Below the pieces are notes generated by a model, which worked only from the letters and a program-made list of their open reading frames with translations, was not told where the DNA came from and ran no database searches. 64,000 bases of DNA, taken from positions 44,143 through 108,142 of the forward strand of contig JADFDM010000011.1 of NCBI GenBank assembly GCA_018262795.1, in the 5' to 3' direction. The position numbers were made by a program, and so were the translations under genes. This stretch comes from Sphingobacteriales bacterium (lineage in GTDB: Bacteria > Bacteroidota > Bacteroidia > Chitinophagales > LD1). This document shows positions 1 to 64,000 of the stretch, in pieces. How positions within the stretch are numbered: position 1 is the stretch's first letter; each line of letters opens with the position of its first letter.

Positions 1-1727
1 GCATGATCCTTGGGTCTAAAATACACGTAGGCGGTGTCGCTAATAGGAATTTCAAACACTCCTTTGAGGTCAATGTTATTATTCTTCAGATCAATAAAGT
101 CATTCCCCTTTTGCGGAGCAGAGGTGATACGGATAATATCGTAATCAATTTTCTTGGCATTGGCCAACACATAATTAATGGCCTTATCTTTCAGCGTGAC
201 TATTCCCTGATCTTCATCGTAAAGAATAAAGCCATTCTCGACTAATTCATAAAAAAGAGAGCGTGCCTGCTCCTCTGTCAATTTCGGATTCAGCGCCCGA
301 GCTACTTCTAAGGCATTCATTTCACGAGAGCCGGTTTTTTCGTACAATTTTTTGAGGATAGAAAGTGGTTCATACGAAGCTACACCCTGTATTTTTCGAA
401 TAATCTCTTTGTTGAAATAATTGACTGATTCAAATACTCCGGGTTTTACTCCCACTCCGGAAAGTATTTTCAGATTGAGGATAGATGAATCCAGATTCCA
501 GAAAATAGCATCGGTCTGAAATTCATGGTTGTGATAGGAGTCGTAAAATTTTGCTTTGCCTACTCCGGTCTCCCCTCTAAGGAGGCGCATTTCTCGCTTC
601 TGAATTTTGTAAACTAAGTTGAGCTGCGGATGGTAAATAGAATCTGTGCCAAAATAGATAGAAACCTCTGCTTTGCTGGCTCCGAGTTCTTCTCCCTTTT
701 TAATGTAAATAGCATTTGACCAGGCAGAAAGCACTTTTGTTTTTCCGTCTTTGGAATAGAAAATCAATTGCGAGCGAGTGTCTCCACTACCTGTGCCTAT
801 TACCTTACTTCCGTAAAGTCCGAAACCACCTCGATAGGATACATTCGGAGCAATATCTTTGATCTCCATGTCGGCATTGTACGATTCGAAACGCGGATAC
901 CCAAGGCCGCTGGAGTCGCCTCCCGAAACTATTTTATCAGTGAGTTTGCCTAACACCGGCTGCTTAAAATACTCGGGGAAATAAAAAGAGACTGAGTCAA
1001 TAGAATAGATGTAGTTATTGATATTGATGGAGTAATTTTTAAAAGTGCAATACGCCTTTGAACCATCCAGCCCTGCGCGCCCCCAATCCACCTTGCCGGA
1101 CTTTCCTACCCACTTCTGCTCCAAGGGCAAATAGCTGCCTTCAGTCTGTTTCACGGAAATGGTATCGCCCCTTGCAAATCCCTTTAAAGTAGTAACCGGG
1201 AAGCTCACTTTAGGTTGGCCATCTTCATACACCAATTTATAATCGGGGCTTTCTACCATCCACGTTTTGGTGTTGGAAGAAATAAGCGCCTCATCCGCGA
1301 AAAAGGAATTAGAAAACTCCACCATTTTAAGGAAGTCATTGTTGTATCCCTTCTTCTGATGTTGTGCCACCTCATCCAGCACTTTGCTCCATTGAGTAAA
1401 CTGTTCATCAGTTTTTGCAGCAATGGCGGCATTATTTACCGCAGTGAGGTAATTGTAAAAGTGAGTAGCAGGAGCCATCAACCTACCCGCCATAATATTT
1501 GAGGTAGTGATAATTTCCGCAATCCAGGCATCTGTAATCTTTCCGTCCTTCATCAGCTTTTTAAAATCATCCATGGTGCGCTGATTCTGTGGAATTTTAG
1601 AAGCGGTCATAAACTGCTCTAACTCCTTCAAAAATTTGTCCTTGTCGGTACTGAAGGAGGTGACCAGTTGGGTATGCCCCCATGAGTAGCTGGCAAGGCA
1701 GGCAATGAGTATAATAAGTCTTTTCAT
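1..1727 (-). CDS. conserved hypothetical exported protein, partial (C-terminus lies beyond the left edge)
   Basis: Absent from the ORF track because no stop lies in the window. The minus-strand ATG at 1727-1725 opens MKRLIILIACLASYSWGHTQ..., which looks like a signal peptide. I translated it by hand to position 3 (575 codons) without meeting a stop. The + strand here has only short shadow ORFs. No family recognised. Confidence 0.7.
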   Translation of the reverse strand, partial: MKRLIILIACLASYSWGHTQLVTSFSTDKDKFLKELEQFMTASKIPQNQRTMDDFKKLMKDGKITDAWIAEIITTSNIMAGRLMAPATHFYNYLTAVNNAAIAAKTDEQFTQWSKVLDEVAQHQKKGYNNDFLKMVEFSNSFFADEALISSNTKTWMVESPDYKLVYEDGQPKVSFPVTTLKGFARGDTISVKQTEGSYLPLEQKWVGKSGKVDWGRAGLDGSKAYCTFKNYSININNYIYSIDSVSFYFPEYFKQPVLGKLTDKIVSGGDSSGLGYPRFESYNADMEIKDIAPNVSYRGGFGLYGSKVIGTGSGDTRSQLIFYSKDGKTKVLSAWSNAIYIKKGEELGASKAEVSIYFGTDSIYHPQLNLVYKIQKREMRLLRGETGVGKAKFYDSYHNHEFQTDAIFWNLDSSILNLKILSGVGVKPGVFESVNYFNKEIIRKIQGVASYEPLSILKKLYEKTGSREMNALEVARALNPKLTEEQARSLFYELVENGFILYDEDQGIVTLKDKAINYVLANAKKIDYDIIRITSAPQKGNDFIDLKNNNIDLKGVFEIPISDTAYVYFRPKDH

Positions 1728-1739
1728 TTTACTTTTTGT

Positions 1740-2564
1740 TTAAGGCTGCTTGATAGAGATAGCTAACCAACCGTTGTTTCGTAGTATTTTATCAGCAAAT
1801 AGCTTGAGGCGTTTCACTTCGCGCATGATAATAGCTTCGTCACTTTGTAAAATGCCGCTAATAATGAGCACTCCTTTTTCTTTCATCAAGGTCTTCCATT
1901 TTTCCATGTTTTTTAGAATGACTTGCCGATTAATATTCGCCAGAATAATATCAAATTTCTCTTCGAATACCATCGTATCATCTCCCTTCAAACAATGAAT
2001 ATGAACGCAACTGTTGCTTTCCGTATTTTCTAAACAATTGCGGTAGGCCCATTCTTCGTAGTCAACAGCAATTATTTTAGCTGCTTTTAACTTCTCGGCC
2101 AATATCGCTAACACCCCGGTTCCGCTACCAAAATCAAGCACCTTTTTTTCTGTAAAATCAGTTTCCATCATCATCGCAATCACCGAAGCAGTAGTAGCAT
2201 GATGTCCCGTGCCGAAACTCATCTTAGGTTCAATAATAATTTCGTATTCTGTTTTCAGCGGGGCGTGAAACGGGGCGCGAATTCCCACTTTGCCGGCTAC
2301 TACAATCGGTTCAAAGTTTTTCTCCCACTCCTCATTCCAGTTTTTCTCCGGCACTTCGCTTTGCTCAAAGGTGATATGGTGTAAGTCATTATCAAACAAC
2401 ACTTCTTTTACCAACAATGGTCGGATGTAAGCCGCTTTCACATATCCCTTTAGCGAATCAGAAGTTTCTTCAAAACCTTCAAAGTGATGTTCGTTGAGAA
2501 TGGCTATTAACCATTCGCGCTCACCTTCATCTTTGGTAAAGAAATCGTACATCATATATTTCAT
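1740..2564 (-). CDS. prmA: ribosomal protein L11 methyltransferase
   Basis: 274 aa with a PrmA-type N-terminal domain and the SAM-binding motif VLDFGSGTGVLAI. Tightly packed with tpiA. Confidence 0.88.
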   Translation of the reverse strand: MKYMMYDFFTKDEGEREWLIAILNEHHFEGFEETSDSLKGYVKAAYIRPLLVKEVLFDNDLHHITFEQSEVPEKNWNEEWEKNFEPIVVAGKVGIRAPFHAPLKTEYEIIIEPKMSFGTGHHATTASVIAMMMETDFTEKKVLDFGSGTGVLAILAEKLKAAKIIAVDYEEWAYRNCLENTESNSCVHIHCLKGDDTMVFEEKFDIILANINRQVILKNMEKWKTLMKEKGVLIISGILQSDEAIIMREVKRLKLFADKILRNNGWLAISIKQP

Positions 2565-2566
2565 GC

Positions 2567-3319
2567 CTACACCGATTGAATGATTGAAATGAAATCGTTT
2601 GCTTTTAGAGAAGCGCCCCCTATCAATCCACCATCTACATCGGCACCTCTGAAAAGCGCAGCCGCATTATCCGGCTTACAACTTCCCCCATATAAAATAC
2701 GTGTTTGCAGCGCCATGGCCTTTCCGAATTGCTCCGCCATTTTGCCGCGAATAAAAGCGTGCATCTGCTGGGCCTGTTCCGGAGTGGCATTCAAACCGGA
2801 ACCAATCGCCCATACCGGTTCGTAAGCAATCACCACTTGCAGCATATCTTCATCGCTCAGAGCAAAAAGACTTTCTTCTAATTGTTTAGAAACATATTCC
2901 TCCTGAGTGCCGGCTTGCCGAATATCGAGCGGTTCACCGCAACAAAACACTACTTTCAATGGATGGCGCAATGCCACTTTTAGTTTTTCTTTCAGCACTT
3001 CATTGGTTTCTCCAAATAACTCCCTGCGTTCAGAATGGCCAATGATTAAATATTCCACACCGATGGAGGACAACATAGCTGCCGATACCTCTCCGGTAAA
3101 TGCCCCCGATTCTTTGGCGCTGCAATTTTGCGCTCCTACTTTCACTCCGCTATCTTTTAATAGTGCGACTGCTTCAGTGAGATAAATGAAGGAGGGAAAC
3201 ACAATGACTTCACCGTCAAAACCCGATTTCCAATCGCGGACATCACGAATTAACTGCATCGCTTCGGAGTGCGACAGGTTCATCTTCCAGTTCCCGGCAA
3301 TAATTTTTTTTCTGCTCAT
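2567..3319 (-). CDS. tpiA: triosephosphate isomerase
   Basis: 250 aa with TIM signatures AGNWKMN, IGHSERR and YEPVWAIGSG. Confidence 0.95.
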   Translation of the reverse strand: MSRKKIIAGNWKMNLSHSEAMQLIRDVRDWKSGFDGEVIVFPSFIYLTEAVALLKDSGVKVGAQNCSAKESGAFTGEVSAAMLSSIGVEYLIIGHSERRELFGETNEVLKEKLKVALRHPLKVVFCCGEPLDIRQAGTQEEYVSKQLEESLFALSDEDMLQVVIAYEPVWAIGSGLNATPEQAQQMHAFIRGKMAEQFGKAMALQTRILYGGSCKPDNAAALFRGADVDGGLIGGASLKANDFISIIQSV

Positions 3320-3328
3320 TTCTACAAC

Positions 3329-4537
3329 CTACTTCTTGTTTTCTTTTCGATATTTTTCCTCTCGCTCAAAAACTGTTTTCATAATCTGCCAATCTGCCTC
3401 TTCCATTTTCAGCCCTCTGCGTTGCACCATCCGATTGGCTACTTCCATCGCTTTATCAAAAGTAAAAGTGCGCAGCCAAGCAGCGCCACCCCAACTAAAT
3501 GAGGGGATAAACTTTGGCGGGAAGTCCGCTCCGAAAATATTGGAAGAAACACCGACTACGGTGCCGGTGTTAAACATGGTGTTGATGCCGCACTTGGAAT
3601 GATCGCCCATCAATAAGCCACAGAACTGAAGTCCGGTATCAACGGCTTTCCCTTCGCGATAGCTGAATACATCCACCTCACCATAATTATTTTTCAGATT
3701 GCTGTTATTGGTATCCGCTCCCAAGTTACACCACTCACCAATCACCGAATTGCCCAGAAAGCCGTCATGCGCTTTGTTGCTGTAGCCAAACATCACTACA
3801 TTATTCAATTCACCACCTGCTTTGCAGTGAGGTCCCAGCGTAGTAGAGCCATATACTTTTGCTCCCATCTTGAGCGCGGAATGCTCCCCTAAAGCCAGCG
3901 GTCCGCGCACGGTGCAACCTTCCATTAGCTCTGCTTCTTTCCCAATATATACCGGACCAGCGTTGGTGTTGAGGATACAGGCCTCTACTTTTGCGCCTTC
4001 TTCTAAAAAAATATTTTCCAAAGAGCCGATCACCGTGTTGCTATTGCTCAATGGCTGCGATTCTCTACCCTTTGTAAGGGCTACAAAATCCTCTTGCAAG
4101 GCCGCCCCATTCATACGAAAAATATCCCAGGGGTAAGCGATGGCCTGAACGGAAGAAGAATAGTTCACCGTAGTAAATCCTTTGGCAATAGCTTCAAAAT
4201 TTTGATAATTCAGATGATGCTTTTCACTTTTGAAAGCAATCAGATTTCCATTGGCCACCAGCGATTGCAAAGCGCCTAATTCTCGAATAGCCTGCACCAA
4301 TTTTTCCTCCGGCAAAACGGCTCCATTAATATACAAAGCCGGAGCAGTGCCGGAAGGAGGAATAAATTTTCCGTACAAATAATCTTCCGTCAGGCTACAA
4401 GAAGTTCCACCAAAACTGCGTTCCCATTTTTCGCGGATAGTGGTGATTCCTAAACGGATGTCGGCCACCGGTCGGGTAAAGGTGAACGGAAGCAGATTTT
4501 CTCTGGTAGAACGACTATCAAACAGAATGATGTTCAT
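3329..4537 (-). CDS. GlmU-like sugar nucleotidyltransferase with left-handed beta-helix (hexapeptide) repeats
   Basis: The track ORF extends to 4744, but that N-terminal extension overlaps the divergent gene. The ATG at 4537 gives MNIILFDSRSTRENLLPFTFTRP..., 402 aa. The C-terminal half has hexapeptide repeats (NSVIGEWCNLGADTNNSN, KMGAKVYGSTTLGPH). Confidence 0.7.
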   Translation of the reverse strand: MNIILFDSRSTRENLLPFTFTRPVADIRLGITTIREKWERSFGGTSCSLTEDYLYGKFIPPSGTAPALYINGAVLPEEKLVQAIRELGALQSLVANGNLIAFKSEKHHLNYQNFEAIAKGFTTVNYSSSVQAIAYPWDIFRMNGAALQEDFVALTKGRESQPLSNSNTVIGSLENIFLEEGAKVEACILNTNAGPVYIGKEAELMEGCTVRGPLALGEHSALKMGAKVYGSTTLGPHCKAGGELNNVVMFGYSNKAHDGFLGNSVIGEWCNLGADTNNSNLKNNYGEVDVFSYREGKAVDTGLQFCGLLMGDHSKCGINTMFNTGTVVGVSSNIFGADFPPKFIPSFSWGGAAWLRTFTFDKAMEVANRMVQRRGLKMEEADWQIMKTVFEREEKYRKENKK

Positions 4538-4722
4538 GCGCTTAAAAATAGAAAGTTCCCTTAATAAGGAATATGAAATGGCGAAAGCTAACAAAAAGCC
4601 TGTCTGTATGATTTTTGCGGGCATCTCTTTAGGCCGTTTCTTGTTTTTAATAAATGTACGCCTGTATGTGATGAAAGAAATTATTTTTAGATGACAATTA
4701 GGTATAGATTGCCTCTTTAAAT

Positions 4723-5643
4723 ATGACTTACATGACCTTTTCAAAATACATTAAACAGCTTGGTCATTCATTACTGATTGCTACTTTCCTGCTCCATGTA
4801 TTGTTCATCGGCTCTTGCAAAAAAGGTTCTTCGCCAAGCGGTGAGTTTTCGGTGATGAGTTATAACATTGCCGGCTTGCCCGAACCCTTTTCTTCCTCCC
4901 ATCCTGCTACTTACACTTCCATCATCAGCCCGCTGTTGAACGAACATAATATTGTTCAGGTGCAAGAAGATTTTTGCTATCACGATTCCGTATTGTTGTT
5001 TGAGCATCACCCTTACAAAACGCAAACCTCCGGCTGCATTCCTCAGGGAAGCGGATTGAATACTTTTTCCGATTTCCCCATTAATAATTATGTGCGAGTG
5101 CCTTGGGTGACCTGTTCCGGTTTTGATTGCATGACTCCCAAAGGATTTAGTTATTCGCAAATAGAAATTCGCGGTGGAACCTTTATAGATGTATATAACG
5201 TACATGCCAATGCCGGCTCATCCGATGAAGGATGCTCTGCCCGGAGAGGGAATATCGAACAACTCAGCAATTATATCCATGAGCATTCACAAGGCAAGGC
5301 GGTGATTGTAATGGGTGACTTTAACAGCCGCTACACCCGCAGTTTGGACACTATCCGAGCGATGGCCGATCTGGGGTTTCACGATGTGTGGATTGATCTT
5401 ATCTGCCATCATCAAATTCCCGATACCGGAATAGCTAACCTGACAAACTGCGATCCACCACGCACTCAGCCCGATTGCGAAAGAGTAGATAAAATATTTT
5501 ATCGCAACAACGGAACCATTACGTTGGAACCCACCTTCTATCAAGTGGATGATTCCCGATTTTATTATCAGGGAAATGATACTATGCCTTTATCCGACCA
5601 CTGGCCTGTATTTGCCAAGTTTAACTACAAGATTTCAGAATAG
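4723..5643 (+). CDS. endonuclease/exonuclease/phosphatase (EEP) family lipoprotein
   Basis: 306 aa with a signal plus lipobox-like FIGSC. EEP motifs SYNIAGLPE, VMGDFNSRY and LSDHWPV are present. Confidence 0.8.
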   Translation: MTYMTFSKYIKQLGHSLLIATFLLHVLFIGSCKKGSSPSGEFSVMSYNIAGLPEPFSSSHPATYTSIISPLLNEHNIVQVQEDFCYHDSVLLFEHHPYKTQTSGCIPQGSGLNTFSDFPINNYVRVPWVTCSGFDCMTPKGFSYSQIEIRGGTFIDVYNVHANAGSSDEGCSARRGNIEQLSNYIHEHSQGKAVIVMGDFNSRYTRSLDTIRAMADLGFHDVWIDLICHHQIPDTGIANLTNCDPPRTQPDCERVDKIFYRNNGTITLEPTFYQVDDSRFYYQGNDTMPLSDHWPVFAKFNYKISE

Positions 5644-5689
5644 AGTGTAATCGTATCGGACTTACAGACCTCTTCTTGAATGGTCACAA

Positions 5690-5720
5690 AAAAAGCGGAG
5701 CCGTAAGACTCCGCTTGAAA
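5690..5720. terminator. GC hairpin, probable terminator of the EEP gene (A-run upstream, short T-run downstream)
   Basis: GCGGAG(5695-5700)-ccgtaaga-CTCCGC(5709-5714), preceded by aaaaaaa and followed by ttgaaagtt. It lies 50 nt after the stop at 5643. Confidence 0.5.
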
Positions 5721-5992
5721 GTTATCTGAAACGACACCATTCCCCCCGAAATAGATGCCGCTCAGAAAACAATGCTAAAATAGCTAAACCTTCCTCCTCC
5801 TTGTAAAGTGCCATACATAATTTTTATTCTCATGGCTCCCCTGCCGGTAAGATGAGTGCCAAGAAACTTGCGCAGCGTTCCCGAAATGGGAAAGTCAGCT
5901 ATAACCTATTGTAAGTATCTGGAAATTAGTTATGTTGCTCTCTATCGGAGATAGCTTTATGTTTTCACCACTCCGGTATTAAAAAGTAGAGC

Positions 5993-7525
5993 ATGAGAGA
6001 AGCCGTTCGTTTTACCTTGATAGCTTTATTAATCGTAGTCATACTGACGGGCACTTTTAGGTGGCCTTTATACGGCTCCATTGTCATAGGAATATTTTTA
6101 TTCACTATGGGGCTATATGACATATTCCAAAAGGAGCGTTCCATACTTCGCAACTTCCCGCTGCTGGGTCACATGCGCTACTTCCTTGAACTCCTCCGCC
6201 CCGAATTGCATCAGTATTTTGTAGAATCCAATACCGATGGCAAACCCATTGACCGCAATCATCGCACCTATATTTATGCACGAGCCAAATTAGAGAGAGA
6301 CACCCACCCCTTTGGCACAGAACTGGAAGTGAACGAAGAAAATTTTATGTGGATGCAACATAGCATTTATCCTGTTGCTGTGCTACCTCAAGCTCCACGG
6401 GTAATGATGGGTGGTTCACACTGCAAGCGGCCCTATTCCGCCAGTCTTTTCAATATTTCAGCCATGAGTTATGGCTCTCTTAGCAAAAACGCTATAATGG
6501 CGCTAAACTTAGGTGCCCAAGCCGGAAATTTTTATCACAATACCGGGGAGGGTGGTATTTCTGAATATCACTTGCAGGGAGGTGATTTAGTATTTGAAAT
6601 AGGAACCGGCTACTTTGGTTGCCGCACTCATGACGGACATTTTTCTCCGGAAGAGTTTAGCAAGAAAGCTGCTTTACCGGAAGTGAAAATGATAGAACTA
6701 AAAATATCGCAGGGCGCTAAACCCGGTCACGGTGGGGTGTTGCCTGCCGCCAAAAACAATAAAGAGATTGCACACATCCGAGGGGTGAAACCACATACAA
6801 CTATCCTTTCACCTCCGGGTCACAGCACCTTTAGCGATCCGGCAGGATTGCTTCGGTTTATACAACAGTTGCGCGAACTCTCGGGCGGCAAGCCTATCGG
6901 TTTTAAACTATCTATAGGCAGCAAGAAGGAGTTCATTGAAATATGCGAGCAAATGGTAGCCACCGGCATAAAGCCCGATTTTATTACTGTAGATGGTGCC
7001 GAAGGCGGAACCGGTGCTGCTCCGATTGATTTCTCCAATTACGTGGGAATGCCTTGGGAGAATGCTCTCATTTTTGTAGTGGACACCTTGCACTATTATA
7101 ACTTGAAGAAAGATATCCGCATCGTTACGGCCACCAAAATATTTACCGCCTTCGATATTTTCAAAGCGCTTTGTATCGGTGCCGATATCTGCAACTCTGC
7201 GCGGGGAATGATGCTGGCTCTCGGTTGCATTCAAGCCTTGATTTGCGACACCAACCGATGCCCCACCGGTGTTACCTCAAATAATCCGAGATTGATGCGA
7301 GGTTTGGCGGTCTCTGATAAATGGCAACGGGTGAAAAACTATCAGCAAAAAACATTAGCCGACTTTACAGAGTTATTTGCTGCTGCGGGGTGTACGGAAC
7401 TCAGCCAACTCAACCGTCACCTAATCCACAAAAAAGTAAACGGTAAGATATGCTCCTATCAGGAATTGTATCCTTTGCCTGCCACTCTCGCAAGCGGTAT
7501 CTCAGTGTCGCCCACACACATTTAA
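5993..7525 (+). CDS. FMN-binding glutamate synthase family protein (GltB domain-2-like), membrane-anchored
   Basis: 510 aa with N-terminal TM helices. Motifs NISAMSYGSLS, NTGEGG, LKISQGAKPGHGGVLP and DFITVDGAEGGTGAAP are present. Confidence 0.85.
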   Translation: MREAVRFTLIALLIVVILTGTFRWPLYGSIVIGIFLFTMGLYDIFQKERSILRNFPLLGHMRYFLELLRPELHQYFVESNTDGKPIDRNHRTYIYARAKLERDTHPFGTELEVNEENFMWMQHSIYPVAVLPQAPRVMMGGSHCKRPYSASLFNISAMSYGSLSKNAIMALNLGAQAGNFYHNTGEGGISEYHLQGGDLVFEIGTGYFGCRTHDGHFSPEEFSKKAALPEVKMIELKISQGAKPGHGGVLPAAKNNKEIAHIRGVKPHTTILSPPGHSTFSDPAGLLRFIQQLRELSGGKPIGFKLSIGSKKEFIEICEQMVATGIKPDFITVDGAEGGTGAAPIDFSNYVGMPWENALIFVVDTLHYYNLKKDIRIVTATKIFTAFDIFKALCIGADICNSARGMMLALGCIQALICDTNRCPTGVTSNNPRLMRGLAVSDKWQRVKNYQQKTLADFTELFAAAGCTELSQLNRHLIHKKVNGKICSYQELYPLPATLASGISVSPTHI

Positions 7526-7679
7526 TTTTACGGCAAAGATTGATTTTCATAATCCGTTTGTAACGGCACAGAAGACATATCATTAAGTTGCATCAAAATG
7601 GTTCTATCTATCCATTTTCATCCATTCGCTTTAACTATTTTCGTTCGTTATTGATTGAACTTACTAAAAGAATCAGCAA

Positions 7680-8135
7680 ATGATTACTCTACAAGAAGGA
7701 GATAAAGCTCCGGCATTTAAAACGAAAGATCAGGATGGGAAAACGGTATCGCTTAAAGACTATTTGGGCAAAAGGGTAATTCTTTATTTCTATCCGCAAG
7801 ATGATACCCCCACCTGCACTCAAGAAGCCTGCAACTTTCGCGATAACTTCGCCTTATTGAAAAAGCAGGGTTATACCATTCTGGGAGTGAGTCCCGATTC
7901 CCCCGAATCGCACACCAAGTTCATTCAAAAGTTTAAACTGCCTTTCACGTTGTTAGCCGATGAAGAGAAGAAAATCATTAATGCCTATGGCGTATGGGGT
8001 CCCAAAAAGTTGTACGGCAGAGAATACGAAGGCATTTACCGAAGCACTTTTGTAATAGATGAAAAGGGAAAGATTGAGAAGATTGTTCGCAGAGTGCTGT
8101 CGAAAAAAGCAACGGAACAAGTAATGAAATCTTAA
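7680..8135 (+). CDS. bcp: thioredoxin-dependent thiol peroxidase (peroxiredoxin Bcp)
   Basis: 151 aa with the AhpC/TSA fold motif FYPQDDTPTCTQEAC. Confidence 0.9.
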   Translation: MITLQEGDKAPAFKTKDQDGKTVSLKDYLGKRVILYFYPQDDTPTCTQEACNFRDNFALLKKQGYTILGVSPDSPESHTKFIQKFKLPFTLLADEEKKIINAYGVWGPKKLYGREYEGIYRSTFVIDEKGKIEKIVRRVLSKKATEQVMKS

Positions 8136-8191
8136 CAGCCAAAAATCTTGTCGCAACAACAATTTTTTATTTCTTTGAGAAAACTAAGCGA

Positions 8192-9067
8192 ATGAAAAAG
8201 AACCATTTACTACTCACCGCATTGATTGTCCTTGTCTTTATTTTGGTGGATACTACTAAAGTAAACTCTCACGTTAATTATCCTGATCCGGGGAATTGTG
8301 GCGATCCGGTCACCAATGTAACTTGCGCTCAAAGCGGATGCCATGCTTCTCCTTCACAGGTGGCTACCCCTAATGATTTTACTTTAACGATAGGTACCGG
8401 CACTCCTACTACTCCACTGTCAAGCAGTTTTAAATACGCTCCCAATACAACTTACAACATTGCTTTGCTTTTAAATGCTTTTCTGAGTAATCCCTATTAC
8501 GGATTTCAAATTACTGCGTTAGATGCCAGCAATACTAAAGCAGGTTCTTTTACAGTTTCTAATGCGGGTACCACAAAAATTACCACGGCAGGCCCCTACG
8601 AATACATGGGGCATTTGAATGCTAACTCTACTCACAACTGGGTTTTCAAGTGGACTTCACCAGCCGCCTCTACCGGCCCTGTTTCTTTTTATTTCGCATT
8701 TAATGAAGCCAGTGTAGCCTCTCCTCCACCCACAGTACCTGTAGGAACCATTTACACAGGTAATGTAACTATTCAGCCTAATTCTACCGGCATCAATGAT
8801 TTGTCTGAAACAATTTCAGGTCTTCAGGTGTTTCCCAATCCTGTTACCAATGAGTTAGGGCTTTCACTCACTATGAAACAAAATGCTACCGTTCAAGCAG
8901 GATTATACAATCTGAATGGTGAATTCGTGAATGAATTGATGAATCGCTCGGTAAATGAAGGCACTGCTGATTTTACTTTTAATACCGGCAACCTTGCTTC
9001 CGGCATTTATCTGATAAAAGTAGCCGTAGGTGATCAATTCATATCGAAAAAGATATTTCGCCAATAA
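8192..9067 (+). CDS. secreted Reeler-like domain protein with CX4CH motif and T9SS C-terminal sorting domain
   Basis: 291 aa with a signal peptide. It contains CAQSGCH, a GFQITALD...FKWTSP... Reeler-like pattern, and the C-terminal VFPNPVTNELGLSL...GIYLIKV typical of a T9SS type-A CTD. Confidence 0.7.
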   Translation: MKKNHLLLTALIVLVFILVDTTKVNSHVNYPDPGNCGDPVTNVTCAQSGCHASPSQVATPNDFTLTIGTGTPTTPLSSSFKYAPNTTYNIALLLNAFLSNPYYGFQITALDASNTKAGSFTVSNAGTTKITTAGPYEYMGHLNANSTHNWVFKWTSPAASTGPVSFYFAFNEASVASPPPTVPVGTIYTGNVTIQPNSTGINDLSETISGLQVFPNPVTNELGLSLTMKQNATVQAGLYNLNGEFVNELMNRSVNEGTADFTFNTGNLASGIYLIKVAVGDQFISKKIFRQ

Positions 9068-9448
9068 ATGAAAAAATTGTTGTGGCCGGTGGTGATGGTT
9101 TCTCTGATTGTACTTTACAGTTCTTGTGCAAAAGATGTAGCGGAAAAGCCTTCGGCTATTGATTGCTCTACGATTGATCCATCCATCAATACCTATACTC
9201 TAAACATCAAAAAAATAATTGACGGCAACTGCGCCACGGTCAATTGTCACGATGCTGTTTTTCATACGGCCTCCGGCATTTCATTGGCTACTTATGCCGA
9301 AGTGAAAGCTGAATTTGAAAAAGGAACAGTGATGGGTTCGGTGACACATTCCCCCGGCTTTATTGCTATGCCACAGAATTCACCAAAACTGGCAGACAGT
9401 TTGATTACTTATATGCAGTGTTGGGCAGATAATAATTACCCCCAATAG
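9068..9448 (+). CDS. small lipoprotein with CX4CH motif
   Basis: 126 aa with lipobox LYSSC. The motif GNCATVNCHD matches the CAxxxCH pattern of the upstream gene. Its start abuts the upstream stop (9067/9068). Confidence 0.65.
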   Translation: MKKLLWPVVMVSLIVLYSSCAKDVAEKPSAIDCSTIDPSINTYTLNIKKIIDGNCATVNCHDAVFHTASGISLATYAEVKAEFEKGTVMGSVTHSPGFIAMPQNSPKLADSLITYMQCWADNNYPQ

Positions 9449-9469
9449 CGTTCAAGTAATAAAGCCGTT

Positions 9470-10042
9470 ATGAAGAATCTGTTTGTGTTGTTTCTGCTCA
9501 CTGGTATTCCGTTTTTGCACGGCAAGGCTCAAGTTGACAAATATGCCAACACCTATTCCTGCACAGGAGGAAGTATTCACTTTTTCTCCAGTACTCCTTT
9601 AGAGAATATTGATGCCACCTCGAAAAAAGCGGTGTGTGTGCTGAATACCGAAACTAAAAAAGTGTATGCCAAAGTGCAGATGAGTAGTTTTGTTTTTACG
9701 AAGCGTTTGATGCAGGAGCATTTTAATGAAAACTACATGGAGAGCGATAAGTTTCCTTTCGGAGTATTAGACGCGGTCATTACAAATGATTTAGACTTTA
9801 CAAAGGATGGTACTTATGACGTTACTTTGAAAGGAACCTTTGAAGTGCATGGCGTAAAACAGAATAGGGAAATTCCTGGCAAGCTCACTATTACAAACGG
9901 GCAACCCTTTAGAGCTACCGCAGCGTTTACCGTAAAATTAGCCGACCACAACATTAAGATACCGCAGGCAGTCATACTGAAGATTGCAGAAGATACTAAA
10001 GTGGATGTTGACTTTTTGTTTGAAAAGTACAGTAAGAATTAA
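9470..10042 (+). CDS. YceI family (polyisoprenoid-binding) protein
   Basis: 190 aa with a signal peptide and a YceI-like beta-barrel pattern (GSIHFFSSTPLENIDATSKK..., FEVHGVKQ...). Confidence 0.75.
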   Translation: MKNLFVLFLLTGIPFLHGKAQVDKYANTYSCTGGSIHFFSSTPLENIDATSKKAVCVLNTETKKVYAKVQMSSFVFTKRLMQEHFNENYMESDKFPFGVLDAVITNDLDFTKDGTYDVTLKGTFEVHGVKQNREIPGKLTITNGQPFRATAAFTVKLADHNIKIPQAVILKIAEDTKVDVDFLFEKYSKN

Positions 10043-10064
10043 ATTCTCTTACACTCCTCCATAT

Positions 10065-10105
10065 AAATTCAAAGGGCGATTAATTAAAATCGCCCTTTGA
10101 ATTTT
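10065..10105 (+). terminator. perfect 16-bp hairpin (terminator or attenuator) between the yceI-like and beta-barrel genes
   Basis: AAATTCAAAGGGCGAT (10065-10080), loop taattaaa, then ATCGCCCTTTGAATTT (10089-10104) followed by T. Confidence 0.6.
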
Positions 10106-10138
10106 AAGCCAAACCGGAATACTATTTATTATTACAGC

Positions 10139-11149
10139 ATGAAACTATTTAGCACTCTACTCATGGCAATTCTTTTTTCGAGCCGCATCTCAGCGCAGGC
10201 AGATGTGCTGGACGATTTGATGAAAGAGGAAAAACCCAAAAAGGAATTTGTCGCCTACACCTTTAAAGGAACACGAATCATCAGCGGCCATTCTATTGAA
10301 ACGGTAAAAAGACAAGCACTTGATTTTCGCATCAGCCACCGCTTTGGCGATATGGCGGCTACCAACAACGATCATATCCATTCCTTGTTTGGCTTTGACC
10401 AAGCAGCCGATATTTTATTTGCCCTCGAATATGGTGTTACCGATGATTTAACCGTGGGCATGGGTCGTGCTAAGGGAGCAGGGCCGGTGCACCAGTTATG
10501 GAATGTGAACATAAAATACCGTGCGTTGAAGCAGACGAAAGATTTTAAATCTCCCTTCACCATTACCATGTTTGCCAATGCTTCTATTACCAGTATGCAG
10601 AACTCGAAAGACCCTACAGCGTTGGATTATTTCCCTAAAAATAGCTACAAGGGTTTTGCCGACCGCATGTCGTACACCTTGCAAGCGCTCGTGGCTTGCA
10701 AAATCACCTCTTGGCTTTCGCTGCAATTATCGCCCACCTTTGTGTGGAGAAACAGAGTGCCTTACAACGATAAGAACGGCATGTTTTTTCTGGGCTTTTC
10801 GGGCAGGGCTAAGTTTAACCAGCGTACCGGATTTATCTTTGAATATTTCCTCCCCATCATGAAGCCGGGAATAGGTGGCAGAGAATACTTCCCGATGGTG
10901 CGAGGTATGAAAAACGCAGCTTATTATCCCTCTGTTAACCTGGGCTTTGAATTTGAAACAGGCGGACACATTTTTGATGTGAACTTTACCAACTCGCGCG
11001 GCATGTTAGAGCAGGATTTTCTACCCTACAATACCGCGAACTGGCTGCAAGGTGCTTTCCGCTTGGGCTTTACCATTTCGAGAACTTTCCAGCTCAACAA
11101 AAAAGGCGGGAAGTACTGGAAGAAGGGGAGTGTAGAAGACGGGAAGTAA
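10139..11149 (+). CDS. outer-membrane beta-barrel protein (DUF5777-like)
   Basis: The track start at 10097 lies inside the hairpin. The ATG at 10139 gives MKLFSTLLMAILFSSRISAQ (signal), 336 aa. The alternating beta-strand pattern ends in ...GFTISRTF. The family assignment is from memory of a YceI-neighbour family. Confidence 0.6.
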   Translation: MKLFSTLLMAILFSSRISAQADVLDDLMKEEKPKKEFVAYTFKGTRIISGHSIETVKRQALDFRISHRFGDMAATNNDHIHSLFGFDQAADILFALEYGVTDDLTVGMGRAKGAGPVHQLWNVNIKYRALKQTKDFKSPFTITMFANASITSMQNSKDPTALDYFPKNSYKGFADRMSYTLQALVACKITSWLSLQLSPTFVWRNRVPYNDKNGMFFLGFSGRAKFNQRTGFIFEYFLPIMKPGIGGREYFPMVRGMKNAAYYPSVNLGFEFETGGHIFDVNFTNSRGMLEQDFLPYNTANWLQGAFRLGFTISRTFQLNKKGGKYWKKGSVEDGK

Positions 11150-11324
11150 TCCGTCCGCTACCTTTCTTTTTATTGACCCAAAAACAAAAATCTACTTCTC
11201 CAGCACTGTACTATTTCAACCCGTCACAATGACGAGTGTTGCCTGTCAGTTGTTATTTCTTAAAGGGAATTGTAACTGACGAACCGCTATTTAGTTGATG
11301 ACTTAGAGCTACTTAGAAAAGGTA

Positions 11325-12227
11325 TTAGTAGTTGACATGCGCAAATACCCAAAGGCAAAATGTGACGAATGGAACGGTGAAAAAATATGCATCAAAGCGA
11401 TCGAGAAAGCCACCGTGCCCCGGCATAAATGAACCGGAGTCTTTTATCTGAAGGCTGCGCTTTAGCATAGATTCTACAAGGTCGCCAAATGTGGCACTGA
11501 AAATGATGACTACGGATAGTATCAGCCACTCGGCACGTGAGTACATTTGTAAGGCCGGGATAAGAGTCAGAAACCAAGAAGCGGCAAGAGTGATGACGGC
11601 ACCACCAAGCAAACCTTCGATAGTTTTCTTGGGAGAAATTCTTTCAATCAGCTTGTGCTTGCCGAATAAGGACCCCACTGAATAGCAAGCTGAATCGTAA
11701 AACCAAATGATACCGAACAGTGCTACTAAAAACGCACCTCCGTTGAGGGAATAAATATTGTTAGTGAGCACCATCGGAATTAAAAGATAGACGACTGCTA
11801 TGATATTCCATCCCAAATTTTGGAAGGGTTTTTCTCCCTTTGAAAATAACTCTATTATGAAAAGCCCAAAAATGAGCATGGGGATAATAGTCGTTAAGGT
11901 AAGTGTTGCATCGCGTTGCAGTAATACTTTTTGGAGAATAGATTTTATCGGATTCTCGGTATCCGAAAATATGATTACAGACTCTGAAGAGAGTAAAAAT
12001 GAAATCCAGTAAACGAGTGTAAATAAAGTGATCAGCACTATTTTGTTGTTGAACTTAAAGGTGGAGTTTTCCTTTTTGCCGGCAATGATGTTGAAGTATT
12101 CGTTAGTACTCCCAATTAAAATGACAGACATGACTACCAGAAAGGAAAGTGGATGAAACAAGATGCCGCCAATCATGACAATGGCAAACACCAAACCGGA
12201 TGCAGCCCGTATAAAAAGATTTTTCAT
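11325..12227 (-). CDS. cdsA: phosphatidate cytidylyltransferase
   Basis: 300 aa, polytopic. The CTP-transferase signature is SMLKRSLQIKDSGSFMPGHGGFLDRFD. Confidence 0.9.
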   Translation of the reverse strand: MKNLFIRAASGLVFAIVMIGGILFHPLSFLVVMSVILIGSTNEYFNIIAGKKENSTFKFNNKIVLITLFTLVYWISFLLSSESVIIFSDTENPIKSILQKVLLQRDATLTLTTIIPMLIFGLFIIELFSKGEKPFQNLGWNIIAVVYLLIPMVLTNNIYSLNGGAFLVALFGIIWFYDSACYSVGSLFGKHKLIERISPKKTIEGLLGGAVITLAASWFLTLIPALQMYSRAEWLILSVVIIFSATFGDLVESMLKRSLQIKDSGSFMPGHGGFLDRFDAYFFTVPFVTFCLWVFAHVNY

Positions 12228-13171
12228 GAGTCAGGTAATTCGTTATCAGATACCATTTCAACCTCTGGTTCTTCAAAGCTGGGCGCTATTCTCCATTTGT
12301 AGAATAGATAAATACAGCCTGAAAAAAGTAGCATAGATGTAAGGGTCAGATACCAAGGTGTGGCTGCTTCTGCAAAGTCAGTGCTGATAACTCCGATATT
12401 GAACAAATACTTTAAAAGCACTGTGAGAAAATTATTAGTGAAGTGTGCTACAATGGGAACCCACAAGCTTCCGGAAACGTAGTAGAGATACCCCAGAAAA
12501 GATCCCAGCACCCAGATGGCTAATGTGTTATTGAATTCAAAATGGGCTAAGGCAAAGAAGAGTCCGGAAAGAGCAATTGCAAATACGGGGTTCACTTTAT
12601 TTTTGAGCATATCTCCCAAAAAAAGTCCTCTGAAAAAAAACTCTTCAGCAAAGGCGGGCACTATCGCTAATACGAAGGTGGTGAACAGTAATCGGGGCAC
12701 GTCTTTAAAATCCATTAAAGCATTGGTAATGGCCGCTATCTTCTTTTGGTATTCATCTACTACCGAGGCGGGGAAGGGCAACTTGCTGTTTACTTCTACC
12801 AAAAATTCGATAAAGAATTGAGCGGCTACCATAGCGAAAATTCCCAGCACTATAAATTTGATACCGACAGGGCTTTTTAATCGCAAATGCTCCAATGGCT
12901 TTCCTGATTCTAATGCGGAGAACAGATAAGCGGTGAGCAAAAAACTTCCTAAAGAAGTAATAGCCTGATAAAAAAGAAAGGCTTTAATGTCATTCGCACC
13001 CGTGAAAACACCCTCCACTACCTTTTCCGGCTTTTCAACTCCAAAAAGCCCATGTAAAGAAAGGTACCCAAAATAGGAAACTACACTCATGAACACCATG
13101 AGCAGTGAGAACATCAGAATAGATTTTAAAATAACGGGGAATTGTTTCAGCGGTGGATTCATCTTGCCCAA
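12224..13171 (-). CDS. CPBP family intramembrane glutamic endopeptidase (CAAX protease-like)
   Basis: 315 aa, polytopic, with motifs AFAEEFFFRG, FALAHFEF and VAHFTNNF. There is a 4-nt overlap with cdsA. Confidence 0.85.
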   Translation of the reverse strand: MGKMNPPLKQFPVILKSILMFSLLMVFMSVVSYFGYLSLHGLFGVEKPEKVVEGVFTGANDIKAFLFYQAITSLGSFLLTAYLFSALESGKPLEHLRLKSPVGIKFIVLGIFAMVAAQFFIEFLVEVNSKLPFPASVVDEYQKKIAAITNALMDFKDVPRLLFTTFVLAIVPAFAEEFFFRGLFLGDMLKNKVNPVFAIALSGLFFALAHFEFNNTLAIWVLGSFLGYLYYVSGSLWVPIVAHFTNNFLTVLLKYLFNIGVISTDFAEAATPWYLTLTSMLLFSGCIYLFYKWRIAPSFEEPEVEMVSDNELPDS

Positions 13172-13244
13172 ACATAATTACTATTTGTGAACTCCTCAAC
13201 TTCGCAGCCAAGCCTTGTGATGTGAAGTGAGCTTTGGGGAAGTC

Positions 13245-13281
13245 TAAAAAACATAAGACCCCGAATTGCTTCGGGGTCTTC
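13245..13281 (-). terminator. rho-independent terminator of the efflux operon
   Basis: The minus strand reads AAGACCCCGAagcaatTCGGGGTCTT followed by atgTTTTTT. It lies 25 nt after the TolC-like stop. Confidence 0.75.
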
Positions 13282-13305
13282 CACACATGCTAACCAAAAT
13301 ACACA

Positions 13306-14616
13306 CTACCAAAATTTGACGCTTCCAAGCCTGTTTAAAGCCAGTTTTGAAAGCAATAAATTGTACTCTAATTGAATTTCACCGAGTCGAGAATCCTGCA
13401 AGTTAGTTTGTGCTGTCAGTAATTCCAAATTTGTAATCACTCCACCTTTATACCTAGCGTTGGCAAGATTCAGCGCTTCCTCTGCTTGTGCTACTTGTAA
13501 CTTGTAATTTTGCAGCTTTTGCTCCGTAGAAGAAATATCGCTTTGCGCCTGCAAGATATCCTTATTCAAGGAAAGTTTTTGCGATTCGAGTGAATAAGTG
13601 TTTGCCTGTAGGTTGATCTTTGCAATTTTTGTCTGATAGTTTGGTCGCACCGCACTAAATATTGGAACATTCAGCCCTACCCCTAAATTATAGTTAAACA
13701 GCAGTTTGTTTACATCGGGCACAAAACCATTTTTATAGCCTACTGTAGCATTGGCAACCACACTGGGCAACCATCCGCGTTTGGCAATTTTAATGTCCCA
13801 AGCCGCTCCGGTCAGTTTATCCTGTATCAGTTTTATGTCAAGGTTATTATCGGGATTCACTTCATTGGCTGCAAAAACTTTATCATCTATTTGTTTGGTG
13901 TGGATGTAATCAAAGGTAGAGTCTCCGGTCATCATATTTAACAGTTGGTATTGCTTGTGAAGCAAGGTTTGTAAATCTACCAAACGGTTACTCGCAATAT
14001 TTTTGCGCACCTGCGTACTGAGCAAATCATATTTGAGAGCATCGCCATTTTTTAATTTGGCACTGATAAAGTTTTCATTTGAATCGAGCAGATTAATTTG
14101 TTCTTGCTGCACTTCCAAACTTTTGTTCAGAAAAACTATTCCAAAATAAACCTGCGCTACCTCATAGGCCAATAGGTTAGTGGAATTCTCAAGATTGTCT
14201 TTTGCGGAAACGATGTCACTTTTGGATTTATTGACTGAAGCCTGTGTTCTTCCAAAATCATAAATGGGTTGTGTGAGTGCCAGCCTGAAGTCGTAATTGT
14301 TTTCGGGGAAGAAGGAAAACTCTTCTAACTGACCGTTGATGGGGAAGGCGATAGACGGAGTCGGTTTGCCATACCGATAGGAGGCTTCCCCGCTGAGGAT
14401 AGGCATATACAAGCTGTTGGCCAAATCCTTTTTCACCTGACTCAACTTTACATACTCATTCCCTTCTTTTAGTTTGGGATAATTAGTTACCGCCTGATGA
14501 ATTAGGTCTGACAGTTGAGAAGGCACTGTGGGCGATTGTCCGCATAAAGACTGCACCACCGGTAGAAGCACTGCTAAGAACAGCCCCCCTCTTTTTATTT
14601 TTCTATTCATTCTCAT
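13306..14616 (-). CDS. TolC family outer-membrane efflux protein
   Basis: 436 aa with a signal peptide and two OEP-type coiled repeats. It is the last gene of the emrA/emrB-like operon. Confidence 0.85.
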   Translation of the reverse strand: MRMNRKIKRGGLFLAVLLPVVQSLCGQSPTVPSQLSDLIHQAVTNYPKLKEGNEYVKLSQVKKDLANSLYMPILSGEASYRYGKPTPSIAFPINGQLEEFSFFPENNYDFRLALTQPIYDFGRTQASVNKSKSDIVSAKDNLENSTNLLAYEVAQVYFGIVFLNKSLEVQQEQINLLDSNENFISAKLKNGDALKYDLLSTQVRKNIASNRLVDLQTLLHKQYQLLNMMTGDSTFDYIHTKQIDDKVFAANEVNPDNNLDIKLIQDKLTGAAWDIKIAKRGWLPSVVANATVGYKNGFVPDVNKLLFNYNLGVGLNVPIFSAVRPNYQTKIAKINLQANTYSLESQKLSLNKDILQAQSDISSTEQKLQNYKLQVAQAEEALNLANARYKGGVITNLELLTAQTNLQDSRLGEIQLEYNLLLSKLALNRLGSVKFW

Positions 14617-14627
14617 ATTCCAATTAT

Positions 14628-16193
14628 TTAGTGAGCTGCCTCTGCGGCTACTTTCTGCGCAGCGGCTGTCAACGTTTTATCTTTTAGAAAAAATATGAAA
14701 GGAAATACTGCCAGCACCACTACCACCGAAAACAAAAACGCATCGGCATAAGTGAGTAAGTAGGCTTGTTTCATAACATTCAAATCCATCAGTTGATACG
14801 CCTGTTGCTGTGCCATGGCTGGCACTGCGACTTTTGACATAAGGCCATGAACTATCGAAGTGTTTTTATCTAAAAAGTTCAATGAATCAGTGGTGATGTT
14901 GCTGATGAGGTCGTTTCGGTGAATGGCAAAGCGTTGTGATACGAAATAATTGATAATCGCAATGCCGAAAGCACCGCCCAACTGGCGCATCATATTGTTG
15001 AGCGCTACTCCCTGAGGTATATCGCGCGGATGAAGGCCTACTACTGCTTGGTTAGTGAGGGTAACGGCCATCATGGAAATGCCGGCAGTGCGCACCATCA
15101 AAGGCAGGAAGAAGTCGTCCATCCCCACATTGATGTTGGTGCGATTGTAAAGCATCACTCCGTAAACCATCACCAGAATAAATCCTCCGATAATAAAGAG
15201 CTTGGGCGAATCTCCGGCTTGTAATCGCTTGCCGACTATGGGCATCACAATCAAAGAAGCCAACGCGCTTGGCATCAGCGACATGCCCACCATAGTGGGA
15301 GTGTAGCCCAATACGCGCTGTAGTAAAAGGGGGTAGATAAAGATGGAGGTGAACAGAGCAAATCCGGAAATGAAAGTGAGGATAGTGGTGAGGGTAAGGT
15401 TGGGGTCTTTCAGCAAACGCAGATTCACCACGGGGTGCTCCTGCTTTAATTCCCACCAAATAAACGAAACGATGCCCACCACCGCGCTGATCGCTAAAAT
15501 CCGAATGCCTCCATCTTCCAACCAATCTTTGGCCTCGCCTCTTTCTAATACATATTGCAACGAGCCAATCCCGATGACCAAGAGCAGAATTCCGGTCCAG
15601 TCTATTACGGGTTTTCCACTGTGATGCACCGAATCATCAATAAATGAATAGGTAAGAAAGGCCGCTAAAATGCCAAAGGGGATATTGATATTGAAGATGA
15701 GCGGCCATGAATAATGGTCAATAATTAAGCCGCCTAAGGTAGGGCCGAGTGTAGGCCCCATTACAATTCCCATTCCGAATACCGCAGAGGCCGTTCCTCT
15801 TTGATCTATCGGAAAGGTATCGAATAAAATAGCTTGAGAAGTGGATAAAAGCGCCCCTCCTCCAATGCCCTGTACAAAGCGCCACAGCACCAACTCCCAA
15901 AGGGTGGAAGAGTTGCCACACATAAAAGAAGCGGCTGTAAAGATGAGGATAGAATAGAGATAGTAATTCTTTCGCCCGAAGTATTGCGAAAGAAATCCCG
16001 TCATGGGAATGATGATAACATTTGCAATGGCATAGGCGGTAATCACCCAACTCACATCTTCGATAGTTGCTCCCAAGTTTCCTGCCATTTCCGTCAGGGC
16101 CACATTCACAATAGAGGTATCAATCAACTCCATGATGGCAGCCGAGATGGTGGTAAAGACAATAATGATTTTTGCAAATCTCTTAATGCCCAT
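14628..16193 (-). CDS. DHA2 (EmrB/QacA) family MFS drug efflux permease, 14-TMS type
   Basis: 521 aa. The N-terminus is IDTSIVNVAL...WVITAYAIANVIIIPMTGFLSQYFGRK and motif C-like GGALL is present. Confidence 0.88.
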   Translation of the reverse strand: MGIKRFAKIIIVFTTISAAIMELIDTSIVNVALTEMAGNLGATIEDVSWVITAYAIANVIIIPMTGFLSQYFGRKNYYLYSILIFTAASFMCGNSSTLWELVLWRFVQGIGGGALLSTSQAILFDTFPIDQRGTASAVFGMGIVMGPTLGPTLGGLIIDHYSWPLIFNINIPFGILAAFLTYSFIDDSVHHSGKPVIDWTGILLLVIGIGSLQYVLERGEAKDWLEDGGIRILAISAVVGIVSFIWWELKQEHPVVNLRLLKDPNLTLTTILTFISGFALFTSIFIYPLLLQRVLGYTPTMVGMSLMPSALASLIVMPIVGKRLQAGDSPKLFIIGGFILVMVYGVMLYNRTNINVGMDDFFLPLMVRTAGISMMAVTLTNQAVVGLHPRDIPQGVALNNMMRQLGGAFGIAIINYFVSQRFAIHRNDLISNITTDSLNFLDKNTSIVHGLMSKVAVPAMAQQQAYQLMDLNVMKQAYLLTYADAFLFSVVVVLAVFPFIFFLKDKTLTAAAQKVAAEAAH

Positions 16194-16196
16194 CGC

Positions 16197-17243
16197 TTAG
16201 TATTTTACAGATACATCGAGGCTCATGCCTGCGCGAAGCTTATCCTTTACCGCAGCCAGATCTTCTATCTCTACTTTTACCGGAATCCGCTGGGTAACTT
16301 TTACAAAATTTCCGGTGGCATTGTCGGGAGGGAGCAAGGAAAACTTGGCCCCTGTTGCATCTGAAAACGAAACGATTTTCCCTTTTATCTTTAAGTCGGG
16401 ATAGGCATCGAGGGTGAGAATGGCTTCTTTCCCTACTCCCAAATGCTCTAACTGTGTTTCTTTGAAATTGGCAACTACCCAAAAATCTTCATCATTCACC
16501 ACCGTAAATAGGGGAGTGCCGGCCTGCACAAACTGCCCTACATCAATGTTGCGCTTTCCAATTTTTCCATCGCTGGTAGAATAAATTTTTGTGTAGCTCA
16601 GTTTTAACTGCTGTTGCTCTACTCCGGCTTTCTTTACTTCAATAATTGCCTGTGCTTTTTTCAACTGTGCGTCCGCCACCGCGATTCTCGATTGCGCTAC
16701 CTTTACTTCATCTGCCGTAGCCTCATACTGCCGGCTCACAATGTCCAAATTTGCTTTTGAGTCCTCCAATTGTTTTTGGGTGATGGCAGCATCCTTATAA
16801 AGAGAAAGGTCTCGTTGATAATCCTGCTGGGCTTTGTCTTTTTTAGCAGCAATCACCTCCGAGTTAGATTTGGCAGAAGTAACGGTTGCCTGTGCATTGC
16901 TGAGAGAAGCGCGAGCATTTTCAACATCTGTTTCGGCTTGCAGCAAATCGGCTTTCATTTGTGCTAATTCTAAAGCGTATTCTGAATCATCAATCACAGC
17001 CAACAGCGAATCTTTTTTTACGATAGAATAGTCCTCTACATTCAGCGTTTGAATGTATCCCGATACGCGAGATAAAATCGGCACCATCCGTGCCTCTACC
17101 TGAGCATTGTCGGTGCTTTCGTGATGTAGGGCATGCCATACCTTTATCCCACCTACATATAACCCTATGATGGCTACTATTATTAGCAGAATGCGCACCA
17201 CCAGGGTGCGAGGTGTCATTTTTGTTTTTATCGGAGTACTCAT
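16197..17243 (-). CDS. HlyD/EmrA family membrane-fusion (periplasmic adaptor) protein
   Basis: 348 aa with a single N-terminal TM, a long coiled-coil region and a beta-barrel C-terminus. It is first in the operon with the MFS and TolC genes. Confidence 0.85.
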   Translation of the reverse strand: MSTPIKTKMTPRTLVVRILLIIVAIIGLYVGGIKVWHALHHESTDNAQVEARMVPILSRVSGYIQTLNVEDYSIVKKDSLLAVIDDSEYALELAQMKADLLQAETDVENARASLSNAQATVTSAKSNSEVIAAKKDKAQQDYQRDLSLYKDAAITQKQLEDSKANLDIVSRQYEATADEVKVAQSRIAVADAQLKKAQAIIEVKKAGVEQQQLKLSYTKIYSTSDGKIGKRNIDVGQFVQAGTPLFTVVNDEDFWVVANFKETQLEHLGVGKEAILTLDAYPDLKIKGKIVSFSDATGAKFSLLPPDNATGNFVKVTQRIPVKVEIEDLAAVKDKLRAGMSLDVSVKY

Positions 17244-17280
17244 GATCGCTGTTTTAAAATCGGGTGCAATAGTAAACCAA

Positions 17281-17313
17281 GTTGACTAAATAGTCAAGAG
17301 GGTTGACTAAATA
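17281..17313. promoter_or_regulatory. putative MarR operator (palindrome plus direct repeat) in the divergent intergenic region
   Basis: There is a perfect palindrome TTGACT-AAAT-AGTCAA at 17282-17297. GTTGACTAAATA occurs twice (17281-17292 and 17302-17313), 21 nt apart. Confidence 0.55.
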
Positions 17314-17366
17314 TTTTATTGTTAAGTTCGCCCCCTGAATCTTCGTAGTAGTTTAAGTGGTAAGGG

Positions 17367-17864
17367 ATGTTGGATAAAAAGACACAGGCTCGCTTAGAGC
17401 AATACATGGCATCGCGAAAGCGGAATATGGCTCGCCTCATTTATATTCTGAACCGATATTTTAATGAGTGGGCACAGAAAAAATGGAAGGAAGACGGCTG
17501 GGAAGATATTCGCCCTGAGCAACTGCGGCTGATCAGTATTATCAGCTTAGAGCCGGTGAATATTAATGAACTGTCGAAGCGTGCACGTGTATCAAAGCAG
17601 GCCATGAGTAAGATGGTGAGCGACCTGATTTCAAAAGGATTTATTGAATACGATACCGACCCCAAAGATTCGCGGTCTAAAATTATTTCTATTACGAAGG
17701 CAGGAGTAGAGTTTATGGATTACTTCCTTGGTTGCTCGCGGATATTGGAGAAGAATTTTGAAGAGAAGATAGGAGTAAAGAAGACGCAGCAACTGATCGC
17801 CATTCTTTCGGAGCTTACCGAAGAAATAATGGAATGTGAGCGAAAGGAATTAGAAGAGAAGTAA
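17367..17864 (+). CDS. MarR family transcriptional regulator
   Basis: 165 aa with a winged-HTH region ELSKRARVSKQAMSKMVSDLISKGFIEYDTDPKDSRSK. It is divergent from the efflux operon. Confidence 0.85.
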   Translation: MLDKKTQARLEQYMASRKRNMARLIYILNRYFNEWAQKKWKEDGWEDIRPEQLRLISIISLEPVNINELSKRARVSKQAMSKMVSDLISKGFIEYDTDPKDSRSKIISITKAGVEFMDYFLGCSRILEKNFEEKIGVKKTQQLIAILSELTEEIMECERKELEEK

Positions 17865-18074
17865 TCCACGCAAGAATAGAAGGCTTTGAGAGACCTCTGT
17901 TGCCTGTTTTCTATTTTCTGTTTAGGGGGGTACATGACTTTGTATTTCATGCGAACAAATGAAATTTTCAATCCGACACTATTTTCCAGAATCTAAAAAT
18001 CATCTAACTCTTAAGGAATGGCTGCTTAAACTTGAAGAAAATCAGGTAACTGCCAAAAAGCAGCAAATCAATTG

Positions 18075-18146
18075 TAGCTCCGCGCAGAATCGAACTGCGA
18101 TCAACGGTTCCGGAAACCATCGTTTTATCCATTAAACTACGGAGCC
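18075..18146 (-). tRNA. tRNA-Arg (anticodon CCG)
   Basis: The minus strand reads GGCTCCGTAGTTTAATGGATAAAACGATGGTTTCCGGAACCGTTGATCGCAGTTCGATTCTGCGCGGAGCTA. It folds by hand into a cloverleaf with a 7-bp acceptor (terminal G-U), a TTCGATT T-loop and the anticodon loop TTCCGGA. No CCA is encoded. Confidence 0.85.
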
Positions 18147-18205
18147 TCGTCAAATAATTGGCGGCAAATCAAATGAAAATTATTTGGTTCGGAATGATGC
18201 CCCTC

Positions 18206-18233
18206 AAAAAAATCCTGTCTTCATAGACAGATT
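18206..18233 (-). terminator. rho-independent terminator downstream of the BNR/T9SS gene
   Basis: The minus strand reads ATCTGTCTatgaAGACAGGAT followed by TTTTTTT. Confidence 0.65.
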
Positions 18234-18260
18234 TATGATTGGAGGCACTACTCAAAACGA

Positions 18261-20888
18261 TCATTCTCCCACTACCAGTTTGCAGTAACGGGGGCTGTTT
18301 CCCGCACGGAAACTAACTAAGTAAAATCCCCCAGGCAGATCGGCAATATCTACGGAGGTTCGCTGAGCGAGGCCATCGCAACTAACCGTTTTGAGCAAAC
18401 GCCCATTGATATCGGTAAAGGTGATGGAAGCCTTGTTGGCATCGGAGGTATTCCATTCCACCATTAAGTGGTCGTGTGCGGGGTTGGGGTAAATGCGAAA
18501 ACCGCCATCGGCTAAAGGAATTTCGGGTACATCCGTAGGGCTGTGAAAACTGTCGAAACTGATATTATCTATGTAAGCCACTGAATTGCCATGAGGAATA
18601 AATTCGATAGCTGTAGTGATAGCCAACTGAGCACTATCGGGAATATCAGCGGTAGAGTAGTTGATATCCGCACTGATGCCCGTGTAGTTGGGGACTGCGG
18701 TATCTATACTTACGGTGGCAGAACCTATCGCCTGTCCTTGTTTAAACAGCATCAGTCTTAACTGAAATGTATCATTATTGACGGGGAGAAACTTGAGATA
18801 AAAATGAATAGATTGATGCCTCCCCGCTACCGGAAAGGCAGGTATATCCTGCAACTCCATGGAGTTTCCAACGAACATAAACCCTGCTTTTTGCAGCGCA
18901 ACATTATTTTGAAGGCGCACAGCCGAAAGGCCGGTTACCCGATCGCTTACCTGCGCTACATTCATATTCAAAATGGGACCGTCAAAAGCGGAGATGAACC
19001 ACCCCTCCGGATAACTGAAAGAGTTAAACTCCCAATTTTCGAAATCACTATTGGGAAGTGTATCGGCAGGAGCCGCACCCGGAAGTTGAAGATCATCTAT
19101 TATTAAAGTACTGGCCGGGTTGCCATCATTCCCCATGCCGTTGGAACTTAATGCTAAAAAGATGAGTGTGTCGGGGGTATAAACAGCAGAATAATGAAGC
19201 GGATAGCTCAGACGTACGAAATTGCCGTTGCTATTGCCGGTAATCGGTAATATCATCAAATCCTTTACTTGCTCGTTTAGTTTAAAAACTAATCCAAAGA
19301 AACCGGTATCCCCGGGAACGATGTCATATTTCGCGAAGCAAACAAAACTATCGGGTTGTGAATGAAAGGGAATTCCTCCACCGGTAACAAATTCATCGCC
19401 TACCGTCCCTAAGTGAATAACTCCTGAATGGGAAGAAATATTCCCCGATAACTGTACTGCATTCGTCCCATTGTAAGAAGGCACTTTTTCAGTGTGCCCC
19501 AAAGCCTCCCATCCGTGAGGCACATCATTGGTTAAGGTGTCCCAAATTTCAAAATCGCAGTTAGTCACCTCGCAATCGGCTGTATAAAATTGTTTTATCT
19601 CTCCGGCACTATAGCCACCTTCGTTAGAAGCTACCAACCGATAGTAATAAAAGGTATTGGGCACAAGTCCCGAAAGTGTATCGCTCACGGTAAATACCCC
19701 ATTACCCGAAACTGTATCAGGGGTAGCCGCTACGGTATTCTCAAGCTGTGTAGTAATACCATATTGAAATTCTGCGGTAGCTGTTGCGTCAAAAACTTCA
19801 ACGGTGCCATTCAACCTTGTGCTGGTAGTGGTGGTTATATCTGCCGGCAAAGTGGTGGCTACAGGAGCAGCAGGCAAGGAGTCGGCATAGGTAATTTCCA
19901 TTCCGTCCTTTCCCACTATTACTCCAAAACCGGTATTAAAAAAGCTAACGGCATTCAGATACATGGAGTCATTGAGCAAATGAGCGGGAACGTTAGCCAG
20001 CGCCCAGGTATCACCGGCATCTGTGCTTTTAAGCACTGTGCCGCCATTGCCTACCGCATAGCCAATTGAGGCATCTGCAAAGTCTATCCCGTTTAACATC
20101 GGGCCGACATTGTCCGCTATTATATTCCAGTTGCTGCCGCCATCGGTGGTTTTTAATATGGTTTGAATGGAATCATTGCTCAAGTGACCTCCGACAATCA
20201 ATCCAGTGTCTGTATTCATAAAATAGAGCGAGCGATAATCCCGTGAGGAGAGATTGCCCGGGAGGGGGATAGGATTCCAGAGGCTGCCCCCATCTGTGGT
20301 TTTTAGCACGATTCCATGATCACCCACAGCATACCCGTGGTTAGCATCTGTAAAGAAAACAGCGCGCAGCCAGTAGCCTAAGTTGTCTGATTGAATGCTC
20401 CAGTTATTGCCTCCGTCTATAGTCTTCAAATAGTTTGAATAGAATCCGCAGCAGGCCATCCACCCACTATATAGCCAACGCTATCATTTACAAAAAAGAC
20501 CCCATTGAAATGCCTGCTATAAGTATTGCCGGGTGGAGTTATTGGGGTCCAACTATTAGCACCATCAATAGTTTTAATAATTGTACCGTCATACCCCCAC
20601 GGCCATCCCCTTTAATGTATCGGTAAAATAGACAGAGCGAATCCATGCTTTTACTACATCGAGATTTATATTCCAGTTGGCTCCTCGGTCGGTAGTCATA
20701 AACACTGAGCGGATAGAGTCGTTGATTTCGCGGCCTCCTCCAATAGCTGCATGGTATTTATCTATCACCTGTACCGAATTAGCATCACGACCGTAAGGAA
20801 CATACCCGGAGGTCCATTGAGCCTGTGTGGATACCGAAAAAAATATAGCCAGCACTAAGAAGCAGTAAAGGGATATTTGTTTTCTCAT
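18261..20888 (-). pseudogene. BNR/Ycf48-like beta-propeller repeat protein with T9SS C-terminal domain, interrupted by two frameshifts
   Basis: There are three collinear frames. The first (20888-20589) is MRKQISLYCFLVLAIFFSVSTQAQ...GMAVGV*. The middle frame encodes YDGTIIKTIDGANSWTPI...DSIQTI*. The third is the 732-aa ORF to 18261, ending in a T9SS CTD (RIYPNPAHDHLMVEW...GFYLVSF). The shifts sit at a C5 run (20594-20598) and an A3/T3 run (20428-20430). Confidence 0.7.
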
Positions 20889-21087
20889 AGGAATATTTTT
20901 GAGATGGATGAGTGCTAATGTAATACAAGTGAGGCTAAAGCTGATGAGTTTCATGCCTCATCGTTTTCAACAATGCCCCCACAAGGACACAGGAATAAAC
21001 AAGAGGGAACAGAGACTTATAATGGCCATTTTACATAATGGCGCCATTGAAATGTGGTTCAGATTTTTAAGTGAAAAAAAATGATCG

Positions 21088-21846
21088 TTAAAGAATAAAT
21101 GGAATCACAGCCTTTCGCTCTTTCGGATAATCGGGAAACTGTGTGCGATACCATTTATGGTGATCTAAAGTGCGGGGAATTAAATTCACAACCGACCAGA
21201 TAACAAAACTCCATCCCGGAAGTGCCCCAAATAAAATGGCATATCCCGTCCACTCTATTAACTCGCCAAAGTGATTGGGGCACGAGATAAATCGAAACAA
21301 AAACCCCTGTGGAATTTTGTAGCCTATTTCGCCCGGCTTTCGCAAAGCTATCAGCATGTTGTCGCTCTTTACATTGACAAAAACTCCGGCAGCAAATAGC
21401 AGCACTCCTATAAAGAACAGCGGAGATGTAAAAAAGCTATCCGGATAATTGCCCCCGATATTGCCGAGGTAATAACCCAATATAAAGGTGTTGCAGAAGT
21501 TGAAAAAGACCGCTGAACCGCAAATAAATAGGGGGATTTTTTTGCCCCGTGTGTGTGTGCGAAAAGGAAAAATGTAAGAGCGATAGATATAGTGCGCCAT
21601 ATACAAACCATACAGAAAATAACTCGCATAGGTTTTTTCTAAGCTCCCTGTCCAAAACCAAAAACTGATAAAGAGAGGAGCTACGCCTTCCTGTATCATC
21701 CAGCCTATTTGGTTCGAAACCAAAGGACCCCAGCCTTCGGTGAGGTGCCGACCATAAGGAGCTGTTTTTTTAAGTAATAAAGGAAATGTAGTTAGACCGA
21801 TGGCAATCCAGAAATAGAGGAGGTAGTAATATATCTGAGGAGTCAT
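21088..21846 (-). CDS. steroid 5-alpha-reductase (3-oxo-5-alpha-steroid 4-dehydrogenase) family membrane protein
   Basis: 252 aa, polytopic, with the C-terminal motif FISCPNHFGELIEWTGYAI. Confidence 0.7.
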   Translation of the reverse strand: MTPQIYYYLLYFWIAIGLTTFPLLLKKTAPYGRHLTEGWGPLVSNQIGWMIQEGVAPLFISFWFWTGSLEKTYASYFLYGLYMAHYIYRSYIFPFRTHTRGKKIPLFICGSAVFFNFCNTFILGYYLGNIGGNYPDSFFTSPLFFIGVLLFAAGVFVNVKSDNMLIALRKPGEIGYKIPQGFLFRFISCPNHFGELIEWTGYAILFGALPGWSFVIWSVVNLIPRTLDHHKWYRTQFPDYPKERKAVIPFIL

Positions 21847-22020
21847 GAGGGGGTATATCTTTATGATACCGGTAGAGAAAATATTTTGATTACTAGGTAT
21901 CCAATTGATTAATGGTATTGTTTGTTCACTATCATTTAGTGCAAACTTAAAAGTTGCAGATCATCTCTTGTTTCTTTTCTCATGTATCTTACTTCTTGTG
22001 TCTTGCCTTTTGTTTCTATT

Positions 22021-22761
22021 TTATATCGTCAGCCCACCATCTACATTGATCACCGTTCCCGAAATAAAATCAGCTTCACGACCCGCCAGAAAAGCATAAG
22101 CATTGGCCACATCTTCGGGAGTTCCTAATCGCTTCAGCGGAACCTTGTCTTTCATCATTTCAATTACCTTTTCGGGAATTGTCTTAATCATATCTGTAGC
22201 TATAAAACCGGGGGCTACCGCATTTACGGTGATATGATGTTTGCCCAATTCGCGCGATAGCGTTTTGGTGAGCGCAATCACTCCGCCTTTAGCAGCAGCA
22301 TAGTTGGCCTGCCCATAATTGCCGGAGATGCCTACAATAGAGGAGGTATTGATAATGCGACCATAGTGTTGCTGAATCATGTGCGGAGAAACGGCTTTGC
22401 AACAATTAAATACCCCGGTCAGGTTCACATTAATTACTTGCTGCCATTGGTCTTCCGTCATTTTTTGCAACGAAGCATCGCGGGTAATTCCTGCGTTATT
22501 TATCAGTACATCAATTTTATTGAATTGTTGGATAACTATTTCGGTGGCGCGCATCACCTCTTCCATCTTGGCAGTGTTCACTTTCACAAAGCGGGCAACA
22601 AAGCCCTCCTTCTGCATTAGCATTTCTAACTCCTTTCCCGGCACTTCACTCACATCCCATATTGCTACGGCTGCTCCTTCACGAGCAAATTTTTCTACAG
22701 CCGCTCTGCCAATTCCCGAAGCGCCACCGGTAATCACTACTACTTTATTTTCGAAACGCAT
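22021..22761 (-). CDS. fabG: SDR family 3-oxoacyl-[ACP] reductase-like oxidoreductase
   Basis: 246 aa with TGGASGIGRA, NNAG and the catalytic YAAAKGGVIALTK. Confidence 0.75.
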   Translation of the reverse strand: MRFENKVVVITGGASGIGRAAVEKFAREGAAVAIWDVSEVPGKELEMLMQKEGFVARFVKVNTAKMEEVMRATEIVIQQFNKIDVLINNAGITRDASLQKMTEDQWQQVINVNLTGVFNCCKAVSPHMIQQHYGRIINTSSIVGISGNYGQANYAAAKGGVIALTKTLSRELGKHHITVNAVAPGFIATDMIKTIPEKVIEMMKDKVPLKRLGTPEDVANAYAFLAGREADFISGTVINVDGGLTI

Positions 22762-22905
22762 AGTTTTTATTTTGCGAAAAATACTGATGAATAACTAAAT
22801 CTCTTGTTTGAAGGGAAGCACAATAGGGCGATGAGTTGGAGTGACAAAAGCATAACGAGATGTTTGAAAATCAAGCAGCTCTTCATGTAAATAAGACAGA
22901 GTAGA

Positions 22906-23616
22906 TTACTTCATGTTGTGAAACACCTGCTGCACATCTTCATCTTCTTCTAACCGCTCAATCAGTTTAATCACCTCCTCCGCCTCTTCATCGCTCAATC
23001 CTTCTTTATAGAAATCAGGTATTTTCTCGTACCCGGATTCAGTCACTTCAATGCCTTTTGCTTCGAGCGCTTTTGACAAGTTTCCGAAATCATTAAACTC
23101 CGCATAAGCAGTTACTAATCCTTCTTCTTCCTGTAAGTCAGAAAGGCCACCGTCTATTAATTCTAATTCCAGTTCTTCCAAATTCATATCTCCCAAATTG
23201 AATTTGAAAGTGGCGAGTTTCTTAAACATATATTCCACTGAGCCGCTGGTACCCATTGCGCCATTGCATTTATTGAAATGATTGCGGATGTTGGCAACCG
23301 TTCGAGTAGGGTTGTCAGTAGCGGTATCTACCACCACCGCTACACCATGCGCTCCGTAGCCTTCATAAGTTACCTCTTCGTAATCGGCTGTATCTTTTGA
23401 GGTAGCTCTTTTAATGGCAGCTTCCACACGATCTTTGGGCATGTTGGCCGCTTTAGCATTTTGTATGCAAGCGCGCAAGCGGGCATTTGTGTCAGGGTCG
23501 CCACCTCCGGCCTTTACAGCAATGGCAATATCTTTTCCAATACGGGTAAAAGCCTTTGCCATAGCTCCCCATCTTTTCATCTTTCTTTCTTTTCGATATT
23601 CAAACGCGCGACCCAT
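22906..23616 (-). CDS. YebC/PmpR family DNA-binding transcriptional regulator
   Basis: The ATG at 23616 gives MGRAFEYRKERKMKRWGAMAKAFTRIGKDIAIAVK..., 236 aa. The longer track start at 23703 overlaps the divergent gene. Confidence 0.88.
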   Translation of the reverse strand: MGRAFEYRKERKMKRWGAMAKAFTRIGKDIAIAVKAGGGDPDTNARLRACIQNAKAANMPKDRVEAAIKRATSKDTADYEEVTYEGYGAHGVAVVVDTATDNPTRTVANIRNHFNKCNGAMGTSGSVEYMFKKLATFKFNLGDMNLEELELELIDGGLSDLQEEEGLVTAYAEFNDFGNLSKALEAKGIEVTESGYEKIPDFYKEGLSDEEAEEVIKLIERLEEDEDVQQVFHNMK

Positions 23617-23689
23617 GAGTTCAGGTTTTAGAGTAATTATAAATACGGTGTTGGTAGCGAAAATAAAATTTGCTTGGTAAATTCGGTGG

Positions 23690-24211
23690 ATGGTAAAGTT
23701 CAAAACAACGATCCAAAAATTTGGCAGTAAGGGGGAGAAAACTGGTTGGACCTATATTCCGATAGAAGAAAAATTAGCACAACAGTTAAGTCCCGGCAAT
23801 AAAAAATCATTTCGGGTAAAGGGGAAGTTGGACAATCACCTCATTTCACAAGCAGCTCTGATACCGATGGGCGATGGTGACTTTATTCTCCCGCTGAACG
23901 CGCAAATGCGCAAAGCTATCGCAAAGCAGAAAGGAGAGGAGTTGATGATTTACTTAGAAGCAGATGAAACCCCTTTTCAGTTTTCAAAAGATATGATGGC
24001 TTGTTTAGAAGATGTGCCGAAAGCATTGGCCGGGTTTAATAAACTATCCGGCTCGGAACAGAAGTATTTCAGCAATTGGATTGAAAGTGCCAAAACTGCG
24101 CCTACTAAAGTGAAGCGGATAGCACAAATGGTAGCCGCTATGCTGAAAGGCTATCGCTATGGAGAAATGATTCGCGCGTTGAAAGGCAAGGACAACCTCC
24201 CGTTGCGTTAA
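23690..24211 (+). CDS. DUF1905 / YdeI-like domain protein
   Basis: 173 aa. The N-terminus TGWTYIPI...FRVKGKLD fits DUF1905. The C-terminal YFSNWIESAKTAPTKVKRI is YdeI-like. Confidence 0.65.
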   Translation: MVKFKTTIQKFGSKGEKTGWTYIPIEEKLAQQLSPGNKKSFRVKGKLDNHLISQAALIPMGDGDFILPLNAQMRKAIAKQKGEELMIYLEADETPFQFSKDMMACLEDVPKALAGFNKLSGSEQKYFSNWIESAKTAPTKVKRIAQMVAAMLKGYRYGEMIRALKGKDNLPLR

Positions 24212-24290
24212 TAAAAGGTGCAGAAAGCGTCAGCTGAAAAGTTACACCTAAGTAGAATAGCATTAGTGATGATGCAATATTACTTCTCAC

Positions 24291-24653
24291 TCATTCTTTT
24301 TTGAGTAATACTTTTTGCAACACCACGGCTTGATTTAGCAATTCGTCTTTAGCGCCATACAACAGTGTAATGTGCTTTTCTTGTGCCATGTGCCTGATTC
24401 GTTTTAGTTCGGCTGACTGTTGCTTCAATTCCTTTTCGTAGCGCTGTTCAAACTCATTAAAACGCTCCGGTTGGTGGCCATACCATTTTCTAAGAGCAGC
24501 CGAAGGGGCTATATCTTTGTCCCATTCATCTATGTGCAACTCTTCTTTTTTGATACCTCTCGGCCATAGCCTATCCACGAGTATTCGATACCCATCGTTG
24601 GCAGAGGGAGCCTCATAAGCTCTTTTAATGGTGATGTTCAGCTTGGTTTTCAT
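24291..24653 (-). CDS. DUF488 family protein
   Basis: 120 aa with IKRAYEAPSANDGYRILVDRLWPRGIKKEE...LRKWYGH. Confidence 0.75.
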   Translation of the reverse strand: MKTKLNITIKRAYEAPSANDGYRILVDRLWPRGIKKEELHIDEWDKDIAPSAALRKWYGHQPERFNEFEQRYEKELKQQSAELKRIRHMAQEKHITLLYGAKDELLNQAVVLQKVLLKKE

Positions 24654-25377
24654 GGAACTCCTTTTCTAATTTGATTGCCTTTGGAAATAAAATGTTATTC
24701 TCTAAATGAATATGGAGGTGCAAATCCTGTTCAAATTCGTTGAGCAAGGCAAATGTGACCTTATAGGTATTACAGCCATCTTCTGGAGGAGTATAGTGAT
24801 GACTTAACTCATCAATCCGTCTAAACCTCTCCCCTTCGATTTCGTGATCCTGCGTCATCATGTTGATCCGATTTTCTACGGTTCCGGTGGGAGGAGTGGT
24901 AAAGGATCCCCCCTCATTTTTCACTTTTACCATTTTACGGATAACCGGAAACAACATCAGCTCTTCTTTTTTCATGTGCGCGGCCAATTCTTGAGCGCAT
25001 GCTTTAAATAGGTTTTCAATTTCAGCTAACTCAGGATGCCACCCTCCGTGAACCTGCACAATCTTTTCAAGGTAAGGGGTAATTTCCTTCGTCTTCATTT
25101 CCACATATCGGTGGTGTTTCTTTTCGATATAATCAGCCAGTAAATCTAAGGGCCACGATTGAAAATCGGTGGCTTTTGCTTCATTCGATGTAAGAATGCT
25201 CTCTAACTCGTTCACAACCGATTCGGGGTTTACCTTTTTCATTTCACAAGCCTCCTTGATACTCCGATCTCCTTGACAACAGAAATCTATATTGTATTTT
25301 TTAAACACTGATGCCGTGCGATAGTCCCTTGCTACCAATTCTCCAATGATTTGATTTTCTTGAACGCTCATAGTCAA
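24625..25377 (-). CDS. ric: iron-sulfur cluster repair di-iron protein (RIC/ScdA/YtfE family)
   Basis: 250 aa with an ScdA_N motif (ASVFKKYNIDFCCQG) followed by hemerythrin-like His/Glu helices. There is a 29-nt overlap with the DUF488 gene. Confidence 0.85.
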   Translation of the reverse strand: MTMSVQENQIIGELVARDYRTASVFKKYNIDFCCQGDRSIKEACEMKKVNPESVVNELESILTSNEAKATDFQSWPLDLLADYIEKKHHRYVEMKTKEITPYLEKIVQVHGGWHPELAEIENLFKACAQELAAHMKKEELMLFPVIRKMVKVKNEGGSFTTPPTGTVENRINMMTQDHEIEGERFRRIDELSHHYTPPEDGCNTYKVTFALLNEFEQDLHLHIHLENNILFPKAIKLEKEFHENQAEHHH

Positions 25378-25464
25378 TTAGTTTTAGTTCATAGAGAAAT
25401 GCCCCCTTTTGATTGGTTTACTATTTTAAAACACATCCGAGCAGTGGTGTTCTATAGGCAATAA

Positions 25465-25860
25465 TCATAACAAGGGAGAGGAAGAATTGTTTCGGGAATG
25501 CTGAATCTTGGAGTGAAACATCTCTGCCATTCGCCCGCCTTGCCATTTAGCGCGTTCTGCATTTTTGCCGATGTAAAGTTCATCTACGGTTTCATAGAAC
25601 AGTTTCAGCCATTGGTTAAAATGCTCCACTTCTATCGGCAATTTTGCATGGGGCAAAAACGGGCTGCCAAAATAGGTCTGCTCTTCCAATAAAACAGTTT
25701 GCCAGAAGCGATACATTTTTTCAAGATGTTGCGGCCAGCGATCTTGAATCACCCGATTAAAAATGTCTTTCAATATCGGGTCGCGCTGCACCTTTCCGTA
25801 AAAACTGTCCACCAATACTCGGATATCGTCCAAGCGCTCAATGTCTTTATGTGAATTCAT
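25465..25860 (-). CDS. group III truncated hemoglobin
   Basis: 131 aa with VDSFYGKVQRDPILKDIF...HLEKMYRFWQTVLL...SPFLPHAKLP. Confidence 0.8.
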   Translation of the reverse strand: MNSHKDIERLDDIRVLVDSFYGKVQRDPILKDIFNRVIQDRWPQHLEKMYRFWQTVLLEEQTYFGSPFLPHAKLPIEVEHFNQWLKLFYETVDELYIGKNAERAKWQGGRMAEMFHSKIQHSRNNSSSPLL

Positions 25861-25943
25861 AAGAGTGGCAAAAATGAGAAACTATTGGGAAGTGAGTATG
25901 TGATTCTTCCTTTGAGTTGGATTATTCGCAAACACTGTATGGC

Positions 25944-25978
25944 CAAAGAAAAAGCGGTTAGCTTCCTGCTAACCGCTT
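25944..25978 (-). terminator. rho-independent terminator of the 741-aa T9SS gene
   Basis: The minus strand reads AGCGGTTAGCaggaaGCTAACCGCT followed by TTTTCTTT. It lies about 25 nt after the stop at 26004. Confidence 0.75.
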
Positions 25979-26003
25979 CAAAATAAATCTCCGCTATAAA
26001 CTG

Positions 26004-28229
26004 TTATTTCATCACCGTCACCTTTTTCTTATACGTTGAAATGCCCTCGCGACTTTGTGCGATAACTTCCACTACATAAAGGCCATTGCTGATGTGACCC
26101 AACGGAATATTCAAATTTTGAAAACCGGATAATAGTTGAATCGGCTCATTCTGCCACACTTTCCTGCCGTTCAAATCTTGTACGTTTACTCGAATTTTTG
26201 CCGCTTGCTTCAGAGAGAACTCAAGATTAAAATTCCCCGTGTTTGGATTTGGATAAAGACGGAGTGCCAGAATATCATTCTCCCGATTGATCATGCCGGT
26301 GGAAAGAGTGTCGTAAGGCACATATACCGAGCCGTAGGCATTCACCGGCTTACACGTGAAGGTCAGCGCATCAATATTCATGGCGGCTCCCACCGGTGGC
26401 ATTACTTCAAAGTAAGAACCATTCAAAAAAGAACCGTACAAAGCAGCCGGATCCAGTCCTCCGGTATAATCTTTAGCCGCGAAAGGATCCATTGCTGAAA
26501 CACTGAATACTAAGCCCAGACCGTACCGTTGCTGCGATGAATCGTACAGCCACGCAAATTCAAATGCATCTATATCGGCATCATCACTTAATCCAAGGTG
26601 TATCAAGGGCACGATTACCGGGACAAGAGAATCGGGTTGAATGTATTGGTAAATAAAACCTCCCCGCAATGTATCGCCATGATGGAGGTAATGCGCTTCA
26701 TGATCTACCGAAAAATACTGATAGCCGCAAGAAGCATTAGCGGATAGCATATCCAAGGCATCCACATCATCATTTGAATCAGGCGGAAAATAACTCAATG
26801 GGTCAGGAGCCAATAAAGGGCTAACTGCTTCTTCGTCTAAATAGGGAGAAGCACTTCCGAGATAAAAAGAGGTGCCGGGATAATTAGAAAGCGTAGCAGC
26901 CATCACCTCATCTCGTCCAAACGGAGTGCCTCGTAGATACACGGAGTCGGAGGGGGCGAAGGAAGAAGGAACGTTACAGTTCGCAGCACTGCTTAAATCA
27001 ATGCCGCGATCCTCATCGGCTGAGAACAACATGTATTGCGGAGAGAAAATACAATCGGAATGGTAGGCCGCTATGGAGGGCTTCCCTAAACCGTAATTCG
27101 CCAGGTTGGAATAGAGGTCATAATCAATGCGGTCGGCTCCATCTAAATCGAAATTCAGTACCTGTTGCCAAGCCTGCATCGGTCCGGGGAAACAAGTGCC
27201 AGCCGGATTTCCGGGAGAAGGGTTCGGATCCATATTAAAAAGCAAGGAATCATCGAAATACGGAGCAGGGGATGTTCCACCTTTGACGTATAAATCTCCG
27301 GGATCCAAGTTTTCATCCCCTTCGGGCATCGGGTCACTGAATTCTTTATCGGAACCGATATCTACAGAATATAACAGGAGGTCGGCATCGCAGGAATCGT
27401 AAAGCGAAACCACACTGCCCGAAGTGCTGACCTCAATCACCACAAAGCCATAAAAATCGGCTGAGGCATCATCTTCTTTCGGGTCGTTCGGAAATTTAGC
27501 GGGAGGTTCAATGTGCGCTAGCGTTTTAGCCGCCACTTTTATCTCCAGCGAATCACCTGCTACCATATTCACGGTCTGTACAGAATCACCCGTGCGCTTT
27601 TGCGCAAATTTTGCACTTCCGCTAAGATTCATACTATTCCCAAATCCGGCTTGGTTAAACAAGTTAACGCTGGCATTCTGAATTTCCGCATAATCCTCAT
27701 TTCCCGCTTCGGGTTCATTGGCAATGGAAGAATAATGCTTCCAATAGTAAGACACTTGCACCGGAGTTCCATCGGGTACACCGGTAATTCGCAACAGTAT
27801 AGTGGAGTTAACTAACGAAGTATCGGTTGCAAACCAAGTTGGGCAATCAGGGTCGTAGCAGTCGTACTGTGTATTGCTGTGGCACCACCACTGCACCTTT
27901 ACGGTGGCACTTCCGTTACCATCCACCAACATATTGCCCGTGCCCTGCGATGAAATTTTACAGTTGGGCAAGCCTCTCGAAATAAAAGTATAGGCTCCTC
28001 CCCATAACCAACTTTGTGCAGGTATGCTGTGGAGTTGTGTACCATTGTCTAATACATTTTCGGGCGGAAGGCAGTTCCCGACCGGGCTTCTTACAATAGA
28101 ATTAGAATAACTACCCACATTGCTGTTTAACAAATCGGCATCCAGCCGAACTTGAGCAGTGGTATAATTGGAGATAGTGAACAATACAATAAAAACAATT
28201 ACTGCTGCTCGATAATACGGCTGTAACAT
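26004..28229 (-). CDS. large secreted protein of unknown function with T9SS C-terminal sorting domain
   Basis: 741 aa with a signal peptide. The C-terminal LRLYPNPNTGNFNLEF...GLYVVEV indicates a T9SS CTD. The body was not recognised. Confidence 0.75.
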   Translation of the reverse strand: MLQPYYRAAVIVFIVLFTISNYTTAQVRLDADLLNSNVGSYSNSIVRSPVGNCLPPENVLDNGTQLHSIPAQSWLWGGAYTFISRGLPNCKISSQGTGNMLVDGNGSATVKVQWWCHSNTQYDCYDPDCPTWFATDTSLVNSTILLRITGVPDGTPVQVSYYWKHYSSIANEPEAGNEDYAEIQNASVNLFNQAGFGNSMNLSGSAKFAQKRTGDSVQTVNMVAGDSLEIKVAAKTLAHIEPPAKFPNDPKEDDASADFYGFVVIEVSTSGSVVSLYDSCDADLLLYSVDIGSDKEFSDPMPEGDENLDPGDLYVKGGTSPAPYFDDSLLFNMDPNPSPGNPAGTCFPGPMQAWQQVLNFDLDGADRIDYDLYSNLANYGLGKPSIAAYHSDCIFSPQYMLFSADEDRGIDLSSAANCNVPSSFAPSDSVYLRGTPFGRDEVMAATLSNYPGTSFYLGSASPYLDEEAVSPLLAPDPLSYFPPDSNDDVDALDMLSANASCGYQYFSVDHEAHYLHHGDTLRGGFIYQYIQPDSLVPVIVPLIHLGLSDDADIDAFEFAWLYDSSQQRYGLGLVFSVSAMDPFAAKDYTGGLDPAALYGSFLNGSYFEVMPPVGAAMNIDALTFTCKPVNAYGSVYVPYDTLSTGMINRENDILALRLYPNPNTGNFNLEFSLKQAAKIRVNVQDLNGRKVWQNEPIQLLSGFQNLNIPLGHISNGLYVVEVIAQSREGISTYKKKVTVMK

Positions 28230-28426
28230 GGTTTTTGGTTTTAGTGTGCCTCCAAACTACTTATAAAGAGTAAGTCTGACGAATGTTATTTAAAATAATA
28301 TATACTGCCATCAGAATAAGTTAATTGACCAGCTATCAGATAGCAAAAACATGAGGAATATCAGAGAAAGCGAACTTAATAATCAGCCAATTCTAAAAAT
28401 AGCATAGCATCTTTGCCCTTGATAAT

Positions 28427-29158
28427 ATGCGCTTATTTCTTCCCTTGATTCTCTTTCTTGTTTGCGGCCTCCCTACAATAGCTGGGCAACCCTATGGTTT
28501 TGCGACCGAAACAGTAACCCCATCGCAGAAAGATACCGGCCACCTTCAACGGTTTGCCAAATTTCGCATTCATCACAAGCCTTATGTGGACAGTGCTACT
28601 AAAAGCATTGTATTGCGAAACGAACACTCCTCCTTTGCCCGCAAGATGTTGCGAGGCAGTGGCATGGTGTTTGGCTATGATGCTTTAGCACTGACCATTT
28701 TGTATGCTTCGCCTTCCTCTTTCAGCCACTGGTACAATATCAATTCAGCGAACTATCGAGCAAACATGAAAATTGCTTTCACCAAACCTCCGGTAGTAGA
28801 TCACGACCCTTGGTACGTGAATTACGTTGGCCATCCTTATCAAGGATCCTGCACCTACAATGCCGTGCGCTCGCAACACGCTACGTTTTGGCAAGCAGGT
28901 TTGTTTGCGATTGGGCATTCACTTATTTGGGAATACCTTCTTGAATCGGGCAACGAAAGACCCAGCGTGCAGGACTTGATCGTCACTCCATTTGTAGGTA
29001 GCCTTTTGGGCGAGTTGATTCACCAGGCAACCATTCGTATGGCGCGGAATGGCTACACGTGGTACGAAGGAATTTTTGTGTCGGTGTTCAACCCCATGTT
29101 TGCAATAAACAACGGTTTCCGATTTGCGGGCAAGCCCGTTCGCAGAAAAGCACTTTAA
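28427..29158 (+). CDS. hypothetical exported protein (possibly DUF3943-like)
   Basis: 243 aa with a signal peptide and the conserved-looking YVGHPYQGS. The family assignment is tentative. Confidence 0.55.
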   Translation: MRLFLPLILFLVCGLPTIAGQPYGFATETVTPSQKDTGHLQRFAKFRIHHKPYVDSATKSIVLRNEHSSFARKMLRGSGMVFGYDALALTILYASPSSFSHWYNINSANYRANMKIAFTKPPVVDHDPWYVNYVGHPYQGSCTYNAVRSQHATFWQAGLFAIGHSLIWEYLLESGNERPSVQDLIVTPFVGSLLGELIHQATIRMARNGYTWYEGIFVSVFNPMFAINNGFRFAGKPVRRKAL

Positions 29159-29243
29159 TTTTTTGTAAAGAATAATGTCAGAAGCCGGAAACAGGCGGAG
29201 AATCACCGGCAATGGTCTATTATTGCAGCCCAAATTAATACCC

Positions 29244-30275
29244 ATGAGTTCGTTTAACAAAGAGCAGTTGCTGGAGGATATGAAAAACTGGCATAGTATG
29301 CTGAGAAAATATCAAATGCCAAACACTCGGAAGGCGGTGTTGCAATTAGCTAATAGCTTTACTTTTTACTTAGCCTTGTTGGCTTTGCAGTTTTATTTGT
29401 ACGATAAATCTATCCTGCTTTCAGCGGCAGTGGCCATTTTGAACGGCTTTATTCTCGGGCGTATTTTTATTATCCAGCACGACTGTGGGCATCGCTCCTT
29501 TACCAAATATCAAACGCTGAATGATGTCATTGGCACTGTTTGTAGTATTTGCACCTTAATTCCCTACGAGTACTGGGCAAAGAATCACAACTTTCATCAT
29601 GCACACAACGGCCAGTTAGAGTTTAGTGACATTGGAGATGTGGAATGCCTTTCCACCGAGCAATACGCACAACTTTCGTGGAAGAAAAAATTGCTGTATC
29701 GCATCTATCGCAATCCATTTTATCTATTCACTATTGGCGGGTTTATTTACGTGGTGGTGTATAATCGTTTTGCCTTTCTGAAATCAGAACCATTTAAAAA
29801 AGTGCGCAAGAATGTGACCCTCAGCAATGGACTGTTCTTTTTGGTATATGCCGGATTGGCTTATTTGCTGGGGCCGGGTCGTTTTCTGATTGTGCAATTT
29901 ATTAACCTGCTTTTCTTTGGCACGTATGCGCTTTGGTTTTTTTATATACAACATCAGTATGAGCACATTTATAAAAGCAGCAAGGAGAACTGGAACTATG
30001 TAATTGCCGCTATGAAAGGTAGCACCTATTACAAACTTCCCCGACTGTTTCATTGGCTCACCGGCAATATTGGATATCATCATATTCATCACCTTAGTCC
30101 GGCCATTCCTAACTACAACTTGCCGAGGTGCCATCGCGAAAACCCTGTGTTTGAAAAGCATGCAAACAGCATCAACTTTTGGCAAAGTTTGAAAACCGTA
30201 AAGGCTAACTTGTGGGATGAGCAGCGCCAGAAAATGGTGTCGTTCAGTGAATACAAACGATGGAGGAAATCGTAA
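29244..30275 (+). CDS. membrane fatty acid desaturase
   Basis: The ATG at 29244 gives MSSFNKEQ..., 343 aa. The three His boxes are HDCGH, HNFHH and HHIHH. Confidence 0.85.
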   Translation: MSSFNKEQLLEDMKNWHSMLRKYQMPNTRKAVLQLANSFTFYLALLALQFYLYDKSILLSAAVAILNGFILGRIFIIQHDCGHRSFTKYQTLNDVIGTVCSICTLIPYEYWAKNHNFHHAHNGQLEFSDIGDVECLSTEQYAQLSWKKKLLYRIYRNPFYLFTIGGFIYVVVYNRFAFLKSEPFKKVRKNVTLSNGLFFLVYAGLAYLLGPGRFLIVQFINLLFFGTYALWFFYIQHQYEHIYKSSKENWNYVIAAMKGSTYYKLPRLFHWLTGNIGYHHIHHLSPAIPNYNLPRCHRENPVFEKHANSINFWQSLKTVKANLWDEQRQKMVSFSEYKRWRKS

Positions 30276-30286
30276 TTTGCCGCTGC

Positions 30287-32518
30287 ATGAAAGCATCGGC
30301 TCCATTCATTTCTAAAGCAACATTTTTTCGTTTTTCGTTTTTACTACTTTGCTGCACTACCATTTTTATTTCATCCGCAGCACCGGAGGATACACTTACG
30401 CGATATGCAAATCCCATCATTGGCACTAAGGGGGTGTGGCTCTATGGCAGAACTACTCCTTTTGTAACCCCACCATTCGGGATGACCCACTGGACTGCCT
30501 GCACGAGGAATGGCCACCTTGGAGGGGCGGTTTATAACTACTACGATTCAAAAATCATCGGCTTTCGCGCCAGCCATAAGCCCGCTATGTGGATGGGCGA
30601 CTACGGTTATGTTACGCTGAAACCCGCAATGGGAGAAGCCTCTCTTTCGCTGCGGAAAAAGAAACTTTCTTTTCGTCACAAGAATGAAGTAGCAAGACCC
30701 TATTCCTATTCGGTGATATTGCGCCAAAACAATAACCGGATTACAACAGACCTCACTTCCACATCGCGCTGCGGAATACTTCGCTTTACTTTTGAGGGCA
30801 AAGAGCAGCCCTTGGTTTTTGTAGAAGCCAGCCAACAATTCGGTTTTGATGGATGGATAAAAATAGACACCGCTCGTCACGAAATTATTGGATGGAACAG
30901 CGACCGCCACAGCGCGCATCTGGGACCTCCCTTACCCAATTTCAAAGGCTATTTTGTGATTCAATTCAGCGAGCCGTTTGCCGCGTGGGGCGTGTGGAGT
31001 GGTGATACCATGCTGGCGGGAAAGTGGCAGCAACAATCGAATAAATGTGGAGCATGGGTTAGTTTTCGCAATGGCACCCATATAGTGCAGGCGACTACCG
31101 CTACTTCCTTTATCAGCATCGAGCAAGCACGCGAAAATGCGCAACGCGAAGTGGCCGGCAAAACTTTGGAGCAGGTGGAACGCGATACCAAAGCAGAGTG
31201 GAACAATTACTTGAGCCGTATTCAGATGGACAGTGCGACCCAAAAGCAAAAGGAAGTTTTTTATTCCGCCATGTATCATACACTTTTATTTCCCCGGCAA
31301 TTTTCCGAATATGGCCATTACTATAGTGCGTTTGATGACAAGATTCACAACGGTGTTTCATACAACGATTATTCGCTGTGGGATACTTACCGGGCCGAGC
31401 ATCCGCTTTTGATTCTTACTGCCCCCGAACAGGTGCCGGGAATGGTGCAATCGCTGGTACAGATGTATGAAGAAGGCGGCTACATGCCCAAGTGGCCCAA
31501 CCCCACTTACACCGGAATTATGATTGGCACCCATGCCGATGCCGTGATTGCCGATGCTGTGGTGAAAGGGGTAAAAGGATTCGATTTGCAAAAAGCATAT
31601 CAGGCATGTAGGAAAGATGCGATGGTGCCTTCGGAAGGGGATAGCCTAAAGCGCTGGGCCGACCGCGCCCCGTGGAGCAGCCCCGAAACTCGTGCGGGAT
31701 TGAGTTGGTATATGAAGCTCGGTTTTGTGCCGGCTGATAAAACCAATGAATCGGTTTCGAATACACTTGAAGGTGCGTACGATGATTTTTGCGTGGCGCA
31801 GGTGGCGAAGGCTGCCGGGCATTTAGAGGACTATAAATTGCTGCTGCAACGAAGCAAAAATTATGTAAACGTTTACAACACCGCTACCGGCAGAATGGCT
31901 CCGCGGAACGCTGATAGCACTTGGGCAAAAAATCGCAGGACGGGCTTTACGGAAGGCAGTCCCTGGACGTACCTTTTTGCCGTGCAGCAAGATATTCCCG
32001 GATTGATACAACTGATGGGTGGAAAGGAAACTTTTATCCGTAAGCTGAATATGAATTTCCGCTGCTGGCGCTATTGGCACGAGAACGAGCCGGGGCATCA
32101 CTACACTTATTTGTACGACTATGCCGGTGAGCCGTGGAAAACACAGAAGATGGTAGCGAAATACCGCAGCCTAAAATACCACAACACCCCTCACGGCCTC
32201 ACCGGTGATGATGACTGCGGACAAATGAGTGCCTGGTATATTTTCAGTGCGCTTGGTTTTTATCCCGTGACTCCGGGCACCGATGTTTATGCTATCGGCA
32301 CTCCTGAATTTCCCAAAGCCACTATTTATTTTGATCCGAAAAACAGGGAGGAGAAATTTGAAATTATTGCCAATCATGTTTCGCGCAGAAACAAATACAT
32401 ACAATCTGTTTCGCTGAACGGAAAAAAATTAGAAGAACCCTTTCTGCATCATGCAGATATTATAAGCGGAGGAAAATTGGAATTTGAAATGGGAGCAAAG
32501 CCGAAGAAGGGTTGGTAG
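30287..32518 (+). CDS. GH92 family glycoside hydrolase (alpha-mannosidase)
   Basis: The ATG at 30287 gives MKASAPFISKATFF... (signal), 743 aa. GH92-type N-terminus NPIIGTKG...TPFVTPPFGMTHWT and core DDCGQMSAWYIFSALGFYPV are present. Confidence 0.85.
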   Translation: MKASAPFISKATFFRFSFLLLCCTTIFISSAAPEDTLTRYANPIIGTKGVWLYGRTTPFVTPPFGMTHWTACTRNGHLGGAVYNYYDSKIIGFRASHKPAMWMGDYGYVTLKPAMGEASLSLRKKKLSFRHKNEVARPYSYSVILRQNNNRITTDLTSTSRCGILRFTFEGKEQPLVFVEASQQFGFDGWIKIDTARHEIIGWNSDRHSAHLGPPLPNFKGYFVIQFSEPFAAWGVWSGDTMLAGKWQQQSNKCGAWVSFRNGTHIVQATTATSFISIEQARENAQREVAGKTLEQVERDTKAEWNNYLSRIQMDSATQKQKEVFYSAMYHTLLFPRQFSEYGHYYSAFDDKIHNGVSYNDYSLWDTYRAEHPLLILTAPEQVPGMVQSLVQMYEEGGYMPKWPNPTYTGIMIGTHADAVIADAVVKGVKGFDLQKAYQACRKDAMVPSEGDSLKRWADRAPWSSPETRAGLSWYMKLGFVPADKTNESVSNTLEGAYDDFCVAQVAKAAGHLEDYKLLLQRSKNYVNVYNTATGRMAPRNADSTWAKNRRTGFTEGSPWTYLFAVQQDIPGLIQLMGGKETFIRKLNMNFRCWRYWHENEPGHHYTYLYDYAGEPWKTQKMVAKYRSLKYHNTPHGLTGDDDCGQMSAWYIFSALGFYPVTPGTDVYAIGTPEFPKATIYFDPKNREEKFEIIANHVSRRNKYIQSVSLNGKKLEEPFLHHADIISGGKLEFEMGAKPKKGW

Positions 32519-32575
32519 TGTTGCTACGACTGCTATTGCTTCCAACTGATTTAAATCAGCTAATTGCATTTTGTA

Positions 32576-32977
32576 ATGCTTATCTTTGCAGCCGTGAAGC
32601 GCATTTTCGCCATTTCTCTTTTATGTATTACTCTGTTCTCGCAAACAGAATTTTATCAGTTTTTGAAACTGCCGATATTGTTTAAGCATTTTACAGAACA
32701 CCGCGCTAATAACCACAGCATCTCTTTTGCAGAATTTTTGGTCATCCATTATGTCAATCCTGATCAAAACGATGCTGACCACGACCGTGATAAGCAGTTG
32801 CCTTTCAAATCGAATGATTGCATACAAAGTTCTTTACTCACAGTTTTTATTCCGGCTAATTACAGCATTGAGATAACGGCACCTGCTGTTCTTTCGATTC
32901 AACCCGCTCCTGCTATGGCAGACTGGGTTCCCTCCATTCACGTAGCCGACATTTGGCAACCGCCAAGAATTTCTTAA
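32576..32977 (+). CDS. small His/Asp-rich membrane-anchored protein of unknown function, first gene of the metal efflux unit
   Basis: 133 aa from the ATG at 32576, with an N-terminal TM. It contains LKLPILFKHFTEHRANNH, HYVNPDQNDADHDRDKQLPFK and a C-terminal DIWQPP. Confidence 0.55.
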   Translation: MLIFAAVKRIFAISLLCITLFSQTEFYQFLKLPILFKHFTEHRANNHSISFAEFLVIHYVNPDQNDADHDRDKQLPFKSNDCIQSSLLTVFIPANYSIEITAPAVLSIQPAPAMADWVPSIHVADIWQPPRIS

Positions 32978-33071
32978 TCGTTTCTCACTTTTTCATGTGA
33001 AGGGGCAACGGATATTTTCGGTTGTGCAGTAGCATGCGTTGAATTATTTTTTACGATTAAGCAAATTTATT

Positions 33072-36000
33072 ATGCTCGAAAAAATCATTGGATTTTCAAT
33101 CCACAATAAATTAATCATTGGCATTTTTACGCTGGCACTGGTGGCATGGGGAGGTTACAGTGTTACCCAACTGCCAATAGATGCGGTACCTGACATCACT
33201 GATAATCAGGTACAGGTAATTACAGTAACCCCATCGCTGGGCGCACCGGATGTAGAGCGGCTCATCACTTTCCCTATTGAACAAGCCAACAGCAATATTC
33301 CGGGACTGAAAAAAATAAGAAGCTTTTCTCGTTTCGGTTTATCGCTCGTTACCATCGTGTTTAATGATGATGTAGATATTTACTGGGCGCGCCAGCAAGT
33401 AAATGAGCGGTTGCAGCAAGTGCAGACCGAAATTCCTGCTGGTATGGGAGTGCCTTCGATGGCACCGGTTACTACCGGACTGGGAGAAATTTATCAGTAT
33501 GTGGTAAAAACCAAGCCCGGCTATCAAGATAAATATTCTGTTACCGATTTAAGAACCATTCAGGATTGGGTGGTGCGAAGACAGTTGCTCGGCACCAAGG
33601 GCGTAGCCGATGTTTCCAGCTTTGGCGGCTTGCTGAAACAATATGAAGTAGCGGTAAGTCCGGCAAAGCTGAAATCAATGAACGTGACTATGAACGAGGT
33701 GTTTACTGCCTTAGAAAATAATAATCAAAATACCGGTGGCGCTTACATTGAAAAAGGGCCTACGGTGCTTTATATCCGCAGCGAAGGTTTGGCGGGAACC
33801 ATTTCTGACATTGAAAACATGCTAGTGAAAACAACGGCATCAGGTATGCCGGTAATGATTCGCGATGTGGGAACCGTGCAAATAGGTGCCGCTACTCGCT
33901 ATGGGGCTATGTGCTACAATAATGAAGGGGAAGTAGCCGGTGCGGTGGTGATGATGCTGAAAGGAGAGAACTCCTCAAAGGTTATCAAAGAGGTGAAAGA
34001 GAAAATTGCGGAGATTCAAAAATCACTTCCCGAAGGAATTGAAATTGAGCCTTTCCTCGATCGCACTAAAATGGTAAATAATGCGATCGGTACCGTAGAA
34101 ACCAATCTGATGGAAGGAGCACTGATTGTGCTTTTTGTGCTGGTGTTTTTCCTGGCAAATATCAGAGCGGGTTTGCTGGTGGCTTCGCTCATTCCTTTGT
34201 CTATGCTGTTTGCAGTGGTGATGATGAATTTTTTCGGAGTGGGCGGCAACCTGATGAGCTTGGGAGCGATTGACTTTGGTTTAATTGTAGATGGCGCGGT
34301 GATTATTGTAGAAGCCGTGATGCACCAACTGACCCATAGCAAGTTCTTTCAAAACACTTTGCAACTCACGCAAAAGGAAATGGATGAAGAAGTGCAACAT
34401 TCCTCTTCACGTATTATGAACTCGGCTGTGTTCGGGCAAATTATTATTCTGATTGTGTACTTACCCATTCTTTCCCTATCGGGCATCGAAGGGAAAATGT
34501 TTAAGCCAATGGCACAAACAGTTTCCTTCGCCATACTCGGAGCATTTATTCTTTCGCTCACTTATGTGCCGATGATGAGTGCATTGTTTTTGAGCAAGAA
34601 AATCAAGCATAAGAAAACTATTTCAGACCGTTTGATGAATACGCTCGAAAAGTGGTATCAACATCTGCTGGAGCGCGTGCTTAATTTCCCCAAAACTGTA
34701 GTGGCAACTGCTCTACTTATATTCATTGCTTCTGCTTTGCTGATGTCAACGCTCGGGGGTGAATTTATTCCTGAATTAGAGGAAGGTGATTTTGCGGTGG
34801 ATACCCGAGTACTTACCGGTAGCAGCTTAACCACCACTATTGCTTCTACCCAGCAGGCAGCAAATATTCTGCTCCAACAATTTCCCGAAGTTCAAAAAGT
34901 AGTTACCAAAATAGGCAGTGGAGAAATACCTACCGATCCAATGCCTATGGAAGCTGCCGATATGATGGTGATTTTGAAACCGAAGAAGGAGTGGACTTCT
35001 GCCAAAACATTCGATGAACTGGCAGAGAAAATGGGGAGAGCGGTAGAAGATGTTCCGGGCATTACCACCGGATTTCAATTCCCTGTGCAGATGCGTTTTA
35101 ATGAGTTAATGACAGGAGCCAGACAAGATGTGGTGTGTAAAATTTTTGGGGAAGATTTAGATACACTTGCTGCTTATGCCGAAAAACTGGGCGCTGTAAT
35201 TTCACCGGTAGAAGGAGCGAAGGATTTATATGTAGAACCGATTACCGGTATGCCGCAAATTGTAGTGAACTACAATCGTGCGTCCATTGCTAAATATGGC
35301 TTAAATGTGAATGATGTAAACCGTACCCTTAATGCTGCTTTTGCAGGGCAAGTTGCCGGGTTGGTTTATGAGGGGGAGAAGCATTTTGATTTGGTGGTGC
35401 GCGTGCAGGATAATTTGCGGAAAAATCTAAGCGATGTGCAGGATCTTTTAATTGCCACAGCTTCGGGGGCACAGGTTCCTTTAAACCAATTAGCAGAGGT
35501 AACTATTGTCAACGGGCCGAACCAGATTCAACGGGAGGATACCAGAAGGAGAATCATTGTTGGGTTTAATGTGCGGGGACGCGATGTGCAGAGTGTGGTA
35601 GAGGAATTGCAGAAAATAGTAGAAACACAAATAAAGTTACCGGTCGGCTATTCCATTACCTATGGAGGTTCGTTCGAAAACCTGACGGAAGCAAAGCAAC
35701 GGTTAGAAATCGCTTTGCCGGTCGCGCTGTTACTCATCTTCCTACTGCTTTATTTTGCTTTTAATTCTATCGGAGAAGGGATTCTGATTTTTACAGCTAT
35801 TCCACTTTCCGCTGTAGGCGGTATTGTGGCTTTGTGGCTGCGCGATATGTCGTTCAGTATTTCAGCAGGAATTGGTTTTATTGCCTTGTTTGGCGTAGCC
35901 GTGCTCAATGGCATTGTGCTGATTGCGGAATTTAATCGTTTGCGCGATGAAGGCTGGAAAGACGTTCGCAAAATAGTGATACAGGGCACCAAAATTCGTT

Positions 36001-37466
36001 TGCGCTCTGTATTGATGACTGCGCTGGCTCCTTCGCTGGGCTTCATCCCAATGGCATTTAGTACCGGTGCGGGTGCCGAAGTGCAACGCCCACTCGCCAC
36101 CGTAGTTATTGGAGGAATTGTGAGTGCCACTTTACTTACGTTGCTTGTTCTTCCGGTATTGTATGTGGCATTCATGAAAATTAAAGCAAAGCAGGAAGCG
36201 AAAGGCAATCCGAGCGATGTTCATTTGAATATTCCACCGCTTGCTTCGGTGCTGTTATTGTTTTTGGGATTAAGTGTTTCAAGCATTGCGTATTCTCAGA
36301 ACACTATCTCGCTTCAGCAGGCCATAGATTCTTCAATGAAGCAAAACCTGTCGGTGCAAACTTCTATACTCAAAACGAAATCAGCCAAGAAATTAGAAGG
36401 CAGTGCTTGGGATATTCCTTTCACCAATGCTTCTTTCGAATACGGCCAAATGAACAGCCTCCTGAACGATAGTCGTTTTGGTATTTCGCAGAGCATTTCA
36501 TTTCCGCTGGTGTATGTTAGGCAAAAACAGGTGTATGCTTCGCAAACAGAAAGCAATGCACTGAGCGAAAAACTAATTCGCCAAACCTTGCAAAGGCAAA
36601 TTACTTCTGTTTACTACGAGATGCTTTTACTGAACGAGAGGAAAAAACTTTTGCAACAAGCGGATAGCCTCTTCGCTGCTTTTCTGCAAAAGCAAGAACA
36701 ACGGTTTGCGGTAGGAGATGCGAATATTTTAGAAAAAACAGCAGCCGAATCGCAGCGAATGCAGGTGGCTAACCAAGTAGAACAAGTGAGAGCAGATTAC
36801 AAATCTCTTCAAGTCTATTTGAGTCGCTTGATGAATACAAACGCCTTATACGACCCTGCAAATATTACCGTAAAAATGGAAGTGACTACTTTGCCCGACT
36901 CCTCCTCTCTTAGTAGTTTACCCTATTTGAAATGGAAAAAGCAAGAGGAGGAAATAGCGCGAAAAGAATGGCAATTAAGTCGTGCTCGCTTATCGCCTCA
37001 ACTGAGTGTGGGGTATAACAACCAGTCTATTCGCGGTGGCATGGATGTAAACGGCACGGAAATATTCTATACCGGATCAAAACGTTTTTCATCGGTGATC
37101 GCAGGGTTGAATATTCCTTTGTTTTTTAACGCGGCTCATGCGCGAAATGCTTCTTCAAAAATTAATTATGACAGGATGAAGAACGATTATGCCGATGCGC
37201 TGCAAAAGCAGCAAACAGAGCTGCAACAACTTATAATCAACATTGAAAAGAGCAAACAACAGTTGCAATACTTTGAGTCGGGTGCTTTAAAGCAATCGAA
37301 AGTTTTATCCGACAACGCCACCTTGCAATACAACAGCGGGGCCATCAGTTATCTCGAATGGCTGATGCTGGTTCATCAGTCTATCGGTATTCAATCCGAT
37401 TATCTGAATGCCATTGGTGAGTGGAACAAAAACATTATTGAGCTTCATTCTTATTCAAACCAGTAA
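33072..37466 (+). CDS. CusA/CzcA-type heavy-metal RND efflux permease fused in frame to a TolC-like outer-membrane factor domain
   Basis: The ATG at 33072 gives 1464 aa. The first ~1040 aa are a typical HME-RND pump with 12 TM and two large loops. Next come linker KAKQEAKGNPSDVHLNIP, a signal-peptide-like PLASVLLLFLGLSVSSIAYSQ (nt 36235-36297), and ~390 aa of OEP/TolC-type repeats (NTISLQQAIDSSMKQNLSVQ...). Confidence 0.85.
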   Translation: MLEKIIGFSIHNKLIIGIFTLALVAWGGYSVTQLPIDAVPDITDNQVQVITVTPSLGAPDVERLITFPIEQANSNIPGLKKIRSFSRFGLSLVTIVFNDDVDIYWARQQVNERLQQVQTEIPAGMGVPSMAPVTTGLGEIYQYVVKTKPGYQDKYSVTDLRTIQDWVVRRQLLGTKGVADVSSFGGLLKQYEVAVSPAKLKSMNVTMNEVFTALENNNQNTGGAYIEKGPTVLYIRSEGLAGTISDIENMLVKTTASGMPVMIRDVGTVQIGAATRYGAMCYNNEGEVAGAVVMMLKGENSSKVIKEVKEKIAEIQKSLPEGIEIEPFLDRTKMVNNAIGTVETNLMEGALIVLFVLVFFLANIRAGLLVASLIPLSMLFAVVMMNFFGVGGNLMSLGAIDFGLIVDGAVIIVEAVMHQLTHSKFFQNTLQLTQKEMDEEVQHSSSRIMNSAVFGQIIILIVYLPILSLSGIEGKMFKPMAQTVSFAILGAFILSLTYVPMMSALFLSKKIKHKKTISDRLMNTLEKWYQHLLERVLNFPKTVVATALLIFIASALLMSTLGGEFIPELEEGDFAVDTRVLTGSSLTTTIASTQQAANILLQQFPEVQKVVTKIGSGEIPTDPMPMEAADMMVILKPKKEWTSAKTFDELAEKMGRAVEDVPGITTGFQFPVQMRFNELMTGARQDVVCKIFGEDLDTLAAYAEKLGAVISPVEGAKDLYVEPITGMPQIVVNYNRASIAKYGLNVNDVNRTLNAAFAGQVAGLVYEGEKHFDLVVRVQDNLRKNLSDVQDLLIATASGAQVPLNQLAEVTIVNGPNQIQREDTRRRIIVGFNVRGRDVQSVVEELQKIVETQIKLPVGYSITYGGSFENLTEAKQRLEIALPVALLLIFLLLYFAFNSIGEGILIFTAIPLSAVGGIVALWLRDMSFSISAGIGFIALFGVAVLNGIVLIAEFNRLRDEGWKDVRKIVIQGTKIRLRSVLMTALAPSLGFIPMAFSTGAGAEVQRPLATVVIGGIVSATLLTLLVLPVLYVAFMKIKAKQEAKGNPSDVHLNIPPLASVLLLFLGLSVSSIAYSQNTISLQQAIDSSMKQNLSVQTSILKTKSAKKLEGSAWDIPFTNASFEYGQMNSLLNDSRFGISQSISFPLVYVRQKQVYASQTESNALSEKLIRQTLQRQITSVYYEMLLLNERKKLLQQADSLFAAFLQKQEQRFAVGDANILEKTAAESQRMQVANQVEQVRADYKSLQVYLSRLMNTNALYDPANITVKMEVTTLPDSSSLSSLPYLKWKKQEEEIARKEWQLSRARLSPQLSVGYNNQSIRGGMDVNGTEIFYTGSKRFSSVIAGLNIPLFFNAAHARNASSKINYDRMKNDYADALQKQQTELQQLIINIEKSKQQLQYFESGALKQSKVLSDNATLQYNSGAISYLEWLMLVHQSIGIQSDYLNAIGEWNKNIIELHSYSNQ

Positions 37467-37476
37467 AAAAAAAATC

Positions 37477-38604
37477 ATGAAAAATATACTCATCATCATC
37501 ATTGCACTTTCACTTTTCAGTTGCGGACACGAAACCGCTCCAAAAGAAACTGCGAGTGAACCCGTCACCGAAACTTTAGTAACGCTGACAGAAGCACAAA
37601 TTAAGAATGCGGGCATTCAGACCGGTAAGCCCGAAATGAAAACCATCCACGCTCTGCTGAAAGTGAACGGAGTGGTAGATGTGCCACCTCAAAATTTGAT
37701 CTCTGTCAGTTTTCCTTTGGGTGGATTTTTGAAAAGCACAGCGCTGCTACCCGGAATGAAAATTTCGAAAGGACAAGCAATTGCTGTAATGGAAAACGAG
37801 TCGTTTATTCAACTCGAACAGGATTATCTGATAGCGAAGTCGAAGTTAGAGTTTTTGCAAAAGGAATTTGATCGCCAACAGTTGCTGAACGAAACGAAGA
37901 GTACCAGCGATAAAGCATTTGAACAAACGCAAAGTGAGTATCGCGCACAAAAAATCACAGTCAGCAGCTTGCGCGAAAAACTATTATTGATTGGTGTGAA
38001 TCCCGATAAACTGAACGAAAATAACATCAGTCGTACTGTGAATATTTCGTCTCCTATCAATGGGTACGTTTCTGCTGTGAATGTGAATGTAGGTAAGTAC
38101 GTGAATCCTACTGATGTGCTTTTCGAGTTGGTGAATCCTTCTGATCTTCACCTTGCACTTACTGTTTTTGAAAAGGATTTAGCCTCGGTTCAGCCCGGTC
38201 AAAATGTAAAAGCGAGTTTATCTAACAAGCCCTCCGAAATTTTTGACGCTAAAATAATTCTAGTAGGGAAGAAATTAGATGATAGCAGAAGCGCATTGGT
38301 GCATTGCCATTTTATAAATGCTAACCACAATTTATTGCCGGGTATGTTTCTGAATGCAGAGATAGAAGTGACAAATAAAGCGGCTATCACGGTGCCCGAA
38401 GAAGCCGTAGTACAGATGGGCGATAAGCAATTTGTATTCTTAGATAAAGGCCAAAACCGGTTTGAGATGAGTGAAGTAAAAACAGGTATGGTGGGGGAAG
38501 GATTGATTCAAATCAGTTCGGATGAAGCAGATTTGTTGAATCAACTTGTGATTACCAAAAATGCTTACGCTGCGCTAATGAAATTGAGCAATAAAGCGGA
38601 ATGA
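37477..38604 (+). CDS. efflux RND periplasmic adaptor subunit (CzcB/CusB-like lipoprotein)
   Basis: The ATG at 37477 gives MKNILIIIIALSLFSCG (lipobox), 375 aa, with a HlyD-type hairpin and beta-barrel pattern. Confidence 0.85.
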   Translation: MKNILIIIIALSLFSCGHETAPKETASEPVTETLVTLTEAQIKNAGIQTGKPEMKTIHALLKVNGVVDVPPQNLISVSFPLGGFLKSTALLPGMKISKGQAIAVMENESFIQLEQDYLIAKSKLEFLQKEFDRQQLLNETKSTSDKAFEQTQSEYRAQKITVSSLREKLLLIGVNPDKLNENNISRTVNISSPINGYVSAVNVNVGKYVNPTDVLFELVNPSDLHLALTVFEKDLASVQPGQNVKASLSNKPSEIFDAKIILVGKKLDDSRSALVHCHFINANHNLLPGMFLNAEIEVTNKAAITVPEEAVVQMGDKQFVFLDKGQNRFEMSEVKTGMVGEGLIQISSDEADLLNQLVITKNAYAALMKLSNKAE

Positions 38605-38730
38605 TTTAAAGATACGCAGAGAAAAGTGTCACTCTAAAGTGATTGGTTGTAAACGTGCTACAACCAGTCAGTCTCATTTAGTTGTGTATTTTTTTCATTG
38701 CCGTCTGCTTTAGCCTACGGCAATGATTAA

Positions 38731-38817
38731 GAAGAATACTTTCTGCCCCATGCCGATATTATCAACGGAGGAACGATTGAATTTGAAATGGGAGCAAAGC
38801 CGAAGAAGAGTTGGTGA
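38731..38817 (+). pseudogene. orphan relic of a GH92 gene 3' end (last 28 codons plus stop)
   Basis: This 87-nt stretch aligns without gaps to 32432-32518, with 73/87 identical by hand count. It translates EEYFLPHADIINGGTIEFEMGAKPKKSW* against EEPFLHHADIISGGKLEFEMGAKPKKGW* in the intact gene. Weaker similarity extends to ~38712. Confidence 0.8.
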
Positions 38818-38957
38818 ATTATTTACTGCTGGCAGCTATCCTCTGTCAAAATATTTCGGGCAACCTTGCGAGTCTTCACTTCAACAAAAATCGAATTGCT
38901 TTTTAATTAGCAGTTATATTCCGCAGCCGTTAAAAATTTATTACGCAGTTACTCGCC

Positions 38958-41000
38958 TTACCGGTTAAAGGCATAGCTTAAAGAGAGCACCATATTTCTT
39001 CCCGGACGAGAAATGTTTCCCCAATCTAAATGCTCGCGATAGTTTTTATCTAACACATTTTCTACCGCAAAATTTATACTTAGAAAGTGGGTGTTAAGAT
39101 TCAGTTTGTAGCCGGTGCGCAAATGCAGCAAACCGTATGCAGGGGTGGTTTGTTCTCCCGCCTCGGTGTTTACTCTCTTTTGCGCTAAGGCCCATTCGCC
39201 TTCCACCTGCAGGTACCACCCTTTTATGGTATAGCGAAGGGTATGAAAACATTTTAAAGGAGGAACCAGCGGAAGCGGCTCTCCGTTTACAAGTTCCGCG
39301 TAGCTATATTTTAGAGTATGCAAACTCTGAAAGCCCTTCGTTTCATTCAAAACTATTTTAGCCTCCACCCCGGCAATGCGCGCTTGGCCCCTATTGGAAT
39401 ACTTCTTTACTCCGAGCGCTCCATCAGTCATAGGATAAAAATCTTTCTGAATACTCCCCATCATGTAGTTGAACAAATGATGGTAGTACACCGTGTAGTT
39501 TACATTCACATATTTACTTTCAAATCCTCCATTCCATTCTGCTTGAAGCGAGCGTTCATTTTTAAGTGGGGCATTGCCCAGATAGTCGTACCCATCGAAC
39601 CGATTATATAGGTAAAAGCCAAACAATTCGTTCGCATTGGCCGAGCGCTCGCCATAAGCTACCGTAACTCCTGATGAAAAATACTTGGCAAAGGTGGCCG
39701 TGTAAATAGCATTCACCGAAGGCACAAACCGATGGATTGGCTGACCGGCCTCCGCATCAAATATCTTTGCCTGACTAATTCCAAAATTAGAAGTGATAGA
39801 AGCCCGCATATACTCCGCACGAGCACTGAACTGAATACTTTGATTGGGCGCAATGGCATACACATCGGCCACATAAACTCCCGCAAAATGCCGTTGGTTA
39901 TCGGGTAGCGTAAGCATAAACATAGGCGATGCCCCCACGGGATACATGGTCATCTCTGCCTTTGAAAAGTTGCTGGCATAATCGGCTCTTACTTTCAAGT
40001 TATTTCGCTTTCCGGCTTGTAAGTTTAAATGAGTGTAAGCCCCCAGCGTGTAGCTCCACCCCGGCATATCCATGTGCATGGCTACATTCTCCCGATGCGT
40101 GTCGTCCATCGCATGGTAAATGTGATTGAAATAGATTTTTGTTTCTACGTTTTGAATGTTCCCGCTTGCAGGGTTCCAAAAGTGTGTAAGCGAAGCAATA
40201 TTCGCACTGGCTTTTCCGGCATCCATCGCCAAGGCTGGGTAGCCGATGTTCCATCCCATGTCGCCCACATAATCGGCTACTAATTTTTGCTCTTTCGGCA
40301 ATCGAAAAGCCAGAGAAGCTCCGTAATTACTTTTTTCATAGGCGGAATGCGGAACTCGTTTATTGCCTCCGGCCTTGTAGTCAAACGCTTTGCGATAGGT
40401 GCCGTTTATTCTAAAAGCCACCTTATCGAAACTCATATTCAGCGAAGTGCCGGCATTCACTGCATTGTTAATGCTATTGTAAGATACGTTGGCAGTTAGG
40501 TAAGTAGAATGGCAGTGCGAAAACTCAGCTTGTTTCATCACCATATCAATTTCCCCTCCCACGGTGGAACCATTTTCATTCCCTGCGGCTCCCTGCTTGG
40601 TGCTAATGTTTTGCAGGTTATTGGGTTCAATGTAACTGGTAGCCGGATCCATTTTGTCGGTGCAGGCACCATAAATTCGCATCCCATTAATGGTCAGATT
40701 AATTTGCCCGGCCGAATAAACTCGTAGCACCGGCTCTAAGCCATAAGCACCGCGCTTCATCAGCGACACGCCCATCATTCTCGCCAGAATATCTTCAGTA
40801 GTAGATAGCCTATTCGGTTTATAAAAATTGGAGGCTTGATCGTTCGCATTGCCGTGAGGTTGATCACAAATAATAACCTCCCTCAACTGTAGTGTTTTTG
40901 TTTCGAATGAATCTGCCACAGAAAGGTCTTGCTGGGCAACGCTTCGGAGAAGCGTTGCCTGCAAAATCAATAAAAGCAGTAAGCGTACCAAGCGTTTCAT
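38958..41000 (-). CDS. TonB-dependent receptor, OprC/NosA-like (putative copper importer)
   Basis: 680 aa with a signal peptide, plug and 22-strand barrel pattern. It carries CxxxM (C113-T-D-K-M117) and HxM (H296-A-M298) about 180 aa apart, followed by the Met-rich AMHMDM. Confidence 0.75.
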   Translation of the reverse strand: MKRLVRLLLLLILQATLLRSVAQQDLSVADSFETKTLQLREVIICDQPHGNANDQASNFYKPNRLSTTEDILARMMGVSLMKRGAYGLEPVLRVYSAGQINLTINGMRIYGACTDKMDPATSYIEPNNLQNISTKQGAAGNENGSTVGGEIDMVMKQAEFSHCHSTYLTANVSYNSINNAVNAGTSLNMSFDKVAFRINGTYRKAFDYKAGGNKRVPHSAYEKSNYGASLAFRLPKEQKLVADYVGDMGWNIGYPALAMDAGKASANIASLTHFWNPASGNIQNVETKIYFNHIYHAMDDTHRENVAMHMDMPGWSYTLGAYTHLNLQAGKRNNLKVRADYASNFSKAEMTMYPVGASPMFMLTLPDNQRHFAGVYVADVYAIAPNQSIQFSARAEYMRASITSNFGISQAKIFDAEAGQPIHRFVPSVNAIYTATFAKYFSSGVTVAYGERSANANELFGFYLYNRFDGYDYLGNAPLKNERSLQAEWNGGFESKYVNVNYTVYYHHLFNYMMGSIQKDFYPMTDGALGVKKYSNRGQARIAGVEAKIVLNETKGFQSLHTLKYSYAELVNGEPLPLVPPLKCFHTLRYTIKGWYLQVEGEWALAQKRVNTEAGEQTTPAYGLLHLRTGYKLNLNTHFLSINFAVENVLDKNYREHLDWGNISRPGRNMVLSLSYAFNR

Positions 41001-41830
41001 TACGGTACGATTATATCAAAGTATAAGGAAGAATCGGCCACGGCACCATTGTGATTTAAGTGCAAATAAATCCGCCAGTCACCGCTCATGGTGTAGTTTA
41101 CTTTGCCGAGGTAATGTCCGTTAGCAGTAAAAATCGGATTCTCATTCAGTGGCGAGCCATGCCCCATTGACATCATTTGCGGATTGATGACCGTAGTATA
41201 GTCATTAGCCGCAGGGAAGCTCATCATACCGGTCTTTTTGTGGATAGCAATCTCGAAATCATTGACCCCTGCCAAAGGATTTATTGGCTTCACAATAGAG
41301 ATAAACAACTTGGAGCTATCATCCAGAGTAGTCAGCGATTTCATTTTAGCCAGCGTAGGATTCAGCACATTTGCACTAAAGGCAGCCGTGCCGGAGAAAC
41401 CGGTTGTATGGTTCAGCAACTGCACGTTCAACACCCAACTTCCCATACTGCCCGTAGGCATCACAAACACCACGGCACAAGGAAATAAACCCTCCGCAGC
41501 CAGCGATGAAGCGGGGTTTTCAAAAGGGCTTGAATGGCTCATACTGCCCGTCATGGTCATCATAGGGTTCAGCGTAACATCGGCATTCATTACCCGCTCG
41601 TTAGTGGCCGAATCGTAAAGCGCTAAATACAATTGATTATAGCCTACAAAAAAGCTATCGGCAGCATACACCTCGACTCGGGTGGCCGAACCGGTGGCAT
41701 AGCCATTGGATAGCAACTTCAAATTTGTAGGGATGGGATATGTGGGATCAGGAGTAGTTGTTTTTTTGCAAGAAGGCATAAACACCACAGCGATAAATAC
41801 GGCAATAGCCGCAAACAATATTTTTTTCAT
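41000..41830 (-). CDS. lipoprotein with two Met/His-rich motifs (putative periplasmic or surface Cu-binding protein)
   Basis: 276 aa with lipobox FMPSC. The tandem motifs are LNPMMTMTGSMSHSSPFENP and INPQMMSMGHGSPLNENP. Its stop overlaps the TBDR start. Confidence 0.65.
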   Translation of the reverse strand: MKKILFAAIAVFIAVVFMPSCKKTTTPDPTYPIPTNLKLLSNGYATGSATRVEVYAADSFFVGYNQLYLALYDSATNERVMNADVTLNPMMTMTGSMSHSSPFENPASSLAAEGLFPCAVVFVMPTGSMGSWVLNVQLLNHTTGFSGTAAFSANVLNPTLAKMKSLTTLDDSSKLFISIVKPINPLAGVNDFEIAIHKKTGMMSFPAANDYTTVINPQMMSMGHGSPLNENPIFTANGHYLGKVNYTMSGDWRIYLHLNHNGAVADSSLYFDIIVP

Positions 41831-41879
41831 GCGATTTTATTTTGACAATTAAGAAGGTGGCTACTACCGTGAGTAGCGC

Positions 41880-42302
41880 TTAAACGAAGAAATATAGAGC
41901 GCTATATTTCGGTACAGGCGGGTGAAATATGTCGCTAAAGTTTCGAGAGAGGTAAGTCGCCTCCACAGAATGCCAAGGCAACAATTCAACTTTATCGAAC
42001 ACAACCACCGCCAAGAACCAAGTGTGAATATCCATAACTGTTTCTTCCTGATGAATCGGTATGGTAGGAGTAGAAGTGTCTTTTTGTTGCTCGCTTTTTT
42101 TAAGTTGTTTGGCTAAATAACACTTGCCATTACAGTGCATGGCTTTATTGGATCTATTCTCACAAAGGTTATTGGCGATATAATCCTTGTTGAGCAAGTA
42201 ACTCGCCAGCACCCCTCCTTTACCGGCACTCTCAAACATGACTGTTGCCGCCAAGAGGGCAGTTAGGCAAATCATAAAAAAGCGCTGCGTGCTATTTCTC
42301 AT
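41880..42302 (-). CDS. small membrane-anchored Cys-motif protein of unknown function, first gene of the TBDR operon
   Basis: 140 aa with an N-terminal TM. It contains CENRSNKAMHCNGKCYLAKQLKK and a C-terminal DIFHPP. Confidence 0.55.
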   Translation of the reverse strand: MRNSTQRFFMICLTALLAATVMFESAGKGGVLASYLLNKDYIANNLCENRSNKAMHCNGKCYLAKQLKKSEQQKDTSTPTIPIHQEETVMDIHTWFLAVVVFDKVELLPWHSVEATYLSRNFSDIFHPPVPKYSALYFFV

Positions 42303-42464
42303 CTACAGGTGCAAAGGTGGCAAAATAAAAGTGATGCGGTAACTGACCCTCCTCATCCGGGAGTATGATTATTCTCGTGAGAAACAATAGTAGAAACTTA
42401 AACAAGGAAACTGATTCACCCATGAGCTGCTTCGCCTATTCTCTTTTGCGTGAATACGCATCCC

Positions 42465-43406
42465 TTATTCTAAAATCATATCGTTGGTATCGGGGTCTTT
42501 ATCCGGTCGGTTGAACACTTTGATGTTGCCGGCAAAGGAAACCATGTACACCCCGCTGAAGATAAGCGCGGCCGATAAAATTTTCTGATACGTGAGGTGA
42601 TCTTTGCCCAAGCCGATGGAGATGATGGTAGCCAACACCGGTTGCATGTATATATAAGCCCCCACCACACTGGAGTGCACTTCGCGAAGCGCCAACACAT
42701 TGAGCAGATAAGCTAAAAAAGTGGTGCCAAATACCACGAAGGCCAGCCCCATCCACGCCTGAGTAGTGAAGCCGCTCCATTGAATTTGATTGAATTGTGG
42801 AAAACCGAAAATAAGCACCGGAAACAAGCCGAAGAAGAAAACCCATTTGACCACCGTAAGCGGATGATACTTTTTCATGAGCGGTCGCACAATCACCAGA
42901 TACACGGCATAAGAGGTGGCATTGATTAAAATAAAGAAATCGCCCAGCACGGTTTTGCCCGAAAAGCTGAAACCTTTGCCACTGATAATAATTAAGGCTC
43001 CGGCAGCGCCAAATGCCAAGCCCAATATCTTCTGCCAAGTTGCCTTTTCATGCGATAGAAAAAAGGAAATGACAAATACGAGAATGGGTGTCATTATCAT
43101 TATCAAAGCCGCATTGATGGGGTGGGTAATATTCAAACCCAGAAAAAACATTTCTTGATTAATGACTACGCCAAACATGCCGCAAACGGCCAGCAGCAGC
43201 AAGTCTTTCTTCTGCACCTTTTCATTTATCCAGAAACGGTGCAACACAAAAAACAAAGCAGTGGTGATGGACACGCGAATAAATATGAAGCCGAGTGGCT
43301 CAACAAACTCCGGCATCACCATCTTTGAAACGGAAAAGCCGGCTCCGTAAAATAGGTTCACAATAAAAAGGTAAATGTGCGCTCGCAGATTCTGCATCCG
43401 TGCCAA
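42465..43406 (-). CDS. DMT superfamily (EamA-like) transporter
   Basis: 313 aa with 10 predicted TM helices arranged as two EamA repeats. Confidence 0.8.
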   Translation of the reverse strand: MARMQNLRAHIYLFIVNLFYGAGFSVSKMVMPEFVEPLGFIFIRVSITTALFFVLHRFWINEKVQKKDLLLLAVCGMFGVVINQEMFFLGLNITHPINAALIMIMTPILVFVISFFLSHEKATWQKILGLAFGAAGALIIISGKGFSFSGKTVLGDFFILINATSYAVYLVIVRPLMKKYHPLTVVKWVFFFGLFPVLIFGFPQFNQIQWSGFTTQAWMGLAFVVFGTTFLAYLLNVLALREVHSSVVGAYIYMQPVLATIISIGLGKDHLTYQKILSAALIFSGVYMVSFAGNIKVFNRPDKDPDTNDMILE

Positions 43407-43436
43407 ATAATGAGCGCCAAATGTATCGGAAAAGAA

Positions 43437-44486
43437 TTACGGAAGTAGGTTCACCATTACAATCTTTCCTTCTTGCGTAATGAGGTCCTGTTGCACCCCA
43501 CCAATAAATTGGGTGCCGTTTGGGCTAAACCAACCCAAGCCTGCCCACACAGCATGACCGGCATATTGTTCGTTGTTCTGCACATTGAAATAAGTGAGTT
43601 GCTGTTTATTGCTTCCGTCTGCATTCATCATCCACCAATCCGTTCCTCCGGTGTTGCTTTTCGTATTGGTCATCCACACAATTTTGCTTCCATCGGGAGT
43701 GTAAAATCCATGCTCATTGTAATCTTTATCAGTGAGCTTCACGATGTTGTTACCCGAAGTATCCATCGTATAAATGTGTTCGTCCAAAAAAGAAGTGCCA
43801 TCCATGTCGCTACAGAAAATAAGGCGAGCATTATCGGGCGAGAACCCATAACACTCATAAAACGCATCGCCCGAAGGTTCGAAGGTTCGCACATTGCTCA
43901 CCACCGGAATGGTATCACCAATCCAAGAGAAGTCGGCCACTTTCATGGTCCAATAGCCTGCGGTTTGTTTCGGATAGAGTGGGTTGGGGGCCGCTTTGCG
44001 ATCAGTCCACGACAAATATTTTCCATTGGGAGAAAAACGCGGGCAAATAACACCGTGGTCATAGTCATTAGGAATATCCACCAGCTTGAAAGTTTTTTTG
44101 CCATCGCTGCTGATGAGCCAAATATCGCAGTAAGCCCCAAAGCCCGGCAGTGCATCGGTAGAGCTACCCGGATGATTGGCTTTTTCTACCACGGCCACCA
44201 ACCATTTACCATCGGGATACCATGCCATATTTGCAATATGTTTATTCGGCAAATCGGGATGATTACAAGTGAGGCATGTATCGTTGCTGCCATTGGGTTG
44301 TGCCAAATGAATATCATAATAGCCATCGCTTTCTTTCATCGAATAAGCAATGCGATTGCTGCCCGAATAATCCCAACTTACATCTAAGCCATGTTCGCGA
44401 AAAGGAGTAACTGCCGTGGGGAGGTGCACAGGTGCCACATTACACCCTGCTGCGAAAAAAAGAAAGAGCCATACTGATTTTCTCAT
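43437..44486 (-). CDS. TolB-like / PD40 beta-propeller lipoprotein
   Basis: The ATG at 44486 gives MRKSVWLFLFFAAGC (lipobox), 349 aa. It has repeated PD40-like units (FSPNGKYLSW, FSPDNARLIF, YTPDGSKIVW, FSPNGTQFIG). Confidence 0.7.
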   Translation of the reverse strand: MRKSVWLFLFFAAGCNVAPVHLPTAVTPFREHGLDVSWDYSGSNRIAYSMKESDGYYDIHLAQPNGSNDTCLTCNHPDLPNKHIANMAWYPDGKWLVAVVEKANHPGSSTDALPGFGAYCDIWLISSDGKKTFKLVDIPNDYDHGVICPRFSPNGKYLSWTDRKAAPNPLYPKQTAGYWTMKVADFSWIGDTIPVVSNVRTFEPSGDAFYECYGFSPDNARLIFCSDMDGTSFLDEHIYTMDTSGNNIVKLTDKDYNEHGFYTPDGSKIVWMTNTKSNTGGTDWWMMNADGSNKQQLTYFNVQNNEQYAGHAVWAGLGWFSPNGTQFIGGVQQDLITQEGKIVMVNLLP

Positions 44487-44588
44487 CTTGCAAAAACAAT
44501 GATTGATAAGTTTAGAAAAAACACAAATGCCCTTCGAATATAACAGAAAGATGTGTTTATATTTAAGTAGCCAATCAAAATCGGGTCT

Positions 44589-45020
44589 ATGACTTTCTTG
44601 CAAGCGCTATACGGCACTCAATACCGCGACCTCGCGAATAACGGTCGGGAAGTTGCTAAAGGCAGGATGAATGGCAACCTCTTTCTTACGGCATACGCTA
44701 TTGTGTTTTTCTTTGTACTACTGATGACGGTGATGCTCATTTTCCCTTCGGTGAACCGCAGCCTGACCGCTTCGCTGCATTATTTTTTGGGTTACACTTC
44801 CGGCAAAACGATGGGAAAAATTTTAGCCCTTCCCTTCATGGCCATTATCTATTTTATTGTGGTGAAGATGGTGGGTACAGAACCTAATTACAACCGATTA
44901 GTAAAGGAATTTTACCGGTTGCCGGAAGAAGAACAAGCACTGGCAAATAAAAAATTGCTGATCCCTTTCTTTATACTGGTGAGTGTGTTTTTGGTGCTGG
45001 CTTTGAGTTTTCTGGTATAG
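44589..45020 (+). CDS. hypothetical membrane protein
   Basis: 143 aa with three hydrophobic helices. No family recognised. Confidence 0.5.
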   Translation: MTFLQALYGTQYRDLANNGREVAKGRMNGNLFLTAYAIVFFFVLLMTVMLIFPSVNRSLTASLHYFLGYTSGKTMGKILALPFMAIIYFIVVKMVGTEPNYNRLVKEFYRLPEEEQALANKKLLIPFFILVSVFLVLALSFLV

Positions 45021-45021
45021 C

Positions 45022-46584
45022 TTACCGCAATCCTTTCTTCCAATCCACTTTTTCGTTCACCACTTCTTTGAGGCGCTCAATAGAAATACGCTCTTGTTTC
45101 ATGGTGTCGCGGTCGCGGATAGTTACGGTGTTATCGTTGAGCGTGTCGTGGTCAATGGTAATGCAGAAAGGGGTGCCAATCGCATCCTGCCTGCGATAGC
45201 GCTTGCCGATGTTGTCCTTCTCTTCATAGAAACATTTGTAATCCCATTTCAGCAGGTCAAATACTTCACGTGCTTTTTCTGCAAGGCCATCCTTCTTCAT
45301 CAACGGGAACACTGCGATTTGCACCGGAGCTAAAAACGGTGGCAGCGCCAGCACGGTTCTTTCGCTGCCATCTTCTAACTTCTCTATTCGGTAACCATTG
45401 CACATTACGGCCAAAAAGGTGCGATTCAAACCAATGGAGGTTTCTACCACATAAGGAACATAACTCTGATTCAACTCCGTGTCGAAGTACTGTAATTTCT
45501 TCCCCGAAAGCTCTTGATGACTTTTCAAATCGAAATCGGTTCGGGAATGAATGCCTTCCACTTCTTTAAATCCAAACGGAAATTTGAATTGAATATCCAC
45601 AGCCGCATTGGCATAGTGCGCCAGTTTTAGATGGTCGTATAGCTTTAGGCTCTCCTCCGCAAAGCCGAGCGAGCGATGCCATTTCCAGCGCGTTTCTTTC
45701 CATTGTTCGTACCACTGCATCTCGGTGCCGGGGCGCACAAAAAACTGCATCTCCATTTGCTCAAATTCGCGGGTGCGAAAAATGAACTGACGAGCTACAA
45801 TTTCATTGCGAAAGGCCTTGCCTATTTGCGCAATGCCAAAAGGAATTCGCTGGCGCGAAGTGTTGAGCACATTTAGAAAGTTGACAAAAATTCCCTGCGC
45901 TGTTTCAGGTCGCAGATAAATGGTGTTAGCTTCATCGGCCACCGAACCTACCTCTGTGGCAAACATCAGATTGAACTGTCGCACATCCGTCCAGTTGCGG
46001 GAACCACTCACTGGGCAGGCAATTTCTAAATCAATAATAATTTGCTTTAAATCTGCGAGGTCATTCCCCTCTAATGCCTTTTTGAAACGGTTTTCAATAG
46101 CTTGTAGTTTCTCCGTATTTCGCAGCACATTCGGATTGGTTTTTAGAAACATTCCTTTATCGAAGCTCTCTCCAAATTTCTTTTCTGCTTTGGCCACTTC
46201 CTTCTCGGTCTTCTCCTCAATTTTAGCCATCGCCTCTTCTATCAACACATCGGCCCGGTAGCGCTTCTTCGAATCTTTATTATCAATCAACGGATCATTA
46301 AATGCATCTACGTGCCCACTGGCTTTCCAAGTTTTAGGGTGCATAAAAATAGCGGCATCCAAGCCCACAATATTCTCGTGGAGTTGCACCATCGCTTTCC
46401 ACCAATACTGCTGAATGTTATTCTTTAGTTCAATACCGTAAGGGCCGTAATCATACACTGCCCCCAATCCATCATATATTTCAGACGAAGGGAAAATGAA
46501 TCCATATTCCTTGCAATGGGAAATAATTTCCTGAAAAAGGCCTGCTCGTCCGGCAGGTGGTTGCTGTGTATTCTCTTTACTCAT
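45022..46584 (-). CDS. glyQS: glycine--tRNA ligase (dimeric class II type)
   Basis: The ATG at 46584 gives MSKENTQQPPAGRAGLFQEIISHCKEYGFIFPSSEIYDGL..., 520 aa, with the class II motifs FRNEI and GIGLNR-like SIGLNRTF. Confidence 0.92.
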   Translation of the reverse strand: MSKENTQQPPAGRAGLFQEIISHCKEYGFIFPSSEIYDGLGAVYDYGPYGIELKNNIQQYWWKAMVQLHENIVGLDAAIFMHPKTWKASGHVDAFNDPLIDNKDSKKRYRADVLIEEAMAKIEEKTEKEVAKAEKKFGESFDKGMFLKTNPNVLRNTEKLQAIENRFKKALEGNDLADLKQIIIDLEIACPVSGSRNWTDVRQFNLMFATEVGSVADEANTIYLRPETAQGIFVNFLNVLNTSRQRIPFGIAQIGKAFRNEIVARQFIFRTREFEQMEMQFFVRPGTEMQWYEQWKETRWKWHRSLGFAEESLKLYDHLKLAHYANAAVDIQFKFPFGFKEVEGIHSRTDFDLKSHQELSGKKLQYFDTELNQSYVPYVVETSIGLNRTFLAVMCNGYRIEKLEDGSERTVLALPPFLAPVQIAVFPLMKKDGLAEKAREVFDLLKWDYKCFYEEKDNIGKRYRRQDAIGTPFCITIDHDTLNDNTVTIRDRDTMKQERISIERLKEVVNEKVDWKKGLR

Positions 46585-46684
46585 GGGGGCGAAAATACAA
46601 GACAAAACACGATAGGCAATAGTTCCGCATTACAGATAATCTTAGTTTTGGCGCGGTGTTTGAAAAAGTCATCACAAAAAACTT

Positions 46685-47044
46685 ATGAAGAAGAAGCTGC
46701 TATGGATTGTATTGCTCTGCGCCATTACTCCACTGAATTATGCGCAAACGGACGACTGGGAATGGATCCGAGAGGTGAGTCAGGTAAAAGCGAAAATGAA
46801 ACTGTTAGAGAATAAAGAAACCTGGGTGATCATACCGGACGATAATCAGAACATGCGCTACATGTCACAGCAACTACCCGAAGAATACAAAAAGGACGGC
46901 TTGGCCATTACCTTTAACGGGTGGATCGGAAAAATACCTCCCAATGTGCGCATGTTAGCCACTCCGCTAAAGCTAACAAAGGTATGGGTGAGCTGCGCTG
47001 ACAAGAAAAAGTATAAGTTGAAAAAAGGCAAGTACACTTTCTAA
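46685..47044 (+). CDS. small secreted hypothetical protein
   Basis: 119 aa with signal peptide MKKKLLWIVLLCAITPLNYAQ. Confidence 0.55.
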   Translation: MKKKLLWIVLLCAITPLNYAQTDDWEWIREVSQVKAKMKLLENKETWVIIPDDNQNMRYMSQQLPEEYKKDGLAITFNGWIGKIPPNVRMLATPLKLTKVWVSCADKKKYKLKKGKYTF

Positions 47045-47119
47045 TAATTGTAAAGCCCTTTTGCTCGATTTGTTTTTATCGTTTGGTAATTCGTAATTCG
47101 CCAGTAGTAATAATTCCGC

Positions 47120-48031
47120 ATGTCAGTTAAAGTATCTCATCTCAGTAAAATTTACGGGTCACAAAAAGCAGTGGCTGATATTTCCTTTGAAGTACACAAA
47201 GGGGAAGTGCTCGGATTCTTGGGACCCAATGGTGCGGGGAAAAGTACTACGATGAAAATTCTGACCTGCTTTATTCCTCCCACCACGGGTAGCGCCTTCG
47301 TATGCGGACACGACATTACAGCCGAGCCTTTAGAAGTAGCAAAGAAAATTGGCTACCTGCCCGAAAGCAATCCACTTTACTTGGATATGTATGTGCGCGA
47401 GTATCTCGAGTTCATGGCCGGTTTGCATAAACTCGGCAAAATTACCACCGCTCGCATCAATGAAATGATTGGCGTGACCGGCCTCACAGCCGAGTGCAAA
47501 AAGAAAGTAGGCCAACTTTCAAAAGGATATAAGCAAAGAGTAGGGCTGGCGCAGGCCATGCTGCACGATCCTGAAGTGTTGATATTGGATGAACCTACCT
47601 CCGGGTTGGATCCAAACCAGTTGGTCGAAATCCGTTCGCTGATTAAGCGACTTGGCAAAAATAAAACCGTCATTTTTTCTTCACACATAATGCAGGAAGT
47701 GCAGGCTGTAGCCGATCGCGTAATTATTATCAACAAAGGAAAGATAGTAGCCAATGACACTACCGAACATCTGCAAAACCGCGAAGGGAACGAGATGCTC
47801 GTGACGGTAGAGTTTAAGCAAACAGTAGAGAAATCGCTGCTGGGCGCAATTAAAGGAGTGAAATCGCTGGAGCAATTAAAAGATGGCCGATGGAGTTTTG
47901 TATCGGCCGGGAAGAAAGACCTCCGGGAAGACATTTTCAATTTTGCTAAAGAGAAGAACCTCACCTTGCTGCATCTGAATAAAGAGGAATACTCGCTCGA
48001 GGAAGTGTTCAAACAGCTAACTCGACCCTAA
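47120..48031 (+). CDS. gldA: ABC transporter ATP-binding protein, GldA-like (gliding-motility-associated)
   Basis: 303 aa with Walker A GPNGAGKST, signature LSKGYKQR and Walker B LILDEPTSGLD. The N-terminus resembles Bacteroidota GldA. The symbol is tentative. Confidence 0.7.
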   Translation: MSVKVSHLSKIYGSQKAVADISFEVHKGEVLGFLGPNGAGKSTTMKILTCFIPPTTGSAFVCGHDITAEPLEVAKKIGYLPESNPLYLDMYVREYLEFMAGLHKLGKITTARINEMIGVTGLTAECKKKVGQLSKGYKQRVGLAQAMLHDPEVLILDEPTSGLDPNQLVEIRSLIKRLGKNKTVIFSSHIMQEVQAVADRVIIINKGKIVANDTTEHLQNREGNEMLVTVEFKQTVEKSLLGAIKGVKSLEQLKDGRWSFVSAGKKDLREDIFNFAKEKNLTLLHLNKEEYSLEEVFKQLTRP

Positions 48032-48075
48032 ACTTTTCATTCAATTCAGCGGAGAATTTGAAAGAAATTAGCGAG

Positions 48076-48145
48076 AACCTGTAAGCTGCCTGTGGGAGAA
48101 CTTAATCTGAAAGACTGTTTGGCCAGCAGGCAGACAAATCACAAT
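48076..48145 (-). repeat. degenerate CRISPR repeat relic carrying two insertions
   Basis: The + strand reads AACCTGT-[aagctgc]-CTGTGggAGAACTtAATCTGAAAG-[actgtttggccagcaggcaga]-CAAATCACAAt. This matches the repeat segments aacctgt / ctgtgaaagaactgaatctgaaag / caaatcacaac. Confidence 0.75.
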
Positions 48146-48299
48146 CTTAGAAAGGATGATATTTTCCCGGTTTGCGTTGTGAATGAACTTTAACGCAATA
48201 GATGGAGACAAGACTACTCTTGTGGGATAGCGCAAATTCCTTCAATGCAGAGTGCAAGCTTTTGTACAAAATGTGAAACCGAAAATATGAACGCTTGAA

Positions 48300-48350
48300 A
48301 AAGAAAAAAGGGGTGCAAAAGCAGGTTCTGCATCCCCTTTAATCATTTTT
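48300..48350. terminator. bidirectional hairpin terminator at the trailer end of the CRISPR array
   Basis: GGGGTGCA(48310-48317)...TGCAtCCCC(48329-48337) is flanked by an A-rich run on the left, which reads as a T-run on the minus strand, and by TTTaatcaTTTTTTTT on the right. Confidence 0.6.
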
Positions 48351-48405
48351 TTTCTTTCAAAAAACAGGCGAAGAACAAGTGCTGGTAAGGGTTTCAGCAA
48401 AATCA

Positions 48406-51400
48406 CTTGTAACCTGTCTGTGAAAGAACTGAATCTGAAAGCAAATCACAACCCTACTATCGCGCTAAAGTTTCCATAAGTCCTTGTAACCTGTCTGTGA
48501 AAGAACTGAATCTGAAAGCAAATCACAACCACCGGATATAAGCACGTTACAACCTGCCCCTTGTAACCTGTCTGTGAAAGAACTGAATCTGAAAGCAAAT
48601 CACAACGTCTATCACTTGTTGAATATCTGTGTAAAACTTGTAACCTGTCTGTGAAAGAACTGAATCTGAAAGCAAATCACAACCGTTCAACTATCGGGTC
48701 TCCAACTCCTGTGCTTGTAACCTGTCTGTGAAAGAACTGAATCTGAAAGCAAATCACAACAAAAGGTAAGTCGTTAACTGCGGAAGAGCCTTGTAACCTG
48801 TCTGTGAAAGAACTGAATCTGAAAGCAAATCACAACCAGAACGCAATAAGGCAGTTAGCAGGTTTGCTTGTAACCTGTCTGTGAAAGAACTGAATCTGAA
48901 AGCAAATCACAACACAATGTGTTAGGCACGTATAACGCTTCTGCTTGTAACCTGTCTGTGAAAGAACTGAATCTGAAAGCAAATCACAACATTGCTGAAT
49001 TACAATCACAATGCAAATATCTTGTAACCTGTCTGTGAAAGAACTGAATCTGAAAGCAAATCACAACATAAAACAAAAAGCAATGGCAAAGATTATCCTT
49101 GTAACCTGTCTGTGAAAGAACTGAATCTGAAAGCAAATCACAACTTTATACCTAAAGTTGTTTCGCTTGCCGTACTTGTAACCTGTCTGTGAAAGAACTG
49201 AATCTGAAAGCAAATCACAACAACAACTTGCTTTTGCAAATCATATCTTGAACTTGTAACCTGTCTGTGAAAGAACTGAATCTGAAAGCAAATCACAACT
49301 GGTTCTTTGCGTTTGAAAGTATAATGATGCTTGTAACCTGTCTGTGAAAGAACTGAATCTGAAAGCAAATCACAACCTATAACATTTTTTTGATAAAATT
49401 AAATCACTTGTAACCTGTCTGTGAAAGAACTGAATCTGAAAGCAAATCACAACCACCTGATAACAGGAAGCAAACACCACTCACTTGTAACCTGTCTGTG
49501 AAAGAACTGAATCTGAAAGCAAATCACAACCGGTGCAACGCTTCACCGAATTTTCAAAAACTTGTAACCTGTCTGTGAAAGAACTGAATCTGAAAGCAAA
49601 TCACAACCTTTGCAATGCGGGTCAACATCCCTGTCAGCTTGTAACCTGTCTGTGAAAGAACTGAATCTGAAAGCAAATCACAACCTTAAAGAGCAGGTTG
49701 TAACAGGCATGGGGCTTGTAACCTGTCTGTGAAAGAACTGAATCTGAAAGCAAATCACAACCATTACAATGCGGGTCAACATCCCTGTCAGCTTGTAACC
49801 TGTCTGTGAAAGAACTGAATCTGAAAGCAAATCACAACTAGCAATCTCAAAGGCTACACTCAGGTGGTCTTGTAACCTGTCTGTGAAAGAACTGAATCTG
49901 AAAGCAAATCACAACAGACATGAAGGCATAGAACAAGTAAGACACTTGTAACCTGTCTGTGAAAGAACTGAATCTGAAAGCAAATCACAACTATGGCAAT
50001 AAGTATGGCCGCATAACCCCTCTTGTAACCTGTCTGTGAAAGAACTGAATCTGAAAGCAAATCACAACCCCTCTTTTCATCTTACTTTCGCGCACGTCCT
50101 TGTAACCTGTCTGTGAAAGAACTGAATCTGAAAGCAAATCACAACCAGACCCGCGAGGTTCTGCCGGAGGCGGAGCTTGTAACCTGTCTGTGAAAGAACT
50201 GAATCTGAAAGCAAATCACAACCTACTTTCGCTGCTTGTAGTGTTTGCTTTTCTTGTAACCTGTCTGTGAAAGAACTGAATCTGAAAGCAAATCACAACA
50301 AACAAAAACTATTTCCATTCACTGGCAACCTTGTAACCTGTCTGTGAAAGAACTGAATCTGAAAGCAAATCACAACTAACATCCTCTGATGGAACAATAA
50401 ACATTGCTTGTAACCTGTCTGTGAAAGAACTGAATCTGAAAGCAAATCACAACGACAATCACTGGGCACACTTCTAAGAATGGCTTGTAACCTGTCTGTG
50501 AAAGAACTGAATCTGAAAGCAAATCACAACCTGTGGCTGGACGTTAATAATTGAACTTTTCTTGTAACCTGTCTGTGAAAGAACTGAATCTGAAAGCAAA
50601 TCACAACTTATAGCAAAAGTTACAGGTATGGGAACTTCTTGTAACCTGTCTGTGAAAGAACTGAATCTGAAAGCAAATCACAACCTATCCCAAGTTTCTC
50701 TCATTTCTTGTTTACTTGTAACCTGTCTGTGAAAGAACTGAATCTGAAAGCAAATCACAACTTGCTTAACTTTTTCATGGTGTTTAGTTTTCTTGTAACC
50801 TGTCTGTGAAAGAACTGAATCTGAAAGCAAATCACAACGTTAGTTCTGCTTTCACTTAACGTTATAGTCTTGTAACCTGTCTGTGAAAGAACTGAATCTG
50901 AAAGCAAATCACAACTTCCCCGTTGTAGTTGTCTTTGAAATCAACTTGTAACCTGTCTGTGAAAGAACTGAATCTGAAAGCAAATCACAACTTTTCAGCA
51001 ATCCATCTTTTTGTAAATGTTCTTGTAACCTGTCTGTGAAAGAACTGAATCTGAAAGCAAATCACAACTGTTGATTATCTGCTAATCCATACGTCATACT
51101 TGTAACCTGTCTGTGAAAGAACTGAATCTGAAAGCAAATCACAACATAACACTGTCATCCCAATAAGCAATCCTACTTGTAACCTGTCTGTGAAAGAACT
51201 GAATCTGAAAGCAAATCACAACATTGTTAGATAAGAACATAATAGATTGTGGCTTGTAACCTGTCTGTGAAAGAACTGAATCTGAAAGCAAATCACAACC
51301 AATCTCCCGTATTGCCCCTAAAAACACTGCTTGTAACCTGTCTGTGAAAGAACTGAATCTGAAAGCAAATCACAACGAATACAAAGCGGTATATCTTTTC

Positions 51401-51683
51401 GCTGCACTTGTAACCTGTCTGTGAAAGAACTGAATCTGAAAGCAAATCACAACACAGGGTGGCCTGTGGAGTCACTGCACGCTCTTGTAACCTGTCTGTG
51501 AAAGAACTGAATCTGAAAGCAAATCACAACATATCTTGCGGTATTACTCATTGCAATATTCTTGTAACCTGTCTGTGAAAGAACTGAATCTGAAAGCAAA
51601 TCACAACTAAGTTCAACATGCCATATGTGACAGTCACTTGTAACCTGTCTGTGAAAGAACTGAATCTGAAAGCAAATCACAAC
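48406..51683 (-). CRISPR. CRISPR array with 43 identical 47-nt repeats and 42 spacers
   Basis: The + strand repeat is cttgtaacctgtctgtgaaagaactgaatctgaaagcaaatcacaac. On the minus strand it reads GTTGTGATTTGCTTTCAGATTCAGTTCTTTCACAGACAGGTTACAAG. I located every repeat start by hand (48406, 48483, 48560 ... 51561, 51637). Spacers are 37 of 30 nt, 4 of 29 nt and 1 of 31 nt. Minus-strand transcription is inferred from tracrRNA complementarity. Confidence 0.97.
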
Positions 51684-51783
51684 TTCACTAAATCCGCTAC
51701 CTGAATGAATTAAAATGCGAAAGAACTCAAAGTATGCTTGCCCAACTGATAGGAAAATCTCCGTATAAACCGATTCGCCCTCA

Positions 51784-52137
<354 letters not shown>

Positions 52138-52219
52138 TTATTTTTGTCTTCGGGAGAGCTTTCTACACTACCTCAACAAATAAGCCGGAAACGCTCTCGT
52201 TTATTCACGGCAGCCATAT

Positions 52220-53158
52220 TTATCGGTACCGCTTACTCCTTTCCATTACTTCGAACTTAGGAAACAGTATTTTTTTCACTTCGCCTTCAAAGCATTTGGC
52301 AAGTGTAGCGGTGCTTCGCTGCGCAGCAACAAATAGAGGGCTTTTATCTTTCTCTAACAGCACATCTACCGAAGCCACATTCAGCAATCGGTTTTTGTTT
52401 TCGGTGTTCAATTCGCGGTAGTCTTTTTTCTCTTTTATTAAGCTGCGAACGATGTAATCCACGTAAGGGCGATACGGCTCCATGATATCATCGGCAAGGC
52501 AGTAAGCATTATATCTGTTGCGGTGAAAAATGCCGAGGGTGGGCAGCAGCCCCGACCCCACTAAACTGCGAGCGACAATAGCGCGGATAATAGCATAACC
52601 ATAGTTCAGTAGATGATTCGGAGGCGAGCCATCACGCCTGCGGTAAAAATCCATTTCGGGTGGAAATAAGTTCCTCCAGTAGTAAGCTGCAGCCGTGGCT
52701 TCGGCATTGCCTTTATCGCCACTGCGAATATCCGCTGCTAAAGAAAGCAGCGGGCCGGTATCGGTTTCAAAATATTCCAACACAGCCGCCTGATTCTGAA
52801 TTTTGGCAGCTATGGTCTGCGCCCACAGTTGCTTTTTCATCGGCTCGGTAGCTTCTATCTGTGCTTTGAAGCGTTCGCTTTGTATGCTGTGCCCGTCTAA
52901 GTTGAGCAGCAAGCCCACGGGATGGTGGGTGGCATTGCAAGTGATCACGGCCACATTATTTTCAAGAAGTTTATGGAGAGTGGTTTGGGTGATGGTGATT
53001 TGTTGATGATCTAATACCACCACTCCTACATCTTCTATTGGCACCGTTTTATCTTCCGCATCCTCCATACCGGCAATACCTTTATAGCTCACCACCAATT
53101 GCTCTTGACGAGTTTTCAGATAGGCCGGATTGCCGAAATAAAGGGTGCGCTTGATCAT
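52220..53158 (-). CDS. cas1: CRISPR-associated endonuclease Cas1 (type II)
   Basis: 312 aa beginning MIKRTLYFGNPAYLKTRQEQLVV..., with NHLLNYGYAIIRAIVARSL and GIFHRNRYNAYCLADDIMEPYRP. It starts 6 nt after the cas9 stop. Confidence 0.93.
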   Translation of the reverse strand: MIKRTLYFGNPAYLKTRQEQLVVSYKGIAGMEDAEDKTVPIEDVGVVVLDHQQITITQTTLHKLLENNVAVITCNATHHPVGLLLNLDGHSIQSERFKAQIEATEPMKKQLWAQTIAAKIQNQAAVLEYFETDTGPLLSLAADIRSGDKGNAEATAAAYYWRNLFPPEMDFYRRRDGSPPNHLLNYGYAIIRAIVARSLVGSGLLPTLGIFHRNRYNAYCLADDIMEPYRPYVDYIVRSLIKEKKDYRELNTENKNRLLNVASVDVLLEKDKSPLFVAAQRSTATLAKCFEGEVKKILFPKFEVMERSKRYR

Positions 53159-53164
53159 AAAAGG

Positions 53165-56100
53165 TCATTTAAAACATTCCTCCCCTTTGGCAACTATCTC
53201 ACCTAAGATATTAAGTCGAACCTTGATAACATTTAGCTTGTCATGCGACAATTTAAAAGAACTCAATTTAATACACTTAGAAATTTCTTTAGCACTGGGA
53301 TAAGATTGGGCGTTTGAACTTTTCTTCGTTTTCAAAAGCGAAACATAACCGTATTCATATTCTTTGCCGTTTGTGGTAACAATACTTGAGGAAAGTCCCT
53401 TTACAATATATAATCGCTCTTTCAATTGGGTTACATTTCCCCAGTTGTAATTTTCTTTTTCCTTTTCATCAATATAAAGAGCAACTACATCCCCCTGTTT
53501 GAGCCACTTACAATCTTTATTAATTCCTATTTCATTTTTTTCATCATGATACAATTTACCCCCCTCATAATATAAACCACTATTAGCATTCTTTTTACTT
53601 ACAGCCTTATAGAATGAAATAATCTCAAAACCCCGATTACTTCGCTTGTAGTTTCCCATTTTGTCAAAATTATTTTTATTGTATAGAGCCATTAGAGCAT
53701 TGTTATCATTTTCTACCCATCTATTGTTAAAGATCAGATTATCATCTTCATCTTTAGCGACAAGTTGTATAAGCGATCTATCGGTATTATATCGCTGTCT
53801 TATGGATTTTACAATTGGTAGGGGCTTTCCCTTCTTTTTACTGGTGTGCTTTTCAGGTGTATTAGGGCTTGTTCTATAAAATGGATTCTTTTCCATTTCA
53901 CTTTTAAGAAACGCATTATTACCTAAGGCTTCAAGTCTTTGTCGAGTTATTGAGTAAAGTTCATCATCTGGTATATAATGCCATTTTAATTGCCCTTTTA
54001 CTTTATAGTCAAGATCGTTTGAGTATTTAAATAAAACTTTATCCTTTCTTTGATCATCAAACAATTCAACCCTGCGAACAGTTGTTCCATTTCTTTTACT
54101 ATAAAATGCGTCTTTGTGTAATTTACCTTGTGGAGCATAGGTTTCATGTACTATCACCCCATCCTTGGTTTTAATTCTGTTCTTACGTTTTTTAATCAAT
54201 GTTTGCTTCTCGCTGTGGCTCACTAAAATTGCCGCAATACTTTCTTTTACCTGTTGGTAATCAAAACTTCTTTCAATTTTATCTCTGTTTCTTAAATGCT
54301 TTTGCTCTCGGATAGCGTTGTAAGTACTAAGGTCTTTAATAATTATAGGTGAACAGCAAGCCGTGATAACTGCATCAATTGCGTGATGCCTATGGTCACT
54401 ACGATCTTTCTTACCGCTCTTATCTCTAAACTGTTTGAATTTTTCAAGTTCAAAAAACCAATACAATAAATCATTTCGTGTTTGCTTAATGTATTCGTTC
54501 AGGCTTTTATCCTCTGAAATATTTTTCCAATCAATCTTAAAGTCAGTGGTGTTATACTTCGATTCATACCATTGCTGGTAATCTTTTTTTATCCTGTAGT
54601 AGTTGATATAAATTTCATCCATATTAATGTCAGTTTCTTCCTCGTAACGTATCTTATCCAATAAATTAGAAAGTGTCCAATCATAATTTCTTAGCTCGGA
54701 TGTAGCTGAACCATTGGTAAATTGAACATTTTTGCACACCTCCTGCATTTTAGTTCGGGTGTATTTGGCTATGTATGATGTGTTGCTAATTTGGCTGCTC
54801 GAAAAACCTTCACTTACTGTTTCAGCTAAGAATAATTCCTTTTTCCCATCACCAAAATGGTGATACTTGCTTTTCATTCTTGCTTTAAATGATTGTACCG
54901 CATCTTCTCCTTTTCTACTTAAATATTCGATTGGCGTCATACTGCCCTTTTCAGCGTTAGTAATACTATAAGTTAGGGTTTTGTTATTAAACGAATCATC
55001 CAAGCTTCTACTTAATGGCATGATGTGTTCAATTTCAACATCTGAGCCAAAGCAATCAGTAAGGTTTATTACTGCTCCTGTATATGGGCACCGTCTTCCA
55101 CACTCCAACCAAAGATGGTGCTTAAGTCTATCTTGCTCTTTTGTGATTTTCGAGAAGTTTTTAAACTCAGCTATGAAGAACTCATCTTCTTCGTTCATGT
55201 TCATTTGCAGCCATAACTCATACTTTTTCACTATGGGACTGTTTTTGTAGATGTCATATTTAAAGCCAAGTTTTTCTTTATTGCCCGTTAAATAATCTGC
55301 GTATTGCTGTCTTAACTTGTCTTTATCTGCATTCTTTCTTCTTTCAGCTTCTCTCTCTTGTCTTGGTTTACGCAACTGTCTGGTAGATTCAATCCTTATT
55401 TCAAATGTATTTCTGTCTATTTCGGTTTCATATTTTTTGAGAATTGCATTTACCAGTTTAATGGTCTTCGATAAAGCTCGCTCAACTACAGGATTTCGTA
55501 ACTCCTGATACGCCAGCTGTGATATTTTCTCTTTAATTTGAACTTTCGCACCTACAGTGCCGTCTTCATTTACATAACCTCTCTTTGTTGCAACTAATGC
55601 ATCATGTTCGTTCAACCCATCACGCATAAATGGAAGAATTGCATTTAAAACCTTTGTAGAATAAGACCCATAATCAGACACTAACCCTTTAGCAAGTAAA
55701 CTCTTTACTTGCTCTTCAGTGAAATTCCATTTTGTTGGTTCAGCTAAAACGCACATCAGCCAGTCTTGCTCTTTAAATAAACCATCTTTCGCCATATATA
55801 AATGATGCCATAGGTCAGATAATTGGCTGGTTATTCTCCTTGATTGCATTTGGAACTCACCTTTCTTAATCTTCTGAAATAAATCAGGACCTAAAGCCTC
55901 CTTAAATCCTGCGTAAGTTACATTCCCAATAATTTTAGTTTCATTCTTTTCATCGCTTACTACGTCTTCATCGTTTTTATCAATGAAAAATTCAAATTCC
56001 GCTTCATTTTTTATAAATCCGTTATCCTTTAAAATTTTCCCAAAGTATGGCTTACCCTCCTCTTTAACCTTTTTCGTTCCTTTAAAATATACCTCCATAT

Positions 56101-57277
56101 TATCCATTAGTTCGCTGGCTAAAACTGAGAGCCATTTTTTTTCTAATGATTTTCTGAAAATATCCTGTTCCGGTGCTGAGTACTTTATTTGATGAAGCTT
56201 TTGCCAAATACGGAACTCTTGAAAAAGCGGATGACTCTTAGGGCAGGCTTTCTTTGCTTTCCTTTTCCAAATCCGTTTCTCCTTTACTGTAACATTATCT
56301 CCCTCGACTATTTCAACCTTATCCACATCAAATTGCCCTTTTTCAAATTGACAGTTTGAAACATACTTCTTCTGGGATTTTAAAGGCCTTTGATAATAAA
56401 TGCAATATTCGCGAATATGCCAGTAGTTTGTTTTCTTAAATTCTTTTAGAGCAGCAATTCGTTCCATATACGGTTTCTTCATTATCGCATCGAACTCGGC
56501 TTTACTTCCTGTTAGCTTGTCTGGGAAATATTGTTTTTGTGCAGCCCAAATCATATCAAACTCTTTCAAGTACATGTCCCGTAGAGTATATCTGCCATGA
56601 TGTCGTCTTATACCATTGCTATTGAAGAGTATTATATCGTTTTCATCTCCGTTGTTATAAGCCCTTTCATCAATCGGTTCATTATAGTTATGCCATTTGT
56701 CCTTCTCATAAAGCACTTTTGCCTTTTCGTGCATTTTGAAAAAATACTCCCCAATAGTTTTCGCACCAGATTTATCAATAAGGTGTTGTAGCTTTTCGTA
56801 TTCTGCTTTTACTACTCCTGTTTCTTTAGCGTTCTCCTGAGGATTTTTAGCGTTGCTTTTAAAGCCTCGATATTTATTCAACAACATAAAAATCCTACCA
56901 ATTTCTTCTGCTGGTATTCTATTTTCCGGCTTAATGGCATCCGCTCTCAGTTTGTATAATTCATAAGATTGTCCTTTGCCCTTCGCTTTATGATATAACT
57001 CGTATTTAGGCAGCATGCCTAAATTTTTCAAGGCAATTTTTAAATTTTCTCTTCTTTGCTTAAAGCGATACCTCATTCTGCTTGCACCACGGTAAGCCCT
57101 CCTTTGTTCATTTTTGGTTTTTTCTTTATTGCTTACGTCATCCACAATCGTTCCTATCGGGAAAATGTGAACTCCTGTTTTAATAATCTCAATTCTGCCG
57201 TCCTTAAATTCTTTAAGCAAGCACCAGCCCAAAGAATTTGTTCCAATATCTAGCCCGATTACATGTTTAAATTCCAT
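53165..57277 (-). CDS. cas9: type II-C CRISPR-associated endonuclease Cas9
   Basis: 1370 aa. RuvC-I is GLDIGTNSLGW (D10) and the bridge helix is RRAYRGASRMRYRFKQRR (59-76). RuvC-II is FEIRIESTR (625-633) and HNH is DVEIEHIMPLSRSLDDSFNNKTL (H751, N765). RuvC-III is DHRHHAIDAV (961-970). No csn2 or cas4 gene is in the locus. Confidence 0.95.
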   Translation of the reverse strand: MEFKHVIGLDIGTNSLGWCLLKEFKDGRIEIIKTGVHIFPIGTIVDDVSNKEKTKNEQRRAYRGASRMRYRFKQRRENLKIALKNLGMLPKYELYHKAKGKGQSYELYKLRADAIKPENRIPAEEIGRIFMLLNKYRGFKSNAKNPQENAKETGVVKAEYEKLQHLIDKSGAKTIGEYFFKMHEKAKVLYEKDKWHNYNEPIDERAYNNGDENDIILFNSNGIRRHHGRYTLRDMYLKEFDMIWAAQKQYFPDKLTGSKAEFDAIMKKPYMERIAALKEFKKTNYWHIREYCIYYQRPLKSQKKYVSNCQFEKGQFDVDKVEIVEGDNVTVKEKRIWKRKAKKACPKSHPLFQEFRIWQKLHQIKYSAPEQDIFRKSLEKKWLSVLASELMDNMEVYFKGTKKVKEEGKPYFGKILKDNGFIKNEAEFEFFIDKNDEDVVSDEKNETKIIGNVTYAGFKEALGPDLFQKIKKGEFQMQSRRITSQLSDLWHHLYMAKDGLFKEQDWLMCVLAEPTKWNFTEEQVKSLLAKGLVSDYGSYSTKVLNAILPFMRDGLNEHDALVATKRGYVNEDGTVGAKVQIKEKISQLAYQELRNPVVERALSKTIKLVNAILKKYETEIDRNTFEIRIESTRQLRKPRQEREAERRKNADKDKLRQQYADYLTGNKEKLGFKYDIYKNSPIVKKYELWLQMNMNEEDEFFIAEFKNFSKITKEQDRLKHHLWLECGRRCPYTGAVINLTDCFGSDVEIEHIMPLSRSLDDSFNNKTLTYSITNAEKGSMTPIEYLSRKGEDAVQSFKARMKSKYHHFGDGKKELFLAETVSEGFSSSQISNTSYIAKYTRTKMQEVCKNVQFTNGSATSELRNYDWTLSNLLDKIRYEEETDINMDEIYINYYRIKKDYQQWYESKYNTTDFKIDWKNISEDKSLNEYIKQTRNDLLYWFFELEKFKQFRDKSGKKDRSDHRHHAIDAVITACCSPIIIKDLSTYNAIREQKHLRNRDKIERSFDYQQVKESIAAILVSHSEKQTLIKKRKNRIKTKDGVIVHETYAPQGKLHKDAFYSKRNGTTVRRVELFDDQRKDKVLFKYSNDLDYKVKGQLKWHYIPDDELYSITRQRLEALGNNAFLKSEMEKNPFYRTSPNTPEKHTSKKKGKPLPIVKSIRQRYNTDRSLIQLVAKDEDDNLIFNNRWVENDNNALMALYNKNNFDKMGNYKRSNRGFEIISFYKAVSKKNANSGLYYEGGKLYHDEKNEIGINKDCKWLKQGDVVALYIDEKEKENYNWGNVTQLKERLYIVKGLSSSIVTTNGKEYEYGYVSLLKTKKSSNAQSYPSAKEISKCIKLSSFKLSHDKLNVIKVRLNILGEIVAKGEECFK

Positions 57278-57307
57278 TTGCGTTTGTTTTTTGTTTTATT
57301 AATATTG
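57277..57307 (+). promoter_or_regulatory. candidate Bacteroidota-type promoter for the tracrRNA
   Basis: A -33-like TTTG lies at 57277-57280, overlapping the cas9 ATG complement at 57275-57277. A -7-like TAATATTG lies at 57300-57307, one mismatch to TAnnTTTG, with a 19-nt spacer. The predicted start near 57311 coincides with the start of the anti-repeat. Confidence 0.4.
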
Positions 57308-57310
57308 CTA

Positions 57311-57386
57311 TTGAAAGCTTATCACAACAAGGATTATTCCTTAGGCGATTAAGCCCTGCCCTTGGTTCGTCCCGGGGCTTTTTTTT
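57311..57386 (+). ncRNA. tracrRNA candidate (anti-repeat, nexus-like hairpin, terminator)
   Basis: TTGAAAGCTTATCACAAC (57311-57328) pairs with repeat nt 1-18 (GUUGUGAUUUGCUUUCAG), forming 16 pairs around a 2-nt U/U internal mismatch. It is followed by AAGGA-ttat-TCCTT (57329-57342) and the GC stem AGCCC...GGGCT plus T8 (57352-57386). Confidence 0.75.
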
Positions 57387-57624
57387 ATCCCCCATTCCCC
57401 GCCATTACATATCTTCTACAAATGCACCTCCACCTAAAAGAATAGCATGACCAATTCCGTCAGCCATGTAAAAATATCCGGGGAGTAAAGCCATCATGTT
57501 TTAATTTTTCAGCTAAAATAATTCACCACTGCGCCACCTATTTGCGCGGCATGTAATTGGCGAACGCAGATTGCCTCTTTACACTCGCCTCTCTCACTAC
57601 CCCTCTGTCTTGCTGATTAGATTC

Positions 57625-57655
57625 CAAATATATATTTCCTAGCTGTGAAAACAAA
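57625..57655 (-). promoter_or_regulatory. candidate Bacteroidota-type promoter pointing toward cas9
   Basis: The minus strand has TATATTTG (+ coordinates 57625-57632, an exact TAnnTTTG) with TTTG 19 nt upstream (+ coordinates 57652-57655). It is the only exact -7 box I found in the 660-nt gap upstream of cas9. Confidence 0.3.
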
Positions 57656-57937
57656 AATGAGTTTTAAAAGAATTAGGCGCTGCCCTAAAGTGGCCGCCTC
57701 TTGGCGGTAATGTCGGAAGAGTTAATGGTGTAATGGTTATTCGTTAATCGTTTATTAGAGATACTGCCGGCTATTTACAATAAATTGTTTTGAAGGGAAT
57801 GGTATGATTTTTTGATTGGCTCCAGCGAGATGCCGGCTAATGTGGGATTCAGAAATTTGAAAAGGAGGGAATTTAGAAAGGAGGGAATTCGCTTTCCGTT
57901 TCTTTCCTTTTACTCTTGCGCCACCTTCGCGAAGGTT

Positions 57938-60310
57938 TTATTTCCCGGCCACTACTTCCTGATATTTCCGGAAGTATTCATCAGCCAGTGCAGTATTTCC
58001 TTTGTTGCGATAGCTCACACTCATATTCATGTAGCCTGCCGGATACTTAGGGTTTAACTCGATTAGCTTTTGCGAAATGGCGATGGCCTCATCAAACTGA
58101 CCGCTGAGGCCGTAAGCCACGCCTAAATCTTCGTAATATAATTCGGCTTTGGGATTCATTTCAATCGCCTTTTTGAGGAACTCAATCGCCTGCCCCAAGT
58201 TATGCCCCACCTTGCCGTAGGCGGTTCCTATGAGATAGTAATCGGCTGCATCGGCCGGCTTTAGTTCATTGCCGCGTTGCAACCAGTAATTCACAGAGTC
58301 GGGCTGATTTATTTTTGCAAAAGCCTGTGCCATCAAATAGCGAATTTCCATCTGCTCGGGCTTCATGTCGTACGCCTTTCGCAAATTCTCAATGGCTTTG
58401 GCTCCATTGTTAGCATCGTTATAGACCACGCCCAGATTAAAGTAGGCATCGTAGTAGCCACCCACTCTGTAAGCTCCGGCTTTTTCGTACACCTCCACTA
58501 CTTCCTCTGCCTTGTGGTCGCGCTTATACAGGGCATTGCCCAGCAATAGCCATGCATTGCTATGAGTGGGGTAAATGCGCAGCGCTTCGTGGAGATGATA
58601 GATGGAGGAGTCTAAAAGCAGGCGAGAGATGGAGCTATCGGGCAACATATTAATCGCATTGAGTTCGGCTTCGGTTTTTGTGCCACAGCTCAGATCGTTG
58701 AAGATAGTCTTAATCATTCCGCTGTCGCGCAAGGCAGTAATATTTGATCCGGCTGCTTTGGTGAGGTCGCCCCCTACCGAGGTTTGTATTTTGGCCGAGT
58801 TAAAACTCACAGAAACATCTCTGCGGAATAGTGTAAAACTATCCTTCCAGTCGAAATTGCGGGAGAAGGTTTTAGCGGAATAAAGTCCGAGGATGACTAA
58901 CAAAGTAGCTCCCAGAAATTTTGGAGATTTAATGTATTTCACTAACAGGTAAGCCAGCACAATGCAAAAGCCCAGAGAACTCATGTAAATAAATCGCTCG
59001 TTCATCAACACCCCAACAGTAAACAGCAAATTGGTGACGACCGAAAAGGTGATGAAATAAAACAAGATACCATAGGCCAAAGGGTTTTTCTTTTGGATGG
59101 TGAACAAGGTATAAAACCCAAGCGCTGCGTTGATGACAAAGGAGAGAATAAACTTGCCATCGTTCAGATCCACATAGGGGATTTGATTAAAGTAGTAATC
59201 GTGAGTGAGCGGATGAGGAAATACTAATAGCTTAAAATAGTAGAGGAAAGTGAGCACTGCGGTGGCAAAATGTTGGGTGCCGGTAGCCAACAGAAAAGGG
59301 TTGTTCAAAATTTCGGGAGAATCTTGCGTAATGCCCGCCTGCGTAAATTGAGCGCGGAGTATTAAAAAGATGGCCACCGGCACCGCATAAGCGCCAAGTG
59401 TGATCGCATAGTCCTTTATTTTTGCTTTGGTAAAAAAGTAAAAGGTTAAAGGGATAATAGCGAAGAAGGTGATCGCATTTTCTTTTGAAAGCAGTGCGAT
59501 AAAAAAGATGACCGCACCCCAAACTACATGCCTCATTTTGCCGGTTTTGGCATAGCGCACCGCAGCTAAAAGTGCCAGCAGAGAGAAGAGCATACACATC
59601 ACTTCATCGCGACCTTTGATGTTGGCCACCGCTTCGGTATGAATGGGATGAGCCGCATACAGCAGCGTAATAATAAAGGGGAGAGAAAAGTAAAAGGGGG
59701 TTCCTTTTTTAGGGGGGAATAGTTGCTGCAACAAATAATACAGCACCAACCCCGTAAAACCAAAAAGCAGGATATTTATTAAGTGGCTGAGGAAGGGATT
59801 GAGATACGGATCGTTATCCGTCATAATAATATTCTTGTCGGTGATTACTTCGCGTTTGTCGCCTCTGATATGGCGCATCATTTCATATTCCACCGAGAGG
59901 GTGACCATACTCAAGGGGCGGTAACGCCCTCCGCTCACTAATTTTGCACCTCGCTCGCCAAAGAAGCCTTCAAACATGTCGTGCGTAAAGTGGTCTTTGA
60001 TACCTCCAAAGCCTTTCTTGGTGAATTTATTATCGGTGACCACAATGGTATCGTCAATCGCATAGCGGTTTTGCAGGGTATTGCTATACAACAATAGCGA
60101 GAAAATAAAGATGATGAGATAGGGCGTGAAAGAGGGAAACTGAATGGCGGCAGAAGAAACGGGCGGTAGAGGAGTGCTTACGGTTGTCTGCTTGATACCG
60201 GTATTGACTGTTTTCTTCTGTTTGGCCACTGTAAAAATTTTGTGTGCAAAGTAAGCAAGTGTTATTTGGCAAACAACCTTCGCCTTGAACCTGCCAACGC
60301 TTGGGGGCAA
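57938..60310 (-). CDS. polytopic membrane protein with C-terminal TPR repeats (PMT/TMTC-like glycosyltransferase family 39-type architecture)
   Basis: Up to 790 aa. About 10 TM helices follow RYAIDDTIVVTDN. The C-terminal ~250 aa carry TPR repeats (AWLLLGNALYK, YFNLGVVYND, YYLIGTAYGK, YEDLGVAYGL). The start is uncertain, either TTG at 60310 or GTG at 60229. Confidence 0.7.
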   Translation of the reverse strand: MPPSVGRFKAKVVCQITLAYFAHKIFTVAKQKKTVNTGIKQTTVSTPLPPVSSAAIQFPSFTPYLIIFIFSLLLYSNTLQNRYAIDDTIVVTDNKFTKKGFGGIKDHFTHDMFEGFFGERGAKLVSGGRYRPLSMVTLSVEYEMMRHIRGDKREVITDKNIIMTDNDPYLNPFLSHLINILLFGFTGLVLYYLLQQLFPPKKGTPFYFSLPFIITLLYAAHPIHTEAVANIKGRDEVMCMLFSLLALLAAVRYAKTGKMRHVVWGAVIFFIALLSKENAITFFAIIPLTFYFFTKAKIKDYAITLGAYAVPVAIFLILRAQFTQAGITQDSPEILNNPFLLATGTQHFATAVLTFLYYFKLLVFPHPLTHDYYFNQIPYVDLNDGKFILSFVINAALGFYTLFTIQKKNPLAYGILFYFITFSVVTNLLFTVGVLMNERFIYMSSLGFCIVLAYLLVKYIKSPKFLGATLLVILGLYSAKTFSRNFDWKDSFTLFRRDVSVSFNSAKIQTSVGGDLTKAAGSNITALRDSGMIKTIFNDLSCGTKTEAELNAINMLPDSSISRLLLDSSIYHLHEALRIYPTHSNAWLLLGNALYKRDHKAEEVVEVYEKAGAYRVGGYYDAYFNLGVVYNDANNGAKAIENLRKAYDMKPEQMEIRYLMAQAFAKINQPDSVNYWLQRGNELKPADAADYYLIGTAYGKVGHNLGQAIEFLKKAIEMNPKAELYYEDLGVAYGLSGQFDEAIAISQKLIELNPKYPAGYMNMSVSYRNKGNTALADEYFRKYQEVVAGK

Positions 60311-60599
60311 AACAGGTATAAGTTTTCGAAGCGTGGCCTCCTTGCGAGAGGCTTTTAGTCATTTTCGGTTGACCCTCATCTTGGTAGATTTGTCCATAAC
60401 CAATAGGCCTATGATAATCGTTTGGAGGAGGGTGAAATTCTGATTGAAATCGCCTTTCGTAATTTTCTGAAAATCCAAAAGGAGGCACTAACTGAATGTC
60501 CTCATCTATATTCACTGTACTATTCACAATGTATAAGCGTGAGTGATAAGCGAAAAGTGGGTTTGTTCATTGTATCTATCCTTTGACACCCACTGTACT

Positions 60600-61280
60600 T
60601 TATTTGCGAGCCATTATCCTTTCCTCTTGTTCTCGTTGTTTTAACGGAACAAAATTTTCCACAAAGGCTACCTGGGCATTTACCATTGGGAGCGGCCGGT
60701 TATAGGGTATCATAGAATCCAACTCAAACGATAGTACTGGCATTCGTCTGTTTTTCTGTTTCAGATAATGGTTCACATAAATTGCCTGCATAGGATCTGT
60801 GGCGATGGCTACATTTTTAAAATCGAGACTATCTGCCAGTTGCAAACCGTAATCAATATTCTCCGTACTATGTTGGGCACGGGTTTCAAAAAATGTATAA
60901 TCAGGTGGCACGCCCAGCGAATCTGCAATTATTTTCATGGTCAATCCCTCTACAAAAGGTGTGTAAACGGCAGCACCTGAAAAAATAATATTACGGGCAA
61001 TTCCTTTTTCGTACAAGCTAATGGCCCAGTAGATGCGCGCTCTGAAAATGCGGTTTGCCATCACACTGTCAAACGCATTGCCCGGCACAATGATGGCATC
61101 AAAGGGACCGGAAGAAATGGCTCGTTTATAAGTGTTATCTGTAATCAGGTCAATTACTCCGCAAGAGTTCATCATCACAGCAGAGAGGAGTACCAGCGCA
61201 CTCATACGAGTGCGAGAACAAGCAGTGGCAGCAGGGAAAACACAACATGAACTGCCTGCTTTGATTCGGACAGATTTCAT
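60600..61280 (-). CDS. YdcF/DUF218 family protein
   Basis: 226 aa with FDAIIVPGNAF... and IIFSGAAVYTP... DUF218 motifs. An alternative ATG at 61205 gives the lipoprotein-like MSALVLLSAVMMNSC. Confidence 0.7.
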   Translation of the reverse strand: MKSVRIKAGSSCCVFPAATACSRTRMSALVLLSAVMMNSCGVIDLITDNTYKRAISSGPFDAIIVPGNAFDSVMANRIFRARIYWAISLYEKGIARNIIFSGAAVYTPFVEGLTMKIIADSLGVPPDYTFFETRAQHSTENIDYGLQLADSLDFKNVAIATDPMQAIYVNHYLKQKNRRMPVLSFELDSMIPYNRPLPMVNAQVAFVENFVPLKQREQEERIMARK

Positions 61281-61404
61281 AACAGTAGGTTGGGTGATGT
61301 AAACTGCCTTTCATGTTTGGTTTTTTTCGTGCGGTATGTTTAATTAACGGAGAGGCTTCTGATTTCGTATGTATTTTCTTAGTATTACACAGCCGGGAAG
61401 AGGT

Positions 61405-62568
61405 ATGAAGATTGTAGAGGTAAGCGATAAAGATTCAGAAAAGGAGTTCATTGAACTTCCCTTTCGCATTTACCGCGATGACGCCAACTGGATTGCTCCG
61501 TTAAGACAGGACATCCAAAAAGTATTCAACTCCAAAAAAAATCCGTTCTACCACCACGGAGAATGCAGCCGTTGGATTCTATTGGATGACAGCGAAAACA
61601 CGATCGGTAGAATAGCCGCCTTTATCAATCACGAAACAGCATTTACTGAAGATCAGCCTACAGGAGGCTGCGGTTTTTTTGAGTGTATCAAAAACCGCGA
61701 GGCGGCCTTTTTACTTTTTGATACTGCGAAAAAATGGCTGCTGGATAGAAAGATGGAAGCAATGGATGGGCCGGTAAACTTTGGAGAGCGCAATGCCTGG
61801 TGGGGATTATTGGTAGAGGGTTTCACCCCTCCTACTTATCAAATGAACTACAACCCACCTTATTATATAGACTTTTTCGAGGGGTATGGTTTCCGAGATT
61901 ACTTTCAGCAATACTCTTATTCTATACAGGTGAATGCCGCGAGACCGGAACGCTATAAACGAATTGTAGAGAGGCTACTCCATGCGAAGGAATACACGTT
62001 CCGCCATGTGGAAGCCGGAAAACTAAAACACTATGCCAGCGACTTTCGCAATATCTACAACCGCACATGGAAGTTTCTCCCCAACTTCAAAGAGATGAGC
62101 GAAGAGCAAGCATTGAGTATGATGAACAGTATGCGCCCGGTGATGATCAACTACTTGTGCTGGTTTGGCTATTATAAAGAGGATCCCGTAGCTATGTTTA
62201 TCATGCTGCCCGAATTGAACGGTTGGTTTAAACATCTAAACGGGAACTTCAACTTTTGGGGGATACTGAAATTCCTTTGGCTGAAAACCTTTGACCGAAG
62301 CAATCGAAAAGTATTCGGAATTATTTTCGGGGTAGTACCCGAACATCAGAAGAAAGGAGTAGAGGCGGCAATTGTAATAGCAGCCGATAAGGTGGTGCGG
62401 CACAAAAACCGATGGGACGAAATTGAATTAGTGTGGGTGGGAGATTTTAATGCGCGCATGGTGCATACCTGCGAAATTTTAGGCGGGAAAATTGTAAAGA
62501 AACATATCACTTACCGAAAACTTTTTGATGCGCGCAAAGAGTTTAAGCGGCATCCCGTGATTGAGTAA
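61405..62568 (+). CDS. hypothetical protein (possibly GNAT-like acyltransferase fold)
   Basis: The ATG at 61405 gives MKIVEVSDKDSEKEFIELPFRIYRDDANWIAPL..., 387 aa. The family assignment is tentative. Confidence 0.5.
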   Translation: MKIVEVSDKDSEKEFIELPFRIYRDDANWIAPLRQDIQKVFNSKKNPFYHHGECSRWILLDDSENTIGRIAAFINHETAFTEDQPTGGCGFFECIKNREAAFLLFDTAKKWLLDRKMEAMDGPVNFGERNAWWGLLVEGFTPPTYQMNYNPPYYIDFFEGYGFRDYFQQYSYSIQVNAARPERYKRIVERLLHAKEYTFRHVEAGKLKHYASDFRNIYNRTWKFLPNFKEMSEEQALSMMNSMRPVMINYLCWFGYYKEDPVAMFIMLPELNGWFKHLNGNFNFWGILKFLWLKTFDRSNRKVFGIIFGVVPEHQKKGVEAAIVIAADKVVRHKNRWDEIELVWVGDFNARMVHTCEILGGKIVKKHITYRKLFDARKEFKRHPVIE

Positions 62569-62569
62569 A

Positions 62570-64000
62570 CTATTCTTTCTCCGCTGTTTTCCATTTGCCT
62601 TTCTTCATCTCGTTCCAATCATTTTCAAAAAGGTGGTTTATATCCTCCGTTGTTAATGGAGTCACTGCTTTAAACTTTGCCGGGTTTTCGGCAGGCTTCA
62701 AATAATTCCAGTTTTGCCGGATATAATTTTGGGCTTCACTTCGGTTCAACAGAAAATCGGAAACAGGAAAGGGATGAATCATCATCCTGAACCAAGTGGC
62801 ATACACAAAACTTATCAGTTCATCGGCCTTTACGTTCCTCTCGTTTTTCTCGGCTGATTTAAAATCGTACAACAATTTCAAGTAATGGAGATAAGCCTTG
62901 TAGTCGTTGATGTTTAAATTTCGCAGGCTATCGGTTCTTGCGGGCGATTTCGCCTTCTCTATTATTTCAAAAGCATTCAGCAATGCCTCTCTTCGATTCA
63001 TCTTTCCGCCCCTGAGCACCTCCTCACTTTGTTGTAAAGCAGGAGCGGCAGCCCCATAATTATCGTAATAATATTTGGCTATTAGTTCCTCAATGTTTTC
63101 ATTCATGTCCCACGAAAGCCGGCTGAAAATATACAACCCTAAACCGGTAGCAGCCGTGCTGTAAGAACTCTCTAAGGTGACTCCTTTAATTCCCTGGCGA
63201 TACCAATACTTAATTCTGTCCGCATATTGCTCCGGCCGCTCCCCGTTTTGCAAAGGCATGTCTAAGTTATTTATGGGTAAGCCGTAATAGTCGTAAATGA
63301 AAAGATGCTCGGTTTTCAGCTTCCACGCCTTCATCATTTCTGTGGGGGAGGAATAGTGCTGATAGCCATAAGGGATAATCTGTACCAACACATTTTTCTC
63401 TATTGCAAAATCGGGAGGAGCCGCATGCGTGTTATAGGCATATATATTGACAAAGGCAGTGGATGAAATTTTCTGAAAAGCCTGGGCTGTTAAATTTGCC
63501 AAGTAAAAAACCTGATTGCTAATGCTGCCTAACTTCCGGCATTTTTCGCAGGTGCAAAATCCATCACCGTCTGACGGTTCTACCGATACAAAATACTGCT
63601 GAGCATTCGGACTTTGCTTCATTTGCTTTTGCAACTGCGTCACCCTATCATTTACATAAAGCCTTTGGAAACCGGTATCGCTTACGCAAAACTTAGAAGC
63701 GGTATTTACAGGTGAGCGCTCCCCCTTTACCAAAGCCATATACTCCGGATGTGCTCTTAACTCAACTTTATTCCTCCACAAAAATTCATTCCACGAATGT
63801 CCTTTGAGATGATACGCCCCTCCAAAACGGTTTCTGCGATACCAAGTGTTCCAGTTTCGATCAACGAGTTTTTGTTTATCTACAAATGTATTGCGCGGAG
63901 TGCCGAAGGTGCCAAAGAAGGTGCGAAGAGCAAATGCAGGGGTGTATATGCTATCTACCTTTAAGCCTATATTTTTTAGCGATGGAATGTACGCATGTTC
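62570..64000 (-). CDS. DUF4838-like (glycoside-hydrolase-like) protein, partial (N-terminus beyond the right edge)
   Basis: The track starts it at a TTG at 63781. My hand translation shows the frame stays open to 64000 (EHAYIPSLKNIGLKVDSIYTPAFALRTFFGTFGTPRN...GHSWNEFLWRNK...). A CTCEKC motif is present. The family assignment is tentative. Confidence 0.6.
   Translation of the reverse strand, partial: EHAYIPSLKNIGLKVDSIYTPAFALRTFFGTFGTPRNTFVDKQKLVDRNWNTWYRRNRFGGAYHLKGHSWNEFLWRNKVELRAHPEYMALVKGERSPVNTASKFCVSDTGFQRLYVNDRVTQLQKQMKQSPNAQQYFVSVEPSDGDGFCTCEKCRKLGSISNQVFYLANLTAQAFQKISSTAFVNIYAYNTHAAPPDFAIEKNVLVQIIPYGYQHYSSPTEMMKAWKLKTEHLFIYDYYGLPINNLDMPLQNGERPEQYADRIKYWYRQGIKGVTLESSYSTAATGLGLYIFSRLSWDMNENIEELIAKYYYDNYGAAAPALQQSEEVLRGGKMNRREALLNAFEIIEKAKSPARTDSLRNLNINDYKAYLHYLKLLYDFKSAEKNERNVKADELISFVYATWFRMMIHPFPVSDFLLNRSEAQNYIRQNWNYLKPAENPAKFKAVTPLTTEDINHLFENDWNEMKKGKWKTAEKE

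Follow-up and report, generated by a model that had tools for sequence, protein, structure and literature searches.

The type II-C loci of Neisseria meningitidis and Campylobacter jejuni contain cas9, cas1, cas2 and a tracrRNA gene, and their repeats carry promoters (PMC12080349). New spacers are added at the repeat that is transcribed last, and the opposite, oldest end of the array is degenerate (PMC12080349). Repeats of 45-50 bp are tied to Cas9 clade X (Gasiunas et al. 2020, PMC7606464), the members of which (Ghy2, Orh, Cme1, Ffr, Phi, Psp, Wvi, Cca1 and Cga) are II-C enzymes of the Bacteroidota type, 1345-1535 aa long, with widely varying PAMs (PMC7606464). CbCas9 of Chryseobacterium is presented, in a paper citing the original work, as a PcrIIC1-associated type II-C Cas9 (Zhang et al. 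2024, cited in PMC13153721).

The locus described here lies in a 64,000-nt stretch of DNA, referred to as the window (Table 1). Its initial annotation as a complete minimal type II-C system, composed of cas9-cas1-cas2, an array and a divergent tracrRNA, is confirmed by the parts found and their family matches. Very probably it is a working immune locus with all needed parts, an inverted array cassette and acquisition at the leader end.

Table 1. Features of the CRISPR-Cas9 locus in window coordinates
Feature	Position	Strand	Basis
Diverged solitary repeat	48078..48145	(-), array orientation	Repeat-family search and local alignment to the repeat
Hairpin terminator (predicted)	48310..48337	(-)	RNA fold -20.8 kcal/mol, z = -4.2, 0/200 shuffles as good
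Acquisition leader (putative)	48338..48405	(-)	Motifs common to the cas2-proximal array flank of related loci
CRISPR array	48406..51683	(-), crRNA sense	43 identical 47-nt repeats and 42 spacers, exact-match scan
Array old (upstream) end	51684..51783	(-)	Degenerate repeat core 51716-51737, sequence read
cas2 (112 aa)	51784..52122	(-)	PF09827, 1e-18; TIGR01573, 73 bits
cas1 (312 aa), type II (NMENI) class	52220..53158	(-)	TIGR03639, 290 bits (cutoff 120); PF01867
cas9 (1370 aa)	53165..57277	(-)	TIGR01865, 416 bits (cutoff 100); Pfam HNH_4, RuvC_III
Putative tracrRNA -7 promoter box, Bacteroidota-type	57300..57307	(+)	TAATATTG, one mismatch to TAnnTTTG
tracrRNA	57311..57388	(+)	Repeat co-fold, terminator scan, conservation in 18 related loci
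Segment absent from near-identical strain	48453..57577	(.)	9125 bp; blastn against L090

Comparison with characterised systems

The locus shares with clade X the long repeats (45-50 nt) and a similar protein size, in agreement with the annotators' view that long GTTGTG... repeats are typical of Bacteroidota II-C loci (PMC7606464). Ghy2 and Orh repeats begin with the same 16 nucleotides (GUUGUGAUUUGCUUUC). In the tracrRNA the nexus, AAGGAUUAUUCC, is shared as well, with hairpins and a poly-U tail after it, and the listed tracrRNA of Cca1 also begins with GAAAGC. The guide-RNA design at the repeat 5' end and the nexus thus matches that of biochemically characterised clade X enzymes, which the Cas9 itself resembles. 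The proteins differ, however, being 26-38% identical in their best stretches (seven orthologs, N-terminal ~400 aa each). Past the nexus the tracrRNA continues with UUAGGCGAUUAAGCC..., as opposed to GUUGUGAAAACAUU... in clade X, and the window duplex contains a conserved 2x2 U.U internal loop, whereas clade X duplexes are typically fully complementary (PMC7606464).

Among solved structures, CbCas9 (PDB 8iyq) is the best match to the Cas9-family profile (268 bits, E = 2e-78). It too is a large Bacteroidota II-C Cas9 (1442 aa), but the single-sequence match, 121 bits in three stretches, is distant. Unlike the CbCas9 locus, the window locus contains no pcrIIC1-like gene; cas9 and cas1 are separated by 6 nt (the cas9 stop ends at 53165, the cas1 ATG lies at 53158) and cas1 and cas2 by 97 nt. 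By these PDB matches and N-terminal identities, none of the characterised or solved orthologs compared is close, let alone near-identical.

With the N. meningitidis and C. jejuni systems the locus shares the cas9-cas1-cas2 and tracrRNA gene set, the degenerate oldest end and, by its probable polarity, the leader at the transcriptionally last repeat (PMC12080349). It differs from these reference loci in its 47-nt repeat (36 nt in Neisseria and Campylobacter), which lacks a recognisable promoter box, and in an array that is co-directional with the cas operon and not insulated by an upstream terminator; its own relatives are arranged otherwise. The Cas9 is ~300 aa larger than, and distant from (E about 1e-29), ~1083-aa Cas9 chains such as 6jdq and 6kc8, listed in the PDB table without an organism and presumably from N. 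meningitidis.

The protein was proposed as a candidate new Cas9 ortholog. It is indeed uncharacterised but not new, since an identical Cas9 is already present in NCBI and more than 2000 homologues are found in databases. The closest other sequences are an unnamed Logan protein (P0002, 80% identity), a Cas9 of the Chitinophagales bacterium MAG TGS_BAC7 (L021/P0003, 79%) and one of a Cyclobacteriaceae MAG (L001, 66%), all uncharacterised metagenomic sequences. Their loci have the same gene order and tracrRNA position, a near-identical tracrRNA and a 47-nt repeat that agrees in its first 18 nt; in L021 a further ORF of 177 aa separates cas2 from the array. The Cas9 thus belongs, with nothing remarkable about it, to a large and well-populated Bacteroidota group, and the locus is unusual only in its flipped array and in the existence of a locus-free strain.

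cas genes and tracrRNA

The sizes and minus-strand location of the three cas genes are as first annotated, and all three ORFs are full length relative to their family models. Cas9 residues D10 (RuvC-I), E630 (RuvC-II), H751, N765 and N774 (HNH) and H965 and D968 (RuvC-III) do not vary among 37 aligned homologues, in support of the claim of intact nuclease motifs. As had been noted, csn2 and cas4 are absent, here in a Pfam scan of the 37.4-63.8 kb interval that covered ORFs of 130 aa or more.

The tracrRNA had been placed at 57311-57386, on the strand opposite to cas9 and upstream of it, and this is confirmed. The RNA comprises an anti-repeat (57311-57328), a nexus hairpin AAGGA/TCCTT (57329-57342), a second hairpin (57344-57355) and a terminator hairpin (57358-57378) with a T8 tail. 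Co-folding with the repeat yields 8 bp, the 2x2 U.U loop and up to 8 further bp (-43 to -48 kcal/mol). An equivalent RNA occurs divergently upstream of cas9 in 18 related loci, with compensatory changes at five pairs; they occur in hairpin 2 (GC to AU in six sequences) and at four pairs of the terminator stem. Since the plus-strand anti-repeat complements the repeat as read on the minus strand, crRNAs are encoded by the minus strand. The putative promoter box resembles sequences in the relatives, at least seven of which, as judged by eye, have an exact TAnnTTTG that precedes GAAAGC by 4-6 nt, while in several others the box has one mismatch; the transcription start assigned here is putative.

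Array, leader and old end

The exact-match scan reproduced the annotated 43 repeats and 42 spacers. In crRNA sense the 47-nt repeat reads GTTGTGATTTGCTTTCAGATTCAGTTCTTTCACAGACAGGTTACAAG, and the spacers are 30 nt (37), 29 nt (four) or 31 nt (one) long. The spacer set, described as unique, is not fully independent, as spacers 25 (49762-49791) and 27 (49608-49637) agree at all but 2 of their 30 positions. Both differences, at positions 26 and 29, lie at the PAM-proximal end; the two spacers may target the same site and reflect a past arms race, which we count in favour of a working locus.

The 100-nt gap between cas2 and the array had been regarded as the leader. By the probable polarity it is instead the old, non-acquiring end, with a degenerate repeat core, and degenerate or half repeats likewise lie opposite the leader in relatives L004, L022, L015, L019 and L002. 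The terminal repeats of relatives have lost the tracr-pairing 5' half and kept the 3' half. The leader is assigned to the far end (48310-48405) because conserved motifs and a strong terminator are found there, in agreement with the II-C rule of acquisition (PMC12080349). Motif 1, TGATTTTGCTGAAACCCTTACCAG (48382-48405), abuts the last transcribed repeat, and motif 2, ATGATTAAAGG, lies at 48336-48346; both occur in the corresponding flank of relatives, which suggests that the region acts as an acquisition leader. With II-C polarity, the newest spacer would be 48453-48482 and the oldest 51608-51636. The terminator is predicted to stop array transcription and, flanked by an A-tract and a T-tract, is potentially bidirectional, facing a convergent ABC gene. 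Beyond leader and terminator, adjoining this ABC-ATPase gene, lies the diverged solitary repeat, which carries a 21-nt insertion (48114-48134) and is present as an identical copy in the independent contig L090.

Inversion of the array cassette

By motif count, the window contains 43 repeats on the cas9 strand and none antisense, versus 0-1 same-strand and 3-48 antisense repeats in 20 distinct related loci. In alignments with L021, L001 and L003 the cas genes are colinear and the array matches are reversed. In P0002, L021 and L001 the array is antisense to cas9 and its leader lies beside cas2; in the window the entire cassette, from the old end through array and leader to the terminator, is flipped by comparison with 20 of 20 related loci examined. 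The initial annotation had passed over this inversion.

An assembly artefact that conceals an ordinary antisense array could give the same picture: the window is probably part of a metagenome-assembled contig, the relatives' repeats have partly palindromic termini (GTTGTG...CACAAC) and the cas2-side junction is represented by this one contig only. Arguing against this possibility is the independent Logan contig L090, from another run, which is 100% identical over 48032-48452, from the ABC gene across the diverged repeat, terminator and leader into the repeat, so the leader-side arrangement is not artefactual. Moreover, the sequence at both junctions is unique and outside the repeats, each end looks as expected, with the degenerate repeat beside cas2 and the leader and terminator beside the ABC gene, and neither flank, scanned separately rather than against the other, contains inverted repeats that would explain a mis-join. 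We therefore regard an artefact as very improbable.

Expression and proposed mechanism

Because the array is inverted, its co-transcription with the cas operon, as suggested in the initial annotation, is plausible. Read-through from cas9-cas1-cas2 might then supply most of its transcripts as a single long pre-crRNA, in the II-A manner, and the repeats would have no promoters. It is co-directional with cas2 at a distance of 100 nt, a terminator scan detected no minus-strand terminator-like site between them (51684-51783), and the strong terminator just past the leader lies where such a transcript would end. In keeping with the initial annotation, a box scan identified no TAnnTTTG sequence with up to one mismatch in the repeat and none in the cas2-array gap; the only one-mismatch box in the scan, TTATTTTG (51785-51792), lies inside the end of cas2. 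However, array and cas operon run towards each other in 20 of 20 relatives, and an A-tract/hairpin/T-tract equivalent to the window terminator lies between cas2 and leader in several flanks read (such as L003, L004, L019 and L021), so this clade must have another promoter source. The retention of the 3' half in the relatives' terminal repeats and the promoters in Neisseria and Campylobacter repeats also argue against read-through as the chief source. In addition, an interrupted duplex of ~14-16 bp seems too short to let RNase III process a long precursor readily. On balance, we consider expression mainly by read-through rather unlikely.

In the preferred model, crRNAs would arise mainly from promoters in the 3' part of each repeat, as is established for the II-C systems of Neisseria and Campylobacter, with cas operon read-through as an additional source in this locus. 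Such putative promoters would account for the tolerance of a flipped cassette; against them stand the lack of a recognisable -7 box in the repeat and the inconsistent positions of the boxes in the relatives' repeats. The first ~16-18 nt of the minus-strand repeat (GUUGUGAU-UU-GCUUUC[AG]) would pair with the ~75-nt tracrRNA, which is encoded immediately upstream of cas9 and transcribed away from it. The duplex would load Cas9, and PAM-flanked DNA would be cut by the HNH and RuvC sites. Cas1-Cas2 would add spacers at the leader-proximal, last transcribed repeat (48406-48452) and not at the cas2-side repeat.

A search for protospacers, advised for deriving the PAM, gave no match for any spacer in GenBank phages, PLSDB plasmids, IMG/VR, related loci or the window itself.

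A near-identical strain without the locus

Contig L090 is 99.8% identical to the window over 45739-48452 and 99.5% over 57566-62132 (blastn), with clean identity, by eye, again from 57578. It retains the leader and one repeat, and 31 unrelated nucleotides replace the segment that in the window contains 42 spacer-repeat units, cas2, cas1, cas9 and the tracrRNA. Since so close a strain does without the locus, the latter is not essential and may be in the course of being lost. The description of the system as currently active is thus overstated, given this strain, which lost or lacks the locus, and the protospacer search.

The same observations could indicate a decaying or silent relic, in which the flip took the array out of its usual setting and the population is losing the system, and the G+C content of the CRISPR island (35-41%, flanks 43-45%) fits this interpretation. 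Against it stand the full-length cas ORFs with intact catalytic residues, the identity of all 43 repeats, the intact tracrRNA, promoter box and terminator, which match those of relatives, and the preserved leader motifs; with an environmental host that is poorly sampled, a lack of protospacer matches is to be expected. A relic is improbable, and a working locus remains the preferred interpretation.

To judge from its sequence, the host is an uncultured Chitinophagales (Bacteroidota) bacterium and the locus is chromosomal; the best named matches of the adjacent glycine-tRNA ligase are Chitinophagales MAGs (up to 84%), and the nearest Cas9 with a named source (79%) is likewise from a Chitinophagales MAG.

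Gene content and subtype

The locus is an ordinary type II-C CRISPR-Cas system whose Cas9 is an uncharacterised member of a populous clade. Gene coordinates were taken from a six-frame ORF list and families were assigned by profile searches. The cas1 and cas2 genes lie directly downstream of cas9, with 6 nt between cas9 and cas1 and 97 nt between cas1 and cas2, and the array is located 100 nt from cas2. An alignment of 37 Cas9 homologues, 44-100% identical, revealed that the residues D10, E630, H751, N765, N774, H965 and D968 are invariant. Neither csn2 (II-A) nor cas4 (II-B) was found in a Pfam scan that covered ORFs of 130 aa or longer from 37.4 to 63.8 kb; the flanking genes encode an ABC ATPase, a glycine-tRNA ligase of class II, a TPR protein, a DUF218 protein and transporters. 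With a Cas9 containing RuvC-like and HNH domains, an adaptation module of cas1 and cas2 only, a tracrRNA and an adjacent array, the system is assigned to subtype II-C.

Tandem Repeats Finder delimited an array with a 77-nt period at 48405-51683, in which an exact search placed 43 identical 47-nt repeats (48406-51683) and 42 spacers of 29-31 nt. The initial annotation is thereby borne out in its main label, type II-C, and in the details on which it relied: the three genes with their sizes and strand (ORF list and profile matches), the intact nuclease motifs, the lack of csn2 and cas4, and the numbers of repeats and spacers.

Features of the CRISPR-Cas locus in window coordinates
Feature	Position	Strand	Location	Size, sequence or evidence
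Hairpin terminator, strong	48310-48337		beyond the leader, distant from cas2	-20.8 kcal/mol, z = -4.2
Leader motif 2	48336-48346		array end distant from cas2	alignment with relatives
Leader motif 1	48382-48405		array end distant from cas2	alignment with relatives
Degenerate repeat core	51716-51737		within the 100 nt adjoining cas2	
cas2	51784-52122	minus		112 aa; PF09827, TIGR01573
cas1	52220-53158	minus		312 aa; type II Cas1 TIGR03639, 290 bits
cas9	53165-57277	minus		1370 aa; TIGR01865, 416 bits (cutoff 100); Pfam HNH_4 and RuvC_III
Putative -7 box	57300-57307			TAATATTG; one mismatch to TAnnTTTG
tracrRNA anti-repeat	57311-57328	plus	34 nt upstream of the cas9 start codon	TTGAAAGCTTATCACAAC

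The tracrRNA

The anti-repeat of the tracrRNA is followed by three hairpins and then by a run of eight T residues; the terminator was picked up by a terminator scan. In the co-fold with the repeat, 8 bp are followed by a 2x2 U.U internal loop and then by up to 8 further bp, a pairing that establishes GTTGTGATTTGCTTTCAG..., on the minus strand, as the crRNA sense of the repeat. The same RNA occurs at the same position in 18 related loci, with a nearly invariant anti-repeat and nexus; nearly all of them retain the anti-repeat GAAAGCUUAUCACAA, and L002, L007, L018 and L022 carry single or few substitutions. Five pairs of hairpin 2 and the terminator stem show compensatory changes on both sides; in 6-8 sequences, for instance, GC is replaced by AU. 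In many relatives an exact Bacteroidota -7 box (TAnnTTTG) was recognised by eye 4-6 nt upstream of GAAAGC. Given this position of the box, the transcript of the window probably starts near 57312 and would be about 75 nt long, in agreement with the tracrRNA coordinates originally proposed. An Rfam scan of 47500-58500 with E-values up to 1 gave no match; hence no curated family covers the tracrRNA or the repeat.

One of the related loci, L008, contains a second tracrRNA-like copy after the first, upstream of cas9 and antisense to it, at about 5830-5870. The anti-repeat of this copy (GAAAGCAAATCACAAT) shows complete complementarity to the repeat and precedes the same nexus, and L008 looks like a locus with tandem tracrRNAs. 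In the window, about 550 nt (57389-57937) separate the tracrRNA from the TPR gene, and the cas9 promoter must lie within them. No convincing ORF lies in this interval: the longest one wholly internal to it comprises 38 aa, and an 81-aa ORF (57812-58057) extends from it into the TPR gene. The last 360 nt of the interval are common to a strain that lacks the locus (see below).

Relation to characterised Cas9 proteins

The exact Cas9 of the window is already present in NCBI, on a 143-kb contig, and its nearest other relatives, one unnamed and one from a Chitinophagales MAG, share 80% and 79% identity with it, respectively. Homologues with E-values of at most 1e-10 number more than 2000. A scan of species-representative genomes gave 148 related stretches, mostly in Bacteroidota MAGs, and a metagenome scan with the single Cas9 protein gave 5 loci only. 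The glycine-tRNA ligase encoded beside the locus has its best named matches, up to 84%, in Chitinophagales MAGs. Cas9 genes of the same family, and arrays whose repeats have the same GAAAGCAAAxC end, also occur in MAGs labelled as Planctomycetota (Anaerohalosphaeraceae, Phycisphaerales), Parachlamydiaceae and Gammaproteobacteria (L059, L019, L009, L024), which reflects either horizontal transfer or contamination during binning.

Only distant matches were obtained when the single Cas9 protein was searched against the PDB, the best being 9ar4 (1e-34), a Cas9 chain of about 1082 aa that we take to be GeoCas9, and CbCas9 (8iyq, 3e-34). The family profile ranked CbCas9 first in the PDB, with 268 bits. 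CbCas9 acts together with the accessory protein PcrIIC1 (PMC13153721). Unlike CbCas9-type systems, the window locus contains no pcrIIC1 (PIN-domain) gene; the gaps of 6 and 97 nt between the cas genes leave no room for such an accessory gene, and no PIN-domain match was found among the flanking ORFs scanned.

Repeats of 45-50 bp have been tied to clade X, the long-repeat Bacteroidota group that includes Ghy2, Orh, Cme1, Psp, Cca1 and Cga (Gasiunas et al. 2020, PMC7606464). The PAMs of the clade are diverse and include NARNCCN, NARTC, NAANRCN, NNAAAR, BRTTTTT and others (Gasiunas et al. 2020, Supplementary Data 2). The 47-nt repeat of the window falls within this size range and shares its first 16 nt with the repeats of Ghy2 and Orh. 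The nexus of the tracrRNA, AAGGAUUAUUCC, is identical to that of clade X and is followed in the window by two hairpins and U8, but the 3' half of the tracrRNA differs. Moreover, clade X duplexes are described as fully complementary without a bulge, whereas that of the window has the conserved 2x2 U.U internal loop. In blastp comparisons with the first approximately 400 residues of each of seven clade X proteins, a set that left out Cca1 and Cga, the best stretches were 26-38% identical to the window Cas9. The N-termini of Cca1 and Cga resemble those of Cme1 and Psp.

The low N-terminal identity, the differing tracrRNA 3' half and the U.U loop, taken together with the common nexus and repeat start, characterise the window Cas9, as judged from sequence, as an uncharacterised member of a known and already sampled kind that is near-identical to nothing tested. 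The proposal of a new ortholog thus holds insofar as the enzyme is uncharacterised and no near-identical protein has been tested, but its novelty was overstated, considering the exact protein in NCBI, the more than 2000 homologues and the clade X-like guide. The Cas9 is one more uncharacterised ortholog in a group that is abundant in metagenomes and whose guide-RNA design has already been sampled biochemically; its value as a tool therefore hinges wholly on its PAM and activity. The size of 1370 aa offers no advantage in this respect.

Inverted orientation of the array

With cas9 placed on the plus strand in all related loci, the repeats extracted from them all read ...TGAAAGCAAATCACAAC on the cas9 strand, and the crRNA sense is consequently antisense to cas9. 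Counts of the repeat motif gave 3-48 antisense copies and 0-1 same-strand copies in all 20 distinct related loci, whereas the window has 43 copies on the cas9 strand and none antisense. In blastn alignments cas9, cas1 and cas2 are colinear with those of L021 (Chitinophagales MAG TGS_BAC7), L001 (Cyclobacteriaceae MAG) and L003, and the array matches are reversed. The contigs that encode P0004 and P0006, which are among the closest relatives of the Cas9, stop short of the array and are uninformative on its orientation. The usual layout of the clade, seen in the 20 related loci, in which the array is antisense and the terminator and leader lie beside cas2, is not that of the window.

Two short and conserved motifs occur between cas2 and the array in the relatives: ..TTgGCTGAAAgnCTTnCtGG abuts the repeat, and AGGATTAAAAA lies at a distance of approximately 55-65 nt. 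Several of these loci (e.g. L003, L004, L019, L021) have an A-tract, a hairpin and a T-tract on the cas2 side of the motifs, and degenerate or half repeats occur at the array end opposite the leader in L004, L022, L015, L019 and L002. The leader motifs were demonstrated by alignment because they are too short for blastn; a blastn homology search with the array flanks gave no matches. In the window the leader motifs and a strong terminator are found at the far end of the array and a degenerate repeat core beside cas2, which marks the 100 nt between cas2 and the array, initially annotated as the leader, as the probable old end; the leader motifs lie at 48336-48405.

In type II-C systems spacers are acquired at the transcriptionally last repeat, and the first repeat is the oldest and frequently carries mutations within its first 15 nt (Feussner et al. 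2025, PMC12080349). The window array, as far as can be read from its sequence, fits this published architecture, with the predicted leader downstream in the crRNA sense and the degenerate, putatively oldest repeat upstream. By the same polarity the newest spacer would be that at 48453-48482. A single inversion of a cassette consisting of the old end, the array, the leader and the terminator is the simplest history. Inverted repeats that might have mediated the flip were not found within either flank, each flank having been scanned alone. The flipped cassette indicates that the array, leader and terminator of a II-C system act as a self-contained unit that can move.

Beyond the leader, at 48078-48145, lies a solitary diverged repeat with a 21-nt insertion after repeat nt 11. 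In the most distal repeat of L001, just beyond 14216, repeat nt 18 is followed by a palindromic insertion of 19 nt (TCCCGATGGCTATCGGGAG); such insertions in terminal repeats are thus recurrent. In L021, the closest named relative, an extra ORF of 177 aa (11734-12267, minus strand) is located between cas2 and the array leader.

Transcription of the array

As a consequence of the inversion the array is co-directional with cas2, and since the terminator scan revealed no terminator-like site between the two, read-through from the cas operon into the array is possible, as the initial annotation suggested. The flipped cassette offers a naturally occurring instance of a II-C array open to read-through from cas2. 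It has been argued that II-C systems usually guard against read-through into the array from outside (PMC12080349), and in the cases studied each II-C repeat carries its own promoter (Feussner et al. 2025, PMC12080349). The window repeat is devoid of a TAnnTTTG box with up to one mismatch, and such boxes in the repeats of relatives occur at inconsistent positions. A scan for sigma-70-type promoters gave 24 sites as compared to 23.7 expected from shuffles, that is, a number not above that of shuffles.

A further-reaching proposal, which we put forward as a speculation with the balance of probability clearly against it, combines these observations: transcription of the cas operon would run on into the array of the flipped locus with no terminator to insulate it, in the manner of II-A systems, and the Cas9 would belong to a sub-lineage that is marked by the conserved U.U loop and the distinct 3' half of the tracrRNA and whose PAM would differ from those of the characterised clade X enzymes. 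If this were true, the locus would provide a natural test of how a II-C system copes with outside transcription and extraneous crRNAs, and also a further large Cas9 with a new PAM.

A near-identical strain lacking the locus

An exact look-up of the ABC ATPase protein led to a 15-kb Logan contig of run SRR30542736 (SRR30542736_687689, designated L090). It is 99.8% identical to 45739-48452 of the window, a segment that spans the ABC gene, the diverged repeat, the terminator, the leader and exactly one repeat, and then continues with 31 unrelated nt (AAGTGAAAACAGAGCTTGGGCAGAGTTCAAC). Alignment by blastn resumes at 57566, with clean identity from 57578, and extends to 62132 at 99.5%. The strain therefore lacks 48453-57577 (9125 bp), comprising the other 42 repeats with the spacers, cas2, cas1, cas9 and the tracrRNA. 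An assembly artefact at the leader side of the window was considered, but L090 reproduces this junction in an independent assembly, which argues against it.

In length and position the 31 nt of L090 correspond to a spacer adjoining the leader-proximal repeat, and their sequence has no match elsewhere in the window. Either a deletion in an ancestor that had one newer spacer or an event of another kind may account for this arrangement; loss and gain of the locus are both possible. The CRISPR-Cas segment (48000-57000) has a G+C content of 35-41% and the flanking genes one of 43-45%, as would fit an acquired island. Together the two strains mark precisely where an entire CRISPR-Cas locus was gained or lost in a single population.

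Spacers

A blastn search of the whole array against GenBank phages gave chance matches only (E = 4), and one against the PLSDB plasmids only a repeat-like array in a Phocaeicola record along with chance matches. Seven scans of IMG/VR with exact cores of 20-22 nt (spacers 42, 41, 39, 38, 37 and 36, and a core shared by spacers 25 and 27) revealed no protospacer, nor did blastn-short searches of the 90 fetched loci and of the rest of the window. As all protospacer searches were negative, no PAM was derived. Spacers 25 (49762-49791) and 27 (49608-49637) are the same 30-mer except at positions 26 and 29, at the PAM-proximal end, which points to acquisition on two occasions from variant forms of a single target site.

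Follow-up and report, generated by a model that had tools for sequence, protein, structure and literature searches.

Two spacers in the CRISPR array of an uncultured Chitinophagales bacterium are near-duplicates of each other and differ only at two positions, both of which lie close to the end predicted to be PAM-proximal. We lean towards the explanation that this pair records an escape-filtered re-acquisition, in which a variant protospacer lying beyond the cover of the older spacer was captured independently. The pair is a further example of an already known arms-race trace, here in a type II-C system of an uncultured Chitinophagales.

The window, by which we mean the whole 64,000-nucleotide stretch of DNA that was analyzed, contains an array and three cas genes, the latter called from matches to NCBIfam profiles:

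48406-51683, minus strand: CRISPR array of 43 identical 47-nt repeats and 42 spacers; the repeat in the crRNA sense is GTTGTGATTTGCTTTCAGATTCAGTTCTTTCACAGACAGGTTACAAG
51784-52122, minus strand: cas2 (TIGR01573, E = 1.7e-20)
52220-53158, minus strand: cas1 of the type II (NMENI) kind (TIGR03639, E = 2.3e-86)
53165-57277, minus strand: cas9, 1370 aa (TIGR01865, E = 4.5e-124, covering almost the whole profile)

Between 51784 and 57277, the strand that encodes the cas genes contains no more than three ORFs reaching 80 aa. At this ORF size neither csn2 (II-A) nor cas4 (II-B) occurs in the operon, and there is no fourth cas gene. By its gene content, cas9-cas1-cas2 only, we classify the system as a type II-C of Bacteroidota. 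The cas locus is flanked by gldA and a gene for a TPR protein, and relatives of its Cas1 at 55-68% identity come nearly all from Chitinophagales or Chitinophagaceae.

The array was parsed using the exact 47-nt repeat as query, which returned the 43 repeats and 42 spacers of 29-31 nt with a regular 77-nt unit at every junction. Three neighboring spacers are of interest here:

49608-49637, minus strand: spacer 16 (the 16th from the leader), 30 nt, the newer near-duplicate, an age order that rests on leader polarity
49685-49714, minus strand: spacer 17, between spacers 16 and 18 and unrelated to either
49762-49791, minus strand: spacer 18, 30 nt, the older near-duplicate

On the plus strand, spacer 16 reads CTTTGCAATGCGGGTCAACATCCCTGTCAG and spacer 18 reads CATTACAATGCGGGTCAACATCCCTGTCAG; in the crRNA sense these are CTGACAGGGATGTTGACCCGCATTGCAAAG and CTGACAGGGATGTTGACCCGCATTGTAATG, respectively. 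The two spacers align at offset 0, in the same orientation and the same register, with 28/30 identity and mismatches at plus-strand position 2 (T/A) and position 5 (G/A). A preliminary description of this DNA had reported the same near-duplication, with the same two positions and one unrelated spacer in between, and the array parse agrees with it exactly. The 25-mer common to both spacers is present at two sites in the window only, where shuffled sequences lead one to expect 0. The second-best of the 861 spacer pairs in the array reaches 19/28, which is the chance level, and the probability of at least 28/30 arising by chance among all pairs in both orientations is ~6e-12. Spacers 16 and 18 derive from one protospacer, taken in the same register and orientation. 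No spacer of the array matched the remaining window or the related loci.

The position of the mismatches relative to the PAM depends on the strand from which the crRNAs are made, and this was read from the tracrRNA:

~57300-57386, plus strand: predicted tracrRNA, upstream of and divergent from cas9, with the anti-repeat ATTGCTATTGAAAGCTTATCACAAC

Downstream of the anti-repeat come two hairpins, the first short and nexus-like (AAGGATTATTCCTT), and then a G+C-rich terminator hairpin with a run of T8. The anti-repeat finds its partner in the GUUGUGAU end of the repeat, with which it forms a duplex of -24.1 kcal/mol over roughly the first 25 nt in the minus sense, GUUGUGAUUUGCUUUCAG. Across the family, it is the GTTGTGATTTGCTTTC end of the repeat that is conserved. 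In the relatives, an anti-repeat is also located at this place upstream of cas9 and in a like orientation. An Rfam search of the locus matched no family. A tracrRNA on the opposite strand was rejected, as the anti-repeat would then be 3', the terminator would be absent, and the segment of the repeat that follows the spacer would not be complementary. Additionally, we had considered as tracrRNA a second, repeat-like element, which was dropped once the canonical tracrRNA was found upstream of cas9:

48066-48154, plus strand: degenerate full-length copy of the repeat with a 21-nt hairpin insertion, ~250 nt beyond the leader; it may be no part of the CRISPR feature

The canonical order of the tracrRNA elements, the pairing with the repeat end, and the conserved repeat end together argue that the crRNAs are minus-strand transcripts. 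In every Cas9 system, the PAM is found beside the spacer end that joins the repeat handle, which is the 3' end. Minus-strand crRNAs would thus put the PAM-proximal end of each spacer at its low-coordinate end, and the two mismatches would be the 2nd and 5th nucleotides from the PAM-proximal (crRNA 3') end. The preliminary description had placed plus-strand positions 2 and 5 in the seed on the assumption of minus-strand transcription, and this placement is upheld by the plus-strand tracrRNA upstream of cas9 and by the conserved GTTGTGATTTGCTTTC end of the repeat. Transcription of the array toward the leader is likewise indicated by the tracrRNA and by homology of the leader; a sigma-70 scan of the window used a model that is uninformative for Bacteroidota promoters.

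In order to orient the array, we compared the locus to 80 related loci from genome contigs and to five contigs of the closest lineage (91% Cas1 identity). Two elements at the low-coordinate end of the array have counterparts in these relatives:

48342-48405, plus strand: acquisition leader, abutting the crRNA-sense 3' end of the terminal repeat and homologous to the leaders that follow cas2 in the relatives
48300-48355, no strand assigned: G+C-rich hairpin between an A-run and a T-run, resembling a bidirectional terminator; in the relatives it lies between cas2 and the leader

In every relative with a detectable array except L015, the array follows cas2 and its crRNA sense is antisense to the cas genes; in L015 the array is upstream of cas9. 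Besides the terminator hairpin and a T-run, the relatives have between cas2 and the first repeat ~55 nt of conserved sequence ending ...AGTAAGGCTTTCAGCnAAA, which abuts the crRNA-sense 3' end of the repeat. Degenerate terminal repeats (at least 2 mismatches) were found at the leader-distal end in 13 of the relatives' arrays and at the leader end in 0. The low-coordinate flank of the window's array aligns with the post-cas2 flank of L001-L003, L084 and L086. A profile built from the leaders of 45 relatives, with the repeats excluded, was run over the 64-kb window using nhmmer. Its sole significant match was 48342-48403 on the plus strand (E = 0.0012), in register with the first repeat, and the profile had no match in the cas2-side flank of the array.

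These features agree with what has been described for other type II-C systems. Like those of Flavobacterium columnare (PMC8092290) and of Neisseria and Campylobacter (PMC3737331), the system in the window consists of cas9-cas1-cas2 only plus a tracrRNA, and its repeat starts with GTTGT in the crRNA sense, as in the II-C systems of Bacteroidota, Neisseria and Campylobacter. Transcription of type II-C arrays runs toward the variable end, where the leader is; the GTTGT end of each repeat points away from the leader, and the PAM end of each spacer points to it (PMC8092290). The array in the window is alike in these respects: the leader abuts the 3' end of the repeat, the crRNAs run to the variable end, and the PAM end of the spacers faces the leader. 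It differs in its direction, as it is co-directional with cas9-cas1-cas2, whereas in the ~50 relatives and in the Neisseria and Campylobacter loci the array is opposite to the cas operon (PMC3737331). The array, leader and terminator of the window thus appear to be inverted compared to the usual layout of the family, which would leave the leader at the end far from cas2. Neither an inverted repeat nor a traceable breakpoint was detected as a scar of such an inversion. The flipped array is less ordinary, yet it is peripheral to the finding of the spacer pair.

Since new spacers enter at the leader (48405), the order of acquisition would be 18, then 17, then 16, and leader polarity points to spacer 16 (49608-49637) as the newer copy. 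This reverses the chronology of the preliminary description, in which the copy at 49762 was taken to be newer for being closer to cas2: the family leader lies at 48342-48405, distal to cas2, type II-C arrays are transcribed toward the leader (PMC8092290), and it is the copy at 49608 that reads as newer. The rule that the spacer closest to cas2 is the newest gives the wrong chronology here, because the newest spacers of type II-C arrays are at the downstream end of the transcript and because the array is flipped.

Similar pairs were then sought in 53 family arrays comprising 1281 spacers, each array being turned so that its leader was on the left. A pair was defined as two spacers of the same array with at most 4 mismatches at offset 0, and pairs inside block duplications were left out. 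Besides the pair in the window, the relatives contain 10 independent near-duplicate pairs. Counted from the leader-facing, PAM-proximal end, their 22 mismatches are distributed as 15 in positions 1-10, 5 in positions 11-20 and 2 in positions 21-30. This PAM-proximal excess has a binomial p of 9e-4, and a permutation at the level of pairs gave p = 3e-4 one-sided and 5e-4 two-sided. The mean mismatch position falls within the PAM-proximal half in 9 of the 10 pairs, and copies of unequal length (29 vs 30 nt) align at the PAM-proximal end. The members of a pair are usually close together, with index differences of 1, 1, 2, 3, 3, 4, 5, 6, 12 and 78. No near-identical spacers were found between arrays of different genomes in the survey. 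In the window's own pair, both mismatches are within the five PAM-proximal nucleotides, for which uniform placement gives P = 0.023 at that end; taken by itself, the positional signal of this pair has p ~0.02-0.05. Neither a neutrally diverging target nor mutation inside the array leads one to expect a seed bias of this kind, which is expected if the second copy is kept only after the first one fails.

We propose the following course of events for re-acquisition of an escaped variant. Cas1-Cas2, probably with Cas9 choosing the PAM, would have made two captures of one 30-nt protospacer flanked by a PAM, each from a different sequence variant of a single invader lineage, with spacer 18 entering first, then spacer 17 and then spacer 16 via the leader at 48405. 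Against the newer variant, binding or cleavage by Cas9 with the spacer 18 guide should be poor, given that the 2nd and 5th nucleotides from the PAM differ. An invader bearing the variant would have slipped past the immunity already in place, and selection would then have favored cells that took up the variant protospacer. Escape from Cas9 through changes in the seed and the PAM is textbook knowledge. From the general sensitivity of Cas9 to the seed, we infer that the differences defeated spacer 18 and that the second copy was kept for this reason. Variants with PAM-distal changes are still cut, and therefore there is no reason to keep a new spacer against them. The data suggest no more than that the newer variant was functionally out of reach of spacer 18. 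A single seed mutation normally suffices for escape, and the two seen between spacers 16 and 18 count against this explanation. The variant may have arisen under CRISPR pressure or may have pre-existed, and the data fit either.

The strongest competing explanation is that two co-circulating relatives of a phage or plasmid, or paralogues within one element, were sampled independently at one hot spot, with no role for existing immunity, and that the placement of the differences near the PAM is coincidental. The preliminary description had named independent sampling of two related phages as its alternative. We regard this as possible, on the doubtful side. Spacers 16 and 18 differ at sites spaced by 3 nt, and in plus frame 3 neither change alters the encoded residue (NCT/NCA and TTG/TTA), such that both spacers translate to LQCGSTSLS. 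Additionally, the spacing of mismatches within the relatives' pairs is a multiple of 3 in 10 of 17 cases (p = 0.02). Because of the synonymous differences and this codon periodicity, both of which speak for independent sampling, the targets are probably coding. The variation looks like divergence at wobble positions, and it fits standing phage variation as well as it fits escape held to silent sites. Also in favor of independent sampling, the relatives re-capture the exact same protospacer, and shifts of 1 nt in length or register (L032 10/13, L059 4/5) exclude simple duplication there. In contrast, uniform or wobble-only placement fails to predict the PAM-proximal clustering seen in the 10 pairs (p ~3e-4 to 9e-4) and in the window pair (p = 0.023). 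The observed bias is what an immune filter predicts, as a PAM-distal variant gives a second copy no advantage.

A very unlikely alternative is that slippage during replication, or recombination between repeats, copied one spacer together with its repeat within the array, and that one of the copies subsequently gained two point mutations. In the SpacerPlacer survey, most repeated spacers within an array were classed as duplications and not as re-acquisitions, and duplication is the commonest source of repeated spacers, accounting for 86% of duplicate candidates (PMC11472070). Block duplications also occur in two of the relatives, L061 and L067. The window pair resembles the SpacerPlacer duplications in that an almost identical spacer is present twice in one array; it differs from them in being neither a block nor a tandem, in being non-identical, and in having its differences confined to the seed. 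Tandem or block structure with identical copies is not seen for spacers 16 and 18, and spacers 15, 17 and 19 are all unrelated. By comparison, the L061 and L067 blocks comprise 15 copy pairs, 13 of them identical, and the L061 pairs 9/19 and 13/25 differ by an indel or a divergent over-long end instead of by in-register substitutions. The 43 repeats are free of substitutions, and the contrast between 0 in 1974 nt of repeat and 2 within the 30-nt spacer (Fisher p = 2e-4) argues against mutation inside the array. Drift, moreover, does not predict differences that are biased to the seed.

The excess of pairs within arrays, their closeness and the concentration of mismatches in the seed prompt a further idea, namely targeted re-vaccination. 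Of the 26,259 within-array pairs in the survey, 11 are in-register near-duplicates and several more are repeats, either exact or shifted by 1 nt, while there are none among ~800,000 cross-array pairs (a figure obtained by arithmetic from the 1281 spacers minus the within-array pairs). By such a route, Cas9 of a type II-C system loaded with the old crRNA would stall on a seed-mismatched, PAM-flanked target and hand the protospacer to Cas1-Cas2. We hold this to be highly improbable, more so than duplication inside the array. If it were true, in-register re-capture at the same site would be far commoner than random sampling predicts. A related known process is priming by Cas9 cleavage in type II-A, which, as summarized in PMC8092290, depends on a spacer that matches perfectly and raises acquisition in the vicinity of the cut. 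As would be the case in the window, a pre-existing spacer influences new uptake from the same invader. The type II-A process differs in that it does not involve re-capture of the same protospacer from a mismatched variant and is not known for type II-C.

The least probable explanation of all is an assembly artefact that fused the arrays of two strains, one allele each, into a chimeric array: the window comes from one 143-kb NCBI contig, for which no sibling is recorded, the fetched relatives are nearly all MAGs, and the closest-lineage contigs break at the first repeat, but allelic variants would form an assembly bubble and not serial copies separated by a unique spacer, every junction conforms to the regular 77-nt unit, and similar pairs are present in assemblies from different projects, including the isolate genome L057 (78 spacers apart, four mismatches).

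We searched for the target of the two spacers and for sibling strains. The exact core, the shared 25-mer, had no match in viral, metagenome or genome contigs. Patterns that leave every third base free matched nothing in viral contigs in any of the three codon phases and nothing in metagenome contigs in the one codon phase searched. Searches with the PAM-distal 22-mers of spacers 17 and 1, and with the shared cores of near-duplicate pairs from two relatives (L079 and L015), were also empty. BLAST of the whole array returned nothing from GenBank phages and only other CRISPR arrays from plasmids. No protospacer of either allele was thus found in the viral, metagenome, genome, GenBank phage and plasmid collections searched. 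For the order of acquisition, the identical Cas1 is on record once, with no sibling strain, and the contigs of the closest lineage (91% Cas1) end within the first repeat.

Re-acquisition of an escaped variant has a precedent in Legionella pneumophila and its element LME-1, for which paired spacers were described whose older member is mismatched in the seed or PAM and whose newer member matches perfectly (Rao et al. 2016; PMC5071653). The authors read these pairs as escape followed by renewed acquisition (PMC5071653). Similar to the pair in the window, the LME-1 pairs are two spacers of one array directed at the same target region. The Legionella system, however, is type I-C with primed adaptation, its overlapping spacers are out of register, its target is known and interference was measured, whereas the pair described here belongs to type II-C and is in identical register. 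Near-duplicates that differ only in the seed are among the few traces in a single genome of evasion by an invader followed by re-immunisation of the host.

Lastly, the seed bias across the family is a less ordinary side result, drawn from only 10-11 pairs. It is a cheap statistic that requires no target, and if a larger census agrees, it could help to determine the direction of arrays and the side of the PAM, and to gauge the frequency with which immunity is renewed at one and the same site.

Comparison of the window with its relatives (the related loci L001-L003 and L084-L087, together with about 50 related loci) showed that the segment comprising the array, leader and terminator (48300-51783) is flipped relative to cas9-cas1-cas2 with respect to nearly all of them. 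The closest lineage, at 91% Cas1 identity, also carries its array in the orientation opposite to that of the window. In the window the array consequently runs in the same direction as the cas operon, with the leader at the end far from cas2. A search for an inverted-repeat scar or breakpoint homology accompanying the inversion found neither.

In a lineage with 79% Cas1 identity (L002, 2577-2760; L003, 2563-2746), the region after cas2 holds, in order, the terminator, the leader and only one repeat, truncated and degenerate, beyond which comes a glycosyltransferase gene. This lineage seems to have kept the leader while losing the array. Two further elements of the window were identified outside the array:

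48066-48154, + strand: degenerate full-length repeat copy, interrupted by a 21-nt insertion that folds into a hairpin of its own
about 57300-57386, + strand: well-formed candidate tracrRNA that points away from cas9 and comprises an anti-repeat, a nexus-like hairpin and a T8 terminator

The repeat-like element lies about 250 nt past the leader and adjoins gldA. Its predicted pairing with the crRNA repeat is stronger than that of the canonical tracrRNA anti-repeat (-41.9 versus -24.1 kcal/mol), and the element could represent either a vestigial repeat or a second RNA bearing an anti-repeat. For the tracrRNA candidate, no matching family was found in Rfam.

Where one protospacer is represented by copies of unequal length (29 and 30 nt), these line up at the leader-facing end, as seen for spacers 7 and 11 of L014, spacers 10 and 13 of L032, and spacers 31 and 34 of L079. 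Spacer length is apparently gauged from the PAM side, leaving the slack at the far end. The array of L079, a Cyclobacteriaceae MAG (6729-10694, 52 repeats), contains three separate near-duplicate spacer pairs and that of L068 contains two. In L061 and L067, about 5-10 consecutive spacers are duplicated as a block. Within the window, spacer 2 (48530-48559) and spacer 17 (49685-49714) have the 12-mer GTTACAACCTGC in common, in opposite orientations. By a rough estimate, chance alone would give about 0.04 such matches over all spacer pairs; the shared 12-mer could be a coincidence or could reflect two hits on related sequence.
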